Source of the DNA: a virus
Taxonomy: Duplodnaviria; Heunggongvirae; Uroviricota; Caudoviricetes
Virus record (IMG/VR): IMGVR_UViG_2706794673_000014
DNA length: 39,783 nucleotides
Reading direction: 5' to 3' (one strand)
Part shown: in pieces, positions 1-39,783 of the stretch
Layout: each line of letters begins with the position of its first letter
How positions within the stretch are numbered: position 1 is the stretch's first letter
The notes under the pieces: model-generated
The model's input: the letters and a program-made list of their open reading frames with translations, nothing else
What the model was told of the DNA's origin: nothing
The model's database searches: none
Program-made: the position numbers and the translations under genes

Positions 1-459
1 TTATTCAGTCGGCAGTGCTACGCGCCAGGGGAGCAGTTCGCCGACCCGGTTTATCGGCCAGTCGGCTATGACGTCAAGGACATAGCGGAGGTAGCTTTCT
101 GGCTCCACTCCGTTCAGTTTGCACGTCCCGATCAGGCTGTACAGCAGCGCTCCCCGCTCTCCTCCATGATCCGAACCGAAGAACAGGTAGTTTTTGCGGC
201 CCAGACTGACCATCCGCAACGCATTTTCAGCGATGTTATTGTCCGCCTCAGCCCAGCCATCATCTGCATAGTACGTCAGCGCCGGCCACTGGTTCAGGGC
301 ATATGCGAACGCTTTCGCCAGTTCTGAGTGTCGCGACAGGGTTTTCATCTTTTCACGCAGCCAGCTTTCCAGGGATTTCAGCAGCGGTTTCGTTTTCAAC
401 TGACGTTCGGCAAGGCGCTGTTTCAGCAGGAAGATGTCGTCAGAAGAGATGTCGTTCAT
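1..459 (-). pseudogene. tnpC: IS66-family transposase (TnpC/Orf3) C-terminal fragment, roughly the last 150 aa; 5' two-thirds absent
   Basis: Translation ends ...NIAENALR...GRKNYLFFGSDHGGERGALLYSLIGTCKLNGVEPESYLRYVLDVIADWP, as recalled for IS66 TnpC C-termini; stop at 1-3; in-frame stop upstream at 520-522. Confidence 0.8.
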
Positions 460-545
460 AAGCCCGTATTTTACCGGGCTTATTCTGTGACAACCAGGAT
501 AAAGAGATTTACAGCATGGTCAGGGAGGTCAGCAGCCGCTTAGGC

Positions 546-640
546 TGTCTATAGCGCGGCGATTTTTTTGATACCGATTTGCATTTCATTTGATACCGCT
601 GAAAAACGCCGATACGCAACTTATTTGATACTAAATCGGC
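546..640. repeat. Right-end (attR-like) terminal repeat region: three closely spaced TTTGATAC(C/T) motifs at 567-575, 589-597, 624-632
   Basis: Motif read directly; inverted copies at the other end (39253-39261, 39158-39166, 39106-39114); tight spacing matches Mu attR R1-R3. Confidence 0.7.
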
Positions 641-677
641 GCTTTTCTTTTGAGTTTTAGAATGAGTTTTTAAGCGT

Positions 678-1415
678 TCATTCACTCTCTTTCAAACCAG
701 TTTTAACTGTTTGTGGTTTTGGGTAAGGCTGGACTTTGAATAGCTTTGTGTTAAGGCGTTTTCTGGCTCTCTTGTCCAGAAACCGGATGTAACGAAACTG
801 ACGGAATTTATGAACACTGGCTCTGTCGATATTAGCCCGCAGATGTTCACCTCGCTGTCCTCCTCGTTTGATTGCATTCTTGCAAATCTCGTGATACCAC
901 TCGCCATCAAGTTCATAGAATGTTGTTTCATGACTGCCTACATAATCAAAATTGCTTGCCTGGTACACGACACCAAGACAGCCACAACGCTCATCTGCAA
1001 ACGACTGAACCCACTGCACCTGCGGATAAAGTTGTCTGATTAGTTTGAGCGCGTAACTGATTGCCCTTGATTCGGAGTTTCTCGGCATACAGTCATGCAG
1101 CCATAACCGGTTAAGCTCCATATATTCGCGGTTCTGCGTGCCAGTTACGACGCGTGCACCATTGTTTGGATTAAGGGCATAACCCCATTGCATTACGCCA
1201 ACCAGCTCCCGTTCTGAAAATATGCCCAGATGAAGGTAGGAATTATTTACGAAACGATGGCTGTAATGTTTATTGACGACGACCAGCCGGGCCAGCCAGC
1301 AACTTATTGTCTCAACCCGTAACTCACGGGAGCCATAACCGACGATATTGTCGTTATAGTGAATAAGTTCAGGCGTGCTGATGATACGGGATGTAACTTG
1401 CTTTCTGTTCCCCAC
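678..1415 (-). CDS. mom: Mom-like DNA modification protein; start uncertain (GTG at 1415 with AAGGA 9 nt upstream proposed; the ORF track extends to 1610)
   Basis: Terminal gene next to attR-like end, overlapped by com 3' end, GATC cluster upstream, ~245 aa; identity inferred from context, not sequence recall. Confidence 0.55.
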
Positions 1416-1569
1416 GACAGGATTTCCTTGTGTATGTGGGGTGCTCTGTGGCGCTCTGAGATGTGATTTGATTGAGGGTTTTACAGCGCGGACATTTAAC
1501 TTCCAGATAACTGAAGCTGGCTCGTGCCAGTAGCTTGTTACAATGTCGGCACCGTATGTTTCGATACAT
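1369..1569 (-). CDS. com: Com zinc-finger translational activator of mom
   Basis: [14 protein letters not shown]...EVKCPRCK...EHPT matches recalled Mu Com (IRCKNCNKLL...EIRCPRCK...EHPT); ATG at 1567-1569 preceded by AGGAGG; stop overlaps proposed mom start region. Confidence 0.8.
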
Positions 1570-1616
1570 GGCCGCATAACCTCCTGCTTTGTTGTTGATA
1601 TCTTTATCACTCAATC

Positions 1617-1702
1617 GATCGACAAAAACGATCGATTTGATTTATTTAATTGATACAACAAATAACACGAAATGTCATTAGCGAAAATTTATGAGTTTGA
1701 TC
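1617..1702. promoter_or_regulatory. GATC cluster (1617-1620, 1630-1633, 1699-1702) and 8-bp inverted repeat ATCGATCG/CGATCGAT upstream of com-mom
   Basis: Read directly; Mu mom promoter is known to be controlled through Dam methylation of three upstream GATC sites (OxyR binding). Confidence 0.45.
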
Positions 1703-1825
1703 ACTAATTTTAAACGGTGCTGTAACGCATAAGTGCTGAATGATTGTACATTTGAATACCGCAAAGCAAACAAATCAACTAATTTATAGAAGTCAATTGG
1801 TTAATTGCCAGCGTAAGAGGCTGCT

Positions 1826-2119
1826 ATGGACAATCATGTAACGACGAGAAATCGAAAAATGATTGAAAATGCGGAAATCTATAATGATTATTTTTCCGAT
1901 TATTCAGATGCCTGCAAATACAGTTCGAGTGCGGGAGAGTTCATATGCTTCAACTTTTTTATTAAATCTTATGTTTTTCCTCCACAGCAAGAAGATGGAG
2001 GTGTGCCACCTCCTGAAATCACTTTGCACCGTATAGCCTCCGTCTCAATGATGGAGCAACAGGCTAATGAGCTGTATAGCATTCTGGGAACGATTCTACA
2101 AAAGCGTGAATCGGACTAA
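1826..2119 (+). CDS. Hypothetical protein, 97 aa, AT-rich, divergent from com-mom
   Basis: ATG at 1826 with AAGAGG 5 nt upstream; local GC far below the phage average; no recognisable motif. Confidence 0.5.
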   Translation: MDNHVTTRNRKMIENAEIYNDYFSDYSDACKYSSSAGEFICFNFFIKSYVFPPQQEDGGVPPPEITLHRIASVSMMEQQANELYSILGTILQKRESD

Positions 2120-2286
2120 TGATACCGGTTCATTTGCCTGCCCGGATGGGGAAGCAGGATTGACTGCTCCATAAGCAGCTATATTTCTGAATACGAAATA
2201 CTATCCAGCGATTACATATGGCTGGATAGCGGCAAAGATGTTTTCATTAGTGTCAAACCGGCAGAGGACACCACCGGTTTGTATTG

Positions 2287-2541
2287 TTACATCATGGTAC
2301 TGTCAGTTCCGGGCTGAGCCGGGTCTGGTTGCTCTGGCTGCGCGTCGGTTTTCGGCTCATTATCAGCATCACTGGCCGCAACTGCTGGCCCAATAAGTTT
2401 TGCCAGCACTTCATCAACGTAAGTGTCGATTTGTGCCTCAAAATCCTTGCGGACCTGCGCTTTCAGCAACTTATTTACTTCACCGGAATACAGTGCCTGT
2501 TTTACCAGGTCTTCAGTGACGGTGCCTTTAATTTCTGGCAT
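2287..2541 (-). CDS. Hypothetical acidic protein, 84 aa
   Basis: ATG at 2539-2541 with AAGGAGG 6 nt upstream; Asp/Glu/Pro-rich C-terminus. Confidence 0.6.
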   Translation of the reverse strand: MPEIKGTVTEDLVKQALYSGEVNKLLKAQVRKDFEAQIDTYVDEVLAKLIGPAVAASDADNEPKTDAQPEQPDPAQPGTDSTMM

Positions 2542-2576
2542 GTATATCCTCCTTATGCGGGAATAAAGCCCTGCAA

Positions 2577-2759
2577 TCAGGGCTGGGTCGGGTCTTTTGG
2601 GAGCGGAGTTACCTGCGCTGTTTTACTGAGTTTTTCAGCTGCTGCGTCCTCAATTTTGCGGCGAACATAATTTCTGATGGCCTTATAACCACCACTCACC
2701 AGATATAACGCACATACTGCCGTGCAGAAATACAATAAAATAAGCTGTAAAAATGTCAT
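2577..2759 (-). CDS. Small membrane protein, 60 aa, one predicted transmembrane helix
   Basis: ATG at 2757-2759 with GGGAGG upstream; hydrophobic N-terminus FLQLILLYFCTAVCALYLV followed by a basic stretch. Confidence 0.6.
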   Translation of the reverse strand: MTFLQLILLYFCTAVCALYLVSGGYKAIRNYVRRKIEDAAAEKLSKTAQVTPLPKDPTQP

Positions 2760-2855
2760 TATCCCTCCCAATTATTGACATGGTGTTGACACCGGTAATA
2801 TCTGTTAGGTAAAAAGGTGCACTGCATTTTTTGCTTTGGATATAACGATCTTTTT

Positions 2856-2897
2856 GCCGCCGGTTTCTTGTTTTCCCTTACCGGCGGCATTTTTTTA
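2856..2897 (+). terminator. GC-rich hairpin (GCCGCCGGT ... ACCGGCGGC) followed by T-run ATTTTTTTA; intrinsic-terminator-like on the plus strand
   Basis: 9-bp perfect stem, 15-nt loop, T-run 2889-2897; on the minus strand the hairpin is followed by A, so it is plus-strand specific. Confidence 0.45.
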
Positions 2898-2903
2898 TCC
2901 TGC

Positions 2904-4958
2904 TTACGCGTTATTCACTTCCACCACGATACTGTCAATCAGTACCGGGTAAGTCGCATTTTTAGTGATATCGGTCACGCGCAACTTGTCTGCCGTAAAC
3001 GTGCCGACCGGAGACTGCGACAGCATGAATGGTGTCCCGTCCTTACCATCAATGACCGGCGTCACCTCAATACTGTTGTTACCGGCAAAACGGAAGCCCA
3101 GCGTATGCCATTCGTTATTAAATGCGCCGAATGACCCCAGCTTCGTGTTCTGCGCCGTGTTTCCTTTGTGATACATCACGTTAAGGTCTGTGGCATCGCT
3201 CTGTACGTAGAACGATGCCAGCAGGTTATGACCGGCATTTCCTTCCAGAGTAACCCCTTGCGGCAGGGCAGAAACCGGCCAGTACAGCGCCAGTGCGTAC
3301 TGATTAGCCGTAAGCGCGCCATCGAGTTTAAAACGACAACTGACAAGACCACCTTTACCCAGCAGGTCCGCACCATTACCAGCATCATGCTCAAGGTACC
3401 AGGGGGCTCTTCCTGTTTCCTTGGTCAGTTTCATTGCCTTACCCCCGCTGGCTCCGGCATCATCCACGATTTGAGCCTTGCCACCTCCGGCAGCCCAACC
3501 CTGTGGTGTCAACCGTCCTTCAGACTCAGATGCCCGGTAAGCAAATAGCGTACTCATCGTCGTGGTGTCTGCGGGTGGCGTGGACGGTTTTGATGGTGTA
3601 TCAGGTGACGGCTTCTCATCCGGTGGTGTCACGGTCTGCCCACGCATCAGTTCAGCCGTGCGCCCTGCATGGAGCATAATAGCTGAGGCCAGACGGTCTG
3701 AAATGACGCCCCTGCGTGCCCATGAGCTGAAATGGCTGTCACGCTGTGTCGAAACAAAACTGCCCTGGGTTCGGGATGCTGCACCGTAATACCCGACAGC
3801 CACAATATCCGGGTCTTCCGCCGGAGCATTCGTTGGCGTGCTCTGTCCATTCTCATCCGTCAGGAACGGTACAAAGAAAATTTTCTGTGCTTCCTTGCCT
3901 TTGTAGCCACCGTATACTGCCTCATATTTATCGGTGCCAGCGTTTTTCCAGTAATACGTGGTATCACCGCAAATCCACGGCACCGTGGTGGCATTTCCAC
4001 TCACGCACTGCGCAGCAAGCGGAGCCAGGTCAGTTCTGAACTGCTGAACCATGGCCGTGAATAAACTATTATGCTGCTGGCTTCCTGAGGCAAGGTCTGC
4101 CTCTCCCTGCATCCAGACCACAGCCAGAAGTTTGTTTTTCGGGTTTTTCGCCAGCGCGACTTTGGTGCGGCTTACCAGGTCCTGATACAGAGGTTTACCG
4201 GCCCCCCAGCGTGAAGAATCAGCGGAAGCACCGCTGGCCTCACTGAATGAGCCGTCGGCTCCAGTGGTGAATGCTGACCCGCCACGACAACAGGGCACCA
4301 GAAGTATCCCGGCATTCTGTGGGATATAGGGAAGCAGTTTTTTGGCAATATGCAACCCCTGACCGACAGTCCCGTACTGGCCTTTTGCCAGATCAGCTTT
4401 CGGGTGGTTTATCCCGCTCATATCCTGAACATCATGCAGGCAGTGGTCTGCCGGAATGATGTCGTTGTATGTACACGACGTACCGTTGGGCGTTACCGTA
4501 CTGCGGCGTGCCAGTTGCTTAATGCGTGGGTCCGGGCGGTCAAACGAATCCGGTAACGGCAGCCCCTCGCCGTAGGCCATGCCATTTGACTGACCCGCGA
4601 GAATGACAACAAAGTAATATTCCGGCTCTGAACTGCTGCCATTCGTGCTACCGGAAGGCCCGGCGTTATCCGGTGCATTCCAGTCGGAGGGCGTGAGCGT
4701 TCCGGCCACGTCAGATGTGATTGGAATGATGCCAGTCACGCCTGAACTGGTGATTTCTGCACTGGGATTACCGGATACCGGCATTACCCATAATGGCTCT
4801 TTCGTGCTGAAGCGGATCACGCAGTCTGCGAAGGTGATCCCCCCTTTATTACCCGAAGGGCGGAAAGGGCTTTCAATAAATGCCACCGTGCCACCGGCAA
4901 CCTTGACTGAAAACTCTCCGGGCATGGCGGAGAGCATTTTCCACTTGGAGTCTGACAT
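2904..4958 (-). CDS. SGNH-hydrolase sialate O-acetylesterase-like protein (NanS/NanS-p-like), 684 aa, with Pro/Thr linker and C-terminal putative carbohydrate-binding domain
   Basis: Motif YYFVVILAGQSNGMAYGEGLPLPD and downstream blocks (NDIIPADHCLHDVQDMSG, LLVPCCRGGSAFT, HFSSWARRG) match recalled E. coli NanS (YjhS); linker TPPDEKPSPDTPSKPSTPP. Confidence 0.75.
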   Translation of the reverse strand: MSDSKWKMLSAMPGEFSVKVAGGTVAFIESPFRPSGNKGGITFADCVIRFSTKEPLWVMPVSGNPSAEITSSGVTGIIPITSDVAGTLTPSDWNAPDNAGPSGSTNGSSSEPEYYFVVILAGQSNGMAYGEGLPLPDSFDRPDPRIKQLARRSTVTPNGTSCTYNDIIPADHCLHDVQDMSGINHPKADLAKGQYGTVGQGLHIAKKLLPYIPQNAGILLVPCCRGGSAFTTGADGSFSEASGASADSSRWGAGKPLYQDLVSRTKVALAKNPKNKLLAVVWMQGEADLASGSQQHNSLFTAMVQQFRTDLAPLAAQCVSGNATTVPWICGDTTYYWKNAGTDKYEAVYGGYKGKEAQKIFFVPFLTDENGQSTPTNAPAEDPDIVAVGYYGAASRTQGSFVSTQRDSHFSSWARRGVISDRLASAIMLHAGRTAELMRGQTVTPPDEKPSPDTPSKPSTPPADTTTMSTLFAYRASESEGRLTPQGWAAGGGKAQIVDDAGASGGKAMKLTKETGRAPWYLEHDAGNGADLLGKGGLVSCRFKLDGALTANQYALALYWPVSALPQGVTLEGNAGHNLLASFYVQSDATDLNVMYHKGNTAQNTKLGSFGAFNNEWHTLGFRFAGNNSIEVTPVIDGKDGTPFMLSQSPVGTFTADKLRVTDITKNATYPVLIDSIVVEVNNA

Positions 4959-5030
4959 CGTCTTTTCTGCCTGTTTCTGAATTAAACAGAGTCAGAATAG
5001 CGACCGCTGAAAAATATGTGTTTTGCGGAA

Positions 5031-5063
5031 ATTCAAAAAAGCGTCACGGTACTTTTGGTGACG
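5031..5063 (-). terminator. Putative intrinsic terminator just after gin (6-bp GC-rich stem, then TTTTTT on the minus strand)
   Basis: Stem CGTCAC/GTGACG at 5042-5047 and 5058-5063 overlapping gin stop; plus-strand A-run 5035-5040. Confidence 0.45.
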
Positions 5064-5616
5064 GAGCTGGTGAGGCAGGAAAATAACGATAAAGGGTGGA
5101 AAGGCCAATATCAAATATCAGTGCGATTTGTTTACGGGACTCGCCATTAGCCAGCAAACGGGCGATTTGCTCCCGCTCTTTCTCTGTCAGTTTCTGAGGT
5201 CTGCCGCCATGACGCCCCTGAGCACGGGCAGCAGCAAGACCCGCGCGTGTACGTTCAATAATGAGTTCCCGCTCCATTTCCGCCAGCGCGCCCATTATAT
5301 GGAAAAAGAAACGTCCCATGGGAGTGGATGTATCAATATTGTCCGTAATGCTGCGGAAGTTAACGCCGCGTTGCCGGAGTTCTTCTGTTAAAAGGACAAG
5401 GTGCTGCATACTGCGTCCAAGGCGATCCAGTTTCCAGACCAGCAGGGTATCCCCTGGCCGGAGTCGCTTTAATGCGCGTTTAAGTCCGGGACGCTCCCTT
5501 GTCTTACCGCTTATTCTGTCTTCGAAAAACAGCTCACATCCTGCACATTCCAGCGCATTTCTTTGTAGCGCCGTATTCTGGTCATTTGTTGACACCCTGA
5601 TATACCCAATCAGCAT
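5044..5616 (-). CDS. gin: Gin/Hin/Pin-family serine DNA invertase
   Basis: MLIGYIRVSTNDQ...LLVWKLDRLGRSMQHL...GRFFFHIMGALAEMERELIIERT closely matches recalled Mu Gin; sits beside the invertible segment. Confidence 0.93.
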   Translation of the reverse strand: MLIGYIRVSTNDQNTALQRNALECAGCELFFEDRISGKTRERPGLKRALKRLRPGDTLLVWKLDRLGRSMQHLVLLTEELRQRGVNFRSITDNIDTSTPMGRFFFHIMGALAEMERELIIERTRAGLAAARAQGRHGGRPQKLTEKEREQIARLLANGESRKQIALIFDIGLSTLYRYFPASPAPSPKVP

Positions 5617-5681
5617 ACGATTTCCTTATTATAAAAAGCCGGAATTGTCGCATGAGGAATAAAACAGAGTTAATCCTGGCT

Positions 5682-5707
5682 TTCCTGAAAACCTCGGTTT
5701 ACGGGAA
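5682..5707. repeat. gix-like recombination site 1 (TTCCTGAAAACC-TC-GGTTTACGGGAA), core 5694-5695
   Basis: 26-bp imperfect palindrome with 12-bp half-sites and 2-bp core; resembles recalled Mu gix/hix sites. Confidence 0.75.
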
Positions 5708-6055
5708 ACGGTAAACAGGGCGGCGAATGCTCTGCCATCGGACGGCACCGCCGTTGCCGCGAATAGACTCGCCACCCCAAGAAATATTAATGGGGTTCCC
5801 TTTGACGGGACGCAGGACATAAACATCACTTCTGGTATAACACAGCAGGATGCGGATTCCCGATATATCCAGGATATCAGGCTGGGAGCAGAGAACAGGC
5901 AGGTAATGTACGGTGGGGCATATTACTCTGCGTACGGTAATGTTATGGCAGGCCTGCAGATTGACAGTAAAGTTGATGCTTCAAACGATTTTATAGCATT
6001 CAGACCCCTGCAAAAATTAGTCGGAGGTACATGGATTACGGTATCTCAGTTATAA
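5696..6055 (+). CDS. Alternative tail-fibre C-terminal cassette (Sv'-like), start-less; would fuse in frame to the constant part of S after inversion
   Basis: Open frame from crossover to stop 6053-6055 encoding [25 protein letters not shown]...FRPLQKLVGGTWITVSQL; first 23 aa identical to the corresponding part of S; no start codon. Confidence 0.65.
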   Translation, partial: GLRETVNRAANALPSDGTAVAANRLATPRNINGVPFDGTQDINITSGITQQDADSRYIQDIRLGAENRQVMYGGAYYSAYGNVMAGLQIDSKVDASNDFIAFRPLQKLVGGTWITVSQL

Positions 6056-6106
6056 ATAGTCAGTAAATAATATATTTTAAAACAGATTTATTTCCAGGAG
6101 GATTTT

Positions 6107-6628
6107 ATGGAACTAAAAAATATAACCCGTTATTATCCTGAAAATATGCCATATGGTAATAATGTTCAGTATTTCCAGAGTGAAGATGGTAAGGATTTCT
6201 ACGAATCCCTGCCATTATTCACCAAAAAATATAAACTTTGCATAACACCTGACAGCGGCGTTATCTGCTCAATATCACAGGACGCCTCGGCGCTGTATCC
6301 TGCGGGGTTTTCTGTGGTTGAGGTCGATGAACTCCCTGAAGGCACGGATATTTCAGGAAACTGGAAGTTTGATAATGGCATAATCTCCCGTATTCCGGTT
6401 AACTACGCAAGAAAACTGGAAGCAATGCGCCAGTCATATCTTAATCAGGCATATGAAAAAATTAATGACTGGAGAACGGAGCTACAACTGGGCACCATCA
6501 GCGATGAAGACAGAGCAGCACTTACCCAATGGATGGCATACATCAGTCAGGTGAAGAAAATGGAACTACCCGCCATTAAAACAGAAGCTGAATTTAACGC
6601 CATTAAATGGCCTGAGCAGCCACAGTAA
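6107..6628 (+). CDS. Tail fibre assembly protein (Tfa/U-like), 173 aa
   Basis: ATG with AGGAGG 6 nt upstream; Tfa-like C-terminus ...NAIKWPEQPQ; follows the Sv' cassette; AT-rich. Confidence 0.8.
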   Translation: MELKNITRYYPENMPYGNNVQYFQSEDGKDFYESLPLFTKKYKLCITPDSGVICSISQDASALYPAGFSVVEVDELPEGTDISGNWKFDNGIISRIPVNYARKLEAMRQSYLNQAYEKINDWRTELQLGTISDEDRAALTQWMAYISQVKKMELPAIKTEAEFNAIKWPEQPQ

Positions 6629-6659
6629 TAAAGAAGGCCGGAAGGCCTTCTGAATATCA

Positions 6660-7541
6660 TTATATACTTGCAGCCGTCACCCATGCTCCATTTAACAGAT
6701 ACTGCAACGGCCGGTAATACACGCCGCCGACGTTATCTGCCGTATTCTTACCGACATCCTGTACTTTAATTCCGGTAAGAACATTGCCGCCCCCCAGATT
6801 CAGATCCCAGCTTTCCCATGTTCCGGGCATATGTGCGGTCACCGACCCCAGTCTTATGGCGGTTACTGTTCCTGATGAGATAGTGATATCCTGCGTCCCG
6901 TCAAAGGGAACACCATTAATTGTGTGGGCATTTGCCAGCCTGTTCGCGGCAACGGCGGTGCCGTCCGATGGCAGGGCATTCGCCGCCCTGTTTACCGTTT
7001 CCCGTAAACCGACGTTATCGATAAAAGCCCCTTTATCCGGAATGTCTGCGCCGTTCTGCTCCCTGCGCAGGTAACGGTTATCACCTTCGCTTTTGCTGTA
7101 AACATCCAGATTATTACGGGCGGTTCCCTTATTCTCCAGGTCGGCGAGATTCTGATCCTTCGCCAGGGCATTAACGTCAGCGGGACCAAGACTGTTTTTT
7201 GTGGCAAGCGTCCCCAGACCAAGATAACCACGGGCCAGACGCTGGGCCTCCGCACCGGCATCAGCAATTTCTTTCAGGTTATTTTTCCGGGAAAAGGCAT
7301 TCGCAGCGATAATGGCTTTAATGGACAGCGTAAGCTGGTTTAACTGCGCCTTATCCGGCTGAATACTGGCTTCAGCCAGAATATTCAGCAGTTCGGCCTG
7401 GAGAATATTCAGCCAGTCCTGACCAATCCAGCTGATACCTTTTTGTCCGTCACCTTCGGTAAACCAGGTGGTGGTATTACTCTGCGCCGGTGCCAGCGCA
7501 GGCATATTCGCCACGCCGGAATTATTATCAACATGAAACAT
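6660..7541 (-). CDS. Tail fibre protein (Mu S-like); C-terminal ~75 aa encoded inside the invertible segment
   Basis: N-terminus [30 protein letters not shown] matches recalled Mu S; reading frame passes through gix site 2. Confidence 0.85.
6999..7024. repeat. gix-like recombination site 2 (TTCCCGTAAACC-GA-CGTTATCGATAA), core 7011-7012, inside the S gene
   Basis: Inverted relative to site 1; outer half-site TTATCGATAACG resembles recalled Mu gixL TTATCCAAAACC. Confidence 0.75.
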
Positions 7542-8101
7542 TAAATAGTCTCCTCTTCATGGCTGTTTGCATAAACGTAAATAAACGTCTGCCATGCAGG
7601 CTTATAACGGTTCAGAATACATTCCAGCGCACCGCCTTCATAAATACGCAGCGGCGTGAGAATATCATCCAGCACATTCATATTCCGGTAGCCGGTTTCA
7701 CTGTTAATCGTGACAATACTGACCCACTGCGAATCCGGTGAGGGCTGAATGTCAATCTGATAACCAAACTCCGCCGCAAACCGGATATAAAATTCACGGT
7801 TCAGCGAGGGCTTCATCCGGTATTTATTTCCGGCATAACGCTGTCGCTCCGTGAGGGTGGCTCCGGCCATATCACACTCGGGAAGCCCGAGATAACGCTC
7901 CCAGTCTTCCAGCAGCAGGCGCGACGTGTCAGGGAAACGCTCGGCAAGCAGCTGTTTACCCGTCCAGGATACACGCGCTGTCGAATGACTGAGGCCCAGA
8001 CATAATGATGCCAGTACGGATGACGGACGCTTGTCCCATGCCAGCCCGTCAGGCAGTAACTGCAACAGGGCGCGCTGATGCGGGGTCAGGGTTACAGCCA
8101 T
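7541..8101 (-). CDS. Tail/baseplate protein (Mu gp48-like)
   Basis: 186-aa ORF between baseplate J-like gene and tail fibre; gene order. Confidence 0.65.
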
Positions 8102-9192
8102 GTGATTTCTCCTACCGTCAGCAGCTCACTGTCTCCCGCCTGAACTGACGTCAGCGGACTGCGCACTTCAAAATCCTCCAGATTTTTCACCCCTGCCACC
8201 GCCCGCCAGAAAGACGACGGCAGAACCAGACCGCCGGGCCGGGATTCGTTATACAACAGGTCGGTCAGCGCCTGTTTTACGGCCGCCTGATTCTCCGGTG
8301 TTTTCGGGATGATCCTGATGCTGAAGGGCACCGGCTTATTGGTCAGTTTAAACACGGTCACCGTCGGCCCCAGAGGCTGTCCGACAGGCTGGCCGGTCGC
8401 CGGATCATCATGACTGCGGATATAATCCGCCACCCGCTGAACATCACCGTCACCGGGGAAAATATCCGGGTTATTATCCTGAACAAACGTTACCCCCACG
8501 CTGCCCGCCTGCGGCCATTCCGGGCGGCACCATGCCCGCGTCACGCCCGGCACTTCACGCGCCCAGCGTTCAAAATCATACTGCGTGCCGNNNNNNNNNN
8601 NNNNNNNNNNNNNNNNNNNNNNNNNNNNNNNNNNNNNNNNNNNNNNNNNNNNNNNNNNNNNNNNNNNNNNNNNNNNNNNNNNNNNNNNNNNNNNNNNNNN
8701 NNNNNNNNNNNNNNNNNNNNNNNNNNNNNNNNNNNNNNNNNNNNNNNNNNNNNNNNNNNNNNNNNNNNNNNNNNNNNNNNNNNNNNNNNNNNNNNNNNNN
8801 NNNNNNNNNNNNNNNNNNNNNNNNNNNNNNNNNNNNNNNNNNNNNNNNTAAACCACGCCATCACTTCGCTGGAGAAGCACACCTTCCTTGATCCCCGCAT
8901 CCGTGGTCAGCATCAGCTGAACCGGCCCGTCCCCCCGAGAGGCAGGCTTACGCATGACGCCCCAGAATGCACAGTGTTTCAGCAGTTCGGCTTCATCGGC
9001 TTCGGTCGGGATGATCTGACGCGCAATCCAGGCCAGATGCTCATGCTCCTGAGCAGATAACCCTGCCTGAGCGTAAGCAATGGCATTCAGGGTGGTTTCA
9101 TTCACACCCGGCTGCGAGCCGGGCAGGCGCTGGCTGATATCCTGCTGTGTCTGCGTGATTAACTGTGCCAGCGGTAAAGGCTGATAAGGCAT
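8092..9192 (-). CDS. Baseplate J-like protein (Mu gp47-like); interrupted by N-run 8591-8848
   Basis: Size and position in baseplate cluster; both flanks of the gap read as one frame. Confidence 0.7.
   Translation of the reverse strand: MPYQPLPLAQLITQTQQDISQRLPGSQPGVNETTLNAIAYAQAGLSAQEHEHLAWIARQIIPTEADEAELLKHCAFWGVMRKPASRGDGPVQLMLTTDAGIKEGVLLQRSDGVVXXXXXXXXXXXXXXXXXXXXXXXXXXXXXXXXXXXXXXXXXXXXXXXXXXXXXXXXXXXXXXXXXXXXXXXXXXXXXXXXXXXXXXXGTQYDFERWAREVPGVTRAWCRPEWPQAGSVGVTFVQDNNPDIFPGDGDVQRVADYIRSHDDPATGQPVGQPLGPTVTVFKLTNKPVPFSIRIIPKTPENQAAVKQALTDLLYNESRPGGLVLPSSFWRAVAGVKNLEDFEVRSPLTSVQAGDSELLTVGEITWL
8591..8848. other. Run of N (unsequenced or masked)
   Basis: Read directly. Confidence 1.
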
Positions 9193-9629
9193 TACTCCCC
9201 CTTAAGATCAGCATAAAAAATCATGGGCCTCACTGAACCATCAGGCAGGGTTATGCGCACCGAAAGCGCCAGCCGCGCGTGTCCCACACGTTCTGCATGA
9301 CAGACCACGGATGACGCCACGCCATCCTGACTGAGCCAGCCCAGCGCCTCATCCGCGTAAGCACGGGCACGGCTTATCACCGAGGCCAGCGTTTTTTCCC
9401 GGCTGAGAAGCCACAGACGGGAGCCAATGGGGCGCGGGCGAAAACTGTCTCCCCACCATCCCCGGCGGTCGCGCGTACCGTCAGGGATTTCATCCGATGC
9501 CAGCGCCCGGCGGTCAGTAAACAGCGAAATCAGAACGGCCGTCAGCAGACTGTCATCCGTCAGCAAGTCGGCACCGTTCAGTTGCAGCGAACCGCACCCC
9601 TGATCCCATACAATTGCAATATCAGCCAT
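9192..9629 (-). CDS. Baseplate protein (Mu gp46/W-like)
   Basis: ATG at 9627-9629 overlapping stop of upstream gene (ATGGCTGA); gene order. Confidence 0.65.
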   Translation of the reverse strand: MADIAIVWDQGCGSLQLNGADLLTDDSLLTAVLISLFTDRRALASDEIPDGTRDRRGWWGDSFRPRPIGSRLWLLSREKTLASVISRARAYADEALGWLSQDGVASSVVCHAERVGHARLALSVRITLPDGSVRPMIFYADLKGE

Positions 9630-10236
9630 TCTCCGGCGCTCCTGTCTTACTGCCTTTGCCGTTATCCTGATGCACATGGCCGGAATAGGTGATCCCGGCA
9701 ATAACGGCATCAGACATCGTGAACAGCCCGTCTGATTTACCTGTACCATCAAGCACGAAATTACCCTTAACATGCAGGTTTTTATCCACCGTCACATTGC
9801 CCGTAAAGGTGGCCTCCGGCGTATCCACCCGCATCCCCTCATCGGCGTAAATCTCCAGCATTTTGCATGTCACAATAATGCGACCATCCTTTGTTAACCG
9901 TATCCGGTGCCCCTCATGGTGATACACCCCCGTATCTCCGGCTGTGAGTCCGGTCGGGCGGCTGCGCCGGTCTTCCACCACAAGCACCACAGTCTGATCC
10001 CGCTGTCCGCCCAGACAGGCAAAAAAGGTTTCCGCACCCGGCAGGGGAACGCTGATCTGCCCGTACTGCTGGGGACGCTCCACATCATCAAAGGTTTCGC
10101 CGTCCATGCCGGTGAGCTGCACATTCTGCATTTTCAGTTCGTCATGTGTGCCGGTCAGAACGCCCCGGCCAAACAACAGGCGAATACCGCGCGTTACCGG
10201 GGCAATCAGGCGGCTGAACACTTCATCATTCATCAA
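9622..10236 (-). CDS. Baseplate assembly/spike protein V (Mu gp45-like)
   Basis: 204-aa ORF in baseplate cluster; gene order and size. Confidence 0.75.
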   Translation of the reverse strand: MMNDEVFSRLIAPVTRGIRLLFGRGVLTGTHDELKMQNVQLTGMDGETFDDVERPQQYGQISVPLPGAETFFACLGGQRDQTVVLVVEDRRSRPTGLTAGDTGVYHHEGHRIRLTKDGRIIVTCKMLEIYADEGMRVDTPEATFTGNVTVDKNLHVKGNFVLDGTGKSDGLFTMSDAVIAGITYSGHVHQDNGKGSKTGAPENG

Positions 10237-11350
10237 AGCTGATCCCCTGTTTTTTCATCTGCTGGCGAATAAAGGCATCAACATCGTCACCGGAACCACC
10301 CCGGCCCTTACTGTCCGGCTCTGCCGGAACGATAAAGCCGTCACGCGGTGCCAGTACCAGCCGGGTGACTTCCCCGTTATGTTCATCAAGTAAAAACTCC
10401 ACCTGACAGACCAGCAGTTCAGTCTGTTCTATACCGAAACGCAGGGCTGAAACACCGGTCAGCAGATTGACATCCCATAACCGGCCATCATCCCGGAACC
10501 AGCCACGCACGGTGGCAGAAAACCGTTCTGAACGGGCAATCGCACGGCGCATTTCACGCAGGGCACGCTGCCGTGCACCGGTGGTGTCTGTCTGTTGATC
10601 GGCGAGGATGATTTTCGACCGGTAGCGGCCGATCTGCTCATCACTGATGACGCCCACAGGTGCTGCCAGACGGGCGGCGGATTCGCTGTCTCCCCGTTTG
10701 CCACCACCGCGCCCGTGTCCCCGGACACGGTATTCGCTGTATCGTCCTCGCCAGTCCGTGTTGTAATCGGCATCAAGCAGGTTATCTCCCAGCACCAGTC
10801 TGTCCGTCTGCTGGCTTCCTGCCTGGGTGAACACCAGATCGCCGTCAGCATTACTGGTCACCAGCACCCCGCGATGCCGGGCAGCACGGGTCAGCGCATC
10901 CGCCACGGTTTCTGAGTTTTCCAGCGTAAAAGAGCTGAAGGGGCGTGCAGCCGTGTCGTCGTTAACCTGCCAGCGCACGGCTATCCCGAAGGGCGCACAT
11001 AAATCTGCGGCAATCTGTGCCAGCGTCCGGTTGCGCCACTGGCTGCCGGGATGGATGGCGGCACAGTCCACCAGGTCGCCGGTTTTATCCCGACCGCTGA
11101 TGCTGATCTGATGACGGGTTGCACTGATCCGCTGACTGACCTGATCCAGCCAGCCACTGATGACCGTCTGCCCGTTAATTCTGAGCGTCAGGGACTGACC
11201 GGTTCGCAGGGCTGAGGGGATGCGCTCACCGGGCAGCATCAGCCCCAGTTCAAACGACCCGGCCAGATGCTCCAGCGAGCGACGGACGCTGACCGTCAGC
11301 CAGCCGGAAAAAATACTGCCACCGATATACAGTTCAATCCTGCTGCTCAC
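10226..11350 (-). CDS. Baseplate hub/tail protein (Mu gp44-like)
   Basis: 374-aa ORF after DNA circularisation gene; gene order. Confidence 0.7.
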   Translation of the reverse strand: MSSRIELYIGGSIFSGWLTVSVRRSLEHLAGSFELGLMLPGERIPSALRTGQSLTLRINGQTVISGWLDQVSQRISATRHQISISGRDKTGDLVDCAAIHPGSQWRNRTLAQIAADLCAPFGIAVRWQVNDDTAARPFSSFTLENSETVADALTRAARHRGVLVTSNADGDLVFTQAGSQQTDRLVLGDNLLDADYNTDWRGRYSEYRVRGHGRGGGKRGDSESAARLAAPVGVISDEQIGRYRSKIILADQQTDTTGARQRALREMRRAIARSERFSATVRGWFRDDGRLWDVNLLTGVSALRFGIEQTELLVCQVEFLLDEHNGEVTRLVLAPRDGFIVPAEPDSKGRGGSGDDVDAFIRQQMKKQGISFDE

Positions 11351-12692
11351 TGATCACCTCCACGCTGCGGCCACCCGGAACAAAAACCGGATCGGGGATA
11401 TTGTTTCTGCGGACAAAATACTGCCAGCGACTGCTGTTGCCGGTGGCACGGTACAGCGTGACCAGTGCCGGTTCGGTGGTGCGAACCATGACCTGAAAAG
11501 CACCGGGAAGATGCACGCTCCGTGTGGTTAAATCTTCTGTCAGCGCAAGCCCTGCATCACGTAATGCAAGGGCAGTCCCGGTATAGCCCTGTGCGGACAG
11601 ATCCAGCACCTGTTGTTCCATGGCATCGCTCAAATCCCGGTTGATACGCTGCACATCAGCAGAACTTTCCAGCCAGGCCAGTCCGCCCGAACGGTCAGTA
11701 TCCTGAACGTGCGTCGTATTCTGCCGGATGACCTGATCCAGCAGTTTTCCGAGCGTCTGTGCCTGCGACACCAGGGTTGCACTCTGCATCACGCTCCGCA
11801 GCAGACGGATATTTTTCTGTGCCGCAGGCGTCAGGCCAATCAGGCGCTGTGGATCATCCTGTTCGCTGAGGGTGTAACGCAGGGAGGAAAGTGTGCGGTA
11901 CAGCTGCGGCATGGCCTGCTCTGCCATGCTGTCACGGTTTGTGGTCAGGCTGCCGGACGGCGTTCCGGCTTTTCCGGTCAGAGACAGGGAAGGATCGCCG
12001 GGCAGCCCGGTCAGCACGGCAAACATTCCGGCCAGCGATTCAGCCATGCGACGGGGCGCATTAATCAGGGCGGCGGCATTGCCTTTCAGGGCAGTAAAAC
12101 TGGCCGTAAAGGCACTGATATCCTGCACAATCCCCATCCCCGAAACGGCATTCTCCAGTGCATCAATCTTATCGCTGATGGTGTCGGTCATGGCCTGTAC
12201 ATCATGCAGACCGTCTGAAATCACCGTCCAGCCGTCTGAAAGCGTGTTAAACAGCTGATTCATTGCTGAGCCGCTTTTCTGCTCCAGCGCAGCTGCCGTA
12301 TCTTCTGCCACCGCAGGGGCGGTATCGTCACTGGCGGGGATCACGTTGATCGTGAACTCAACCGTTCCCTGCTCGCTGGCGTTATAACGGCTTTCAAAGC
12401 TGTTTATCAGCACGTTTAACGTGCCGTAATCCGGGTGCATCAGTTCACCGGCACCGGGTGCACGCAGCGCATCACGCAGGCGGCTTCGCTGTGTCTGAAG
12501 ATCGTCTCCGGTCACCAGAACCGTGAATGTGAACTCCGGGAGTTTTGGCCCCAGATCATCCGCACCGCCGCTTTCACGCAGTGGGTATTCACGGCGCACA
12601 ATGTTACGTCCGCCCCGTTCCCGCTGCTCCTGATAAACCAGGAACGGTACGCCACGAAAGGAGCCACGCCCCGGCGTGTCAGTAGAGGCCAT
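11334..12692 (-). CDS. DNA circularisation protein (Mu gp43/P-like)
   Basis: 452-aa ORF immediately after tape measure; gene order. Confidence 0.75.
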   Translation of the reverse strand: MASTDTPGRGSFRGVPFLVYQEQRERGGRNIVRREYPLRESGGADDLGPKLPEFTFTVLVTGDDLQTQRSRLRDALRAPGAGELMHPDYGTLNVLINSFESRYNASEQGTVEFTINVIPASDDTAPAVAEDTAAALEQKSGSAMNQLFNTLSDGWTVISDGLHDVQAMTDTISDKIDALENAVSGMGIVQDISAFTASFTALKGNAAALINAPRRMAESLAGMFAVLTGLPGDPSLSLTGKAGTPSGSLTTNRDSMAEQAMPQLYRTLSSLRYTLSEQDDPQRLIGLTPAAQKNIRLLRSVMQSATLVSQAQTLGKLLDQVIRQNTTHVQDTDRSGGLAWLESSADVQRINRDLSDAMEQQVLDLSAQGYTGTALALRDAGLALTEDLTTRSVHLPGAFQVMVRTTEPALVTLYRATGNSSRWQYFVRRNNIPDPVFVPGGRSVEVISEQQD

Positions 12693-14736
12693 AGTTCCCT
12701 CCGTTCCAGACGTTCACATCCAGGCCATGCTGTGCGGTATCATCCACATCAATACTGCGCGCCCGCCAGCCTTCAGGGGCAACAAGCTCCACCCGTGCGG
12801 CGGTTTTCGCGGTGGCCTGTCCGCCGTTTTCGTCACTGCCGCCACGCAGTTTCTGCCAGGCCTGCGTCAGCCAGCCCCCCAGATAATCACCGAGATAGCT
12901 GCCCACCGTGGAACCAATGGCAACCCCGACCGGACCGGCAGCCGCCCCCAGCGCGCCACCGGCGATACTTCCGGCAAGGGAACCCACGGCACCGGCTTTA
13001 TCGGCTGCACTGGCGCTGCTGTCCAGCAGTACAGGAGCCGCCATGGCACCGGCCCACAGGGCACCACCACCCAGCCGACCGGCACCACGGAACAGCCCGG
13101 CAAAACGCCCCAGCCCCATGCGGTTTCCGGCCGCCGTTAGCAGACCACCGGCACGGCTCATCATACGACCGAAGAAGCCCTGTTTACCGGCACTCTCCGC
13201 CAGTTGCTCACCGGCAGTCACGACGGTCGTGACACCCCGTCCACGTCCGGGGCCGCGTTTTTTACGGCCGCGCACGGTTTTGCCGTCACCGCTGACCACC
13301 ACATCCCCGCCACCTGAGGCCAGGCCACCCGCAGGCCAATTGGTGACCAGCACGGGCTGAACGGCAGCCGGATTTACCCCGGTAAGGAAATTCAGGAACC
13401 GGCCAGCGCGTCCGGGCTGCGTTCCCGGTACAGTGGTCTGCGGTTTGCGGAAGGGCGACGTCAGCACGGAGGTCATCGCCATGCCATAGCGTAAGGGGGT
13501 TGCGCCGAGACGTAATGCCCCCGTCCCCGCAAACCTGAGCACCTTCAGCGCACGGGAGGCGAGATACATATACATCAGGTACTTTGCGGCGGTCTGCGCA
13601 CCCTGACCAATGCGATCCAGCGCATCGCCATAACCGGCGTCGCGCAGTGCCTGAAGCGTTTCCCTGACTTTCTGAATGACCCGGTAAAAGCCGGTCGCAG
13701 CGTCTCTGGCATACTCAAATCCCTGATTCAGGGCTGAGGCCGTCTGTGTGGCCAGCTTATCCTGTAAGCCGCTTTTCTGTGCCGCATCAGCATAATCCAG
13801 AAAGCCTTTCAGGCTCTTTTTCAGGCTGTCAAACGGTCCCTTTGCCATCACCTCGCGGGCAAATCCGTCCCAGACATCGCCCATCATGGACGTCATTCCC
13901 GTCCAGGAATTCATGGCGTTTTTCTGGGCACCTTTTGCCTGTTCGGCCATCACCTGAAATAACAGGCGAATGCTGTCCGGTCCCAGTTTTCCTTTCTCGC
14001 CTTTCTCACGGATGATCTTCTGGTTTACACCCAGCTTATCGGCCAGCAACTGGTAAACGTTAATCCCGTATCCGGTCAGAATATTGGCGTCCGCTGCCTG
14101 GATACTCTGGCGGGCAAACATCTGTTTGAGTTGCAGGGACGCACCCTGTGCATCTGACAGTGACCAGCCGTGATAGCCGCCCTGATCCTGAAGCATGGTA
14201 ATAAAGCGACGGGCTTCCCTGTCACTCATACCGAACCCGCGACTGGAGGCGTATTCCTGCATAACCCCCGCCAGCCCCCAGGTGGTGTCTTTGGCGTTCT
14301 GTACCGCCCAGGCTTTCACTGCTTCCGTTTTTGCCGTATCGCCATGATTAATGGCGTTGAGACGCAGAATATAGTTCTCCATCTCTGCGGCCGGGCGGAT
14401 AAAGGCTTTATTAAACCCGTAGACCGCAGCCCCTCCCGCCAGCATCCCGTAAAGGTTGCTTATCCGCCCGATGGTGCCGGTAATGCTGCCCTGAAGGCGG
14501 TCAAAATCTGACGTCACCGTGCGGATACTGCCACGAACACCGGCAAGCGTTCGCTGCATACGGGAGCCGACAAGTTCTGTCTCCTGACCGGCACGACGTG
14601 CTGCATTTCCAAGACCACCCAGCCCCGTCCTGCCGGAACGGGAGAATGCCCCCAGCTCCTGTGACCACTGGCGGGATTTGGCAGAAATATTGCCGAGTAA
14701 ATCGACAATCAGGGAGGCTTTCAGGTTTTTTGCCAT
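12679..14736 (-). CDS. Tail tape measure protein
   Basis: 685-aa ORF, Gly/Ala-rich C-terminal repeats, between tail chaperone-like genes and baseplate genes. Confidence 0.8.
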   Translation of the reverse strand: MAKNLKASLIVDLLGNISAKSRQWSQELGAFSRSGRTGLGGLGNAARRAGQETELVGSRMQRTLAGVRGSIRTVTSDFDRLQGSITGTIGRISNLYGMLAGGAAVYGFNKAFIRPAAEMENYILRLNAINHGDTAKTEAVKAWAVQNAKDTTWGLAGVMQEYASSRGFGMSDREARRFITMLQDQGGYHGWSLSDAQGASLQLKQMFARQSIQAADANILTGYGINVYQLLADKLGVNQKIIREKGEKGKLGPDSIRLLFQVMAEQAKGAQKNAMNSWTGMTSMMGDVWDGFAREVMAKGPFDSLKKSLKGFLDYADAAQKSGLQDKLATQTASALNQGFEYARDAATGFYRVIQKVRETLQALRDAGYGDALDRIGQGAQTAAKYLMYMYLASRALKVLRFAGTGALRLGATPLRYGMAMTSVLTSPFRKPQTTVPGTQPGRAGRFLNFLTGVNPAAVQPVLVTNWPAGGLASGGGDVVVSGDGKTVRGRKKRGPGRGRGVTTVVTAGEQLAESAGKQGFFGRMMSRAGGLLTAAGNRMGLGRFAGLFRGAGRLGGGALWAGAMAAPVLLDSSASAADKAGAVGSLAGSIAGGALGAAAGPVGVAIGSTVGSYLGDYLGGWLTQAWQKLRGGSDENGGQATAKTAARVELVAPEGWRARSIDVDDTAQHGLDVNVWNGGNYGLY

Positions 14737-14739
14737 GGG

Positions 14740-14886
14740 TTACTGCTTCGTTCTGAGAATTTTTTCGGTCTGTCGGCAGTGCCGGTAAAGCTGCGATAAG
14801 GGGAGGTTAAGCGCCCACTCCGGGCCGCTTTTTGTCACCATCCCCAGCACAATTGCGGCTTCTTCAATCTGATCCCGGCACTGCAT
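14740..14886 (-). CDS. Small ORF (48 aa) between chaperone-like gene and tape measure
   Basis: ATG at 14884-14886 with GGGGG 8 nt upstream; overlaps upstream gene by 23 nt in the +1 frame. Confidence 0.35.
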   Translation of the reverse strand: MQCRDQIEEAAIVLGMVTKSGPEWALNLPLSQLYRHCRQTEKILRTKQ

Positions 14887-15340
14887 CTGGTCGCCCCCGT
14901 TCAGCGACCAGCTTTCCGGCCATCGCGGAATCAAGCAGGCTTACTGCCGCCATCAGTCGGGAGAGATCGCGCTCGCTGAGCTGTCCTATCTGACGCGGAG
15001 ACAATGGCCCCTCAATCTGGCCGACAGCGGCAATCTGACGGCGCAGCAGCGCAATGCCGCGCAGTGCCGGTGAGGCCACAAGAACCGGACCGTTTCGGGT
15101 TTCCATAAGACGCTCGGCCTCGCTCTCCGCATCAATGCTGTCTTTTGCCGTCAGTTCGCGGAAGGTGACGCGGTATTCACGGGATTCCCCGAACGGCAGA
15201 CCGTCGAGCAGATCCACATAGCCGTTCGCCAGTTGTTCAGCCAGCCCGGCGGTGCGGGGATCGCCGTCTTCAAGTGCATCCCGGATAGCCTCCATCACGG
15301 CCTCGTCAGAAACCGCCGTTTTTTTCTTACGTGTGCTCAT
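14864..15340 (-). CDS. Putative tail assembly chaperone (Mu gp41-like position)
   Basis: 158-aa acidic ORF between tail tube and tape measure; position only. Confidence 0.5.
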   Translation of the reverse strand: MSTRKKKTAVSDEAVMEAIRDALEDGDPRTAGLAEQLANGYVDLLDGLPFGESREYRVTFRELTAKDSIDAESEAERLMETRNGPVLVASPALRGIALLRRQIAAVGQIEGPLSPRQIGQLSERDLSRLMAAVSLLDSAMAGKLVAERGRPDAVPGSD

Positions 15341-15354
15341 TACATTTTTCCTGA

Positions 15355-15765
15355 TTACTGGACACGGGTACTGGTGGCGCTGGCGAACTTCGCGGAGATA
15401 TCACCACCACCGTCAAGCGAGGCCGGTTCACTGCTCCAGGCCTTCGTCATCATGTGGACTTCACCGGTATCGGCCANNNNNNNNNNNNNNNNNNNNNNNN
15501 NNNNNNNNNNNNNNNNNNNNNNNNNNNNNNNNNNNNNNNNNNNNNNNNNNNNNNNNNNNNNNNNNNNNNNNNNNNNNNNNNNNNNNNNNNNNNNNNNNNN
15601 NNNNNNNNNNNNNNNNNNNNNNNNNNNNNNNNNNNNNNNNNNNNNNNNNNNNNNNNNNNNNNNNNNNNNNNNNNNNNNNNNNNNNNNNNNNNNNNNNNNN
15701 NNNNNNNNNNNNNNNNNNNNNNNNNNNNNNNNNNNNNNNNNNNNNNNNNNNNNNNNNNNNNNCTT
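15355..15765 (-). CDS. Tail tube protein (only C-terminal ~40 aa visible; remainder in N-run 15477-15762)
   Basis: Open frame ending ...GGGDISAKFASATSTRVQ with stop at 15355-15357; located between sheath and chaperone. Confidence 0.4.
   Translation of the reverse strand, partial: KXXXXXXXXXXXXXXXXXXXXXXXXXXXXXXXXXXXXXXXXXXXXXXXXXXXXXXXXXXXXXXXXXXXXXXXXXXXXXXXXXXXXXXXXXXXXXXXXADTGEVHMMTKAWSSEPASLDGGGDISAKFASATSTRVQ
15477..15762. other. Run of N (unsequenced or masked)
   Basis: Read directly. Confidence 1.
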
Positions 15766-15768
15766 ACC

Positions 15769-17280
15769 TCACAAAATGAAACGGATCTGCGCGGCCATGA
15801 AGCGGAACTGGTTAACCAGATCCGGTGTACACATCACATCCAGACGGTTACGNNNNNNNNNNNNNNNNNNNNNNNNNNNNNNNNNNNNNNNNNNNNNNNN
15901 NNNNNNNNNNNNNNNNNNNNNNNNNNNNNNNNNNNNNNNNNNNNNNNNNNNNNNNNNNNNNNNNNNNNNNNNNNNNNNNNNNNNNNNNNNNNNNNNNNNN
16001 NNNNNNNNNNNNNNNNNNNNNNNNNNNNNNNNNNNNNNNNNNNNNNNNNNNNNNNNNNNNNNNNNNNNNNNNNNNNNNNNNNNNNNNNNNNNNNNNNNNN
16101 NNATCCAGATAGCTGGGATCGATTTCGCCGTATGCATTCTGACGGTACATCGTCACCTGACGTTCAATCTGCACCACATCCGCGGCCGCGACGGTCACCG
16201 TGGACATGCCGGTATAAAGCAGGCTGTTTCGCTCTTCCCGCGTCAGACGATCCGGTGCTTCAGGTGCCATACGGGCAGGCAGCGCCAGTGTCTGTAATGG
16301 TCGGGCCGGATCCGTTGACAGGGAGGGCGCACAGACCGCACAAATGGAGGCAGCCCAGACATAATCCGGCTCTGGTGCTTTAGGAATAGAAGTGCAGGTA
16401 AACAGGAAGTCATTACGGGATTCACCAAAACTGGTTGCCGTACCGAAGGTGCCGGTATGCGCCATCCAGACCATACCGTCCGACATTTTTACCGGTCCCC
16501 AGCGTTTCAGCAGTTCATCCGCCAGAATTTTGAGATTTGCCGCATCCTTATAGGGCATGACGATGTAGTTGTACTGACGATTCCCCATCCCTGAGACGCT
16601 ACGGGTGATATCGGGGTTTGTTGCCTTCTGTGTTGGCGCGACGAGCTCCAGCGTAAGACCGGCCGGTGTAGTTTCACCGTCATAATAGTTCACCCGTAAA
16701 TCATGAGCTGAGCATTCACCGATAAAGCGGGCGTTAACCCCCATGCTGCCTTTAAGTCCTTCAGCATTATCACCACTGACTTCAGCTGCGATAGCAGTGA
16801 ATGGCGCATCAGTGTCAGCGTTAATGACCTTNNNNNNNNNNNNNNNNNNNNNNNNNNNNNNNNNNNNNNNNNNNNNNNNNNNNNNNNNNNNNNNNNNNNN
16901 NNNNNNNNNNNNNNNNNNNNNNNNNNNNNNNNNNNNNNNNNNNNNNNNNNNNNNNNNNNNNNNNNNNNNNNNNNNNNNNNNNNNNNNNNNNNNNNNNNNN
17001 NNNNNNNNNNNNNNNNNNNNNNNNNNNNNNNNNNNNNNNNNNNNNNNNNNNNNNNNNNNNNNNNNNNNNNNNNNNNNNNNNCTTGTGAAGCTCGGGTAAT
17101 ACGTACTGGTACATCAAGCTGACCGCGCCCCTGAATGGTAGTGTCTTTCATTGCAGCCTGACCAAACAACAGTACCGCCTGACGCTGTGGTGGAGTGCCG
17201 GTCACGGCCATTGAATTATTGATTTCAATCTGTACCAGCGGAATGCGATTGTTATCGCCGATATAATCAAAGTTAATCAT
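15769..17280 (-). CDS. Contractile tail sheath protein (Mu L-like); interrupted by two N-runs
   Basis: N-terminus MINFDYIGDNNRIPLVQIEINNSMAVTGTPPQRQAVLLFGQ is typical of sheath N-termini; C-terminal frame ends ...AAQIRFIL at 15769; frames differ across gaps. Confidence 0.75.
15853..16102. other. Run of N (unsequenced or masked)
   Basis: Read directly. Confidence 1.
16832..17081. other. Run of N (unsequenced or masked)
   Basis: Read directly. Confidence 1.
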
Positions 17281-17558
17281 CAGGACGTCCCCTTATCTGA
17301 TGCTGCGGTTTTTTCAGCCACCGCCGCAGTTTTTTCTGCTACCGCTCCCGCTGGTTTTGCCGCCGCGCCGGTATTAGCAGTTGTGGCAGCCGGGGCAGGC
17401 TCCGCCGTTTTATCCACCACAATGACGTCGCCATCATTAAGACGGCGGCACCAGAACGGAGTGAAGGGTTTCTCTTCCCCGTCCTGAGAGAGCGGAGTCA
17501 TCGTGTCGGGATCGCGGATCAGGCATCCCGGCGCAGGTTTAATAAAAATGGTTGTCAT
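17280..17558 (-). CDS. Conserved Mu-like head-tail region protein (gp38-like)
   Basis: 92-aa ORF, position upstream of sheath. Confidence 0.55.
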   Translation of the reverse strand: MTTIFIKPAPGCLIRDPDTMTPLSQDGEEKPFTPFWCRRLNDGDVIVVDKTAEPAPAATTANTGAAAKPAGAVAEKTAAVAEKTAASDKGTS

Positions 17559-17561
17559 CTG

Positions 17562-18125
17562 TTATTCCTCTGACAGTCCGGCGTTTTCACCGGCGGCAGT
17601 TGCACCAGGCAGACGGATGTGTGCCTTAAATTCCGGCGTGCCTTCCGGTTCGGTAAAGGTTTCGTAATGGCGCAGGAAATCATCCAGCGAGCTGATATCC
17701 GTCAGCGGGTCGATCATTTCCTCGCATGAGAAATACAGGGCGTACATCACGGCACCGCTGCCTGCCTGCGTTTCGGTGTAACCGTTGACCGCCTTTTCAA
17801 AGTAAAGCGGTGAGGTTTTTTCTGCTCTGAAGCCGTCCAGCACGGTAATCAGGCGGGCCACAATCTGATAAAGCCCGGGACGGCTGACCTCACGGCCATT
17901 GAGCATGTCGCCGATGACGTAGAACACCCAGTGACTGACCAGACGCCCACGGGTACGCCCTTCACCGGCACCCAGCCAGGCAACATAGATAGCCGGGGCG
18001 TTAATCAGCATGGTGCGCAGTACGCTGTCGCTCCAGTCGCCGGGATGTGTGTCAACAGACACCAGTTCATTCCCGAAATACTCACGGATACGGGCGATGT
18101 ACGCCTGCTCGGTTTCCGTAATCAT
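17562..18125 (-). CDS. Conserved Mu-like protein (gp37-like)
   Basis: 187-aa ORF; gene order. Confidence 0.6.
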   Translation of the reverse strand: MITETEQAYIARIREYFGNELVSVDTHPGDWSDSVLRTMLINAPAIYVAWLGAGEGRTRGRLVSHWVFYVIGDMLNGREVSRPGLYQIVARLITVLDGFRAEKTSPLYFEKAVNGYTETQAGSGAVMYALYFSCEEMIDPLTDISSLDDFLRHYETFTEPEGTPEFKAHIRLPGATAAGENAGLSEE

Positions 18126-18541
18126 ATAAAGCCCTTCTGGTTGCGCCCGAACACCGCCGCATCAGACTGCACCTGCGGTAAATCCCCGGATTCAGGGGCC
18201 GCACCGTCTGTATCCACGCCGACCGGCACGTTACCGTTCATGACATCTTTCAGCCAGGCCAGCGCCTCACGGTAACGGTCACGCGCCTGATCGGATGCCC
18301 GCTGATCGCACAGGTAATAAAAGGCAATCGTGCAGCAATGCTGAACAAGGACCGCCGGAACCACCGCCAGCGGCAGCGTGTAACGGGAAGACAGATAGCT
18401 GTCGATAAGGGCAGACGCGTCCGTCAGTGCCCGGTTCAGCTTGCGCGTGTCCGGTTCATCCGAACGGGGCACGGCCAGTAATGGCCTGAGCAAATCCTCG
18501 CGGTAACGTGCCCGCATATCGGTTTCGGTGGCGTAATTCAT
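18122..18541 (-). CDS. Conserved Mu-like protein (gp36-like)
   Basis: 139-aa ORF; gene order. Confidence 0.6.
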   Translation of the reverse strand: MNYATETDMRARYREDLLRPLLAVPRSDEPDTRKLNRALTDASALIDSYLSSRYTLPLAVVPAVLVQHCCTIAFYYLCDQRASDQARDRYREALAWLKDVMNGNVPVGVDTDGAAPESGDLPQVQSDAAVFGRNQKGFI

Positions 18542-18897
18542 GCGCGCGCCTTTTTCGCCTGTCTGGCGTTATTGCCGGTCTTTTTCCGGGGAGCATCCTG
18601 TACGGTTTCGGCTTCGGCTAAATCTGCACCGGTCTCTGCATGAACCACACCCGCCACGGCTCCCGCATCATCACCAGGCGTCTGTAGTATTCGTACAGTG
18701 AGGCATGGCTCCGCTTCCAGTCGGGCAAGCTGCTCCGGGGTGACGTCAACCTGCTGGCGTCCCCGCATGAACAGGAACCCCGCACGACGAAAATGCGTAC
18801 GACTGCAACGCACTTCTGCCAGTACCGTGACAGGACTGTCACCACTGACCTGAAGGCCTGAATCATCTGTTGCTGCCACAGTGTGATGTTCATTCAT
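18538..18897 (-). CDS. Hypothetical head-associated protein
   Basis: 119-aa ORF directly after major capsid gene. Confidence 0.5.
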   Translation of the reverse strand: MNEHHTVAATDDSGLQVSGDSPVTVLAEVRCSRTHFRRAGFLFMRGRQQVDVTPEQLARLEAEPCLTVRILQTPGDDAGAVAGVVHAETGADLAEAETVQDAPRKKTGNNARQAKKARA

Positions 18898-18940
18898 ATT
18901 TGCCCTCCGCAGGGGCCGGGCCGTAAGCCCGGCTCACCGT

Positions 18941-19888
18941 TTACAGATAATCCGCGACAACCAGCTCCAGCTTGCCCTTCATCTCGTTAGAGACTGTGGC
19001 GTTACCGTCTGCGAACAGCTCGCGCTCCAGCAGCTGCACCGCCTGTTTTTCCAGCGAGGTGGGGACAACAATATGGGTGGGTTTGATGCCGAGTTTGCGG
19101 CCACCGTCAGCCTTAAAGTCACGCATGGCTGACCAGCCGTGCCACAGCGCATCCAGCGTCAGCGGTGACTGCATCATGTAGGCCATCTGCCAGAAGCCGT
19201 AGCCCACATTGCGACGGGCGGAAGCACCGAACACAAACTCGTTATCAGTAAACGCACGGCCTTCATCGACTTTTGTCTGGGCAACCAGTTCGGCTTTGCG
19301 GCGATCCTGATAAATCAGCGGTTTTACCGCGCGGGAGCAGTCAAGCAGATACCAGGCCGGGCCGCTGTAATCCGCCTGTGCACCGACAGAGCCGGTTTTT
19401 GCCACAAACATATTGCTGACCATCTGTGCATCACCGGAGCCATCCACTTTGGGGTAAACAGGGTGTTCGGTATCAAAGAAGTTCTGGCCGTCATAGCAGG
19501 CCGCATTCAGACCATCACGCAGTGCAGCAAAGACCAGTTCATCCGGTTGTGCCGCAGCGGCACGACCCATTTCCTGGAATAACGGGGAGTAGATGCCGAG
19601 ATTGTCGTCTTCAAAGTCATCGCGGCTAATGGCAACGGTGCCTTCAAAGGTTTTGTTCACGATGGCGTAGCCATAGGCTTTCATCTTCTCGATGACGCGG
19701 GAGCCGATCCACTCACGGAACTGCGGGAACTGCCCCAGCCAGCCGTAGGTGTTGGATTTCGAGGTGGACGGCACGGTCATCGCAATTTTCTGGTACTGCG
19801 ACGGAGCCATGGACATCCCGGCCTGAAAATCAGAACGGTAGCCCGTCATCAGGGCGGTGATCATCGCCGGTGTAATCGGGGTAGGCAT
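18941..19888 (-). CDS. Major capsid protein (Mu T-like)
   Basis: 315-aa ORF following protease/scaffold gene; size and order. Confidence 0.8.
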   Translation of the reverse strand: MPTPITPAMITALMTGYRSDFQAGMSMAPSQYQKIAMTVPSTSKSNTYGWLGQFPQFREWIGSRVIEKMKAYGYAIVNKTFEGTVAISRDDFEDDNLGIYSPLFQEMGRAAAAQPDELVFAALRDGLNAACYDGQNFFDTEHPVYPKVDGSGDAQMVSNMFVAKTGSVGAQADYSGPAWYLLDCSRAVKPLIYQDRRKAELVAQTKVDEGRAFTDNEFVFGASARRNVGYGFWQMAYMMQSPLTLDALWHGWSAMRDFKADGGRKLGIKPTHIVVPTSLEKQAVQLLERELFADGNATVSNEMKGKLELVVADYL

Positions 19889-21021
19889 TATTGCATTTCC
19901 TCTTTCATTTTCAGGAACTCGGCTTCGGTTTTACCCAACAGACGTGCGGCGGCGATATCTTCAGCCGACAGCACAGCGGTGGCGGTCTTTTTATCCGGCA
20001 CGGTTACGGTGTCGGTCTGAAGAGTGGTCAGAGCCGCAACCGGCTGGCGGGCGTCAAGCTGTGCAGAAAGTGCCGCGACGCCAATCTGTTGTCCGAGTCC
20101 TTCCATGTATCCGCGTTCGCTTTTGAAAATGCGTCCTTCGGACTCGGCCTTATCCAGCAACTGCTCCAGCGTGGTGCTGCCGTGTTGTGCCGACAGCGCG
20201 GCATATTCGGTACGCAGGGCGTTATACGTCTCAACGGGCACATATTTCGTCAGATCAATAGTGCCGCCAGTTGGTGTGCCTTTTGCGGTTTCCAGTTCTG
20301 CCGACAGGCTGGCAACCTGCGTTTTCAGGGTGTCGTGCGCATCCGCACGGGTTTTGATCCCGGTAAGGGCAGACAGCGCCGCCGTGCCCAGTTCCGGTGT
20401 AAATTCGTCACCGTCAGCCACGGTCAGACCGAGCGCCGTCAGCAACTGGCGTAATTGCTCATTCATGGGGGATTGCTCCTGAGAAGGGGAAACGACATAG
20501 AGATCATCAGCACTGAGTGCCGCGACAGGGTTCATACCCGTAATACCCGGATCATTCGTCAGGGAAGCCATGCGCAACAGGTAGGGTTCCCCGGTGTCAG
20601 CGAAATAATGCATATATGCAGACAGATAGGCATATTCACGGTCATCAATATGTTTTTGTGCCTGTGGTGTCCATTCAGGTTTAATGAAAATCCCCTGACC
20701 CTCACGCCATTCGATGTTTTCCGGCTTAACCCATCCTGCAGCAATAGCCTTGAATCCGTTTTTCTGCGCATTCACGGAGTGATGGTCATAATCAATCAGT
20801 AACGGCTGATGCAGGGCGGAAAGCCCGGCTTTCATCCGGTTACAGGCGGATTCGTTAATCAGCCAGCCTTCAGTCGGTTTTTCCGGGCGACCGTCACGGG
20901 CCTTTACCCGACCGGCTGGCAGTAACTGACACCATCCGTCGCCGGATGCAGTCAGCGAAGCTGAAAGCACGGCTAAACCGGAGGGGCGATTTGCGTCTTT
21001 TGGGTGATTTTCTGTCTTCAT
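19888..21021 (-). CDS. Head protease/scaffold protein (Mu I-like)
   Basis: 377-aa ORF with Ala/Leu-rich coiled-coil C-terminal half; upstream of capsid gene. Confidence 0.8.
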   Translation of the reverse strand: MKTENHPKDANRPSGLAVLSASLTASGDGWCQLLPAGRVKARDGRPEKPTEGWLINESACNRMKAGLSALHQPLLIDYDHHSVNAQKNGFKAIAAGWVKPENIEWREGQGIFIKPEWTPQAQKHIDDREYAYLSAYMHYFADTGEPYLLRMASLTNDPGITGMNPVAALSADDLYVVSPSQEQSPMNEQLRQLLTALGLTVADGDEFTPELGTAALSALTGIKTRADAHDTLKTQVASLSAELETAKGTPTGGTIDLTKYVPVETYNALRTEYAALSAQHGSTTLEQLLDKAESEGRIFKSERGYMEGLGQQIGVAALSAQLDARQPVAALTTLQTDTVTVPDKKTATAVLSAEDIAAARLLGKTEAEFLKMKEEMQ

Positions 21022-21198
21022 ACCGGCAGCATAAGCCGGGTATTTTTGGGGCTGGTTTTGCGGGACTTCAGAAAGTGCTGACAGGGGGGGAATGAGAAAG
21101 GCGCTTCACGCAGATTTTAAAGCCCGTTAAATACAGGTTAGAAAATCACGACACGCGCCTGAAGGGGGTAAGGTAATACGTTTGCATACCTTAAACCA

Positions 21199-21672
21199 TT
21201 ACGGCGTTTCTGTGGCCTTTTTAAAGCGTTTTCTGATTTCGTCCATGATCTCCTGTTCTGCCACCTGATCAAAGCCCATATACGGACGTGCGCCAATGGC
21301 CGCCGGTCCCGGTGGCATACCAGGCAGGCCACCCCACTGATGAATGGCTGCATAAGGTTCATTTGATCCAATCAGCGCCCAGGTATCGCCATAATCCGTG
21401 GTCAGGCGGCGGGCCAGATCGCCGTTCAGCGTCAGGATTTTGCCGGGCGTGTATCCCTTACGGGTACGCCACTCACGGTAAGGATCTGACCAGTCATGCC
21501 AGCGTTCACCATCCGGCTCTTTTTCCTGCTCAAACGCCATTTCTGACGATGACAGAAGACTCGCCGCCACACTGCGGGCCAGGTCTTTTCCGCCGCCCAC
21601 AAACTGAAGCCGGGCAAACACTCGCTGGAGACGCGTAACGTCAACAACGACAGCTGCATCAATGGATGACAT
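21199..21672 (-). CDS. Virion morphogenesis protein (Mu G-like)
   Basis: 157-aa ORF between F-like and I-like genes. Confidence 0.7.
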   Translation of the reverse strand: MSSIDAAVVVDVTRLQRVFARLQFVGGGKDLARSVAASLLSSSEMAFEQEKEPDGERWHDWSDPYREWRTRKGYTPGKILTLNGDLARRLTTDYGDTWALIGSNEPYAAIHQWGGLPGMPPGPAAIGARPYMGFDQVAEQEIMDEIRKRFKKATETP

Positions 21673-21793
21673 ATTGCCTCCGCATAAAGGATGAATATAA
21701 AATAAACAGGCGGTCAGTGTACGCTTAACTGGTAAAGTCGGTGCCTGCCTCCGGGTGGATCATGTATGCGGGTTCGACCCCCGCCACTGACCG

Positions 21794-23125
21794 TTAATCA
21801 ATTTGTCCTTCCAGCACCTCAAGCATTCCGCCCCGGATATCCGATTTCAGCTTATCCATATTGATAACCCGGTAAGCATTCACAATCACATCCAGTTTGT
21901 CGGGCTGACGTTTCAGACTGTACGGTGCATTAACGGCAATCTGCACACTGCCATCCTGATTTTCCACGATATACATCAGATTGTTGTGCCGTTTGTCCCA
22001 CAGTACCGCTTTTGGCCTTGCCAGCATTGCCGGTAAGCGCCCGAAGTCCTCCGGCGTCAGAGCGATGCCGTCATTCTGATGTTTCACACTGTCCGCATGG
22101 AGCACATTTTTACCGCTCATCGCCAGCAGGCGGGCCGGTGGCGTTCCCGTCCGGCTTTCCACTGCCTGCGCAATGCTTTCAGTCATAAAGCCCAGCGTGC
22201 GGATATCGTTACCACCTCGCCGGGTCTGCATGATGTTTTTTGCCCAGATGCGGAACGCCAGCTGCCGCTCCGGGCTGTTGTTCATCTCCTGAACCACCAT
22301 TTCCCGTAACGCCGGGCTTTTCACCTCGATCAGTTTGCGGATCAGCGCCTGGTCTGTGCCGAACGCTGCCGAGCCGGGGTTATATGACCAGCCCACATCC
22401 GGTGTCATGGTTCTGGCGCCATCTGAATATGTGGTCACCGGCATTTCTCTGACTTCTCCGGTCTGTTTATCCACGCCAGCCTCAACATTGCGGGTGGAGA
22501 GATGATCCTCACCGGATGAAACGGATAACCCCATTGCATCCAGACGGGCCTGAGACAATGGCCGCACACGGCAGCGGCAGTTCCAGCCATTGGGCGGGTA
22601 GTGTGTTTTCCAGAACGGATCGTCATAGCGGAATACCAGACCGTTAAGGGCGGAATGCGACGGGCGGGTACGGCTGTCCATGACCGCCACATACTGCCAG
22701 AACGGATGCGTGTCCGTGTTGTTCATCATCTGCGTGTAACGCCCGGCATTGTAAGCCACACGGGTGTTCACGTTGTAAATCAGCGCCAGACGACGGGGAC
22801 TGCCCTGCTGCACTTCTTCCGCGTTACCGTCGCTGTCCACCACAATCTGCTTTCCCCACCATCCCAGCTTTTGCAGGCGTGGCGTCAGTGTGCGGATAAA
22901 TTCTTTCTGTGAAATCCCCTCATCAATGGCCCGCTGCACTTCGGCCTGTAATGTGGTTACCACATCCAGCCGTGCCGTTTTTGCTGCCGTGAATGAGCGG
23001 GCATGAACATCCGCGTCTGTTTCGAACCAGTTCCAGCTGATATGCGCCCCTTTGGCGCGGAAGTATGCCACCGTCTCTTTTGAGGGAAGCGTGGCGGCAT
23101 AACCTAAATCAATCCCCTGAGCCAT
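21794..23125 (-). CDS. Head morphogenesis protein (Mu F/gp30-like)
   Basis: 443-aa ORF directly after portal gene. Confidence 0.8.
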   Translation of the reverse strand: MAQGIDLGYAATLPSKETVAYFRAKGAHISWNWFETDADVHARSFTAAKTARLDVVTTLQAEVQRAIDEGISQKEFIRTLTPRLQKLGWWGKQIVVDSDGNAEEVQQGSPRRLALIYNVNTRVAYNAGRYTQMMNNTDTHPFWQYVAVMDSRTRPSHSALNGLVFRYDDPFWKTHYPPNGWNCRCRVRPLSQARLDAMGLSVSSGEDHLSTRNVEAGVDKQTGEVREMPVTTYSDGARTMTPDVGWSYNPGSAAFGTDQALIRKLIEVKSPALREMVVQEMNNSPERQLAFRIWAKNIMQTRRGGNDIRTLGFMTESIAQAVESRTGTPPARLLAMSGKNVLHADSVKHQNDGIALTPEDFGRLPAMLARPKAVLWDKRHNNLMYIVENQDGSVQIAVNAPYSLKRQPDKLDVIVNAYRVINMDKLKSDIRGGMLEVLEGQID

Positions 23126-24698
23126 CCAGCATCCCCTTCATTTCCGCAGCAAACATGGCATCACTGAGCAGCGTCATCAGGCGGGAATCATCCATTTCAC
23201 GGTAAAGGGCAGGCAGGTCTGCCAGTGCCTCCGCCAGCCCCCGCGTTCTGATGACATCAATGACCGGCTCCAGCACCGGATCGATGGCCTCCTGTAAGCG
23301 GCGGGCAGGCACCGCGTCCCCCATGTCGTCCAGTTCATCACGCGGCGTGTTTTTCGCTTCCGGCAGTCGGGCTGAAAGCGCCGTCTGTTCTGTCTTTTCC
23401 TGTTTTTCCGGTAGCGTTTCCCTGTCAGGCATGGCCGGTTCATTACTGCTCTGACGGACACGGAATATGGCTTCACCGGGCGTGGGCTGTGGAATACCGG
23501 TCTGATCCCGTACCCAGGGATCAGGAATATCCATCCCCGCACTGAGTTGCATCACCGCACTGGCTATTTTGGTGATATCCCCCGGTTCTTTGGTCTGGAA
23601 ACAGATACGCGGCAGGCGACGGATATCAATGGCGTGGGCGGTGTTCAGGGCATACAGCGGATACACCAGATCGCGGTTCAGGGTTGCAGCCAGCTGGCGT
23701 AAATCAGAATCCCTGATTTCCCGGCGCACCTCGTTATGCACCTCACCCAGCGAGCGCGCGCCTTTGTCTCCGGCTTCTGTGGTCAGCGTGCCGCCGAGTA
23801 TTGCTTTGGAGATGGAACGCTCACCCCACGAAATCATGGTTTCAAACGGATCGGCCTGACCGTTCGCTGCCGCCTGAAACTCCAGCGACATCCCGGCCGG
23901 GATGATCCCGCCTGTACGTCGCCCGATATCCATCACCGCCCGCATCAGGGCACTTTTCTGCTCCGGTGTTGCCCCGGACGGGTATTTCCCGACCTTCATT
24001 GGCAGGCCGTACACCTCCAGAAATTCCGCCAGATCGCGCACGGAATAGTTTTTGAAAATGAACGGCCAGATAAGCGTTCTGACAAGCCCCGTCGCACCAC
24101 CGTAGCCGGTGCGTGAACGCGACTGATGCACTATCCAGCCAAAGGGCTGAAACGCCACCCCGGCATGGCTGCCGTCACGCAGCCGCAGTTCGCTCAAATC
24201 ATCCGGGTTAAGGCAGAAATGCCCGCTGTCACGCCAGCGGATGGCGCGGATGATGTGCATTTTACCGAGCATCCCGTGCTCAATTTCCATGCAGGAATAG
24301 CCCTTCAGGATGGCATCCGTGGCGTCAAACAGCATGGCATCAAACCAGTCTGCGGAATGCAGATATTCGTCGAGCATTTCCGCGTCCTTTTTCTCATTCG
24401 CGCTGGCGTTCGGTGGCGGCTCAATACTCCATGGCACCCCCTGAATGGCAAGACGTCGCTTGCCCAGCTCCGCAAAAAGGTGGGTGTCCTTTTCTTCAAT
24501 ATCAGCGGCCAGATCGGACTGGGCAATCAGATCGCCACGTTCAGCCCCGCGAAGGCACTGCGCCGCCCGGTTCGGGGTGATACCCGAAGCCGGATGTTCA
24601 ATATAACGGCTGGCAATCTGCGGAATATCCAGCGCGGCACTCTGCATCTCCGGGTCAAAGGAGAAAGGTTTTCCGTCAGTATCAATGATGCGTCCCAC
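23109..24698 (-). CDS. Portal protein (Mu gp29-like)
   Basis: 529-aa ORF directly after terminase large subunit. Confidence 0.85.
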   Translation of the reverse strand: MGRIIDTDGKPFSFDPEMQSAALDIPQIASRYIEHPASGITPNRAAQCLRGAERGDLIAQSDLAADIEEKDTHLFAELGKRRLAIQGVPWSIEPPPNASANEKKDAEMLDEYLHSADWFDAMLFDATDAILKGYSCMEIEHGMLGKMHIIRAIRWRDSGHFCLNPDDLSELRLRDGSHAGVAFQPFGWIVHQSRSRTGYGGATGLVRTLIWPFIFKNYSVRDLAEFLEVYGLPMKVGKYPSGATPEQKSALMRAVMDIGRRTGGIIPAGMSLEFQAAANGQADPFETMISWGERSISKAILGGTLTTEAGDKGARSLGEVHNEVRREIRDSDLRQLAATLNRDLVYPLYALNTAHAIDIRRLPRICFQTKEPGDITKIASAVMQLSAGMDIPDPWVRDQTGIPQPTPGEAIFRVRQSSNEPAMPDRETLPEKQEKTEQTALSARLPEAKNTPRDELDDMGDAVPARRLQEAIDPVLEPVIDVIRTRGLAEALADLPALYREMDDSRLMTLLSDAMFAAEMKGMLDGSGD

Positions 24699-26365
24699 TA
24701 CCAGCCCCCCCGATCAAATTCATGATATGCCTCATCGTCATCACGATAACCGCCCTCCATTGCCCGCGACCGCTCCTGTAGCGCCTGACAGGCTGATTCA
24801 TCCAGGATGAAGCCCTCCATGTATGACGCCCGGTTTGCCATACAGAGCGCCACGGCAAAATCACCATGGCGGCGGGCGTTCGCAGCCGTTGCGTTCTGGT
24901 CCTTCGTGCGCCCCTTGTCGATTTGCGGGATACCATTCACTACCTTCACATGGCGCAAATCATCAAGCGTGGTCTGATGGCGGGCGACGAGGATATTCTG
25001 ATCTTCAAACTCGGCTTTCAGTTTTGGCATCCACTCGCCGTACCACTTCGGCGACAACATCACGCAGTCGATGATGTCCGGGCCAAAGGCCAGCAGTGCG
25101 GCCTCTGCCAGATAGCCGCCGTTACCGGTGGCGTCGAACGCCGCACCGACCAGCGCCGGAACGCGGGTCAGGATGTACATCATCACCTGTTCCTGCTGGG
25201 CATACGGCAGGTTGCGCAGCTCCACGCGAAACACCTCGCGCTTTGCCAGGGATTCGGTGATTTCCAGCAGCACAAAGCAGGACAGGTCACCGGTGCGGGC
25301 AAAGTCTTCCCCGAAGCTGAAGCGGGAACGGGGATTTAATTTCTCTAAAAGCGGTTTTAAATGTTCTTCACACCAGGTTAAAACTTCCGATTCACGCAGC
25401 CATGCGGCACGGCTGATGAAGTTGTCCGGGGCTTCAAACGTCAGAATCGGGATGTCGCGGATCATCGCCATTTCAATAAGCGCGTGGGGGATATAGGCAC
25501 CGCCGGATTTTTTCGGGATACAGCCGTATTCCTCGTCGGCATCCTCACGGGTCGGGGCGTTTTTGTAGAGATCATCACGCCATTTCTGCTCGCTTTCCGG
25601 TGACCATTCCTGATCGGTGACGTAACAGATACGACGGTACAGCCCGTCCGCAATGGCATCATCCAGGGTTATGCGGTGGACGCTGTAATCCTTGCGCCCC
25701 TCGCGGGCTTCCTGAATGTACTGATTAAACAGATTATCGACGCCGTTATGCGTGGAGATAATACGCACGCGCGCGCCCCACATAGTGAGCGCCATTGCCG
25801 CCTTGAGAAGCTCATCCAGTGACTCGTGGAACGCGGCTTCATCAATCACCACATCCCCCTGAAGGCCGCGCAGGTTTGACGGACGGGAAGACAATGCCTG
25901 AATTTTGAATCCACTGTTCGGAAAGCGGATCATGTAGGTCAAAATTTCTTCTTTTTTATCCCGATCCCAGAATGTCTGCTCATACACATCAGCATCTGCC
26001 AGCTGGTTAAAGGCACGGGAGAACAGCGCGCAGGCAGAAATATATTCCAGCGCCATCTCCTGCTTTGATCCCACATAAAACACATTGCGGCCACCACGAC
26101 GCTTCGGTTTTGCAGCAGTAATGACGTTACGCCCGGCTTCCGCCCAGGTAAGACCGGTGCGGCGGGATTTCTCCGCGATGCAGACCTGACTTTCATCTGC
26201 AAACCAGCGGGCCTGATAATCCAGAAACACCGGCATATCACCGGGCAAATCAAGGCTGTCCGGCACATCCACGCCCAGCAGGGCTTTTTCACCTGACAGA
26301 TCAATTTTGCGGGGAGGCGTCATTTGCATCAGTGAAGGCGACGTTTCTCTGGCTTTGTTCATCAT
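24698..26365 (-). CDS. Terminase large subunit (Mu gp28-like)
   Basis: 555-aa ORF; position and size. Confidence 0.88.
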   Translation of the reverse strand: MMNKARETSPSLMQMTPPRKIDLSGEKALLGVDVPDSLDLPGDMPVFLDYQARWFADESQVCIAEKSRRTGLTWAEAGRNVITAAKPKRRGGRNVFYVGSKQEMALEYISACALFSRAFNQLADADVYEQTFWDRDKKEEILTYMIRFPNSGFKIQALSSRPSNLRGLQGDVVIDEAAFHESLDELLKAAMALTMWGARVRIISTHNGVDNLFNQYIQEAREGRKDYSVHRITLDDAIADGLYRRICYVTDQEWSPESEQKWRDDLYKNAPTREDADEEYGCIPKKSGGAYIPHALIEMAMIRDIPILTFEAPDNFISRAAWLRESEVLTWCEEHLKPLLEKLNPRSRFSFGEDFARTGDLSCFVLLEITESLAKREVFRVELRNLPYAQQEQVMMYILTRVPALVGAAFDATGNGGYLAEAALLAFGPDIIDCVMLSPKWYGEWMPKLKAEFEDQNILVARHQTTLDDLRHVKVVNGIPQIDKGRTKDQNATAANARRHGDFAVALCMANRASYMEGFILDESACQALQERSRAMEGGYRDDDEAYHEFDRGGW

Positions 26366-26610
26366 GCTTTACCTGTCAGAATGCTTTTGATTCGGGACTC
26401 AAGCTCTTCAGTCATCACGTCCACGCCGCTCAACTCATCAGTGGCAGCCTCTGCCAGCAGCGAATGCAGTTGTTCCAGGGATATTTCCCCGGCAATGCTG
26501 AGTTCAGTCAACTCACGACATACCTTTATGGTTTCAGGAGGTAACTGTGTTGCAAGACTGAATGCTTTCTGATGGGCACTGCTCATCAGTGAGCGGTTAT
26601 CTGTTGCCAT
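26362..26610 (-). CDS. Small protein (82 aa) whose C-terminal ~25 aa resemble the C-terminus of the upstream gp27-like protein
   Basis: ...TDELSGVDVMTEELESRIKSILTGKA versus gp27-like ...TDELRGVDGMSEQIEFRIRQMLLGKA. Confidence 0.5.
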   Translation of the reverse strand: MATDNRSLMSSAHQKAFSLATQLPPETIKVCRELTELSIAGEISLEQLHSLLAEAATDELSGVDVMTEELESRIKSILTGKA

Positions 26611-26620
26611 GATTCACCTC

Positions 26621-27202
26621 CTACGCCTTACCCAGCAGCATCTGCCTGATACGGAATTCGATCTGCTCGCTCATGCCATCCACGCCGCGCAACTCATCGG
26701 TGACCGCATTCGCCATCTCTTCAGCAAATGCGGCCCGGATTTCTTTTTCACGCTTAATGCTGCGCTCGGCGGCACTTTCTGCACGCTGTGCCGACAGGAG
26801 GATGTCCTTAATAAGGCGCATATCCACATCGCTGTCGCTGTTCAGGGATTCGGTGGCGGCACGCAGACGGCGGTACATCAGGGCACGGGACATCTCCAGA
26901 ATCAGTGCCGTGGTTTCACCGGTCGGCTTATCCCCCAGTTCGGCCATCATGGCTTTTGTCTGCTCGCGTAAATCACGCAGATTACGGGCAATCAGCTCAT
27001 TACGGGAGGCTTCCCGGCTGATGGCCGCCGGTGAGAGCTGCTGCTCTTCCGGCAGACCTGCTTCACGGATCAGACGGTTGATTTCCTCGCGGATCTGGAC
27101 CTGCGTCAGACGTTTTTCACGCAGCATTTCCAGCAGCGGCTTACGGATGCTGTCGGGGAGCAAATCCACCTTGCGTACACGGCCACGCGCTGGCTTATCC
27201 AT
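26621..27202 (-). CDS. Mu gp27-like DNA-binding protein (terminase small-subunit-like)
   Basis: 193-aa ORF just upstream of terminase large subunit; basic N-terminus. Confidence 0.7.
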   Translation of the reverse strand: MDKPARGRVRKVDLLPDSIRKPLLEMLREKRLTQVQIREEINRLIREAGLPEEQQLSPAAISREASRNELIARNLRDLREQTKAMMAELGDKPTGETTALILEMSRALMYRRLRAATESLNSDSDVDMRLIKDILLSAQRAESAAERSIKREKEIRAAFAEEMANAVTDELRGVDGMSEQIEFRIRQMLLGKA

Positions 27203-27204
27203 CG

Positions 27205-27495
27205 TTACCCCCTTGCGCGTGGTTTCTTCACACCCGGAACGGTGGCGCGGCCTTCCGCCACATCCTGACCCCGGCCGGTCAGTTCAGCGATGAAATAACC
27301 GTTAACAAGCGTGCGCTTACGCACCAGTCCCTGCTCGGCAAGCCAGGCAATGTGGGTATGAACGGTGTCGCGGGACACGCGGTGACCGTAATCATCCAGG
27401 CAGTCCTGAAGCACGGATTCGCCCAGTTCGCCGTTGTAATCCGCCAGCGACCGCAGAATGACAAGACGCTGATCTTCAGTAATGAAATCACTCAT
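27205..27495 (-). CDS. Hypothetical protein (Mu gp26 position), possible winged-helix fold
   Basis: 96-aa ORF; position. Confidence 0.5.
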   Translation of the reverse strand: MSDFITEDQRLVILRSLADYNGELGESVLQDCLDDYGHRVSRDTVHTHIAWLAEQGLVRKRTLVNGYFIAELTGRGQDVAEGRATVPGVKKPRARG

Positions 27496-27799
27496 TGTGT
27501 TTTTTCCTTACAGCCTGCTCCAGCAGCAGTTCGTTCTGATGGGAGACGGATTTCAGGGTGGCATTGGTGGCCTTAAGCTCACCGCGCAGGGTGGTGATTT
27601 CGATATTGAGTCTGTTCACCTCCTGCTGCGTGGGCAGGCCGGAAATCCGGCTCTCCACCCGCTCAACCCGGTCGGAGAGTTTTTCAAAGGCCTCGCGGGG
27701 GACAAAGGTTTTGCGCATCAGCGCCATGAAGATCCCCCCGGCTGTGGCCGTTGCCGACAGGATCGGCACGACATAATCTTTAACGATGCTGACCCACAT
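27488..27799 (-). CDS. Membrane-anchored coiled-coil protein (Mu gp25-like; possible releasin-type lysis factor)
   Basis: N-terminal hydrophobic segment VVPILSATATAGGIFMALM then coiled coil; position in lysis cassette. Confidence 0.5.
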   Translation of the reverse strand: MWVSIVKDYVVPILSATATAGGIFMALMRKTFVPREAFEKLSDRVERVESRISGLPTQQEVNRLNIEITTLRGELKATNATLKSVSHQNELLLEQAVRKKHNE

Positions 27800-28007
27800 G
27801 ACCGGCCTCCATGATGTTCTGGCAGTTCACACAACGGATGGCATCCGGCACGGCAACCAGACGGGCAGCCGGAATGTCACCCCCGCAGTCCGCGCATACA
27901 CGCCTGCCCGGTGTCTCCGCCACCCGGCGCTTACGTGTCAGCCGGTCACAAAGGGCGCGTTCTGTTGCACGCTCCATGACTGCCTGAGCACAATCTGAAT
28001 CATCCAT
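27780..28007 (-). CDS. TraR/DksA-family C4 zinc-finger protein
   Basis: CDRL...CADCGGDIPAARLVAVPDAIRCVNCQ motif; ATG at 28005-28007 with AAGGA upstream. Confidence 0.8.
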   Translation of the reverse strand: MDDSDCAQAVMERATERALCDRLTRKRRVAETPGRRVCADCGGDIPAARLVAVPDAIRCVNCQNIMEAGHVGQHR

Positions 28008-28017
28008 ACCTTTTTCC

Positions 28018-28389
28018 TTACTTCGTCTTTCCTGCCGGAACAGCAGTCGTTCCGGCCATATCAGTAAATTCATGCTGTCGCTGTGTCTCCAGACGGCGGA
28101 TGCTGGCCTTGTCCACGTTGCAGTTTTTAATCACCGCCAGCAGTTGCAGGTTGTAAGTGACCGATGCACCAAACGTGAACGGCTGCGGCGCGGGAGGGAC
28201 CAGGCAGTCAGCCAGCCATTCAGCGGGGATCGGCACCGGCTTCACCGGCACGTATTTCACAGACGGCCCGCCGCACCCGGTCAGCCACATCATCAGGCAC
28301 AGGCACAGCGGCAGCAGGCACCGTTGCCAGTGACCGGCGGACAATGCTCTGCTGTTCCTCGCTGTGCTGCATGTTCTGCTGTTTTTCAT
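28018..28389 (-). CDS. Putative o-spanin (outer-membrane lipoprotein), overlapped architecture; start uncertain
   Basis: Lipobox LTGC preceded by hydrophobic CLLPLCLCLMMW, Pro-rich mature part; begins inside the i-spanin frame and extends beyond it. Confidence 0.5.
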   Translation of the reverse strand: MKNSRTCSTARNSRALSAGHWQRCLLPLCLCLMMWLTGCGGPSVKYVPVKPVPIPAEWLADCLVPPAPQPFTFGASVTYNLQLLAVIKNCNVDKASIRRLETQRQHEFTDMAGTTAVPAGKTK

Positions 28390-28720
28390 TCGTGGCCGCC
28401 TTGCTGATTTGTGAAATGAGTTGCAGGGTGCGTTGCTGGTTTGCCAGCACCAGACGGGCTTCGTCCCGTTCACGCACAAGCACATGATTATTGTCCTCAA
28501 GGCGCTGCGTCTTCTGGTGCATTCCCCATACCACGGCAGCCAGCACGCTCATCACCCCCAGCGCCGCCATACAGCCTCCGGCAATCAGGGCCGGTAAGGG
28601 ATTGTTCACCGCAGACACAGCACACCCCGCAGCAGCACAACGGCACACAGCAGCGCAATCATGAGCGGTCGCCAGAAGCGGTTCAGACTTTCGGCAAATC
28701 GTAACGACATAACCATTCAT
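28220..28720 (-). CDS. Putative i-spanin (transmembrane helix plus periplasmic coiled coil); start uncertain
   Basis: Hydrophobic LIAGGCMAALGVMSVLAAVVW followed by charged coiled-coil region; directly downstream of endolysin. Confidence 0.5.
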   Translation of the reverse strand: MNGYVVTICRKSEPLLATAHDCAAVCRCAAAGCAVSAVNNPLPALIAGGCMAALGVMSVLAAVVWGMHQKTQRLEDNNHVLVRERDEARLVLANQQRTLQLISQISKAATNEKQQNMQHSEEQQSIVRRSLATVPAAAVPVPDDVADRVRRAVCEIRAGEAGADPR

Positions 28721-29183
28721 CCGCCGAACGGCGGGCCTCAAGACCGGGGAGTTTTACCCCCTTTGAATAAATCCAGCGGATATACTGCTTACAGGACGCG
28801 GGCATCTGCCCGGCATTGATAAGGCGCAGGAGCGTGGAGTTGCGAAAGTTCGTTTCACCGGCCCAGAAAATCCAGGAGGCCAGCGCCACCGTCTGACCAC
28901 GGGTAAGCGGCACCTGAACATGACGATCGATAGCCGCAAAGGCCCATTTCATGTCCTTTTCCAGCAGCTCCAGACACTCTTCATCAGTTTTTGTCATCCC
29001 CGGTTTCACATCCGGGCCGGTATGGCCGTAACAGATGGTGGGGGTGCCGGTGGGATCAATGTACGTGGTGTTTTCTTTCCCTTCCCAGTAGCCGGTGTAG
29101 TGCGTGGCAATGGTGAACGTCCCGGCTCCGGCCAGAACAAGGGCAATCAGCTTTTTACGCAGGGGTGCGGGGAGTTTTGGCAT
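28683..29183 (-). CDS. SAR endolysin (T4-lysozyme-like muramidase with N-terminal signal-arrest-release domain)
   Basis: N-terminal weakly hydrophobic LIALVLAGAGTFTIA; catalytic E-D-T region YWEGKENTTYIDPTGTPTICYGHTG. Confidence 0.85.
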   Translation of the reverse strand: MPKLPAPLRKKLIALVLAGAGTFTIATHYTGYWEGKENTTYIDPTGTPTICYGHTGPDVKPGMTKTDEECLELLEKDMKWAFAAIDRHVQVPLTRGQTVALASWIFWAGETNFRNSTLLRLINAGQMPASCKQYIRWIYSKGVKLPGLEARRSADEWLCRYDLPKV

Positions 29184-29195
29184 TGTTACGCTGTC

Positions 29196-29699
29196 TCATG
29201 GTGTTCTCTGAGTCAGCGTAACCGTGAGGAAAAGGGGGCAGGATTTGCGGAATATCANNNNNNNNNNNNNNNNNNNNNNNNNNNNNNNNNNNNNNNNNNN
29301 NNNNNNNNNNNNNNNNNNNNNNNNNNNNNNNNNNNNNNNNNNNNNNNNNNNNNNNNNNNNNNNNNNNNNNNNNNNNNNNNNNNNNNNNNNNNNNNNNNNN
29401 NNNNNNNNNNNNNNNNNNNNNNNNNNNNNNNNNNNNNNNNNNNNNNNNNNNNNNNNNNNNNNNNNNNNNNNNNNNNNNNNNNNNNNNNNNNNNNNNNNNN
29501 NNNNNNNNNNNNNNNNNNNNNCCGCCTGAGCAGGTTCAATCCCCTGACGGTGCAGTTCAGCACTGATCACATCAACCAGGTCCCGCAGCGTGCCGGGCCA
29601 GTTCTTTTTCAGCTCATCATCAGGAATATCATCCAGACGGTCAATCAGCGCGTGCAGCTGTTCGCTGTCACCAAACATGCTCATCTGTGTTTCAGCCAT
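29196..29699 (-). CDS. Mor/C-family transcription activator; only the N-terminal ~59 aa (29521-29699) are readable, the rest lies in N-run 29258-29520
   Basis: N-terminus MAETQMSMFGDSEQLHALIDRLDDIPDDELKKNWPGTLRDLVDVISAELHRQGIEPAQA resembles recalled Mu Mor; position between gemA and lys. Confidence 0.6.
   Translation of the reverse strand: MAETQMSMFGDSEQLHALIDRLDDIPDDELKKNWPGTLRDLVDVISAELHRQGIEPAQAXXXXXXXXXXXXXXXXXXXXXXXXXXXXXXXXXXXXXXXXXXXXXXXXXXXXXXXXXXXXXXXXXXXXXXXXXXXXXXXXXXXXXXXXXIFRKSCPLFLTVTLTQRTP
29258..29520. other. Run of N (unsequenced or masked)
   Basis: Read directly. Confidence 1.
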
Positions 29700-29769
29700 A
29701 CCCGCCTCCGGTCATCATTACACAGGGCAAGTTTAAAATAAAAATCCCGCGCTGTGGCGGGATTTGGGG

Positions 29770-30282
29770 TTAACGGGGGAATGATTTTTCATACAGCCTG
29801 CAAACACGCTCATAACTCATCACTGCACGTTCCGACATATCCAGGGCTGCCAGCATTTTGCGGCGGTGCCAGCGTTTGAGACGCTCCAGCACATCAGAGG
29901 CCAGCGCGGGTTGTTGCTCCAGCCACTGCCAGTTAGCCACACCTTCGCCGTCGTTCTGCGCGGCCGTCTGCGATTTCACCCAGCGGTTAAGGGCCGTTTC
30001 CCCGCCATCAGAGATAAATCCCTGCCGGTGCATCACTTTCCAGATGGCGCGAATTTTGGCGGTCACCGTACCCGGTTTTAAGGCCCGGTTAACCGGCTTC
30101 TGACGCACTTTAAAACCGCGTTTTTTGAAAACATCCAGCACGCGGGATAACTCACCGGGTGACATATCACGGCAACTGGATTTGCCGGTGGCTGCCAGCA
30201 GCGCGGATGTATAGGTATCATGGTCAAGCTGTAGATCGCGTTTTGCGACATGTATTAAGGTAATCAGGGAAGCGCGATTCAT
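29770..30282 (-). CDS. gemA: GemA-like regulatory protein (Mu gp16 family)
   Basis: N-terminal LITLIHVAKRDLQLDHDTYTSALL motif typical of gp16/GemA; position upstream of mor. Confidence 0.8.
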   Translation of the reverse strand: MNRASLITLIHVAKRDLQLDHDTYTSALLAATGKSSCRDMSPGELSRVLDVFKKRGFKVRQKPVNRALKPGTVTAKIRAIWKVMHRQGFISDGGETALNRWVKSQTAAQNDGEGVANWQWLEQQPALASDVLERLKRWHRRKMLAALDMSERAVMSYERVCRLYEKSFPR

Positions 30283-30294
30283 TATCGTGGCTCC

Positions 30295-30324
30295 ATAAAA
30301 AATGGGCGGTGTTACCGCACCGCC
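30295..30324 (-). terminator. Hairpin (GGCGGTG/CACCGCC) followed on the minus strand by a U-run, 18 nt upstream of gemA start
   Basis: 7-bp stem at 30305-30311 and 30318-30324, 6-nt loop; plus-strand A-run 30297-30302. Confidence 0.4.
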
Positions 30325-30352
30325 ATGTCAATTAACATAAAAGGAAAAATCT

Positions 30353-30592
30353 ATGTCAGATATAAAAAATGCACTTGATGTTGCCGCATTCACAATGGCT
30401 GGAAATCTTATGGTAACCCTGTTCGATAAGGGGCTGATTTCCCGTGAGGAGGCAATACATATTATCAATCTCGCTCAAAAAAACTCTACCCCGGAAAATG
30501 CAGAAGATATCCAGGATGGCTCATATATTAATACCGACTGGCATTTCGACAATCTCCGGGCCTGTATGGGGATTACCGCTGAAAAAGATTAA
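30353..30592 (+). CDS. Hypothetical protein, 79 aa, opposite strand to the surrounding early operon, AT-rich
   Basis: ATG at 30353 with AAGGA 8 nt upstream; GC visibly lower than flanking phage DNA. Confidence 0.6.
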   Translation: MSDIKNALDVAAFTMAGNLMVTLFDKGLISREEAIHIINLAQKNSTPENAEDIQDGSYINTDWHFDNLRACMGITAEKD

Positions 30593-30860
30593 AAATTTTT
30601 GCATAATGTTCAGATGTAAGAATTGCTGAACCATCAACACCGAGCCTACGGCGAACGTATTCCTCGCGGGCTATTTTATTATCCAGAGATACAGCATCCT
30701 TAATCAGGTTAATCTCCCGCTCCATTATCAAAAGGGCTTCTCTGGCTGCAAGATTTTCTTTTATCGCATATTCGATAATGTCCCGCATACGTTCAAGCAT
30801 GCCGATTTTAGCCAGTTCTTCGTCGATAGATTTAGGCGCAAATTTGATTTCTTTTTCCAT
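30573..30860 (-). CDS. Hypothetical protein, 95 aa, predicted helical; convergent with 30353-30592 and overlapping it by 20 nt
   Basis: ATG at 30858-30860 with GAGGA upstream; AT-rich. Confidence 0.5.
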   Translation of the reverse strand: MEKEIKFAPKSIDEELAKIGMLERMRDIIEYAIKENLAAREALLIMEREINLIKDAVSLDNKIAREEYVRRRLGVDGSAILTSEHYAKIFNLFQR

Positions 30861-30861
30861 A

Positions 30862-31005
30862 TTATTCATCCTCACAATTTATACATGCAGTGTCGTCGCC
30901 CATATCGCAGTGGTTACATTTTATCTCACCACAATGTGGGCACTCTTTCAGATACTCCGGGTCCTCATTTCCACAGGTGGGACATTCAACAATTTGCTCA
31001 TCCAT
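30862..31005 (-). CDS. Small zinc-ribbon protein, 47 aa, four CxxC pairs
   Basis: Translation MDEQIVECPTCGNEDPEYLKECPHCGEIKCNHCDMGDDTACINCEDE derived by hand; below the ORF-track size cut-off. Confidence 0.5.
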   Translation of the reverse strand: MDEQIVECPTCGNEDPEYLKECPHCGEIKCNHCDMGDDTACINCEDE

Positions 31006-31330
31006 TATGTATCCCCTGTAATTCCGGCAAGGCCGAAAGATGGCACCAGTGCGTCACCTGTCCGTCCTCATCTTCAAGGCAGGCTCCGGTTTCTTCATCA
31101 ATAAAAAAGCCTTCATACCCCATATGGCCGATGCGCAGTTCCTGTTGGTCACCATACTGAACAATCAGCACGACAGCCTCCATATCAGGCGGAAATGCGT
31201 CATCCAGTGAATGCCAGGGATAACCGCGCAAATCCCCGAAATAAACGCCGGTCAGCGTTCCGCCACAGAGCGGCATTCCGGCGGCACACACAAGAGGTTC
31301 ATCTGATTCAACAAATAAGGTCGTTATCAT
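30998..31330 (-). CDS. Hypothetical early protein, 110 aa
   Basis: ORF in early operon; no motif recognised. Confidence 0.5.
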   Translation of the reverse strand: MITTLFVESDEPLVCAAGMPLCGGTLTGVYFGDLRGYPWHSLDDAFPPDMEAVVLIVQYGDQQELRIGHMGYEGFFIDEETGACLEDEDGQVTHWCHLSALPELQGIHNG

Positions 31331-31878
31331 GGCGTTAACTCCCGTAATACAGCGTCCTCGGCAGTCCGGCGACGGTAATAAACTGCGTGAGCAGAATGTT
31401 CAGATATTCCAAACTTTTCGCCAATTTCCCGGAATGACAGACGGCGTGGGTAATCGGAATCACGCAGCTCACGTATAAGACGTACATCATCATCAGATAT
31501 GCGCGTGCCGGGGCGTAACTCTCCGCACTTTGTTAATCCAGCACCAATCATTCCTGCCCGACATCTGACAGAATCTTTATTACGTCCGAGATATTCTCCC
31601 ATTTGCTGGCAGGTCATTGTTCTGGCATTTTTTCGAATAAACTTATCTTCATCAGGTGTAAATCTTGGGTGTTTATATTTCAGTAACTCCGGGTATGAAC
31701 TGCGCAATACACCAGTCCGGTTATATACAGCCCAGACAGTTCTTTTTATTCTGGCAGCAATATCCTTAACCGGGGTGGATGAATAAAGCGCAATCAGCAG
31801 CGCATCTTCTTCAGGTGTCCACGGACGGACATGAGCGGGGGCGCGACCTTTTAGTCCCATGGGTTGTAATTTCATCAT
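31327..31878 (-). CDS. Hypothetical DNA-binding protein with three tandem helix-turn-helix-like repeats (GcrA/SANT-like)
   Basis: Repeats WTPEEDALLIALY..., FTPDEDKFIRKNA..., ISDDDVRLIRELR... each followed by a putative recognition helix. Confidence 0.55.
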   Translation of the reverse strand: MMKLQPMGLKGRAPAHVRPWTPEEDALLIALYSSTPVKDIAARIKRTVWAVYNRTGVLRSSYPELLKYKHPRFTPDEDKFIRKNARTMTCQQMGEYLGRNKDSVRCRAGMIGAGLTKCGELRPGTRISDDDVRLIRELRDSDYPRRLSFREIGEKFGISEHSAHAVYYRRRTAEDAVLRELTP

Positions 31879-31881
31879 GCA

Positions 31882-32397
31882 TCACCCCCTGACTCGCTTT
31901 TCAGCAGCATAAAACTCATCAGACAGTATTTCGGTCATTTTCTGTTTTGCGGGTTTTACGCCGCACTGAAGGTAAATCACATCGTCAACGCAGAACCACT
32001 TCACAGGGCCAAACAGGATTGCCGAGAAATCAATACCCAACCAGAACAACAGCGCATCGGTTCTGGCATACGTGACGGGCGAATATTCACGCCACAGACT
32101 GTTCAGTTCATCAGAGGCAACACGCAGGGTTTTAGGGATACGTGATGTGCGCGGTGTGCAGCTCCAGCCATTCGACGCAGTCGGTTTTCGCCATAAGTCG
32201 CGATGAAAAGGATATTTGTCCTCCGTAAAACGCAGTCCCTTAAAGTAAAATCCACTGATACCGGATACAAATACCGACCGGCACGCAACATTCAGCACGG
32301 CCTCAAGGCGTTTTGCCTCATCCTTAACTTTCTGGCAGTCCTGCTGGTATTTTTGCCACGCAGCCAGCGCGGAAGGGTTTGATGTTTTAAAGAACAT
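31882..32397 (-). CDS. Hypothetical early protein, 171 aa
   Basis: ORF in early operon; no motif recognised. Confidence 0.5.
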   Translation of the reverse strand: MFFKTSNPSALAAWQKYQQDCQKVKDEAKRLEAVLNVACRSVFVSGISGFYFKGLRFTEDKYPFHRDLWRKPTASNGWSCTPRTSRIPKTLRVASDELNSLWREYSPVTYARTDALLFWLGIDFSAILFGPVKWFCVDDVIYLQCGVKPAKQKMTEILSDEFYAAEKRVRG

Positions 32398-32930
32398 TAC
32401 GCCACCTCCGCAGATATCCCGGCAGGCGCTGCTGTCCGGTCAACAATCAGGTAGCGCAGAACATGTTCAGTGATATTCCAGCCGCTTAAACCGCAGATAA
32501 TGACGCCCAGGCGTATGTCGATATACGCCATCACAAACTGGGGCACGCCTTCTTTCATGGCCTGCTCATCAACTTCAGCCACCACATAAACGGTTTCACA
32601 GGTCAGAACGCCCTGAGCAAATTCCCACGCCATCGACGGAATATCATGCCCCTCAATCCATGGCAGGGATTTTCTGAAGCCGCACCACTGAACATCATCA
32701 GCCGCAGATTCCTGGCTGCATTTGCGACGAACCGGCTGCACCGGGCGGGGACGCGGAATATCATAAAAACCGTTACATTCCGTCAGCACGCCTGCATCAA
32801 CCGCATCACGCAGAAAATAAACCATGGAGGATGGCGGCATATTCATTTTTTCAGCCAGTACACCGCAGGTCAGGCGGCCATAAATACACAGCCAGTTTTT
32901 AACCCCTTCAAGCACTTTTGCATCAATCAT
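32397..32930 (-). CDS. Hypothetical early protein, 177 aa
   Basis: ORF in early operon directly downstream of gam. Confidence 0.5.
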   Translation of the reverse strand: MIDAKVLEGVKNWLCIYGRLTCGVLAEKMNMPPSSMVYFLRDAVDAGVLTECNGFYDIPRPRPVQPVRRKCSQESAADDVQWCGFRKSLPWIEGHDIPSMAWEFAQGVLTCETVYVVAEVDEQAMKEGVPQFVMAYIDIRLGVIICGLSGWNITEHVLRYLIVDRTAAPAGISAEVA

Positions 32931-33075
32931 GATTTATTTCCCCACCACATTATTAATGACGATATAAACGTATTTCATATTTCTTAACCCTTATTTTCTG
33001 TTTTCAGGCGCAAGCAGTCCCCTGACGCGAGCGCCATAATTAAAATGAAGTGATATTTAATTGATTAATGCGGTG

Positions 33076-33606
33076 TTATTTATTCAGTCCGGCGTCCTGT
33101 TCAAAAGGCTCGACATAAAAACTTTCAGCGCCTTTATTCACCTTGATACCGGCAATGCCTTTCACAGCATCCGGCTCCGCCAGGACGGCTTCCTTGTTCA
33201 CTTCCTCTTTCGTGCGGATGAAACGCTCAAGCCCCATACGGCGCAGCATTTCAATCACACCTTCCACATCACGGCTGACGCTGCATGATGGCGTTCCCAG
33301 CCGCCATGACACCGTTCCGGTGGTCAGATTGGCTGTTTTGGTTTTGCCGCCGTTCGTCAGCTCATCACGGTTGGTTTTGCACCAGTCCTGAATCCCTTTA
33401 AAAAGCACTTTGATTTGCTTTTTAAGATTTTCAATCTGCGGCGTATAACGGGCGGTGATTTCTGCCACTTCGTCATTCATCGCCGTTTCCAGGCGCAGCG
33501 CCTCTCGCTGAATATCTCCCAGGGTGCGGATATCACGGCTGACTTCTTCCCGGGTCTGCGGTGCCGCCTCGGCTGCGGCCTTTAATTTTGTAACGCGTTT
33601 AGCCAT
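33076..33606 (-). CDS. gam: Gam host-nuclease inhibitor (Ku-like DNA end-binding protein)
   Basis: MAKR...IRTLGDIQREALRLETAMNDEVAEIT...WCKTNRDELTNGGKTKTANLTTGTVSWR...FIRTKEEVNKEA closely matches recalled Mu Gam. Confidence 0.92.
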   Translation of the reverse strand: MAKRVTKLKAAAEAAPQTREEVSRDIRTLGDIQREALRLETAMNDEVAEITARYTPQIENLKKQIKVLFKGIQDWCKTNRDELTNGGKTKTANLTTGTVSWRLGTPSCSVSRDVEGVIEMLRRMGLERFIRTKEEVNKEAVLAEPDAVKGIAGIKVNKGAESFYVEPFEQDAGLNK

Positions 33607-33617
33607 TTTGTTTTTCC

Positions 33618-33911
33618 TTATTGCAGTGTGCCTGATGCTTTATGCACGCGGTGGCGTTTAATGATGGCATCCGCTCCAAAAGACTGTGCAGATGCCTGAA
33701 ATTCCGCTGAGAGAAACTGAATAATTGCAGGACTGTGATACTGGAGAATACTTGCATAAACGTCACAGAGTGACGTCGGCCTGTTATCCGTATCACGTTC
33801 TGTTTTCACATCCACTCCAATCTTTTCATGCACTTCAACACAGTCATTGCCTGCCAACTTTTCGTCATGCGAAACATGATTAAATTCAAAAATAACGCGT
33901 ACTTTGCTCAT
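33618..33911 (-). CDS. Hypothetical early protein, 97 aa
   Basis: ATG at 33909-33911; ORF in early operon. Confidence 0.5.
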   Translation of the reverse strand: MSKVRVIFEFNHVSHDEKLAGNDCVEVHEKIGVDVKTERDTDNRPTSLCDVYASILQYHSPAIIQFLSAEFQASAQSFGADAIIKRHRVHKASGTLQ

Positions 33912-33915
33912 GGAA

Positions 33916-34473
33916 TTACCCCTGTTGATTAAATTCATTACCGTTAATAACCCCGGAAGCCATGCCTCTGTCTTTCATGAATGCACTGGCTTNNNNNNNN
34001 NNNNNNNNNNNNNNNNNNNNNNNNNNNNNNNNNNNNNNNNNNNNNNNNNNNNNNNNNNNNNNNNNNNNNNNNNNNNNNNNNNNNNNNNNNNNNNNNNNNN
34101 NNNNNNNNNNNNNNNNNNNNNNNNNNNNNNNNNNNNNNNNNNNNNNNNNNNNNNNNNNNNNNNNNNNNNNNNNNNNNNNNNNNNNNNNNNNNNNNNNNNN
34201 NNNNNNNNNNNNNNNNNNNNNNNNNNNNNNNNNNNNNNNNNNNNNNNNNAACCGAATCATGGCATTAAAGGCTTCTTCCTCCGTCACCGCTTCCGGTATC
34301 CCCGGAACCAGTAACTGCTCCTGTTCATCACGTCCATGACGCGCCATAACCTCAATCACATGCCGTACCGTGGCAGGCTTTCCGGCAACTATCGGCAATG
34401 CACCTTCCGGCAGGACGTAACCAAACTCAATAAGACCACTCGACCACGCCCATGCAATGAGATTTTTTTTCAC
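33916..34473 (-). CDS. Hypothetical early protein, interrupted by N-run 33993-34249
   Basis: N-terminal 74 aa readable; remainder within gap. Confidence 0.45.
   Translation of the reverse strand: MKKNLIAWAWSSGLIEFGYVLPEGALPIVAGKPATVRHVIEVMARHGRDEQEQLLVPGIPEAVTEEEAFNAMIRXXXXXXXXXXXXXXXXXXXXXXXXXXXXXXXXXXXXXXXXXXXXXXXXXXXXXXXXXXXXXXXXXXXXXXXXXXXXXXXXXXXXXXXASAFMKDRGMASGVINGNEFNQQG
33993..34249. other. Run of N (unsequenced or masked)
   Basis: Read directly. Confidence 1.
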
Positions 34474-34474
34474 C

Positions 34475-34741
34475 TCACACCTCCCAGTAAACCGTGCAGC
34501 CGCTGATGCGGGTGGCCTTCACACGGCGGCGCAGGCCGTTGGTCTGTATGGTGATTTCAATTTCACCGGTTCCCTGCACGTTGCCTACCGGCGGCGTGGT
34601 TTTCAGTGCAAAACGTTGCGGATAGCGCTTACTGCGTTCCAGTACCGCACCGGCAAGTTCGGTCAGACGGCGCGCGCTGTTCAGGGAGTCGAATAAATTC
34701 ATTTTGTTACCGCAGGATTGCATATTCATATAACACCTCAT
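34475..34741 (-). CDS. Hypothetical early protein, 88 aa
   Basis: ORF in early operon. Confidence 0.45.
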   Translation of the reverse strand: MRCYMNMQSCGNKMNLFDSLNSARRLTELAGAVLERSKRYPQRFALKTTPPVGNVQGTGEIEITIQTNGLRRRVKATRISGCTVYWEV

Positions 34742-34969
34742 TTAGCTGACTTGTTTCGCACCAACAGAACGGCATATTCCGCTGTAAACTTCTGTCGCAC
34801 CTTCGCGATCAAGTCCGGCAGATATCACCATTCGTGTGCGGTCATTAAATTCAAAAAGTAAATCGCCACATTCTTTATTTTCGGCCAGTGAAATCACCTT
34901 CACGTTATCGAAATTAACCAGGTAAAAGCGTCCGTAAATATCAGGAATATTAAATACCGCCATAATCAC
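34742..34969 (-). CDS. Hypothetical protein, 75 aa, at the position and size of Mu kil
   Basis: First gene after B; size ~74 aa as in Mu kil; position only. Confidence 0.4.
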   Translation of the reverse strand: MIMAVFNIPDIYGRFYLVNFDNVKVISLAENKECGDLLFEFNDRTRMVISAGLDREGATEVYSGICRSVGAKQVS

Positions 34970-35907
34970 ACCTGTGAGAGTAATTCAGGGTTGGTATAAA
35001 CCTCTTTAAAGGCCGCATTAATATGTTTTTCTGTCAGCGCCGCGCCTTCACCGCTGGCGGTGAGCCACGCCTGGTTAAGCGTATGTGTCAGAACGCGTAA
35101 CGCTCCCGGCTTTTCAGCGATAGCCTGCATGACGGCCAGCTCGGCCTCACCACTGATCCCCCACGCCATGGCAATGGCCAGCACATCCGCCTTTTTGGCC
35201 TTGCGAAGTTGTTTTGTACGGGCAAGACGGCTGAACAGGCGCGATAAATCATCAAAGGCGCGGCGTCCACCTTTAAACAATCCGCGCGGGTTACCAATAA
35301 GCACCATCCCGATCCCCGTGGCGTCCTGAATTGCCCGGAGTTGCTCCAGACCGTCAATACCAAGATGATCCGCCTCATCCACAATCACCAGTCCACGCGT
35401 TCCCATCAGGCGACGGCGGATGGCGCGGGATAATGCCCCTTTGTTCGCGCGGGTGTAATCAATCCCCAGCGCATCGGCCAGCTCCAGCAGACACTCCGTG
35501 ACGCTGGAGTGCGCGGGTGACAGGGTGATCATCCAGGTGTTTGGTTGCTCCTGGCAGTAATTACGGGCAGTGGCCGTTTTACCCACACCCGGTACGCCCA
35601 CAATAACGTTAATACAGCCCATCAGGCGAACCGCCTGAAACAGTGCGCGCAGCTCCTGGACTGTCTGAGTTTCCACAAACTGCGGCGGTTCCGGCAGTGC
35701 GCTTTGTTTATTCCAGTTCTCATACCAGGAGCGCAGGGAAGCAGCCACAGCAGCGTTATCGCCTTTATATTTTCCCTTACGGAAAGCCGATAATGTGCCG
35801 TCGGAAATTCCCGCCTCTCTGGCGATGGCATACTGCGTCAGTACGCCGCCATCAATAAGTTCATCAATGGTCTTGATTACATCGTTAATATCGGTCATAT
35901 TATTCAC
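34966..35907 (-). CDS. B: MuB-like AAA+ transposition target-capture ATPase
   Basis: Walker A VGVPGVGKT, LVIVDEADHLG Walker B, ...KPGALRVL...; closely matches recalled Mu B. Confidence 0.92.
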   Translation of the reverse strand: MNNMTDINDVIKTIDELIDGGVLTQYAIAREAGISDGTLSAFRKGKYKGDNAAVAASLRSWYENWNKQSALPEPPQFVETQTVQELRALFQAVRLMGCINVIVGVPGVGKTATARNYCQEQPNTWMITLSPAHSSVTECLLELADALGIDYTRANKGALSRAIRRRLMGTRGLVIVDEADHLGIDGLEQLRAIQDATGIGMVLIGNPRGLFKGGRRAFDDLSRLFSRLARTKQLRKAKKADVLAIAMAWGISGEAELAVMQAIAEKPGALRVLTHTLNQAWLTASGEGAALTEKHINAAFKEVYTNPELLSQV

Positions 35908-35980
35908 CTCGCTTGAGACAGCATTCTCCGAGACTGAAACCTCAAATAACCTGAGTCACCCCTCGGGTTATTTTTTTATT

Positions 35981-38068
35981 TCAGGCCAGCGGATCACTTT
36001 CTTTTAATTTCGCTTCGAGCAGTTGCAATCCCCGCTGGAAATTACGCTCGTATTCTTCATCAGGTTCATCGTCAGCGACCGGTTGCTGAACGGTCACCGT
36101 ATTACCCACAGGGCGGTATATGTTTTCCAGCCAGGGCTCCTGCGGCTTGTGCTCCAGCACGTTGACAACCTCATCCTCGGCATCACGGATTTTTTCCTCT
36201 GCGCGTTTACGCATGCCTTTAAGGCGCTGCTGCTGTTTGTAGTATTCCGCGCTGACAGGGAAGGCTTCGCGTTTATTGCCGTCCCATACCGCCTCGCAAA
36301 TCACGCTGCCATCCGGGCGGCGCACGGTAATTCGTTCGGCATCATGAATGTCATAGCTGATAAGTACCTTACGGCCATGCTCGTCACGCAGCTCGGGCGC
36401 GTAGTAAATATTATTCAGCCAGCGTATTTCACAGCGTCTTACAGGGCGCTCCACCATCGGCCGGAACATATCCCGCAGTTCAACATCGGACAGCCATTCA
36501 ATTTCCGTGTCCTCTTCCGCCAGGCGTTTTTTTCTGAACTCCGCCGGGCTGTAATGTTTACCGTTCGGCTTCATGGGTAATTCATCGTGCGGCCGGTTGT
36601 TGTACCACTCAACACCGTCACGAATGGCATCAATCAGTTCAGACCAGGACGGTAAATCACGCATCGCTGACTGCTGCCGGGCGTTCAGCCGTTTGCCCTG
36701 TTGCAGGGCACTGAATGCCGAGCGTAAATCGCGGTTGGTTTTACGTAACGTCTCGCGATCTGCTCCTTTCCCGAAATAGGTGCGGTATTTACGGGCTATG
36801 CGCATCGGTAATGTGCGGTTAAGCCGTTCGATAATGCCCCGTCCCTGCGGATTACCGGCAATCCCTGTCGGGTGATTAATCCCCAGTCGTGGCAGTATCC
36901 CCACAATCTCCTTATCCAGGACGTCGGCGGTTTCCCCGGAGCCATTATCCGAGTAATACAGAAACGGTTTGCCATGATGGCGAATACCGTGCTGTATGGC
37001 ACCGGCTACGGCGAAAACATTTTCAGCCAGGTCAAGGCTCCAGCCCACCACAAAGCGCGTGCCACCGTCGATAACAAAGGTCACTTCCGGTGCGAATGGC
37101 CGCCCGTGAACCGGGTGCGCGCATTTCAGCTTCATGCCGTGACCGTCACCAATCCAGACATAATTCACCGGCATTCTGGACCAGTCGCGGCGCGTGAATC
37201 CCTCAAGCTGACGGTATTCACTGCCAGTTACCCGGCCTTTTTGTTTCACCACTTCCGGCAGTTTCTTCATTGCGCGGCGAATGGTGTCATAAGAGGGCAT
37301 GATATCGAGCATATAAGGCTCATCAGCGTGCCGGTGCTGCCATTCAGCAACAAAATCCTCGTAAGCCTCGGTCATTGGTCGGCCGTTTGACTGGCGATAC
37401 TGCGCCAGAAATTCGGGCAGCCAGTTAATATCTTCGGCTTTTATTTCCTGGCGTTTACCCGGTGCCAGTAAAAGCAGGCGTTCAGCGGCGTTCTGTGCCT
37501 TGTTAAAGGCCGCAATCCAGCGTTTCAGCGTGATTTCACTCAACGCGCGGCTGTTTCCCTTTTTGGCGTTCGCCGTCTCAACCATTGCCACAATGCGCTC
37601 GTCCAGTTGTGATCGTGCCAGGCTGTTAACGAGGAACCGGATAGCTTTAGCGCAGCTGAAACCGGGTTGTTGCGTGAATTTCAGCACCTCACTGACGATC
37701 GCAATGCGTGCGTCTGCCACCTGGCGCTGGTTTTCAGTCAGGGCATTGAGGCGTTCGACCATCAGTTGTGGTGATCCGCGATATGCCTCCACCGCATCAA
37801 CCACGGCAGACGAGCGTCTGGCCTTTGTCACCACCGGAGCCGGTGATTCATCGGCTTTTTGCGTCATCAGTTGCAGGGCATAACGTTCGCGTAATGCCTG
37901 CTGTGTCACTTCAGGTAAACAGTCAATGCTGTATTCAAAACCTTTAGCGCCTTTCTTGCGGCGTCTGCTGGTTTCGCTGGTTGCATACTTCCTGATTGAA
38001 TAGCGAACGCCTTGCTCCGTTCCCGGCATCCCCGGTAATCCAACCAGTTCTTTAACTGAAGCAAACAT
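35981..38068 (-). CDS. A: MuA-like DDE transposase
   Basis: 695-aa ORF between ner and B; N-terminal end-binding-like region; length and order as Mu A. Confidence 0.93.
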   Translation of the reverse strand: MFASVKELVGLPGMPGTEQGVRYSIRKYATSETSRRRKKGAKGFEYSIDCLPEVTQQALRERYALQLMTQKADESPAPVVTKARRSSAVVDAVEAYRGSPQLMVERLNALTENQRQVADARIAIVSEVLKFTQQPGFSCAKAIRFLVNSLARSQLDERIVAMVETANAKKGNSRALSEITLKRWIAAFNKAQNAAERLLLLAPGKRQEIKAEDINWLPEFLAQYRQSNGRPMTEAYEDFVAEWQHRHADEPYMLDIMPSYDTIRRAMKKLPEVVKQKGRVTGSEYRQLEGFTRRDWSRMPVNYVWIGDGHGMKLKCAHPVHGRPFAPEVTFVIDGGTRFVVGWSLDLAENVFAVAGAIQHGIRHHGKPFLYYSDNGSGETADVLDKEIVGILPRLGINHPTGIAGNPQGRGIIERLNRTLPMRIARKYRTYFGKGADRETLRKTNRDLRSAFSALQQGKRLNARQQSAMRDLPSWSELIDAIRDGVEWYNNRPHDELPMKPNGKHYSPAEFRKKRLAEEDTEIEWLSDVELRDMFRPMVERPVRRCEIRWLNNIYYAPELRDEHGRKVLISYDIHDAERITVRRPDGSVICEAVWDGNKREAFPVSAEYYKQQQRLKGMRKRAEEKIRDAEDEVVNVLEHKPQEPWLENIYRPVGNTVTVQQPVADDEPDEEYERNFQRGLQLLEAKLKESDPLA

Positions 38069-38070
38069 AA

Positions 38071-38301
38071 TTACGCGACCTTACGAATGTAGCGGCTGGG
38101 CCAAATCTCCTCGGGCGGCACCCCCAGGCATTCCGCGATAATCCCCTCATACTTGGGAACATGGCGGTATACCGCGTTGTACAGATTGTTCTGACCCACG
38201 CCAGCTTTACGGGCCAGCGCCCTCATGCTTCCTTCTCTGGCTCTGACTTCCCCCAAAATTCTTTGAGGATGCCAATCAGGCTTAACTTCATTTCTCGCCA
38301 T
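38071..38301 (-). CDS. ner: Ner-like DNA-binding regulator
   Basis: ...DWHPQRILGEVRAREGSMRALARKAGVGQNNLYNAV...EEIWPSRY matches recalled Mu Ner (DWH...IWPSRY). Confidence 0.9.
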   Translation of the reverse strand: MARNEVKPDWHPQRILGEVRAREGSMRALARKAGVGQNNLYNAVYRHVPKYEGIIAECLGVPPEEIWPSRYIRKVA

Positions 38302-38331
38302 GATTCATCTATCCTAAAAAGTTACGAAATT

Positions 38332-38353
38332 TGATAACTAAACTTAGTTATCA
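38332..38353. promoter_or_regulatory. Perfect 22-bp palindrome TGATAACTAA-AC-TTAGTTATCA in the ner/repressor intergenic region; putative operator
   Basis: Read directly; lies between divergent ner and repressor genes where Mu carries its operators. Confidence 0.5.
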
Positions 38354-38486
38354 AGTTTGATATAAGTATTGATCCACTTCTGCTTCATGTAAAGCAAAAA
38401 AAACATCTTTCTTTTGTCTATTGTGGATCAATGGTTGCTGACAACACTAAAAGTTAATAATTTCAAATTGATAGGAAGAAAAGAAA

Positions 38487-39032
38487 ATGAACAAGCAAAC
38501 AACAACATCTCTTTCTTTTCCTGGTGGTAGAAAAGAAAGCATTGCTGAGCGTCTGAAAAGGCTGATTGGCTCCCGCAGCGTCAGAGCTGCAGCAAGAGAT
38601 TGGGGGCTTTCATTTTCAACACTAAACAATTATCTGTCTCGTGGCACTGAGCCATCCTTAAGTGTCGCCCTTCAGATTGCGTCTATCGAAGGAGTAAGTG
38701 TTGAGTGGCTATGTGGATTCAGTGATGCATCACAAGTGAATCGGTGTGAGATCAAGGAAAATCAAGATGAAAGCAAGAAGATAATTATGACGATTATCAG
38801 CGCACTTGATGAAAAAGACTTAGAGCAGCTATCGAAAAATTTGGTTCTGAATGGAGCCAAGTACTTAGCTCGGTTGTTAGAGCCTGAAAATCAAGATCTA
38901 ATCCGCTTAGAAGGAAGGAAAAGAATAGCTGCATTACAGCTTGAAGGTATGTCTGACGAACGCGTCAGAGAGATTTTGGAAGAAACTGAGAGAAGTCGCA
39001 AATCTAACGCGGTAGAACCAAAAGCGGGTTAA
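38487..39032 (+). CDS. Prophage repressor (HTH DNA-binding protein, functional analogue of Mu c)
   Basis: Divergent from ner, reads toward the phage end as Mu c does; HTH-like AAARDWGLSFSTLNNYLSRGTEPSLSVALQIA; AT-rich. Confidence 0.75.
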   Translation: MNKQTTTSLSFPGGRKESIAERLKRLIGSRSVRAAARDWGLSFSTLNNYLSRGTEPSLSVALQIASIEGVSVEWLCGFSDASQVNRCEIKENQDESKKIIMTIISALDEKDLEQLSKNLVLNGAKYLARLLEPENQDLIRLEGRKRIAALQLEGMSDERVREILEETERSRKSNAVEPKAG

Positions 39033-39105
39033 TAGCATTAGCCCGCATTTTGCACTATATCGAGTATTTCGCATTGTTTGGAACGCCTTAAAAGACTAAA
39101 ACCAC

Positions 39106-39286
39106 AGTATCAAATGAGTTGCCGATTTTATAATAAATGACTAATTATTGCACAATCGGTATCAAATAGACCTTATCCGCACATCTAGCCATCACCTGTT
39201 TTATTTCAGTATCTTACAGGTGATTTCACCTCCTTTCACTAAACCCCTTGTCGGTATCAAATGATTCACCTGGTTATATGTCGCCA
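39106..39286. repeat. Left-end (attL-like) terminal repeat region: one GGTATCAAA motif at the terminus (39253-39261), two more 95 and 147 bp inward (39158-39166, 39106-39114)
   Basis: Inverted copies of the right-end motif; spacing (one terminal site, gap, two internal) matches Mu attL L1-L3. Confidence 0.7.
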
Positions 39287-39589
39287 GTCGATACCTTCCA
39301 GCAGCATCGCCAGCTGCGCCTGTGTAAGGAACACTTTGCCATCACGGGCTGACGGCCAGGCGAAGCGCCCACGCTCCAGCCGTTTGGTCAGGAGGCACAG
39401 TCCGTCACTGGTGGACCACAGCAGTTTAACCTGACTGCCGCTGCGGCCCCGGAAAATGAAAACATGGCCGGACATGGGATCGTCTTTCAGCGCCGTCTGT
39501 ACTTTCGCAGCCAGGCCGTTGAAGCCATTTCTCATATCGGTGATACCGGCAACCAGCCAAATTTTGATCCCGGAAGGTAACGGGATCAT
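39266..39589 (-). CDS. tnpB: IS66-family TnpB (Orf2); C-terminus may be altered by the prophage junction
   Basis: MIPLPSGIKIWLVAGITDMRNGFNGLAAKVQ...LWSTSDGLCLLTKRLERGRFAWP typical IS66 Orf2; ATGA overlap with upstream orf at 39586-39589. Confidence 0.9.
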   Translation of the reverse strand: MIPLPSGIKIWLVAGITDMRNGFNGLAAKVQTALKDDPMSGHVFIFRGRSGSQVKLLWSTSDGLCLLTKRLERGRFAWPSARDGKVFLTQAQLAMLLEGIDWRHITR

Positions 39590-39783
39590 CGCTTCAGTTC
39601 CTGTATCAGCAGAGTCAGGAGCTTTTCGCTGACATTGCCATTGAAGCGGAGCGTCCCGTGCCGGAACGTTACCTCACAGCTGATACTGAGGGTTTTCGGG
39701 TCCTCTGCGAGCGATTCTGGCTGTTCGGCAGCTGCATCGAGAGTCACAGGAAGTAGCTGGGGGCTCTCTGAAGAAGGTAATAG
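39586..39783 (-). CDS. tnpA: IS66-family TnpA (Orf1), 3' portion; 5' end beyond window
   Basis: Open minus-strand frame to window edge ending in TGA overlapping the tnpB ATG (classic IS66 orf1/orf2 arrangement). Confidence 0.7.
   Translation of the reverse strand, partial: LLPSSESPQLLPVTLDAAAEQPESLAEDPKTLSISCEVTFRHGTLRFNGNVSEKLLTLLIQELKR

Follow-up and report, generated by a model that had tools for sequence, protein, structure and literature searches.

Upstream of gemA in a Mu-like prophage of 39,783 nucleotides (IMG/VR record IMGVR_UViG_2706794673_000014, the whole of which is referred to here as the window), positions 30302..31014 hold the prophage's version of the gp13-gp14-gp15 segment of phage Mu, a part of the semi-essential early region. 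The segment and its surroundings comprise the following features.

30302..31014, both strands: mosaic cassette lacking similarity to contig L048, which is nearly identical elsewhere; it contains the hairpin together with genes like gp15, gp14 and gp13
30297..30324, minus strand: putative intrinsic-terminator-like RNA hairpin, in which 30318-30324 pairs with 30305-30311 around a 6-nt loop, followed by U6 at 30297-30302
30341..30345, plus strand: Shine-Dalgarno sequence AAGGA, 7 nt 5' of the ATG that starts the 79-aa gene
30353..30592, plus strand: gene with an ATG start for a predicted protein of 79 aa, acidic and all-helical, that belongs to the Mu gp15 family (phrog_32893)
30469..30475, plus strand: A7 homopolymer within the 79-aa gene
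30573..30592, both strands: overlap of the convergent 3' ends, exactly 20 nt
30573..30860, minus strand: gene for a 95-aa all-helical homologue of Mu gp14 (phrog_6075)
30862..31005, minus strand: gene for a 47-aa eight-cysteine zinc-ribbon homologue of Mu gp13 (phrog_5584)

This layout bears out the original prediction, which had described a plus-strand gene with a ribosome-binding site, a minus-strand gene facing it with 20 nt of 3' overlap, and an eight-cysteine zinc-ribbon ORF. The 95-aa protein is a clear orthologue of Mu gp14 (49% identity, E = 1e-30 by BLASTP; phrog_6075 at E = 5e-44), with homology over its full length, and its gene lies on the early strand between gp13 and gemA, in synteny with Mu gp14. 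A GTG at 30875 would extend the reading frame to 100 aa; judged by the alignment to Mu gp14, the ATG that gives 95 aa is the supported start. The structural model of the protein is all-helical (pLDDT 87). The 47-aa protein is an equally clear orthologue of Mu gp13, with 36 of 41 residues identical (88%, E = 2e-27 by BLASTP), and both genes keep the order, strand and adjacency that they have in Mu. Relative to Mu gp13 it is shorter by 19 residues at the N-terminus, its eight cysteines are arranged as four CxxC pairs, and Pfam zinc-ribbon models match it below their cut-offs only.

Taken alone, the plus-strand ORF does not reach significance: at this GC content an ORF of 79 codons arises with a p of about 0.008 for each start, and 40 kb contain many starts. 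Its status as a gene rests on conservation. Exhaustive HMMER searches, from which the homologue set was taken, retrieved proteins of the same length with 31–44% identity and conserved N- and C-terminal motifs; word-indexed protein searches gave 8-10 close matches and missed Mu gp14. The identity extends over the whole protein even in lineages so distant that their DNA can no longer be aligned, the dN/dS of the gene is 0.23–0.40 with an excess of third-position changes, and a Shine-Dalgarno-like AGGA/GGAG element also lies 5' of the start in the homologues. No antisense frame is open across all members, stop-free antisense frames being confined to isolated members. PGAP annotates the gene as WP_001280088.1. 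The ORF is a real and conserved gene for a predicted small protein.

Annotations of the Mu and D108 genomes disagree at this point. RefSeq keeps gp15 in Mu, the updated GenBank record AF083977 replaces it with a same-strand ORF, the 55-aa Mu_54, and the D108 record has no gene here. The AF083977 and D108 records would favour the view that the plus-strand ORF is not a gene and that the interval is a spacer or encodes a same-strand peptide such as Mu_54, as would the insignificance of the ORF by itself, the existence of frameshifted copies and the outcome of the promoter search: consensus scans and a position weight matrix, run on 14 lineages, found no positionally conserved sigma-70 match for the 79-aa gene or for gemA. 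The search gave weak non-conserved matches only, and a non-canonical promoter would escape it. The comparative data nevertheless largely refute this view and leave it hardly credible. In addition to the full-length protein conservation amid unalignable DNA, the low dN/dS with its third-position excess and the comparable element before the start, the reading frame that corresponds to Mu_54 is interrupted by 2-6 stops both in the window and in every homologue examined except one, and Mu_54 matches no PHROG significantly. The comparison settles the conflict between the records in favour of gp15 as a predicted gene, and adds a previously unannotated member in D108.

Database variants of the protein (P0005, P0007-P0010) have an altered C-terminus, shifted to the +1 frame near residue 44, which would fit the deletion of one A in the A7 run; in the window, the +1 frame is open at 30444-30629. 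Programmed frameshifting at this run (A AAA AAC) was considered and rejected, as the alternative open frame is +1 and not -1, and the zero-frame C-terminus is conserved. The frameshifted and truncated copies of the gp15 gene fit a dispensable gene, and would also fit a decaying one.

The kinship between the window protein and Mu gp15 is distant, since pairwise BLASTP between the two is not significant and the homology is seen with profiles only. The window protein defines phrog_32893 (E = 1e-45), which Mu gp15 (Mup15, NP_050619; phrog_8747) matches at 6e-4; an HMM built from window-type homologues matches Mu gp15 at 4e-5, the unannotated D108 ORF at 1e-10 and locus L019 at 9e-11. Mu gp15 and its D108 counterpart share with the window protein an opposite-strand gene just upstream of gemA whose 3' end overlaps gp14, an all-helical make-up and, by HMM, the N-terminal helix-turn-helix-like core D-V-A-x-[FY]...L...K-[GA]-x-I-[ST]-x-E-E. 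Mu gp15 differs in being about 22% identical to the window protein and outside PHROG 32893, in its length (88 aa in Mu, 79 aa in the window) and in the extent of the overlap (62 nt against 20 nt), and the C-terminal motif of window-type proteins is DWHxDNL and that of the D108 type LFNKLW, neither of which is present in Mu. The AF2 model of the 79-aa protein has four helices (pLDDT 79), and its best BFVD match by TM-score is a Mu left-end ORF, Q38493, which is not significant (TMq 0.60). A profile search of PDB sequences gave insignificant matches to Hsp70 lids only (E at least 0.1). Proteins of the gp15 family are acidic, with pI of 4.3-5.8 and net charge of -1 to -15, and the maximum hydropathy of gp15 is borderline but not transmembrane.

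The module had been taken for an AT-rich insertion, and the comparison with Mu does not support its novelty. The gp13, gp14 and gp15 genes stand in identical order and orientation in Mu, SfMu and D108, the synteny extends to E. coli prophages, and genes of the three types are also carried by Mu-like prophages of Klebsiella and E. coli; the module is therefore not a new insertion. Over this region, E. coli JE86-ST05 (NZ_AP022815) is 100% identical. Genes that are in fact extra compared with Mu adjoin the module, at 30998-31878: a 183 aa Myb-like gene and a 110-aa gene stand between the window gp13 and gp12, and gp13 comes after the 110-aa gene, not after gp12. The lower GC content had been described correctly. 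It is 0.418 at 30283-31005, against 0.546 in gemA, 0.533 in mor, 0.522 in the gp11-like gene and 0.542 in A among the flanking genes, or in short 0.42 against 0.52–0.56, and the dip is common to Mu and other lineages. Also correct was the claim that the 79-aa gene is alone on its strand: it is the only credible opposite-strand gene of the ner-to-mor early operon, in which the other plus-strand ORFs match no PHROG and are shadows of known genes. Outside the early operon, the repressor gene c is oriented like the 79-aa gene.

We compared the window with GemA-containing IMG/VR contigs, 80 of which were taken in from 451 confirmed by tblastn. In L048, one of these contigs, sequences on either side of the module are nearly the same as in the window (99.6% identity along window positions 30301..29600, 95.8% along 31493..31015), and window positions 30302-31014 are replaced by 1.1 kb of non-homologous genes, with the boundaries of the swap at 30301/30302 and 31014/31015. 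The interval nearly coincides with the one originally proposed as a module, and to this extent the proposal of a discrete unit was justified. The occupant of L048, also found in L073, L083 and L118, consists of a phrog_1988 protein and an opposite-strand DUF2513-like protein (phrog_585). It resembles the gp13-gp15 module in having a small early-strand gene, a convergent opposite-strand gene and, mostly, a GC-rich hairpin 19-20 nt before gemA, but comparisons of sequence and of profiles detect no homology between it and gp13, gp14 or gp15 (hhalign probability <5%). In Yersinia phage vB_YpM_3 and in L050, the opposite-strand gene alone is lost, the one lost in L050 being of the DUF2513-like type, and 27 of 48 non-redundant GemA loci have neither the module nor the hairpin. 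The gp13-gp14-gp15 segment is thus an accessory module, mosaic and self-contained, that Mu-like phages can exchange or do without, and the slot upstream of gemA is a hotspot of exchange that at least two mutually non-homologous modules occupy. Many Mu-like phages have neither. Within Muvirus-like phages the gp13-gp15 module is old.

Morons, in the concept of Juhala and Hendrix, are autonomously expressed extra genes of deviant GC content that bring their own promoter and terminator. The original prediction placed the module among them, and its deviant GC, its presence or absence between close relatives as in the L048 replacement and the loss in vB_YpM_3, its sharp boundaries and its dispensability agree with this. 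What separates it from morons is that neither a promoter nor an intrinsic terminator of its own was found on the plus strand, that two of its genes belong to the early operon, and that it is ancient and widespread in the group rather than sporadic. A recent foreign insertion peculiar to this prophage would explain the GC dip, the sharp mosaic boundaries and the opposite orientation of one gene. Both "peculiar" and "recent" are refuted by the same arrangement, with an equal GC dip, in Mu, SfMu, D108 and the Mu-like prophages of Klebsiella and E. coli, and we regard such an insertion as very improbable. Protein, HMMER and contig searches found no homologues outside Mu-like early regions, a scan of genome contigs with the gp15 family alignment gave no match, and the cassette is not bordered by direct or inverted repeats of the kind that would suggest its transposition. 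The original prediction would have been undermined by the same genes occurring in all Mu-like phages with known functions; they do occur in Mu, SfMu, D108 and Klebsiella prophages, but not in all such phages, and in none with a known function. A literature search on the function or transcription of Mu gp13, gp14 and gp15 returned nothing relevant, and no transcript or proteomic data were found. Genes between gam and gemA are still without assigned roles, even though Mu is a textbook phage.

A hairpin with a U-run had been noted between the module and gemA. It is present, but as an element of the early strand that moves together with the module; it is no separator between the module and gemA. 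Its stem of 7 bp, 6 of them G-C pairs, occupies 30305-30324 and is followed by T6 on the minus (early) strand; the element ends 22 nt before the gemA ATG, just 5' of the gemA ribosome-binding site. The 91-nt context of the hairpin folds with z = -3.2, and the covariation score of 0.257 compares with 0.116 in shuffles (0/500 reaching it), with compensatory changes in three of the seven stem pairs and a stem sequence that differs between lineages. Among the 48 GemA loci, the hairpin was found in 16/18 that have an opposite-strand gene versus 3/30 of the others (Fisher p = 5e-8). An Rfam scan returned nothing inside 30283-31005. The hairpin has the sequence features of a Rho-independent terminator, namely a GC-rich stem-loop and a U-run on the transcribed strand, and we regard it as a putative terminator-like element of the early strand. 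Because the tails are only weakly U-rich in most lineages (the Mu tail is CCCUUUCC), it may instead be an element of RNA stability or processing.

The inverted repeat was first considered as an operator. The gp15-family genes mostly lie directly upstream of gemA, and in most lineages the two gene starts are 70-75 nt apart, back to back; the Mu record has a "semi-early promoter" in exactly that interval, and the DUF2513-like alternative occupant is winged-helix-like. From these observations, gp15 might be a divergently transcribed regulator of a "semi-early" gemA-mor unit that times Mor, with the inverted repeat as its operator. Several lines of evidence make this improbable. The G.U pairs of the hairpin occur on the early strand only, and this asymmetry favours an RNA hairpin over a DNA operator, as do the U-rich tails and a constant spacing from the start codon that follows. 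The gp15 family is acidic and has no HTH match. In L048, a gemA 99.6% identical to that of the window coexists with a wholly different module, and in vB_YpM_3 and L050 gemA does without an opposite-strand gene. In L031 and L034, moreover, the neighbour after the gp15-family gene is not gemA.

Genes of the gp14 and gp15 families occur together in 57 loci (28 unique pairs), including loci whose next gene is not gemA, and are convergent in all of them. Homologues of the 79-aa protein are likewise antisense to the early operon in every context retrieved, those of E. coli and Klebsiella Mu-like prophages included. The overlap of the two genes ranges from 4–98 nt across the unique pairs, the sole exception being a truncated gp15 ORF in L081. 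Their co-occurrence could merely reflect physical overlap and linkage and not a functional pairing. A type II toxin-antitoxin pair was rejected, since the genes are convergent rather than co-directional and have no Pfam or NCBIfam toxin or antitoxin match. Pfam, PADLOC, NCBIfam and fold searches with the module proteins, including defence and anti-defence models and inhibitor folds, gave no match.

Another explanation of the pairing, unlikely but deserving consideration, is that gp15 is an exclusion or defence factor expressed by the prophage, or a factor incompatible with lysis, and that gp14 is its neutraliser, acting at the protein level, or its partner; the slot would then be a hotspot for such pairs, and the phage's own lytic growth would be spared because gp14 from the early transcript neutralises gp15. 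The strict co-occurrence of the two genes across very different early regions is consistent with this, as is the presence of a second, unrelated convergent pair in the slot. Loss of the opposite-strand member with retention of the early-strand member, as in vB_YpM_3 and L050, is expected if an "antidote" is harmless alone. The gp15 gene also resembles the repressor gene c in orientation and AT-richness, and the transposable phage Fc02 has exclusion genes in opposite orientation that are expressed in the lysogen (PMC9936078). The Fc02 genes, however, are unrelated and lie at another locus, PADLOC defence models match none of the module proteins, toxin-like, membrane or nuclease features are absent from them, and the promoter search found none for gp15.

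The explanation of the whole that we favour, with moderate confidence, is a module of the Mu gp13-gp15 type in which gp15 and gp14 are expressed in alternation, a hairpin closes the transcript and the products bind proteins. Our best guess is an accessory module that makes gp15 in the lysogen and gp14 in the lytic cycle. Early transcription from Pe would read through gp14 and then antisense across the whole of gp15 up to the hairpin; it must cross gp15 in this way because the convergent genes have no element between them and the hairpin comes only after the antisense copy of gp15, and such read-through would entail alternating expression of the two genes. Production of the gp15 protein would be confined to states in which the early operon is off, for example in a lysogen; its gene shares orientation and AT-richness with the repressor gene c. 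Induction would bring on gp14, while transcriptional interference or antisense pairing would silence gp15. At the end of an untranslated stretch of ~250 nt, the hairpin would close that stretch and attenuate or punctuate transcription ahead of gemA-mor. The three proteins probably act by binding other proteins, since each is a small acidic protein that has no signature of an enzyme or of DNA binding. We purely infer the expression of gp15, and especially its restriction to the lysogen, as no promoter was found. The alternation model leaves unexplained the "semi-early promoter" that the Mu record places over the equivalent region.

Switches built on convergent or overlapping transcription are known from Listeria excludons and from the pR/pL interference of coliphage 186. 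The module shares with them convergent units, fully overlapping transcripts and a long antisense read-through of the opposite gene; the resemblance is architectural only, and known from sequence. A bolder and rather doubtful extension would unite the gp14/gp15 and phrog_1988/DUF2513-like units in a new class of "tail-to-tail switch cassettes" of the hotspot upstream of gemA. The backward gene would be an accessory factor expressed in the lysogen (exclusion, defence or host modulation) and the forward gene its lytic counterpart, obligatory convergent transcription would make the two mutually exclusive, and the cassette-borne terminator would also gate the expression of Mor.

Counterparts of gp13, gp14 and gp15 have mostly been catalogued before, and the finding is sound. 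New here are the constant convergent pairing of gp14 and gp15, the covarying early-strand hairpin and the mosaic cassette that is exchanged as a whole unit. With a conserved convergent gp14/gp15 pair and a cassette-borne RNA hairpin now defined, natural deletions make approachable both the pair, which may be exclusive between lysogeny and lysis, and the read-through into the gene of the Mor activator. If the backward gene is indeed an exclusion or host-modulating factor expressed by the prophage, the slot upstream of gemA would be worth mining for more.

The Mu-like prophage in the window has its early operon on the minus strand, and the segment at 30283-31005 lies directly upstream of gemA in the sense of early transcription. 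Every element that the original prediction had read from this segment was found: three ORFs, an overlap of 20 nt, a dip in GC content, and a stem-loop with a T-run. The GC content is 0.42 in the segment against 0.52-0.56 in the flanking genes, and low GC is a trait of the module in every lineage, Mu included. The 79-aa gene is also the sole opposite-strand gene within the early operon, since the remaining plus-strand ORFs there match no family and lie in the shadow of known genes. N positions total 1565, and runs of them at 29255-29530 and about 33990-34230 mask part of mor and part of a gene lying between gam and kil, which are therefore not fully readable.

Features of the early region, in window coordinates
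38487-39032, plus: repressor gene c
early operon, minus: ner, A, B, kil, gam, gp11-like and gp12-like genes
within 30998-31878: gene of a 183-aa SANT/Myb-like protein (phrog_323, 'transcriptional regulator, D5-like')
within 30998-31878: gene of a 110-aa protein (phrog_6925, weak DUF551 match)
30862-31005, minus: 47-aa ORF with eight cysteines
30573-30860, minus: 95-aa ORF, its 3' end sharing exactly 20 nt with the 79-aa ORF
30353-30592, plus: 79-aa ORF with the Shine-Dalgarno element AAGGA
30305-30324: stem-loop, 7-bp GC-rich stem, six-T run following on the minus strand
29770-30282, minus: gemA
29196-29699, minus: mor
28683-29183, minus: lysozyme gene

Downstream, mor is directly followed by the lysozyme gene (28683-29699). 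Because gp18-20 and the late activator C of the Mu middle operon do not lie between the two, the phage type seems to possess just one Mor/C-family activator at the mor position. Just past the repressor end of the prophage, a transposase fragment (39266-39589, minus; phrog_623) matches only the C-terminal part of its profile.

By DNA and protein comparison, the three ORFs are identified as counterparts of Mu gp13, gp14 and gp15. The order in Mu is gp13 (60 aa, zinc ribbon), gp14 (100 aa), the opposite-strand gp15 (88 aa; 62-nt 3' overlap), then gemA. The gp13-like protein is 88% identical to Mu gp13 over 41 aa, and the gp14-like protein 49% identical to Mu gp14. The 79-aa protein is too diverged from Mu gp15 for detection by BLASTP; Mu gp15 matches the PHROG of the 79-aa protein at 6e-4, and a custom family HMM retrieves Mu gp15 (4e-5), SfMu gp16 (3e-5), an E. 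coli prophage variant (9e-11) and an unannotated D108 ORF (1e-10). The arrangement is thus an ancestral one among Muvirus-type phages and no fresh insertion, and the proposal of an insertion new to Mu-like phages did not survive the synteny and protein comparison. The window set is a divergent new member of a known, uncharacterised gene set. The true additions relative to Mu are next door: the 110-aa and 183-aa genes (30998-31878), flanked by the gp12-like and the gp13-like gene, are missing from Mu at that position. Some relatives encode gp12 and the gp13 zinc ribbon as one 231-aa protein, with the ribbon at the C-terminus of gp12 (phrog_6418; locus L029, 4510-5205), and the two genes share 14 nt in Mu and others (locus L028, 4510-4692 and 4679-5209). 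This pattern suggests that gp12 and gp13 are linked functionally or related by a frameshift.

In part the prediction is nevertheless right, for the segment is a discrete, swappable, AT-rich module. The window and the IMG/VR contig L048 share 99.6% identity through gemA to 30301 and 95.8% from 31015 on, while window positions 30302-31014, comprising the hairpin, gp15, gp14 and gp13, have no counterpart in it. The predicted 30283-31005 thus nearly coincides with a real unit of exchange between near-identical flanks. The replacement in L048 spans 1.1 kb and is laid out alike, with a 130-aa and a 102-aa (phrog_1988) gene on the early strand, a convergent opposite-strand gene (136 aa; phrog_585, sub-threshold DUF2513 match) and a hairpin of its own. 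Profile comparison of the two modules found no homology between them. In L050 the opposite-strand gene alone has been lost from this alternative module, which parallels the loss of gp15 in Yersinia phage vB_YpM_3. In one E. coli genome (hit H21, NZ_CP027586, 3282932-3284431), an IS1A is inserted within the homologous gp13-gp15 segment, which adds to the evidence that a prophage can do without the module.

Whether the backward ORF is a gene cannot be read from its length, as 79 codons have no significance at the GC content of the segment. The Mu records themselves conflict: RefSeq NC_000929 keeps the opposite-strand gp15 (7896-8162), whereas the updated GenBank record AF083977 drops it for a same-strand 55-aa 'Mu_54' (7960-8127) and annotates a 'semi-early promoter' at 8151-8217 as well. 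Comparison across lineages speaks for the backward gene as real, in agreement with the original prediction. An exhaustive HMMER search of 1.8 billion representatives returned homologues of matching length (67-85 aa) with 31-44% identity to the window protein in the family alignment, motifs kept at both ends (FDxAAFTLAGNLL..L..KGxLSxEEA and DWHLDNL), and a comparable Shine-Dalgarno element upstream of the start. The gene is oriented against the early operon in every context retrieved, whether from E. coli, Klebsiella or metagenomic Mu-like elements. In the gp15 frame dN/dS is 0.23-0.40, with third-position differences clearly in excess. No antisense frame is consistently open across the family, stop-free ones occurring in isolated members only, and the frame equivalent to Mu_54 contains 2-6 stops in the window and in all homologues examined but one. 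PGAP calls the 79-aa gene in an identical E. coli prophage. The D108 record (NC_013594) has nothing annotated at the gp15 position; in its gene 14-gemA gap we note an opposite-strand gp15-family ORF (locus 2641-3000, plus in the locus; start MAEQEQHTVS...) with an acidic N-terminal extension of about 30 aa.

Some database copies of the backward gene are frameshifted near residue 44 and others truncated at the N-terminus, which fits either a dispensable gene or sequencing errors in a homopolymer. The frameshifted variants use the +1 frame, which is also open in the window for 61 codons (30444-30629, plus), and the shift fits a candidate one-A deletion in the A7 run at 30469-30475; the conserved C-terminus of the family is the zero-frame one. 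The heptamer A AAA AAC at this run looks slippery, although the open alternative frame is +1, not -1.

A survey of all fetched loci with a gp14 HMM found gp14- and gp15-family genes together in 57 loci (28 unique pairs), convergent and overlapping by 4-98 nt, the single exception being L081, where the gp15 ORF is truncated. The pair is carried by only 13 of the 80 GemA-anchored IMG/VR loci, and is also present in two distant elements, L031 and L034, whose next early gene is not gemA. Only vB_YpM_3 has gp14 without gp15: the gp15 body is cleanly missing between two TGAT microhomologies, and the hairpin is kept. In L031 (about 3960-4000) and L034 (about 1610-1650), both plus in the locus, an 8-bp inverted repeat (CCTGTTAG...CTAACAGG and TTGTTAGA...TCTAACAA) carries the Shine-Dalgarno element of the backward gene in its 3' arm, which hints at translational control; no such repeat was seen in the window.

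The original prediction had placed a hairpin and U-run before gemA. Both are present, 22 nt before the gemA start, and the T-run follows the stem on the minus strand, which assigns this terminator-like element to the predicted early transcript and not to the plus-strand gene. All pair-carrying lineages have a GC-rich stem-loop 16-22 nt ahead of the start codon of the next early gene, with stems that vary by lineage (GGCGGTG/CACCGCC, GGCGGCT/AGCCGCC, AGGCCGCGC/GCGTGGCCT, TGGTGGCGG/CCGCCGCCA, CGGGCGGCGT/ATGCCGCCTG). In an alignment of 15 hairpins 96% of cells pair, three of the seven pairs show compensatory changes, and the covariation score (0.257) exceeds 500 of 500 shuffles and all slid controls. 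The non-Watson-Crick pairs are G.U on the early strand (A.C if read on the other) and the tails are T-rich, so that the hairpin is best read as an RNA element of the early transcript. With its U6 tail it has the form of a canonical terminator in the window, and with CCCUUUCC that of a weaker one in Mu. Of the 48 non-redundant GemA loci, 18 have an opposite-strand gene and 16 of these carry the hairpin, against 3 of the 30 without such a gene (Fisher p = 5e-8). A second terminator-like hairpin (29742-29765, minus; 9-bp stem, T-rich tail) lies inside the 70-nt gap between gemA and mor, genes that overlap in Mu, and has a sub-threshold Rfam Trp_leader match (E = 0.24).

AlphaFold gives confident, small, all-helical models for the gp15-like protein (four helices, pLDDT 79) and the gp14-like protein (35-residue central helix, pLDDT 87). 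Members of the gp15 family have an acidic pI (4.3-5.8) and a first helix that is hydrophobic without amounting to a membrane span; gp13 is very acidic. Pfam, NCBIfam, PADLOC, PDB sequence profiles and Rfam gave nothing significant for the module, and the suggested anti-defence role is unsupported. The literature searched contains nothing on gp13-15; it describes the semi-essential region as largely uncharacterised and mentions a reported gem operon promoter. The backward gene is unlikely to encode a dedicated gemA regulator: its product is acidic, the same gemA also works beside another module or without any, and two lineages have a neighbour other than gemA.

For the backward gene, neither a positionally conserved sigma-70 promoter (14 lineages) nor a plus-strand terminator was found. 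No gap separates the convergent genes, and the hairpin is placed past the antisense gp15, so the early transcript would have to run antisense through the entire backward gene before reaching the hairpin, which predicts mutually exclusive expression of gp14 and gp15. Most likely, we infer, the two alternate: gp15 would be produced while the early promoter Pe is repressed, sharing orientation and AT-richness with the repressor gene, and gp14 once the prophage is induced. At the end of an untranslated stretch of roughly 250 nt, the hairpin would act as a closing element that attenuates or punctuates transcription immediately before gemA-mor. The gp14 and gp15 proteins may also interact, as defence plus antidote or as partners. 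Apart from the proposed alternation, the analysis adds three modest points: the site upstream of gemA is an exchange hotspot, gp14 and gp15 form an obligate pair whose cassette carries a covarying hairpin, and gp15 is supported as a gene against the AF083977 annotation.

Follow-up and report, generated by a model that had tools for sequence, protein, structure and literature searches.

The analysed stretch of 39,783 nucleotides (the window) was a complete Mu-like prophage of E. coli in reverse orientation (Table 1). The gene under study was a minus-strand open reading frame (ORF) covering exactly 31327..31878, which encoded 183 aa plus the stop codon, with an ATG start at 31878-31876 and a TGA stop at 31329-31327. 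Its product was identical (100%) to an annotated CDS of E. coli 600029 (WP_000977059.1), named 'SANT/Myb-like DNA-binding domain-containing protein' in RefSeq; an older name, 'AsnC family protein', persists on other copies. The protein was basic, with a pI of 9.9 and 35 K+R residues against 23 D+E residues. Homologous DNA was found in 200 of 5426 complete E. coli genomes, and the homologues in alignment A1 were full length in all cases (22/22), down to 43% identity. Comparison with a 73%-identical allele gave an overall dN/dS of 0.24. This is a real gene, and its homologues are under purifying selection. An antisense ORF of 95 aa on the plus strand (31499-31786) was discounted as a mere by-product of the conserved gene on the minus strand.

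A Shine-Dalgarno-like sequence preceded the start codon, and the gp12-like gene upstream ended with a stop codon (31882-31884) between this sequence and the ATG, which suggests that translation may be coupled to that of the gp12-like gene. The gap from the upstream stop codon was 3 nt and the gene's own stop codon overlapped the next start codon, so the gene is embedded in a tightly packed operon.

Table 1. Features of the prophage and of the gene encoding the 183-aa protein (positions in the window)
Feature	Position	Strand	Basis or remark
Repressor	38487-39032	plus	
Transposase A	35981-38068	minus	
B	34966-35907	minus	
gam	33076-33606	minus	
Mu gp11 homologue, 68% identity	32397-32930	minus	blastp/tblastn against Mu, Pfam Gp11_C
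Mu gp12 homologue, 55% identity	31882-32397	minus	blastp/tblastn against Mu
Shine-Dalgarno-like GGGGG	31885..31889	minus	6 nt upstream of the ATG of the gene; read from the sequence
Gene of the 183-aa protein	31327..31878	minus	ORF list
N-terminal segment, aa 1-17 (MMKLQPMGLKGRAPAHV)	31828..31878	minus	conserved in A1, predicted disordered
Repeat 1 (R1), aa 18-60, Myb/SANT/GcrA-like, WTPEED	31699..31827	minus	AlphaFold2, hhalign, c-Myb R2 aligned
Repeat 2 (R2), aa 71-113, Myb/GcrA-like, FTPDED	31540..31668	minus	AlphaFold2, hhalign, c-Myb R3 aligned
Repeat 3 (R3), aa 124-172, divergent HTH, ISDDD	31363..31509	minus	AlphaFold2, sub-threshold Pfam matches
C-terminal helix, aa 173-183 (AEDAVLRELTP)	31330..31362	minus	AlphaFold2 helix 173-181, conserved in A1
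Three 15-nt direct repeats (span 31486..31818)	31486-31500, 31645-31659, 31804-31818		spacing exactly 159 nt; repeat search of the DNA
Divergent block over R2, R3 and the end of R1	31333..31732	minus	69-81% nucleotide identity to LC727895 (sliding identity)
110-aa acidic ORF, PHROG 6925	30998..31330	minus	start overlaps the stop of the gene (ATGA)
GemA-like gene	29770-30282	minus	
Mor	29196-29699	minus	

The genes on this strand were found in the order gam–gp11–gp12–(gene of the 183-aa protein and 110-aa ORF)–gp13–gp14–gemA–mor. Past mor, lysis and morphogenesis genes were located, followed by a Gin-type invertase, a Mom homologue and an IS66 fragment at the far end. The gp11 and gp12 homologues upstream fix the position of the gene in the Mu early region, and this gene order supports its assignment to a putative early transcription unit between gam and gemA/mor, all on one strand, in agreement with the early operon proposed in the initial annotation. 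Mu contains no gene between gp12 and gp13. In the window, this slot is filled by the gene of the 183-aa protein and the 110-aa ORF, the latter of which was found in most, not all, Mu-like loci. Since Mu itself propagates with this slot empty and its semi-essential region can be dispensed with under laboratory conditions, any role of the protein is probably accessory.

A scan of genome contigs, with one genome per species, revealed no confirmed relative; relatives were sought in IMG/VR because the family resides in accessory prophages. Among 51 IMG/VR loci, 42 contained the gene in a Mu-like early region with the gene order given above, always directly after a gp12 homologue, and six contained a homologue between a Dam-type methylase gene and a P2-type replication gene A. 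The P2-like homologues, from these six loci and from Salmonella prophages, showed 38-47% identity, and the Salmonella copies overlapped the start of A. A homologue was also located in the early operon of a Citrobacter P2-like phage.

Three acidic motifs were found in the protein, WTPEED (aa 20-25), FTPDED (aa 73-78) and ISDDD (aa 126-130), with a period of exactly 53 aa. Each unit of this length is composed of a three-helix core of about 40 aa and a basic linker of about 13 aa. The 15-nt direct repeats in the DNA encode the acidic (T/S)P(E/D)ED motif that opens helix 1 of each repeat. An AlphaFold2 run on A1 gave an all-helical model with a mean pLDDT of 84.6, comprising three three-helix bundles (helices 22-32/37-43/48-59, 75-84/90-97/101-110 and 129-140/149-156/160-169), an extra C-terminal helix (173-181) and disordered residues 1-13 (pLDDT <50). 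The three motifs and three tandem helix-turn-helix (HTH) modules described in the initial annotation were thus recovered in the ORF and in the predicted structure, and the structure prediction that it had named as a check did yield HTH folds. Its three repeats of about 40 aa hold as three units, but they recur every 53 aa, and the third is no clear repeat by sequence but a divergent HTH.

At the level of the single sequence, similarity between the repeats was weak and hardly above that of shuffled sequences. In Smith-Waterman comparisons, the observed score was reached by 28 of 2000 shuffles for R1-R2, by 51 of 2000 for R2-R3 and by 495 of 2000 for R1-R3. Profiles of the repeats were taken from the 22 homologues of A1. 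By these profiles R1 and R2 are clearly homologous (hhalign probability 98%, E 2e-13, 40 columns), and R3, which matched the other repeats at E 1e-3 to 4e-3 (probability 8-19%), is a divergent HTH in register, related to R1 and R2 by sequence only weakly. The sub-threshold Pfam matches of R3 were HTH_AsnC-type, HTH_10, HTH_38 and Sigma70_r4. In Mu gp9, the second repeat aligned to R3 and the first to R2; in T5 D5, the sigma70_r4_2-like repeat aligned to R3.

In the N-terminal segment, G11 and H16 were invariant in A1, and P6 and P14 were nearly so; this segment may serve as a basic arm contacting DNA or a partner. Through the entropy of the 22 homologues, helix 3 was found to be the most variable helix of each repeat (1.5-1.9 bits). 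Helices 1 and 2 of R3 and the N-terminal peptide were nearly invariant, and helix 3 of R3 was the most variable segment of the protein. Invariant Arg residues were located at the start of and within helix 3, R46/R54 in R1 and R99/R107 in R2. The variable putative recognition helices fit either diverging sequence specificity or little specificity, and they point to no particular target.

The family profile matched c-Myb R2R3 with an E value of 1.2e-6, spanning R1 and R2 with the same spacing. The predicted structure also has the features of the Myb/SANT fold, namely three-helix bundles in which helices 2 and 3 form the HTH, repeated in tandem with a unit length of about 52 aa. The regular triad of tryptophans or other aromatic residues that forms the core of each Myb repeat was not found. 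Only the first position is kept (W20 in R1, F73 in R2, I126 in R3), and the second and third Myb tryptophan positions are aliphatic in A1 and in the c-Myb alignment. Unlike Myb R2R3/SANT proteins (PF00249, PF13921), the protein has a third repeat, which is not Myb-like by sequence. The Pfam Myb models remained below the gathering cut-off (PF00249 on R1, 19.7 against 24.4 bits; PF13921, 16.5 against 22.9), and some homologues passed (P0044 at 32.4 bits, and P0017-P0024 by precomputed PF00249 matches). Searches of the protein in Pfam and NCBIfam gave sub-threshold HTH and Myb matches only and no curated family membership, and the single sequence had no significant match among PDB sequences.

GcrA of Caulobacter (PDB 5yiu; PF07750) has one such module, whereas the 183-aa protein has three. 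The Pfam GcrA model (PF07750), its C-terminal part included, did not match. A GcrA-type C-terminal sigma-70-interacting domain is absent, and the three HTH modules and the short helix account for all 183 aa. The likeness to GcrA/SANT-type modules noted earlier therefore appears sound at the level of the fold, where the c-Myb R2R3 profile match bears it out, but does not extend to formal membership, with the Pfam Myb models below threshold and the second GcrA domain absent.

Cbp1 (PDB 2lvs) was matched by the family profile with an E value of 5e-4 and was also the best Foldseek match in the PDB (E 0.059, probability 0.96). Cbp1 of Sulfolobus is a small CRISPR-repeat-binding protein with tandem imperfect HTH repeats on linkers that binds extended DNA; it is, however, archaeal and chromosomal, from an unrelated context, and the similarity is weak. 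The name 'AsnC family protein' was considered a misnomer. The HTH_AsnC-type match, at residues 130-164, reached 18.8 bits against a cut-off of 27, and the protein contains no RAM/AsnC_trans_reg domain and no beta-rich C-terminal domain.

SANT-type domains can bind proteins instead of DNA. By analogy with SANT and GcrA, the protein might act mainly through protein contacts, binding RNA polymerase/sigma-70 or a nucleoid or replication protein via its invariant surfaces, with DNA contact being secondary. Such a role is quite improbable for a protein that is strongly basic, carries conserved Arg residues in helix 3, matches no Pfam GcrA model and has no GcrA C-terminal sigma-interaction domain, and whose relative T5 D5 is annotated as DNA-binding. 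A link to DNA methylation, considered for the GcrA-like fold, for the Dam neighbour in P2-like prophages and for mycobacteriophage 'methylase' matches, was not supported: no methylase adjoins the Mu-like gene, and in the methylase/HNH-endonuclease genes that contain the mycobacteriophage matches, the module probably serves just to bind DNA.

The protein was assigned to PHROG 323, 'transcriptional regulator, D5-like', with E 5.3e-53 and 181.6 bits (residues 2-182 on columns 80-256). T5 D5 (T5.118, YP_006946.1), from which this PHROG takes its name, scored E 1.2e-71, and Mu gp9 scored E 5.2e-29. Comparison of A1 with T5 D5 in hhalign gave a probability of 96.4% and E 1.1e-9 over 147 columns (residues 18-171 against D5 71-232), with all three HTH repeats aligned in the same order; in tblastn, identity was 24.6% over 171 aa, with E 1e-4 in a small database. 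The repeats of D5 also open with a W/F-TP-(E/D) motif. T5 D5 is an early gene among replication genes, between the ligase gene and the helicase/primase/polymerase genes. It differs in its length of 255 aa, which includes an N-terminal extension of about 70 residues and a C-terminal tail rich in Ala and Lys, and its identity to the 183-aa protein is about 25%. Considering this remote similarity and the extra regions, the function of D5 need not transfer. T5 is a virulent phage, whereas the gene studied here comes from temperate Mu-like and P2-like prophages.

The NC_005859 record describes T5 D5 as a DNA-binding protein that takes part in shut-off and is needed for both DNA replication and late transcription, an annotation that goes back to McCorquodale et al. 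1979, as cited in PMC12630848. D5 was also predicted by AlphaFold3 to bind DNA via HTH (2026 preprint 10.64898/2026.07.11.737809).

Mu gp9/E8 (99 aa) corresponds to R2 and R3, with 27% identity over 103 aa in blastp and a probability of 97.4% with E 1e-11 in hhalign. It has two repeats, lacking the N-terminal arm and R1. Its gene is located before gam, whereas that of the 183-aa protein is located after gp12, both in the Mu-type early region. The Mu-like prophages containing the latter show no gp9-type gene and Mu contains gp9 only, a pattern seen in few genomes and with 33993-34249 of the window, between B and gam, masked; this complementary distribution hints at equivalent roles of the two genes. 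The comparison with Mu early genes, proposed in the initial annotation as a further check, thus brought out a homologue; as gp9 is a protein of no assigned function, this refutes nothing in the initial annotation.

Through an exhaustive HMM search, 12,863 proteins were revealed at E <=1e-3. Many of these relatives carry 3 to 9+ tandem units of the R1-R2 type, and some are fused to helicases. Among the BFVD fold matches, uncharacterised phage proteins, Myb-like proteins and endonucleases made up the majority. From the number of relatives, their multi-copy and fused architectures and these fold matches, we conclude that the R1-R2-type module is a widespread phage DNA-binding building block.

Some of these matches might also mean that the protein is an independent DNA-binding module for which homing endonucleases were the source or the exchange partners. 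The gene would then be a cassette that is selfish or in decay and contributes nothing to the phage cycle. R1 and R3 weakly match the HNH-endonuclease PHROGs 1891 and 6156, the mycobacteriophage matches are inside methylase/HNH-endonuclease genes, phage endonucleases are among the BFVD fold matches, and, compared with Mu, the gene plus the 110-aa ORF forms an insertion. A cassette of this kind is nevertheless very improbable, considering the dN/dS of 0.24 and the full length of the 22 aligned homologues, the position fixed in two phage lineages together with the translational coupling, and the lack of a nuclease domain in the protein or its neighbours.

Taken together, the protein is a small, basic, D5-like protein with three tandem HTH modules from an early Mu-like operon, which we infer to bind DNA; on balance, we favour the view that it modulates early phage development and has no dedicated host function. 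The homology to T5 D5 and the constant placement in early or replication modules of three phage types argue for a role on DNA in early development, and any effect on transcription or replication would be by analogy with D5. The protein would be made from the early operon of the Mu-like prophage. Two of its tri-helical modules are of the Myb/SANT/GcrA type and the third is more like sigma region 4 or a homeodomain, and short basic linkers string them together. The third helix of each module would probably lie in the DNA major groove, and the basic arms and linkers may touch the backbone or the minor groove, so that one monomer could cover an extended stretch of duplex DNA. On phage DNA, it may act as an accessory factor in transcription switching or timing, in replication or in transposition.

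The initial annotation had instead suggested a host transcription modulator, which is possible but gained no specific support from the analysis, T5 D5 being annotated for phage replication and late/early phage gene expression. In its explicit form, the protein would be a sequence-specific transcription factor that reprograms host promoters, with the three modules jointly recognising one long, composite operator on the chromosome of E. coli. Myb R2R3 and GcrA, which gave the best fold and profile matches, do regulate in a sequence- or methylation-specific manner, and near-identical architecture is kept in unrelated Mu-like and P2-like phages, which have common hosts and little DNA in common, as a host target would explain; the differences in helix 3 between alleles could also mean altered specificity. 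However, a conserved host site predicts conserved recognition helices, and it is these helices that are the most variable. No result indicates a host target, operator or regulated gene, the protein has no effector or oligomerisation domain, and the sole characterised relative, T5 D5, is annotated for phage replication and phage gene classes. We regard action on host promoters as unlikely.

The result provides a lead for a part of the Mu early region made up of genes of no assigned function, as both gp9/E8 and the three-repeat protein are homologues of T5 D5, a classical DNA-binding replication and late-transcription factor. Should the prophage versions act as D5 does, they would become candidate regulators of the early-to-middle switch, in transposable as well as P2-like phages, and candidates for sensing by host defences. 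Public annotation already gives both the fold and the family label (SANT/Myb-like in RefSeq and D5-like in PHROGs), and the practical gain is therefore modest. In the literature on Myb-like/SANT phage proteins, Mu gp9 and the Mu semi-essential region, we found nothing on this protein. Newly added here are the explicit three-way link between T5 D5, Mu gp9 and the 183-aa protein, the placement complementary to gp9, the presence in both Mu-like and P2-like early operons, and an intragenic mosaic structure.

This structure was revealed by comparison with the Mu-like insert of LC727895, to which nucleotide identity was 78% in the gene and 92-95% in the flanking genes. Divergence extends from the 3′ end of the gene to near the end of R1. 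By the Nei-Gojobori method, dS was 0.94-1.22 in R2 and R3 and 0.21 in R1, and dN/dS within the gene was 0.14-0.58. This looks like an old allele that was recombined in, with a putative breakpoint inside the gene between R1 and R2, and that is under purifying selection. The divergence, old and synonymous-rich, does not look like rapid positive selection.

The gene is thus a local hot spot of divergence with two old allele classes, a pattern that might also come from a selected role in phage-host conflict, in which the protein interferes with or is sensed by a defence system, or excludes other phages. By experiment in E. coli, T5 D5 was mildly toxic on its own and triggered a type IX retron (2026 preprint 10.64898/2026.07.11.737809). 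Against such a role, the substitution pattern just described is not that of positive selection, PADLOC gave no match for the gene and three neighbours, and for a phage, detection by a defence system is a drawback rather than a function. We consider a conflict role highly unlikely as the reason for the gene's presence.

The N-terminal segment and R1 matched a separate PHROG of 61 columns (PHROG 38779, E 1e-12). The coverage of the arm and R1 only by this PHROG, the two repeats of Mu gp9 and the breakpoint together suggest that the protein may consist of two exchangeable units, one composed of the arm and R1 and the other of R2 and R3. Considering these units, we might speculate, with considerable doubt, that the D5/gp9 family is a modular early DNA-organising factor. 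Temperate phages with different replication modes, namely Mu-like transposition and P2-like rolling circle, would swap the two units by intragenic recombination, and the variable third helices would set either the phage-specific DNA targets or which host defences, such as the D5-sensing retron, recognise the phage.

The gene for the triple-HTH protein and the 110-aa acidic ORF next to it together formed an insertion relative to Mu. The ORF showed translational coupling with the triple-HTH gene; it was assigned to PHROG 6925, a Pfam search of it gave no match, and it was found in most, though not all, of the Mu-like loci carrying the triple-HTH gene.

Homologues of Mu gp13 and gp14 were identified in the early region (table below). 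The gp13 homologue carried a zinc-ribbon-like CxxC...CxxC pattern, and its N-terminus was shorter than that of Mu gp13 (60 aa). The 79-aa ORF on the opposite strand occupied the position of Mu's oppositely oriented gp15, and no similarity to Mu gp15 was detectable. Two strong terminator-like hairpins were predicted on the gene strand, which may divide the early transcript in the manner of Mu's internal terminators. At the late end, the genes corresponded to the mom and G-segment inversion system of Mu.

Features of the late end and the early region of the prophage
Feature	Position in window	Strand	Remarks
IS66-family transposase fragment	1-459	-	at window edge
Mom-family DNA-modification protein	678-1610	-	310 aa; Pfam Mom, E 1.6e-77
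Gin/resolvase-type invertase	5044-5616	-	
Terminator-like hairpin	29742-29765	-	between GemA-like and Mor genes
Terminator-like hairpin	30305-30324	-	just upstream of GemA-like gene
79-aa ORF	30353-30592	+	PHROG 32893
Mu gp14 homologue	30573-30875	-	49% identical
Mu gp13 homologue	30862-31005	-	47 aa; 88% identical
110-aa acidic ORF	30998-31330	-	PHROG 6925

The window contained six N runs of 250-286 nt each (8591-8848, 15477-15762, 15853-16102, 16832-17081, 29258-29521 and 33993-34249), within which ORF calls and homology searches were blind. One of them fell in the Mor-like gene and another among the small genes that separate B from gam.

In P2-like prophages, the homologue of the triple-HTH gene was always flanked by a Dam-type methyltransferase gene and the replication gene A (L003-L005 and L054-L059, at about 4400-9650 in each locus), and in L003-L005 it overlapped the start of gene A. 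A link of the family to adenine methylation is conceivable because of the GcrA-like fold, but the Mu-like context gives no support to it.

The repeat unit itself was also found in other proteins. Four metagenomic proteins (P0029, P0030, P0039 and P0081) carried the WT(P/Q)EED...LGR(S/T)...RA..LG(L/I) unit repeated 4 to 12 times in tandem, and in P0030 the repeats were fused to a ResIII/Helicase_C helicase. For T5.108 (L011, 9546-12332), the "replication origin binding" helicase of T5, the T5 record lists SANT/Myb and helicase InterPro domains, while our Pfam search found Herpes_ori_bp alone. A tandem Myb module similar to the first two repeats was present in gp109 of Mycobacterium phage Bombitas (L063, 2004-3431), with 35% identity to residues 12-118 of the triple-HTH protein, and likewise inside such genes of related cluster J phages. 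The annotation of these genes varies between DNA methyltransferase and HNH endonuclease; the presence of the module inside them suggests that a homing endonuclease bearing this DNA-binding module was inserted into a methylase gene or fused with one.

Follow-up and report, generated by a model that had tools for sequence, protein, structure and literature searches.

Orthologues of Mu gp11 and gp12 form a conserved, apparently coupled pair of early genes in a Mu-like Escherichia coli prophage

Mu is the model transposable phage, yet most of its semi-essential early genes, gp11 and gp12 included, are without an assigned function. What two mid-sized genes beside gam are, and what they might do, is the question raised by the early region of a Mu-like transposable prophage that fills the right-hand third of the window (the whole analysed stretch of 39,783 nucleotides, IMG/VR record IMGVR_UViG_2706794673_000014) and is read on the minus strand. 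A sequence-only reading of this DNA had picked out two ORFs, of 171 aa and 177 aa, beside a gam gene for a host-nuclease inhibitor, and had regarded them as candidate anti-defence or host-modulating genes among the non-essential cargo of Mu-like phages. Both ORFs exist on the minus strand, and their neighbour was confirmed as gam (Table 1). The two ORFs are almost certainly the orthologues of Mu gp11 and gp12, a translationally coupled, lineage-core pair that belongs to the early (Pe-type) operon of a Mu-like prophage of E. coli.

Table 1 Features of the prophage early region and their positions in the window, with the basis of each assignment. RBS, ribosome-binding site.
Feature	Position	Strand	Basis or remark
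Repressor	38487-39032	+	Early region of prophage
ner	38071-38301	-	Early region of prophage
MuA-type transposase	35981-38068	-	Early region of prophage
MuB-type ATPase	34966-35907	-	Early region of prophage
Small ORFs, including a Kil homologue	34475-34741 (Kil homologue)	-	Between MuB-type ATPase and gam
gam (Mu Gam, Ku-like DNA-end-binding host-nuclease inhibitor)	33076-33606	-	Pfam Phage_Mu_Gam 5.5e-42; 58% identity to Mu Gam
gam-gp11 intergenic gap, 145 nt	32931-33075	-	Sequence; no ORF inside here
gp11 orthologue, 177 aa, ATG start	32397-32930	-	Mup11 orthology, phrog_1949, PF25754
gp11 N-terminal domain (~residues 1-58)	32757-32930	-	Near-invariant across family; predicted winged-helix
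gp11 C-terminal domain Gp11_C (residues 90-167)	32430-32663	-	Pfam PF25754; small alpha/beta
Predicted translational-coupling junction gp11/gp12	32395-32409	-	GGAGG RBS within gp11 end; TAATG overlap
gp12 orthologue, 171 aa, ATG start	31882-32397	-	Mup12 orthology, phrog_2314, PF26885 family
SANT/Myb-like putative DNA-binding protein, 183 aa	31327-31878	-	phrog_323 5e-53; next gene after gp12
Four further small ORFs, then an opposite-strand ORF	Downstream of gp12	Mostly -; last one +	Including 183-aa, 110-aa, 47-aa and 100-aa ORFs
gemA	29770-30282	-	Followed by mor and endolysin

The genes of this stretch follow one another as gam, gp11, gp12, two inserted genes, gp13, gp14, an opposite-strand gene and gemA, which is the order of Mu gp10 to gp16 with one insertion. 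The 47-aa ORF is Mu gp13 (79% identity) and the 100-aa ORF is Mu gp14 (50% identity); the comparison with Mu gave no counterpart for the 183-aa and 110-aa ORFs. [quoted passage not shown] As the upstream neighbour of gp11, gam is counted here outside the gp11-gp12 pair; the 183-aa SANT/Myb-like gene, which marks the start of a variable segment, also lies outside it. Dips in GC content at 15-17, 29-30 and 34-35 kb were considered as foreign islands and ruled out, being runs of N.

Homology searches identified both proteins as members of the Mu gp11 and gp12 families (PF25754/phrog_1949 and PF26885/phrog_2314, respectively). The gp11 protein is 68.4% identical to Mup11 over 100% of the query (tblastn; 68.8% in global alignment), matches phrog_1949 at 4e-105 over residues 1-176, and scores 139.2 bits with Gp11_C (PF25754), where the cut-off is 27; in this match residues 90-167 span the whole profile (positions 1-78 of 78). 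The gp12 protein is 55% identical to Mup12 over 99% of the query (tblastn; 54% in global alignment) and matches phrog_2314 at 1.2e-84 over residues 1-170; its membership of PF26885 (Phage_Mu_Gp12) follows from the precomputed assignment of cluster representatives that are 94% identical to it (P0001, P0002), together with the PHROG match, and a 99.4%-identical RefSeq copy is annotated as 'Mu-Gp12 family protein'. Full-length orthologues of both are present in Mu, D108, SfMu and Yersinia Mu-likes, and in the window, Mu and Salmonella Mu-likes gp11 lies between gam (or its substitute) and gp12. Given the full-length PHROG matches, the Gp11_C score, the full-length orthologues and a low dN/dS, both ORFs are real genes rather than chance ORFs. 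They are already catalogued, as RefSeq proteins and in Pfam families named after the Mu members, and nothing sets this copy apart. Homology to conserved Mu early genes, which might have counted against a host-interaction role, is clearly present; an established housekeeping role for those genes is not, and a literature search from the gene, family, anti-defence and arm/cim angles found no functional study of Mu gp11 or gp12.

The two genes are predicted to be a translationally coupled pair. The gp11 stop codon (TAA, 32399-32397) and the gp12 start codon (ATG, 32397-32395) share base 32397 in the sequence TAATG, and the GGAGG ribosome-binding site for gp12 sits within the 3' end of gp11; gp11 has its own ribosome-binding site, GGTGGGG, 9-10 nt before its ATG. 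The same one-base overlap occurs in Mu (6954) and in Salmonella Mu-likes (6001). All three genes, gam, gp11 and gp12, are on the same strand, only 3 bases separate gp12 from the next ORF, and a scan of the minus strand from gam to 30324 predicted no terminator-like hairpin. The sole promoter-like site in the gam-gp11 gap is a 9/12 match, and such sites are not commoner in the region than in shuffled sequence. Both the sequence and the known Mu early transcript are compatible with co-transcription of gam, gp11 and gp12. The gam-gp11 gap was also considered as a structured RNA element; because its RNA fold z-score is only -2.1, which is marginally stable, it is not read as one, and the candidate was dropped.

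By megablast, the phage falls among E. coli Mu-like prophages. The 1049-bp pair was found at an identity of at least 90% in 232 of 5426 complete E. coli genomes, at 274 places and in up to four copies per genome, and is 100% identical in strain 600029; MuB of the same lineage occupies 277 places in 233 genomes. The pair is under purifying selection: in a comparison with a 91%-identical copy inside an Stx1 phage, dN/dS is 0.13 for gp11 and 0.19 for gp12. Identity to Mu is 69% for gp11, 58% for Gam, 54% for gp12, 48% for MuB, 44% for GemA, 44% for the endolysin and 26% for MuA, so that gp11 is better conserved than MuA, MuB, Gam, GemA and the endolysin, and gp12 lies in the range of Gam. This higher identity of gp11 is not taken as recent exchange, because gp11 compared with Mu gives a dN/dS of 0.145 with dS saturated at 1.6. 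From the signature of purifying selection, the 274 against 277 places, the conservation of gp11 and the position of the variation, which lies beside the pair, gp11-gp12 behaves as a lineage-core unit, not as variable cargo. The part of the sequence-only reading that saw variable, non-essential host-interaction cargo in these genes therefore fits poorly: the pair is fixed and conserved, and the hypervariable slots, in the gam-gp11 gap and downstream of gp12, flank it.

Fixation holds within the E. coli lineage, and presence across Mu-like phages at large is another matter. A Mu-type Gam is present in 149 phage records, of which 113 are Pseudomonas phages and only 16 carry gp11; gp12 is found in 27 phage records, some of them without a Mu-type Gam. 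The pair is thus core to the Muvirus-like phages of enterobacteria (Escherichia, Shigella, Salmonella, Yersinia) and missing from other lineages of transposable phages. The gp11 family itself is restricted to enterobacterial Mu-likes: 222 homologues were found, and the 120 listed are all from Escherichia or Salmonella, at 60-96% identity; in tblastn with the Gp11_C domain alone, matches were confined to the Muvirus set.

The variable region begins immediately 3' of gp12. Only 14 of the 232 genomes share the whole of the next 1.3 kb, and the 183-aa neighbour is only 73% identical in a copy whose gp12 is 92% identical. On the other side, the gam-gp11 gap is without an ORF both here and in Mu, where it measures 98 nt; elsewhere it is an insertion slot, with an extra ORF of ~180 aa in O157/STEC copies and in Salmonella Mu-likes. 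Many copies in the 90-95% identity band (~213 in all) carry this extra ORF, the insertion being found in every listed example (including O157, O111, O103 and O91 STEC). In one Salmonella Mu-like (L028), Gam is swapped for DUF3164, with gp11-gp12 and their one-base overlap intact. Conversely, the commonest type of Gam match seen in E. coli (60-80% identity) stands without gp11 and gp12 in the single locus examined, that of the ABU 83972 prophage.

The extra ORFs of the gam-gp11 slot are homologous to each other, and are assigned to phrog_2260 in O157 and to DUF5420 or an unassigned protein in Salmonella. HMMER gave no link between the extra O157 ORF and gp12; in profile-profile comparison, the slot ORFs match the gp12 family over the full length and collinearly (hhalign probability 87%, E 4e-6). 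The DUF5420/phrog_2260 proteins are thus probable remote paralogues of gp12 by profile comparison, and, if this match holds, gp11 has a member of a gp12 superfamily on either side in those phages.

For gp12 itself, the AF2 model (pLDDT 92.1, pTM 0.83) predicts a single compact alpha/beta domain, for which no solved structural relative was found; sequence and profile searches of the PDB returned chance matches only (uracil-DNA-glycosylase inhibitor MCUGI at E 1.5). An exhaustive profile search gave 209 clusters at 50% identity for the family. Among the 150 of these that were listed, nearly all full-length homologues are single-domain proteins of 156-228 aa that match from end to end; the shorter entries are fragments, and P0195, P0196 and P0198 were left out of the gp12 model alignment as chimeric or frameshifted fragments, one of them a gp12-Mor deletion fusion. 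Residues W69, G121 and E156 are invariant across the family, G54, P82, R83, P107, I157, E161 and A165 are near-invariant, and the motifs YYKT, LWTxP, QRPR and EILGSE(F/Y) are shared; no active site was recognisable among the conserved residues, and broad alignments contain no conserved stretch of 7-10 columns. The protein has a pI of 9.3 here, but since the pI in the family spans 5.4 to 9.4, gp12 is not consistently a basic DNA binder.

The gp12 family occurs widely without gp11, and, among some ten genomic contexts that were read, it sits in DNA replication, recombination and repair neighbourhoods of several unrelated phage types. On metagenomic and genomic contigs the settings are as follows. 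In L022, the start of the gp12 homologue overlaps the end of a DNA pol A gene, with ATP-dependent ligase and Mre11/Rad50-like genes next; the homologue lies 26 bp 3' of a Toprim primase in L021, immediately 5' of an ATP-dependent DNA ligase in L025 and immediately 5' of NinB in L011; it comes right after an SMC-like ATPase in L016, with a PDDEXK nuclease close by and then Dam- and Dcm-type methylases; it has SNF2 helicase, DHHA1 and NAD-dependent ligase genes around it in L023, and it lies in the repressor-integrase stretch of an integrase-type temperate prophage in L013. Among transposable phages without a Mu-type Gam, gp12 lies between B and gemA in Pseudomonas VW-6B and in Klebsiella ST405-OXA48phi1.1, the latter carrying DUF3164; Klebsiella Lastavirus and Vibrio phages also have members of the family in their early regions.

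Set beside the fixation of the pair, these contexts lead us to favour, tentatively and at somewhat short of even chances, an early accessory module that acts on phage DNA replication, recombination or repair and is not swappable anti-defence cargo. In such a module gp12, a small alpha/beta protein whose phage-specific family many unrelated phages set beside polymerase, primase, ligase or recombination genes, would act as the generic effector, and gp11 would be its lineage-specific partner; the TAATG overlap would keep the two at a fixed ratio of synthesis. The argument from neighbouring genes is a weak one for gp12, since DNA-metabolism genes abound in phage early regions in general and the contexts read number only about ten. 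Mu relies on the host replisome for its replication, and a polymerase-accessory role would have to take a different form there. For Mu, the module would suit a replication-boosting function of the 'arm' type, a link that is offered as a lead only; arm is presumably located to the right of gam. The replication-amplifying functions ('arm') of Mu lie between B and C (PMC10052514; PMC4553209), and in the literature searched no assignment of the old genetic functions arm and cim to an ORF was found. A bolder form of the proposal, in which the gp12 superfamily (PF26885 with its probable paralogues DUF5420/phrog_2260) would be an unrecognised, widespread accessory factor of phage replication, recombination and repair, with a fold that has no solved relative, and would work with gp11 as 'arm' in Mu-likes, is doubtful.

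Next in likelihood comes the view that gp11, gp12 or both bind and neutralise a host nuclease, restriction or abortive-infection component early in infection, as an anti-defence or host-nuclease/repair-inhibitor module that complements Gam; we hold it to be rather unlikely. It draws on the position of the pair next to gam in the early operon, on the dispensability of the SEE region in the laboratory (PMC4553209), on the acidity of gp11 (pI 4.9), and on the gp12 homologues that stand beside DNA methylases and nuclease-type genes in the repressor-integrase stretch of integrase-type temperate prophages. The patchiness across lineages, with gp11 and gp12 missing from many Gam-encoding transposable phages, would suit it as well, as would the probable gp12 paralogues that come and go next to gp11, a pattern seen in arms-race genes. 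The pair is, however, fixed in its own lineage, gp11 is more conserved than the transposition proteins and has a low dN/dS, and in lytic phages gp12 is coupled to a DNA polymerase gene or adjoins primase or ligase genes. Nor do the proteins resemble known defence or anti-defence proteins in PADLOC, PDB and fold comparisons: NCBIfam and PADLOC scans of both returned nothing (in PADLOC, 0 families for either at E<=0.1), and the solved anti-defence proteins compared (Ocr, ArdA, lambda Gam, gp5.9, Acr, Tad, Gad and others) gave no similarity of sequence or fold.

The architecture of gp11 bears on a further alternative, in which gp11 would bind DNA through a winged helix and regulate transcription of phage or host genes, with gp12 as an unrelated neighbour. 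The family alignment shows a near-invariant stretch of ~58 N-terminal residues, a variable linker and a conserved C-terminal domain. In the AlphaFold model, of low confidence overall (pLDDT 59.5), the N-terminal part is built as three helices (pLDDT ~62) and a wing, a low-confidence winged-helix fold; the linker is disordered, and the C-terminal alpha/beta domain is mostly at pLDDT 70-88, with one 10-residue block at 42. Sequence and profile searches of the PDB with gp11 gave chance matches only (MIF at E ~0.5-1). The Gp11_C domain was also compared with DUF551, which, like the nearby 110-aa ORF, it had been presumed to resemble; hhalign gave a probability of 0.1%, and the likeness was dropped. 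The regulator reading is improbable: apart from the low confidence of the model it leans on, no HTH family matched gp11 in Pfam or NCBIfam at E<=0.1, the winged-helix part is acidic (pI 5.0, against 4.9 for the whole protein), and its putative recognition helix has a single basic residue (one Arg). In Mu, c, Ner, Mor and C already explain the transcription cascade. Binding to protein or RNA is another known use of winged helices, and the top hits SelB and APC2 are examples. That gp11 and gp12 are strictly coupled by one base suggests that the two proteins work together. Within the accessory module that we favour, the acidic winged-helix domain of gp11 would more likely bind a protein or a nucleic-acid structure than act as a classical basic DNA-binding regulator; gp11 may be an adaptor built on a winged helix and not a DNA binder of the classical repressor type.

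A host-toxic or two-component module of acidic gp11 and basic gp12 (kil-like shut-off, toxin-antitoxin or superinfection exclusion) would account for the overlapping genes and the opposite net charges (pI 4.9 against 9.3) in an SEE region that holds other host-killing functions such as the Kil homologue, but it is very improbable: PADLOC gave no matches, both proteins exceed the typical size of type II toxin-antitoxin partners, gp12 is widespread without gp11 and not consistently basic in its family, and, since the prophage repressor keeps the lytic early operon off, as Mu biology suggests, the two proteins would not protect the lysogen.

The early accessory module thus stays the reading that we prefer for gp11-gp12, a conserved coupled unit rather than variable cargo. 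The finding is real but ordinary for this window; the residual interest lies in the gp12 family, with its confidently predicted fold, the lack of a solved relative and its wide spread in phage replication and recombination modules.

Among known systems, Mup11 (NP_050615) is the same full-length, collinear protein (176 aa, against 177 aa in the window) in the same place directly after gam, with the same one-base overlap with gp12; its linker (residues ~61-88) differs from that of the window protein, and there is otherwise nothing notable between the two. According to the Mu genome annotation, Mup11 unites three formerly separate reading frames, E10, E11 and E12. The comparison gives gp11 of the window a name and no mechanism. 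Mup12 (NP_050616; formerly E13) agrees with gp12 of the window in position, coupling and full-length similarity, the window protein being five residues shorter at the C-terminus.

The winged-helix domains of MarR/ArsR repressors, SelB (WH), Z-alpha and APC2 (WHB) have no detectable sequence kinship to gp11; the dimerisation helices of MarR/ArsR are missing from gp11, and its C-terminal domain is unrelated to theirs. Mu Gam, the Ku-like DNA-end binder and RecBCD antagonist, is a neighbour in the same early operon without homology to gp11 or gp12, and it does not co-vary with them, Gam being found without the pair in 100+ phage records and the pair with DUF3164 in its stead. The DUF5420 (PF17457)/phrog_2260 proteins, at 180-192 aa near gp12 in size, share with the gp12 family an N-terminal YFK motif and a C-terminal EI(K/L)xSE(Y/F) motif; they form a separate PHROG and Pfam family, and are absent from the window and from Mu.

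The gp11-gp12 unit is retained in two loci without an intact gam. In the Salmonella Mu-like prophage L028 (4162-6519) a DUF3164 protein stands in place of Gam, yet the unit is the same, one-base overlap included; the pair is therefore independent of the end-protection gene carried by the phage. In L010 (4193-4722), the locus of E. coli O157 AR-0430, gam carries a frameshift and its annotation is that of a pseudogene, while gp11 and gp12 are intact, with 96% identity to the proteins of the window.

The gap between gam and gp11 (window 32931-33075) is a slot for insertions. An additional ORF of 180–192 aa (phrog_2260/DUF5420) is located there in O157/STEC copies and in Salmonella Mu-like prophages; the three examples listed in the table are mutually homologous, and in hhalign they match the gp12 family from end to end (probability 87%, E 4e-6). 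Judged from these alignments, the slot ORFs are probably remote paralogues of gp12, by which gp11 would be flanked.

In a metagenomic protein of 212 aa, P0196, about 87 N-terminal residues of a gp12 homologue are joined to a Mor activator. The simplest explanation is deletion of all sequence between gp12 and mor in a degraded prophage; a functional fusion is disfavoured against this reading.

Several genes of the window, including mor and one ORF upstream of gam, are broken by runs of N. The apparent GC dips in the composition profile are caused by these runs; they are artefacts and were rejected as foreign islands. The IS66-family TnpB gene is situated immediately beyond the prophage end that holds the repressor, and the Mu-like element therefore lies next to, or inside, an IS66-type element.

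Features surrounding the gp11-gp12 unit, masked sequence and slot ORFs of the comparison loci.
Feature	Sequence	Coordinates	Strand	Remarks
Variable segment	Window	30573-31878		Begins directly after gp12
183-aa SANT/Myb-like putative DNA-binding protein	Window			First in variable segment; phrog_323; no Mu counterpart
110-aa protein	Window			Variable segment; very acidic (pI 4.05); weak DUF551 match; no Mu counterpart
gp13 orthologue	Window			Next in variable segment; 47-aa zinc ribbon
gp14 orthologue	Window			Variable segment; 100 aa
79-aa ORF	Window	30353-30592	+	Opposite strand; phrog_32893; Mu gp15 position, directly upstream of gemA
Terminator-like hairpin	Window	30305-30324	minus	Adjoins 79-aa ORF
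IS66-family TnpB (Orf2) gene	Window	39266-39589	minus	Pfam PF05717, 1.2e-37
Runs of N (masked)	Window	about 15470-16110, 16800-17090, 29255-29529, 33990-34260
Slot ORF	L010	3553-4095
Slot ORF	L029 (further comparison locus)	4922-5470
Slot ORF	L028	4892-5470

Downstream of gp12, the entire variable segment of 1.3 kb is common to only 14 of the 232 E. coli genomes that carry the pair at ≥90% identity. At the Mu gp15 position strain AF39 has a DUF2513 gene instead of the 79-aa ORF, and this position upstream of gemA looks like a swappable moron site.

Follow-up and report, generated by a model that had tools for sequence, protein, structure and literature searches.

A Mu-like prophage between two pieces of IS66

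The window, by which we mean the whole stretch of DNA analysed here (39,783 nucleotides; IMG/VR virus record IMGVR_UViG_2706794673_000014), contains a Mu-like transposable prophage of the Sp18 type (550-39278, minus strand; 38,729 bp) that lies between two pieces of an insertion sequence of the IS66 family. The mom/com end of the prophage is at the left of the window and the end carrying the repressor, ner and transposase genes A and B is at the right, where positions 39100-39783 comprise the phage's repressor ("left", c) end together with the adjoining host flank. From the Pfam families that they match, we recognized genes for Mom (678-1415; Mom) and Com (1369-1569; Zn_ribbon_Com) at the left end and, toward the right end, genes for a MuB-type ATPase of 313 residues (34966-35907; Phage-MuB_C and AAA_22), a transposase of 695 residues (35981-38068, minus strand; Mu-transpos_C and HTH_Tnp_Mu_1), a ner-like protein (38071-38301; HTH_35) and a repressor-like HTH protein (38487-39032; HTH_3). 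The Mu-type DDE transposase (A) thus lies, together with the AAA+ target-DNA activator (B), next to the repressor and ner genes, as is typical of a transposable phage.

When the 695-residue transposase was used in a sequence search of the PDB, it matched the N-terminal DNA-binding domain of MuA only (1TNS, E=7e-6); the MuA catalytic core was not matched in this search, and residues 362-424 gave a weak match to avian retroviral integrase cores (E ~2e-4). These matches indicate that the protein is probably a very diverged Mu-type transposase.

In related prophages, RefSeq annotates a 'tRNA-OTHER' feature between the virion morphogenesis and minor head protein genes (positions 21391-21470 of locus L004, equivalent to ~21640-21720 of the window); ARAGORN, run over the whole window, found no tRNA and no tmRNA.

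Prophage termini and terminal repeats

The termini of the prophage in the window are 5'-TATAGCGCGG...CCTGGTTATA-3', and identical termini occur at differing host sites in ~233 complete E. coli genomes. We compared the copies located in dgcE, bcsA, flgL, garP-garL and two Stx phages and observed that the element constant across copies is 5'-TATAGCGCGG...CCTGGTTA(T/C)A-3', while the host sequence outside it varies.

Both ends carry multiple repeats. At the mom end there are three copies of (A)TTTGATAC(C) (559-631, plus strand), and at the repressor (c) end three copies of GTATCAAAT (39104-39262, minus strand), which are inverted with respect to the mom-end set; each end therefore has three sites of the ATTTGATAC(C) type, in opposite orientation, and we presume that these are transposase-binding sites. 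The repeat nearest each terminus is offset from it by 17 nt, a distance that is the same at both ends. Each exact 9-mer of the terminal repeats has 5 matches, compared with a chance expectation of ~0.3, and nearly all of these matches sit at the two termini; the terminal-repeat motif as such is ~17-fold over chance expectation.

The interrupted IS66 element

The host sequences on the two sides of the prophage preserve the IS66 gene order tnpA-tnpB-tnpC (Pfam TnpB_IS66; DDE_Tnp_IS66 and IS66_C), and all three genes are damaged. The window extends from the tnpC stop codon to the boundary of an IS600-type element, and the ends of the IS66 element itself, where terminal inverted repeats and an 8-bp target duplication would be expected for this family, lie outside it.

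A preliminary description of the window had stated that the prophage abuts an IS66 tnpB gene, and our comparisons bear this out: positions 39279-39783 are 98.8-99.6% identical to annotated tnpB/tnpA copies, with the homology beginning at 39279, and the truncated tnpB reading frame of 107 codons (39266-39589, minus strand) matches the Pfam family TnpB_IS66 with E=1e-37. The boundary given at that time was correct in its position for the stop codon of the reading frame (39266-39268), but the phage terminus, placed there at 39261-39266, is at 39278. The further suggestion that phage-end sequence completes the C-terminus of TnpB is also borne out. The 107-residue protein consists of 103 native residues followed by H-I-T-R, and the phage terminus (39266-39278) supplies the final base of the His codon, the three codons that follow it and a TGA stop; the protein in the window consequently ends ...LEGIDWR-HITR-stop where the native TnpB ends ...LEGIDWR-QPKRLLTSLTML.

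The missing end of tnpB is found at the other side of the prophage. Positions 509-549 (minus strand) hold an orphaned 3' end of 41 nt, in which two bases left over from one codon are followed by the 12 final codons (QPKRLLTSLTML) and the TAA stop, and the adjoining 460-508 (minus strand) is the tnpB-tnpC intergenic spacer of IS66, which lies within the match to locus L002 and agrees at 100% with phage-free loci (L007 and others). By blastn, the segment 405-549, which runs from the last 41 nt of tnpB through the spacer into the initial 55 nt of tnpC, corresponds to L002 3222-3366 and to L001 3360-3504 with 99.3% identity; likewise, window positions 350-549 map to 6110-5911 of L007, in which tnpB occupies 5604-5951. 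The left prophage boundary, previously thought to lie just after 459, is thus displaced to 550, the intervening 460-549 being IS66 spacer and the end of tnpB. Immediately upstream of the tnpC start there is a perfect 7-bp hairpin (460-481), in which AAGCCCG (460-466) and CGGGCTT (475-481) are separated by a loop of 8 nt; this hairpin is part of IS66 and not of the phage, and it may be what prompted the boundary drawn there in the preliminary description.

The 3' part of tnpA (39586-39783, minus strand), amounting to ~66 codons (~199 nt), forms the right edge of the window. In the source genomes, the 5' part of tnpA has been replaced by an IS600-type element that starts just past the window end: in locus L017 the IS66 homology stops at 5806, one base beyond the end of the window (39783 corresponds to L017 5807), and ahead of that homology (within L017 5200-5806) the sequence matches the IS600 annotated in L001 at 99.5%.

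At the left edge, the tnpC reading frame (1-459, minus strand) encodes only 152 residues, which retain no more than the C-terminal third of the IS66 transposase, and its Pfam matches consist of positions 195-283 of the 284-position DDE_Tnp_IS66 profile together with DDE_Tnp_IS66_C. Relative to the 512-residue TnpC of ISEc22 it is short by 360 codons (1080 nt), in agreement with the earlier estimate of a loss of about 1 kb. The relatives of the element include ISEc22, ISEc8 and the type carried on O104:H4 pAA plasmids and on ExPEC plasmids. The window copy resembles these in its tnpB, which is 99.4-99.6% identical to WP_000612591-type copies, and in the 3' end of its tnpC, which is 99.8% identical to ISEc22; unlike them, it is non-functional, with a tnpA cut by IS600, a chimeric tnpC of 152 codons and a tnpB split by the prophage.

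A gapless empty site in phage-free genomes

The preliminary description had concluded that the flanks do not form contiguous parts of a single IS66 and had proposed, as checks, an alignment of both flanks to an intact element and a search for the empty site. Both were carried out, and both lead to the opposite conclusion. Aligned to an intact tnpB, the left flank extends to L002 3366 and the right one (39279-39783) corresponds to L002 3363-3867, so that the two are contiguous and overlap by 4 bp, TGTC. Joining window positions 1-549 to 39283-39783, with a single TGTC kept, we reconstructed an empty site of 1050 bp, and this sequence aligns without gaps and at 100.000% identity to six phage-free loci (L007, L008, L010, L013, L015 and L016) and at 99.9% identity to four further phage-free loci, including one from S. 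sonnei 53G, HE616528.1 (this accession is assigned to 53G in the literature).

These loci were located only by an exact-protein look-up of the 152-residue TnpC in public assemblies, in which this protein is recorded in 457 index blocks; ten loci were returned. In all ten, an intact TnpB of 115 residues lies directly upstream of the same 152-residue TnpC, with elements of the IS3 and IS110 families on one side and, on the other, a phage tail-fibre gene, a gene of the ipaH type (LRR_TTSS with NEL) and a resolvase gene. This neighbourhood is a Shigella context. The occupied allele can be followed in the same way, as the 107-residue TnpB that ends in HITR is recorded in 110 blocks of public assemblies, among them the complete chromosome CP176614.1 as well as contig CWZC01000017.1, the latter being 100% identical to window positions 37000-39783.

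We stress that the evidence for the empty site rests on the assemblies reached by the look-up, because the complete E. coli genomes and PLSDB plasmids that we searched carry neither the occupied junction nor the exact deleted IS66; matches of full coverage in those collections always consist of two distinct segments, which the search tool had in some cases linked out of order (for example in the match H26).

A target-site duplication of four base pairs

The 4-bp overlap of the flanks is a target-site duplication, whose copies lie at 546-549 (equivalent to L002 3363-3366 and L007 5911-5914) and at 39279-39282, each reading TGTC. The duplication of 5 bp that had been proposed as a check belongs to Mu and not to this lineage; what is found in its place is an exact repeat of 4 bp. 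A duplication of 5 bp was also considered with the boundary shifted by one base in either direction, and it fails in the window (CTGTC versus ATGTC; TGTCT versus TGTCG), as it does for most other copies of the lineage.

Repeats of 4 bp flank the prophage at seven independent insertions of the lineage, namely TGTC, CGTA, CGTC, TGCG, TTAT, CTCT and GATG; the six insertions other than that of the window are those in dgcE, bcsA, flgL, garP-garL and the two Stx phages (L004, L006, L019, L020, L026 and L027). For insertions that could be compared with an unoccupied reference, the overlap of the flanks is exactly 4 bp in every case (4/4); K-12 flgL was unusable as an empty-site reference, being too divergent from strain M3. 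[quoted passage not shown] In addition, the depositors of LC727895.1 and LC727881.1, records in which the annotated 'inserted Bacteriophage Mu-like phage' shares 93% identity with the window prophage, describe a 4-bp 'duplication due to insertion of Mu_...' with boundaries identical to ours. Because the seven insertions, the four empty-site overlaps and the annotation of the depositors agree, we conclude that 4 bp is the normal duplication length of the Sp18-type lineage. The observation as such is already known, given its annotation in these two GenBank records; in the literature we found nothing specific on the duplication length of Sp18-type phages, nor did we find the papers behind LC727895 and LC727881.

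A tnpC deletion between two IS66 types

The missing block of tnpC had been placed at the prophage junction. The actual deletion junction is at 405-420, and IS66 sequence continues from there to 549. Positions 1-420 of the window are 99.8% identical to the 3' end of ISEc22 tnpC (L003), compared with only 86% to tnpC of the L002 type, and the blastn pieces 1-420 and 405-549 overlap by the 16 nt at 405-420. In a three-way alignment of the window, L003 and L002, this patch is common to both IS66 types apart from one mismatch, with a strictly shared core AGGCGCTG; the window follows the ISEc22 type up to 420 and the other IS66 type from 414 onward. Since the patch reads QRLAER in both types, the fusion is in frame. 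The resulting TnpC joins ~20 N-terminal residues of one IS66 type to ~132 C-terminal residues (~380-512) of the ISEc22 type, with residue 26 of the fusion protein aligning to residue 386 of the 512 residues of ISEc22 TnpC.

Among the elements examined, we found no natural single IS66 element that combines the tnpAB type of the window with an ISEc22-type tnpC 3' end; the tnpC 3' end of elements with this tnpAB type is only ~86% identical. From these observations, we infer that the chimera arose by short-homology recombination or deletion between two different copies of the IS66 family.

Origin of the junction

Taken together, the exact TGTC duplication and the empty site account for the structure that a simple insertion with target duplication had been said not to explain, and we consider it almost certain that the locus results from the simple insertion of a Mu-like phage into an already damaged IS66, with no need for a deletion or rearrangement driven by the phage. 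The preliminary description had listed a damaged target among its alternatives, and it is this alternative that the phage-free genomes support, with their deleted tnpC and intact 115-residue TnpB. With 4 bp as the normal signature of the lineage, the window shows a clean simple insertion.

The most probable course of events would be as follows. Before the arrival of the phage, tnpC would have lost 1080 nt through the short-homology join of two IS66-family elements, and tnpA would already have been cut by an IS600-type element. Into this IS66-family remnant, in the chromosome of a Shigella that is most likely S. sonnei, an Sp18-type phage would have integrated by ordinary transposition at tnpB codons 103/104, duplicating TGTC. 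The insertion split tnpB, leaving its last 12 codons at the mom end (509-549) and the remainder at the repressor end, where it reads into the phage terminus and so acquires four codons and a stop.

That the tnpC deletion came before the phage is inferred by parsimony, rather than from a dated phylogeny. The reverse order, in which the phage entered an intact IS66, the tnpC deletion followed and the phage-free deleted genomes arose by precise excision, is formally allowed, and nothing specific speaks for it. It would require that precise excision, restoring a single TGTC, had taken place in many lineages, and precise excision of Mu-type prophages is very rare; moreover, the deleted allele, recorded in 457 index blocks, is far commoner than the occupied allele, recorded in 110, and S. 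sonnei 53G has the deleted allele with an intact tnpB and a different Mu-like prophage nearby. We therefore regard the reverse order as very improbable.

Mu-type phages are known to delete neighbouring DNA from one of their ends outward, ~1080 nt of tnpC are absent on the mom-end side, and the preliminary description had favoured a deletion or rearrangement of this kind. On such a reading, abortive or replicative transposition from the mom end would, after insertion, have removed ~1 kb of tnpC beside the prophage. A deletion of this kind would begin exactly at the phage terminus and leave non-contiguous flanks. Neither is seen here: the tnpC junction and the phage end at 550 lie 130-145 bp apart, with intact IS66 sequence between the two, and the flanks adjoin each other exactly, apart from the 4 bp that are duplicated. 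Beyond the junction, furthermore, the sequence derives from a different member of the IS66 family, of the ISEc22 type (99.8% versus 86%). Because genomes without the prophage carry the identical tnpC deletion, at 100% identity, we consider an adjacent deletion to be refuted, and the probability left to it is negligible.

IS66-family sequences occur in up to 50 places per genome and repeats often cause assemblies to be broken or mis-joined, but a chimeric contig linking the prophage end to an unrelated IS66 copy is hardly conceivable, because the TnpB ending in HITR recurs in 110 blocks of independent assemblies and a complete chromosome, CWZC01000017.1 matches at 100%, and the two junctions have a matching 4-bp duplication and together restore a perfect known empty site.

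A simple insertion into a damaged IS66 is an ordinary event, in which a known type of prophage has entered a dead insertion sequence, and it carries little biological weight. No phenotype is expected, because all three IS66 genes were broken already or are broken now. The junction does provide a clean, clade-specific marker, as the chimeric TnpB ending in HITR is common to many assemblies. It also illustrates that prophage boundaries and duplication length should be taken from the lineage concerned (4 bp here) and not from Mu (5 bp), and that damage in a neighbouring gene need not stem from the phage.

Relationship to other transposable phages

The closest relatives of the window prophage are the Sp18-type phages, which include Sp18 of O157:H7 Sakai, Phi804-3 of FRIK804 and, within Stx phages, Mu_JNE122137 and Mu_JNE082796. 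Sp18 has been described as an intact, packaged Mu-like prophage, with relatives at different loci in each strain (PMC2669165, PMC7430833). The window copy shares with these phages the gene order, the termini TATAGCGCGG...CCTGGTTA[C/T]A, a nucleotide identity of 93-100% over large parts, strain-specific insertion sites and flanking duplications of 4 bp. It differs from the other copies in that its host appears to be Shigella and its target is the tnpB of an IS66 remnant. Within the type, the dinucleotide at the repressor end is TA in the window copy and its closest relatives and CA in the O157 and Stx-phage copies, and the repressor region differs among sublineages, with ~78% identity.

Like Mu, SfMu and D108, the window prophage integrates by transposition at essentially random sites with a short target duplication, has repressor, ner, A and B at one end and com and mom at the other, and carries inverted repeats resembling transposase-binding sites. 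Its DNA identity to these three phages is limited to one stretch of ~0.6 kb, at ~72%. It is unlike Mu in its termini, which are TATAGC...GGTTATA (that is, TA...TA, or TA...CA in the O157 type) and not TG...CA, and in its duplication, which is 4 bp and not 5 bp; the canonical 5'-TG...CA-3' termini with a 5-bp duplication are found neither in the window nor in the other copies of the lineage that were compared. For comparison, the duplication is 5 bp in Mu and 6 bp in B3, and TG-CA ends were stated in 2021 to be a conserved feature of every Mu- and B3-like phage described by then (PMC8705779).

We hypothesize, tentatively and with rather less than even confidence, that the Sp18-type enterobacterial phages may form a mechanistically distinct branch of the Mu-like phages, with a 4-bp target stagger, termini of TA rather than TG/CA and a transposase core too diverged from that of MuA to be detected by sequence in the PDB. 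The TA termini and the 4-bp duplication are a modest curiosity of the phage lineage, and not a property of the junction in the window, and they are already visible in public annotation.

A related Mu-like prophage is present in S. sonnei 53G (L009 ~7125-12459), ~0.7 kb from the IS66 remnant and in the same orientation, where it sits in the neighbouring phage tail-fibre gene; it was seen at its repressor-end junction only, at which the terminus reads ...GGTTACA. It is 97% identical to the window phage in the transposase region and ~78% identical in the repressor-end region, and it represents a second, independent insertion of this type of phage within 1 kb, in another lineage.
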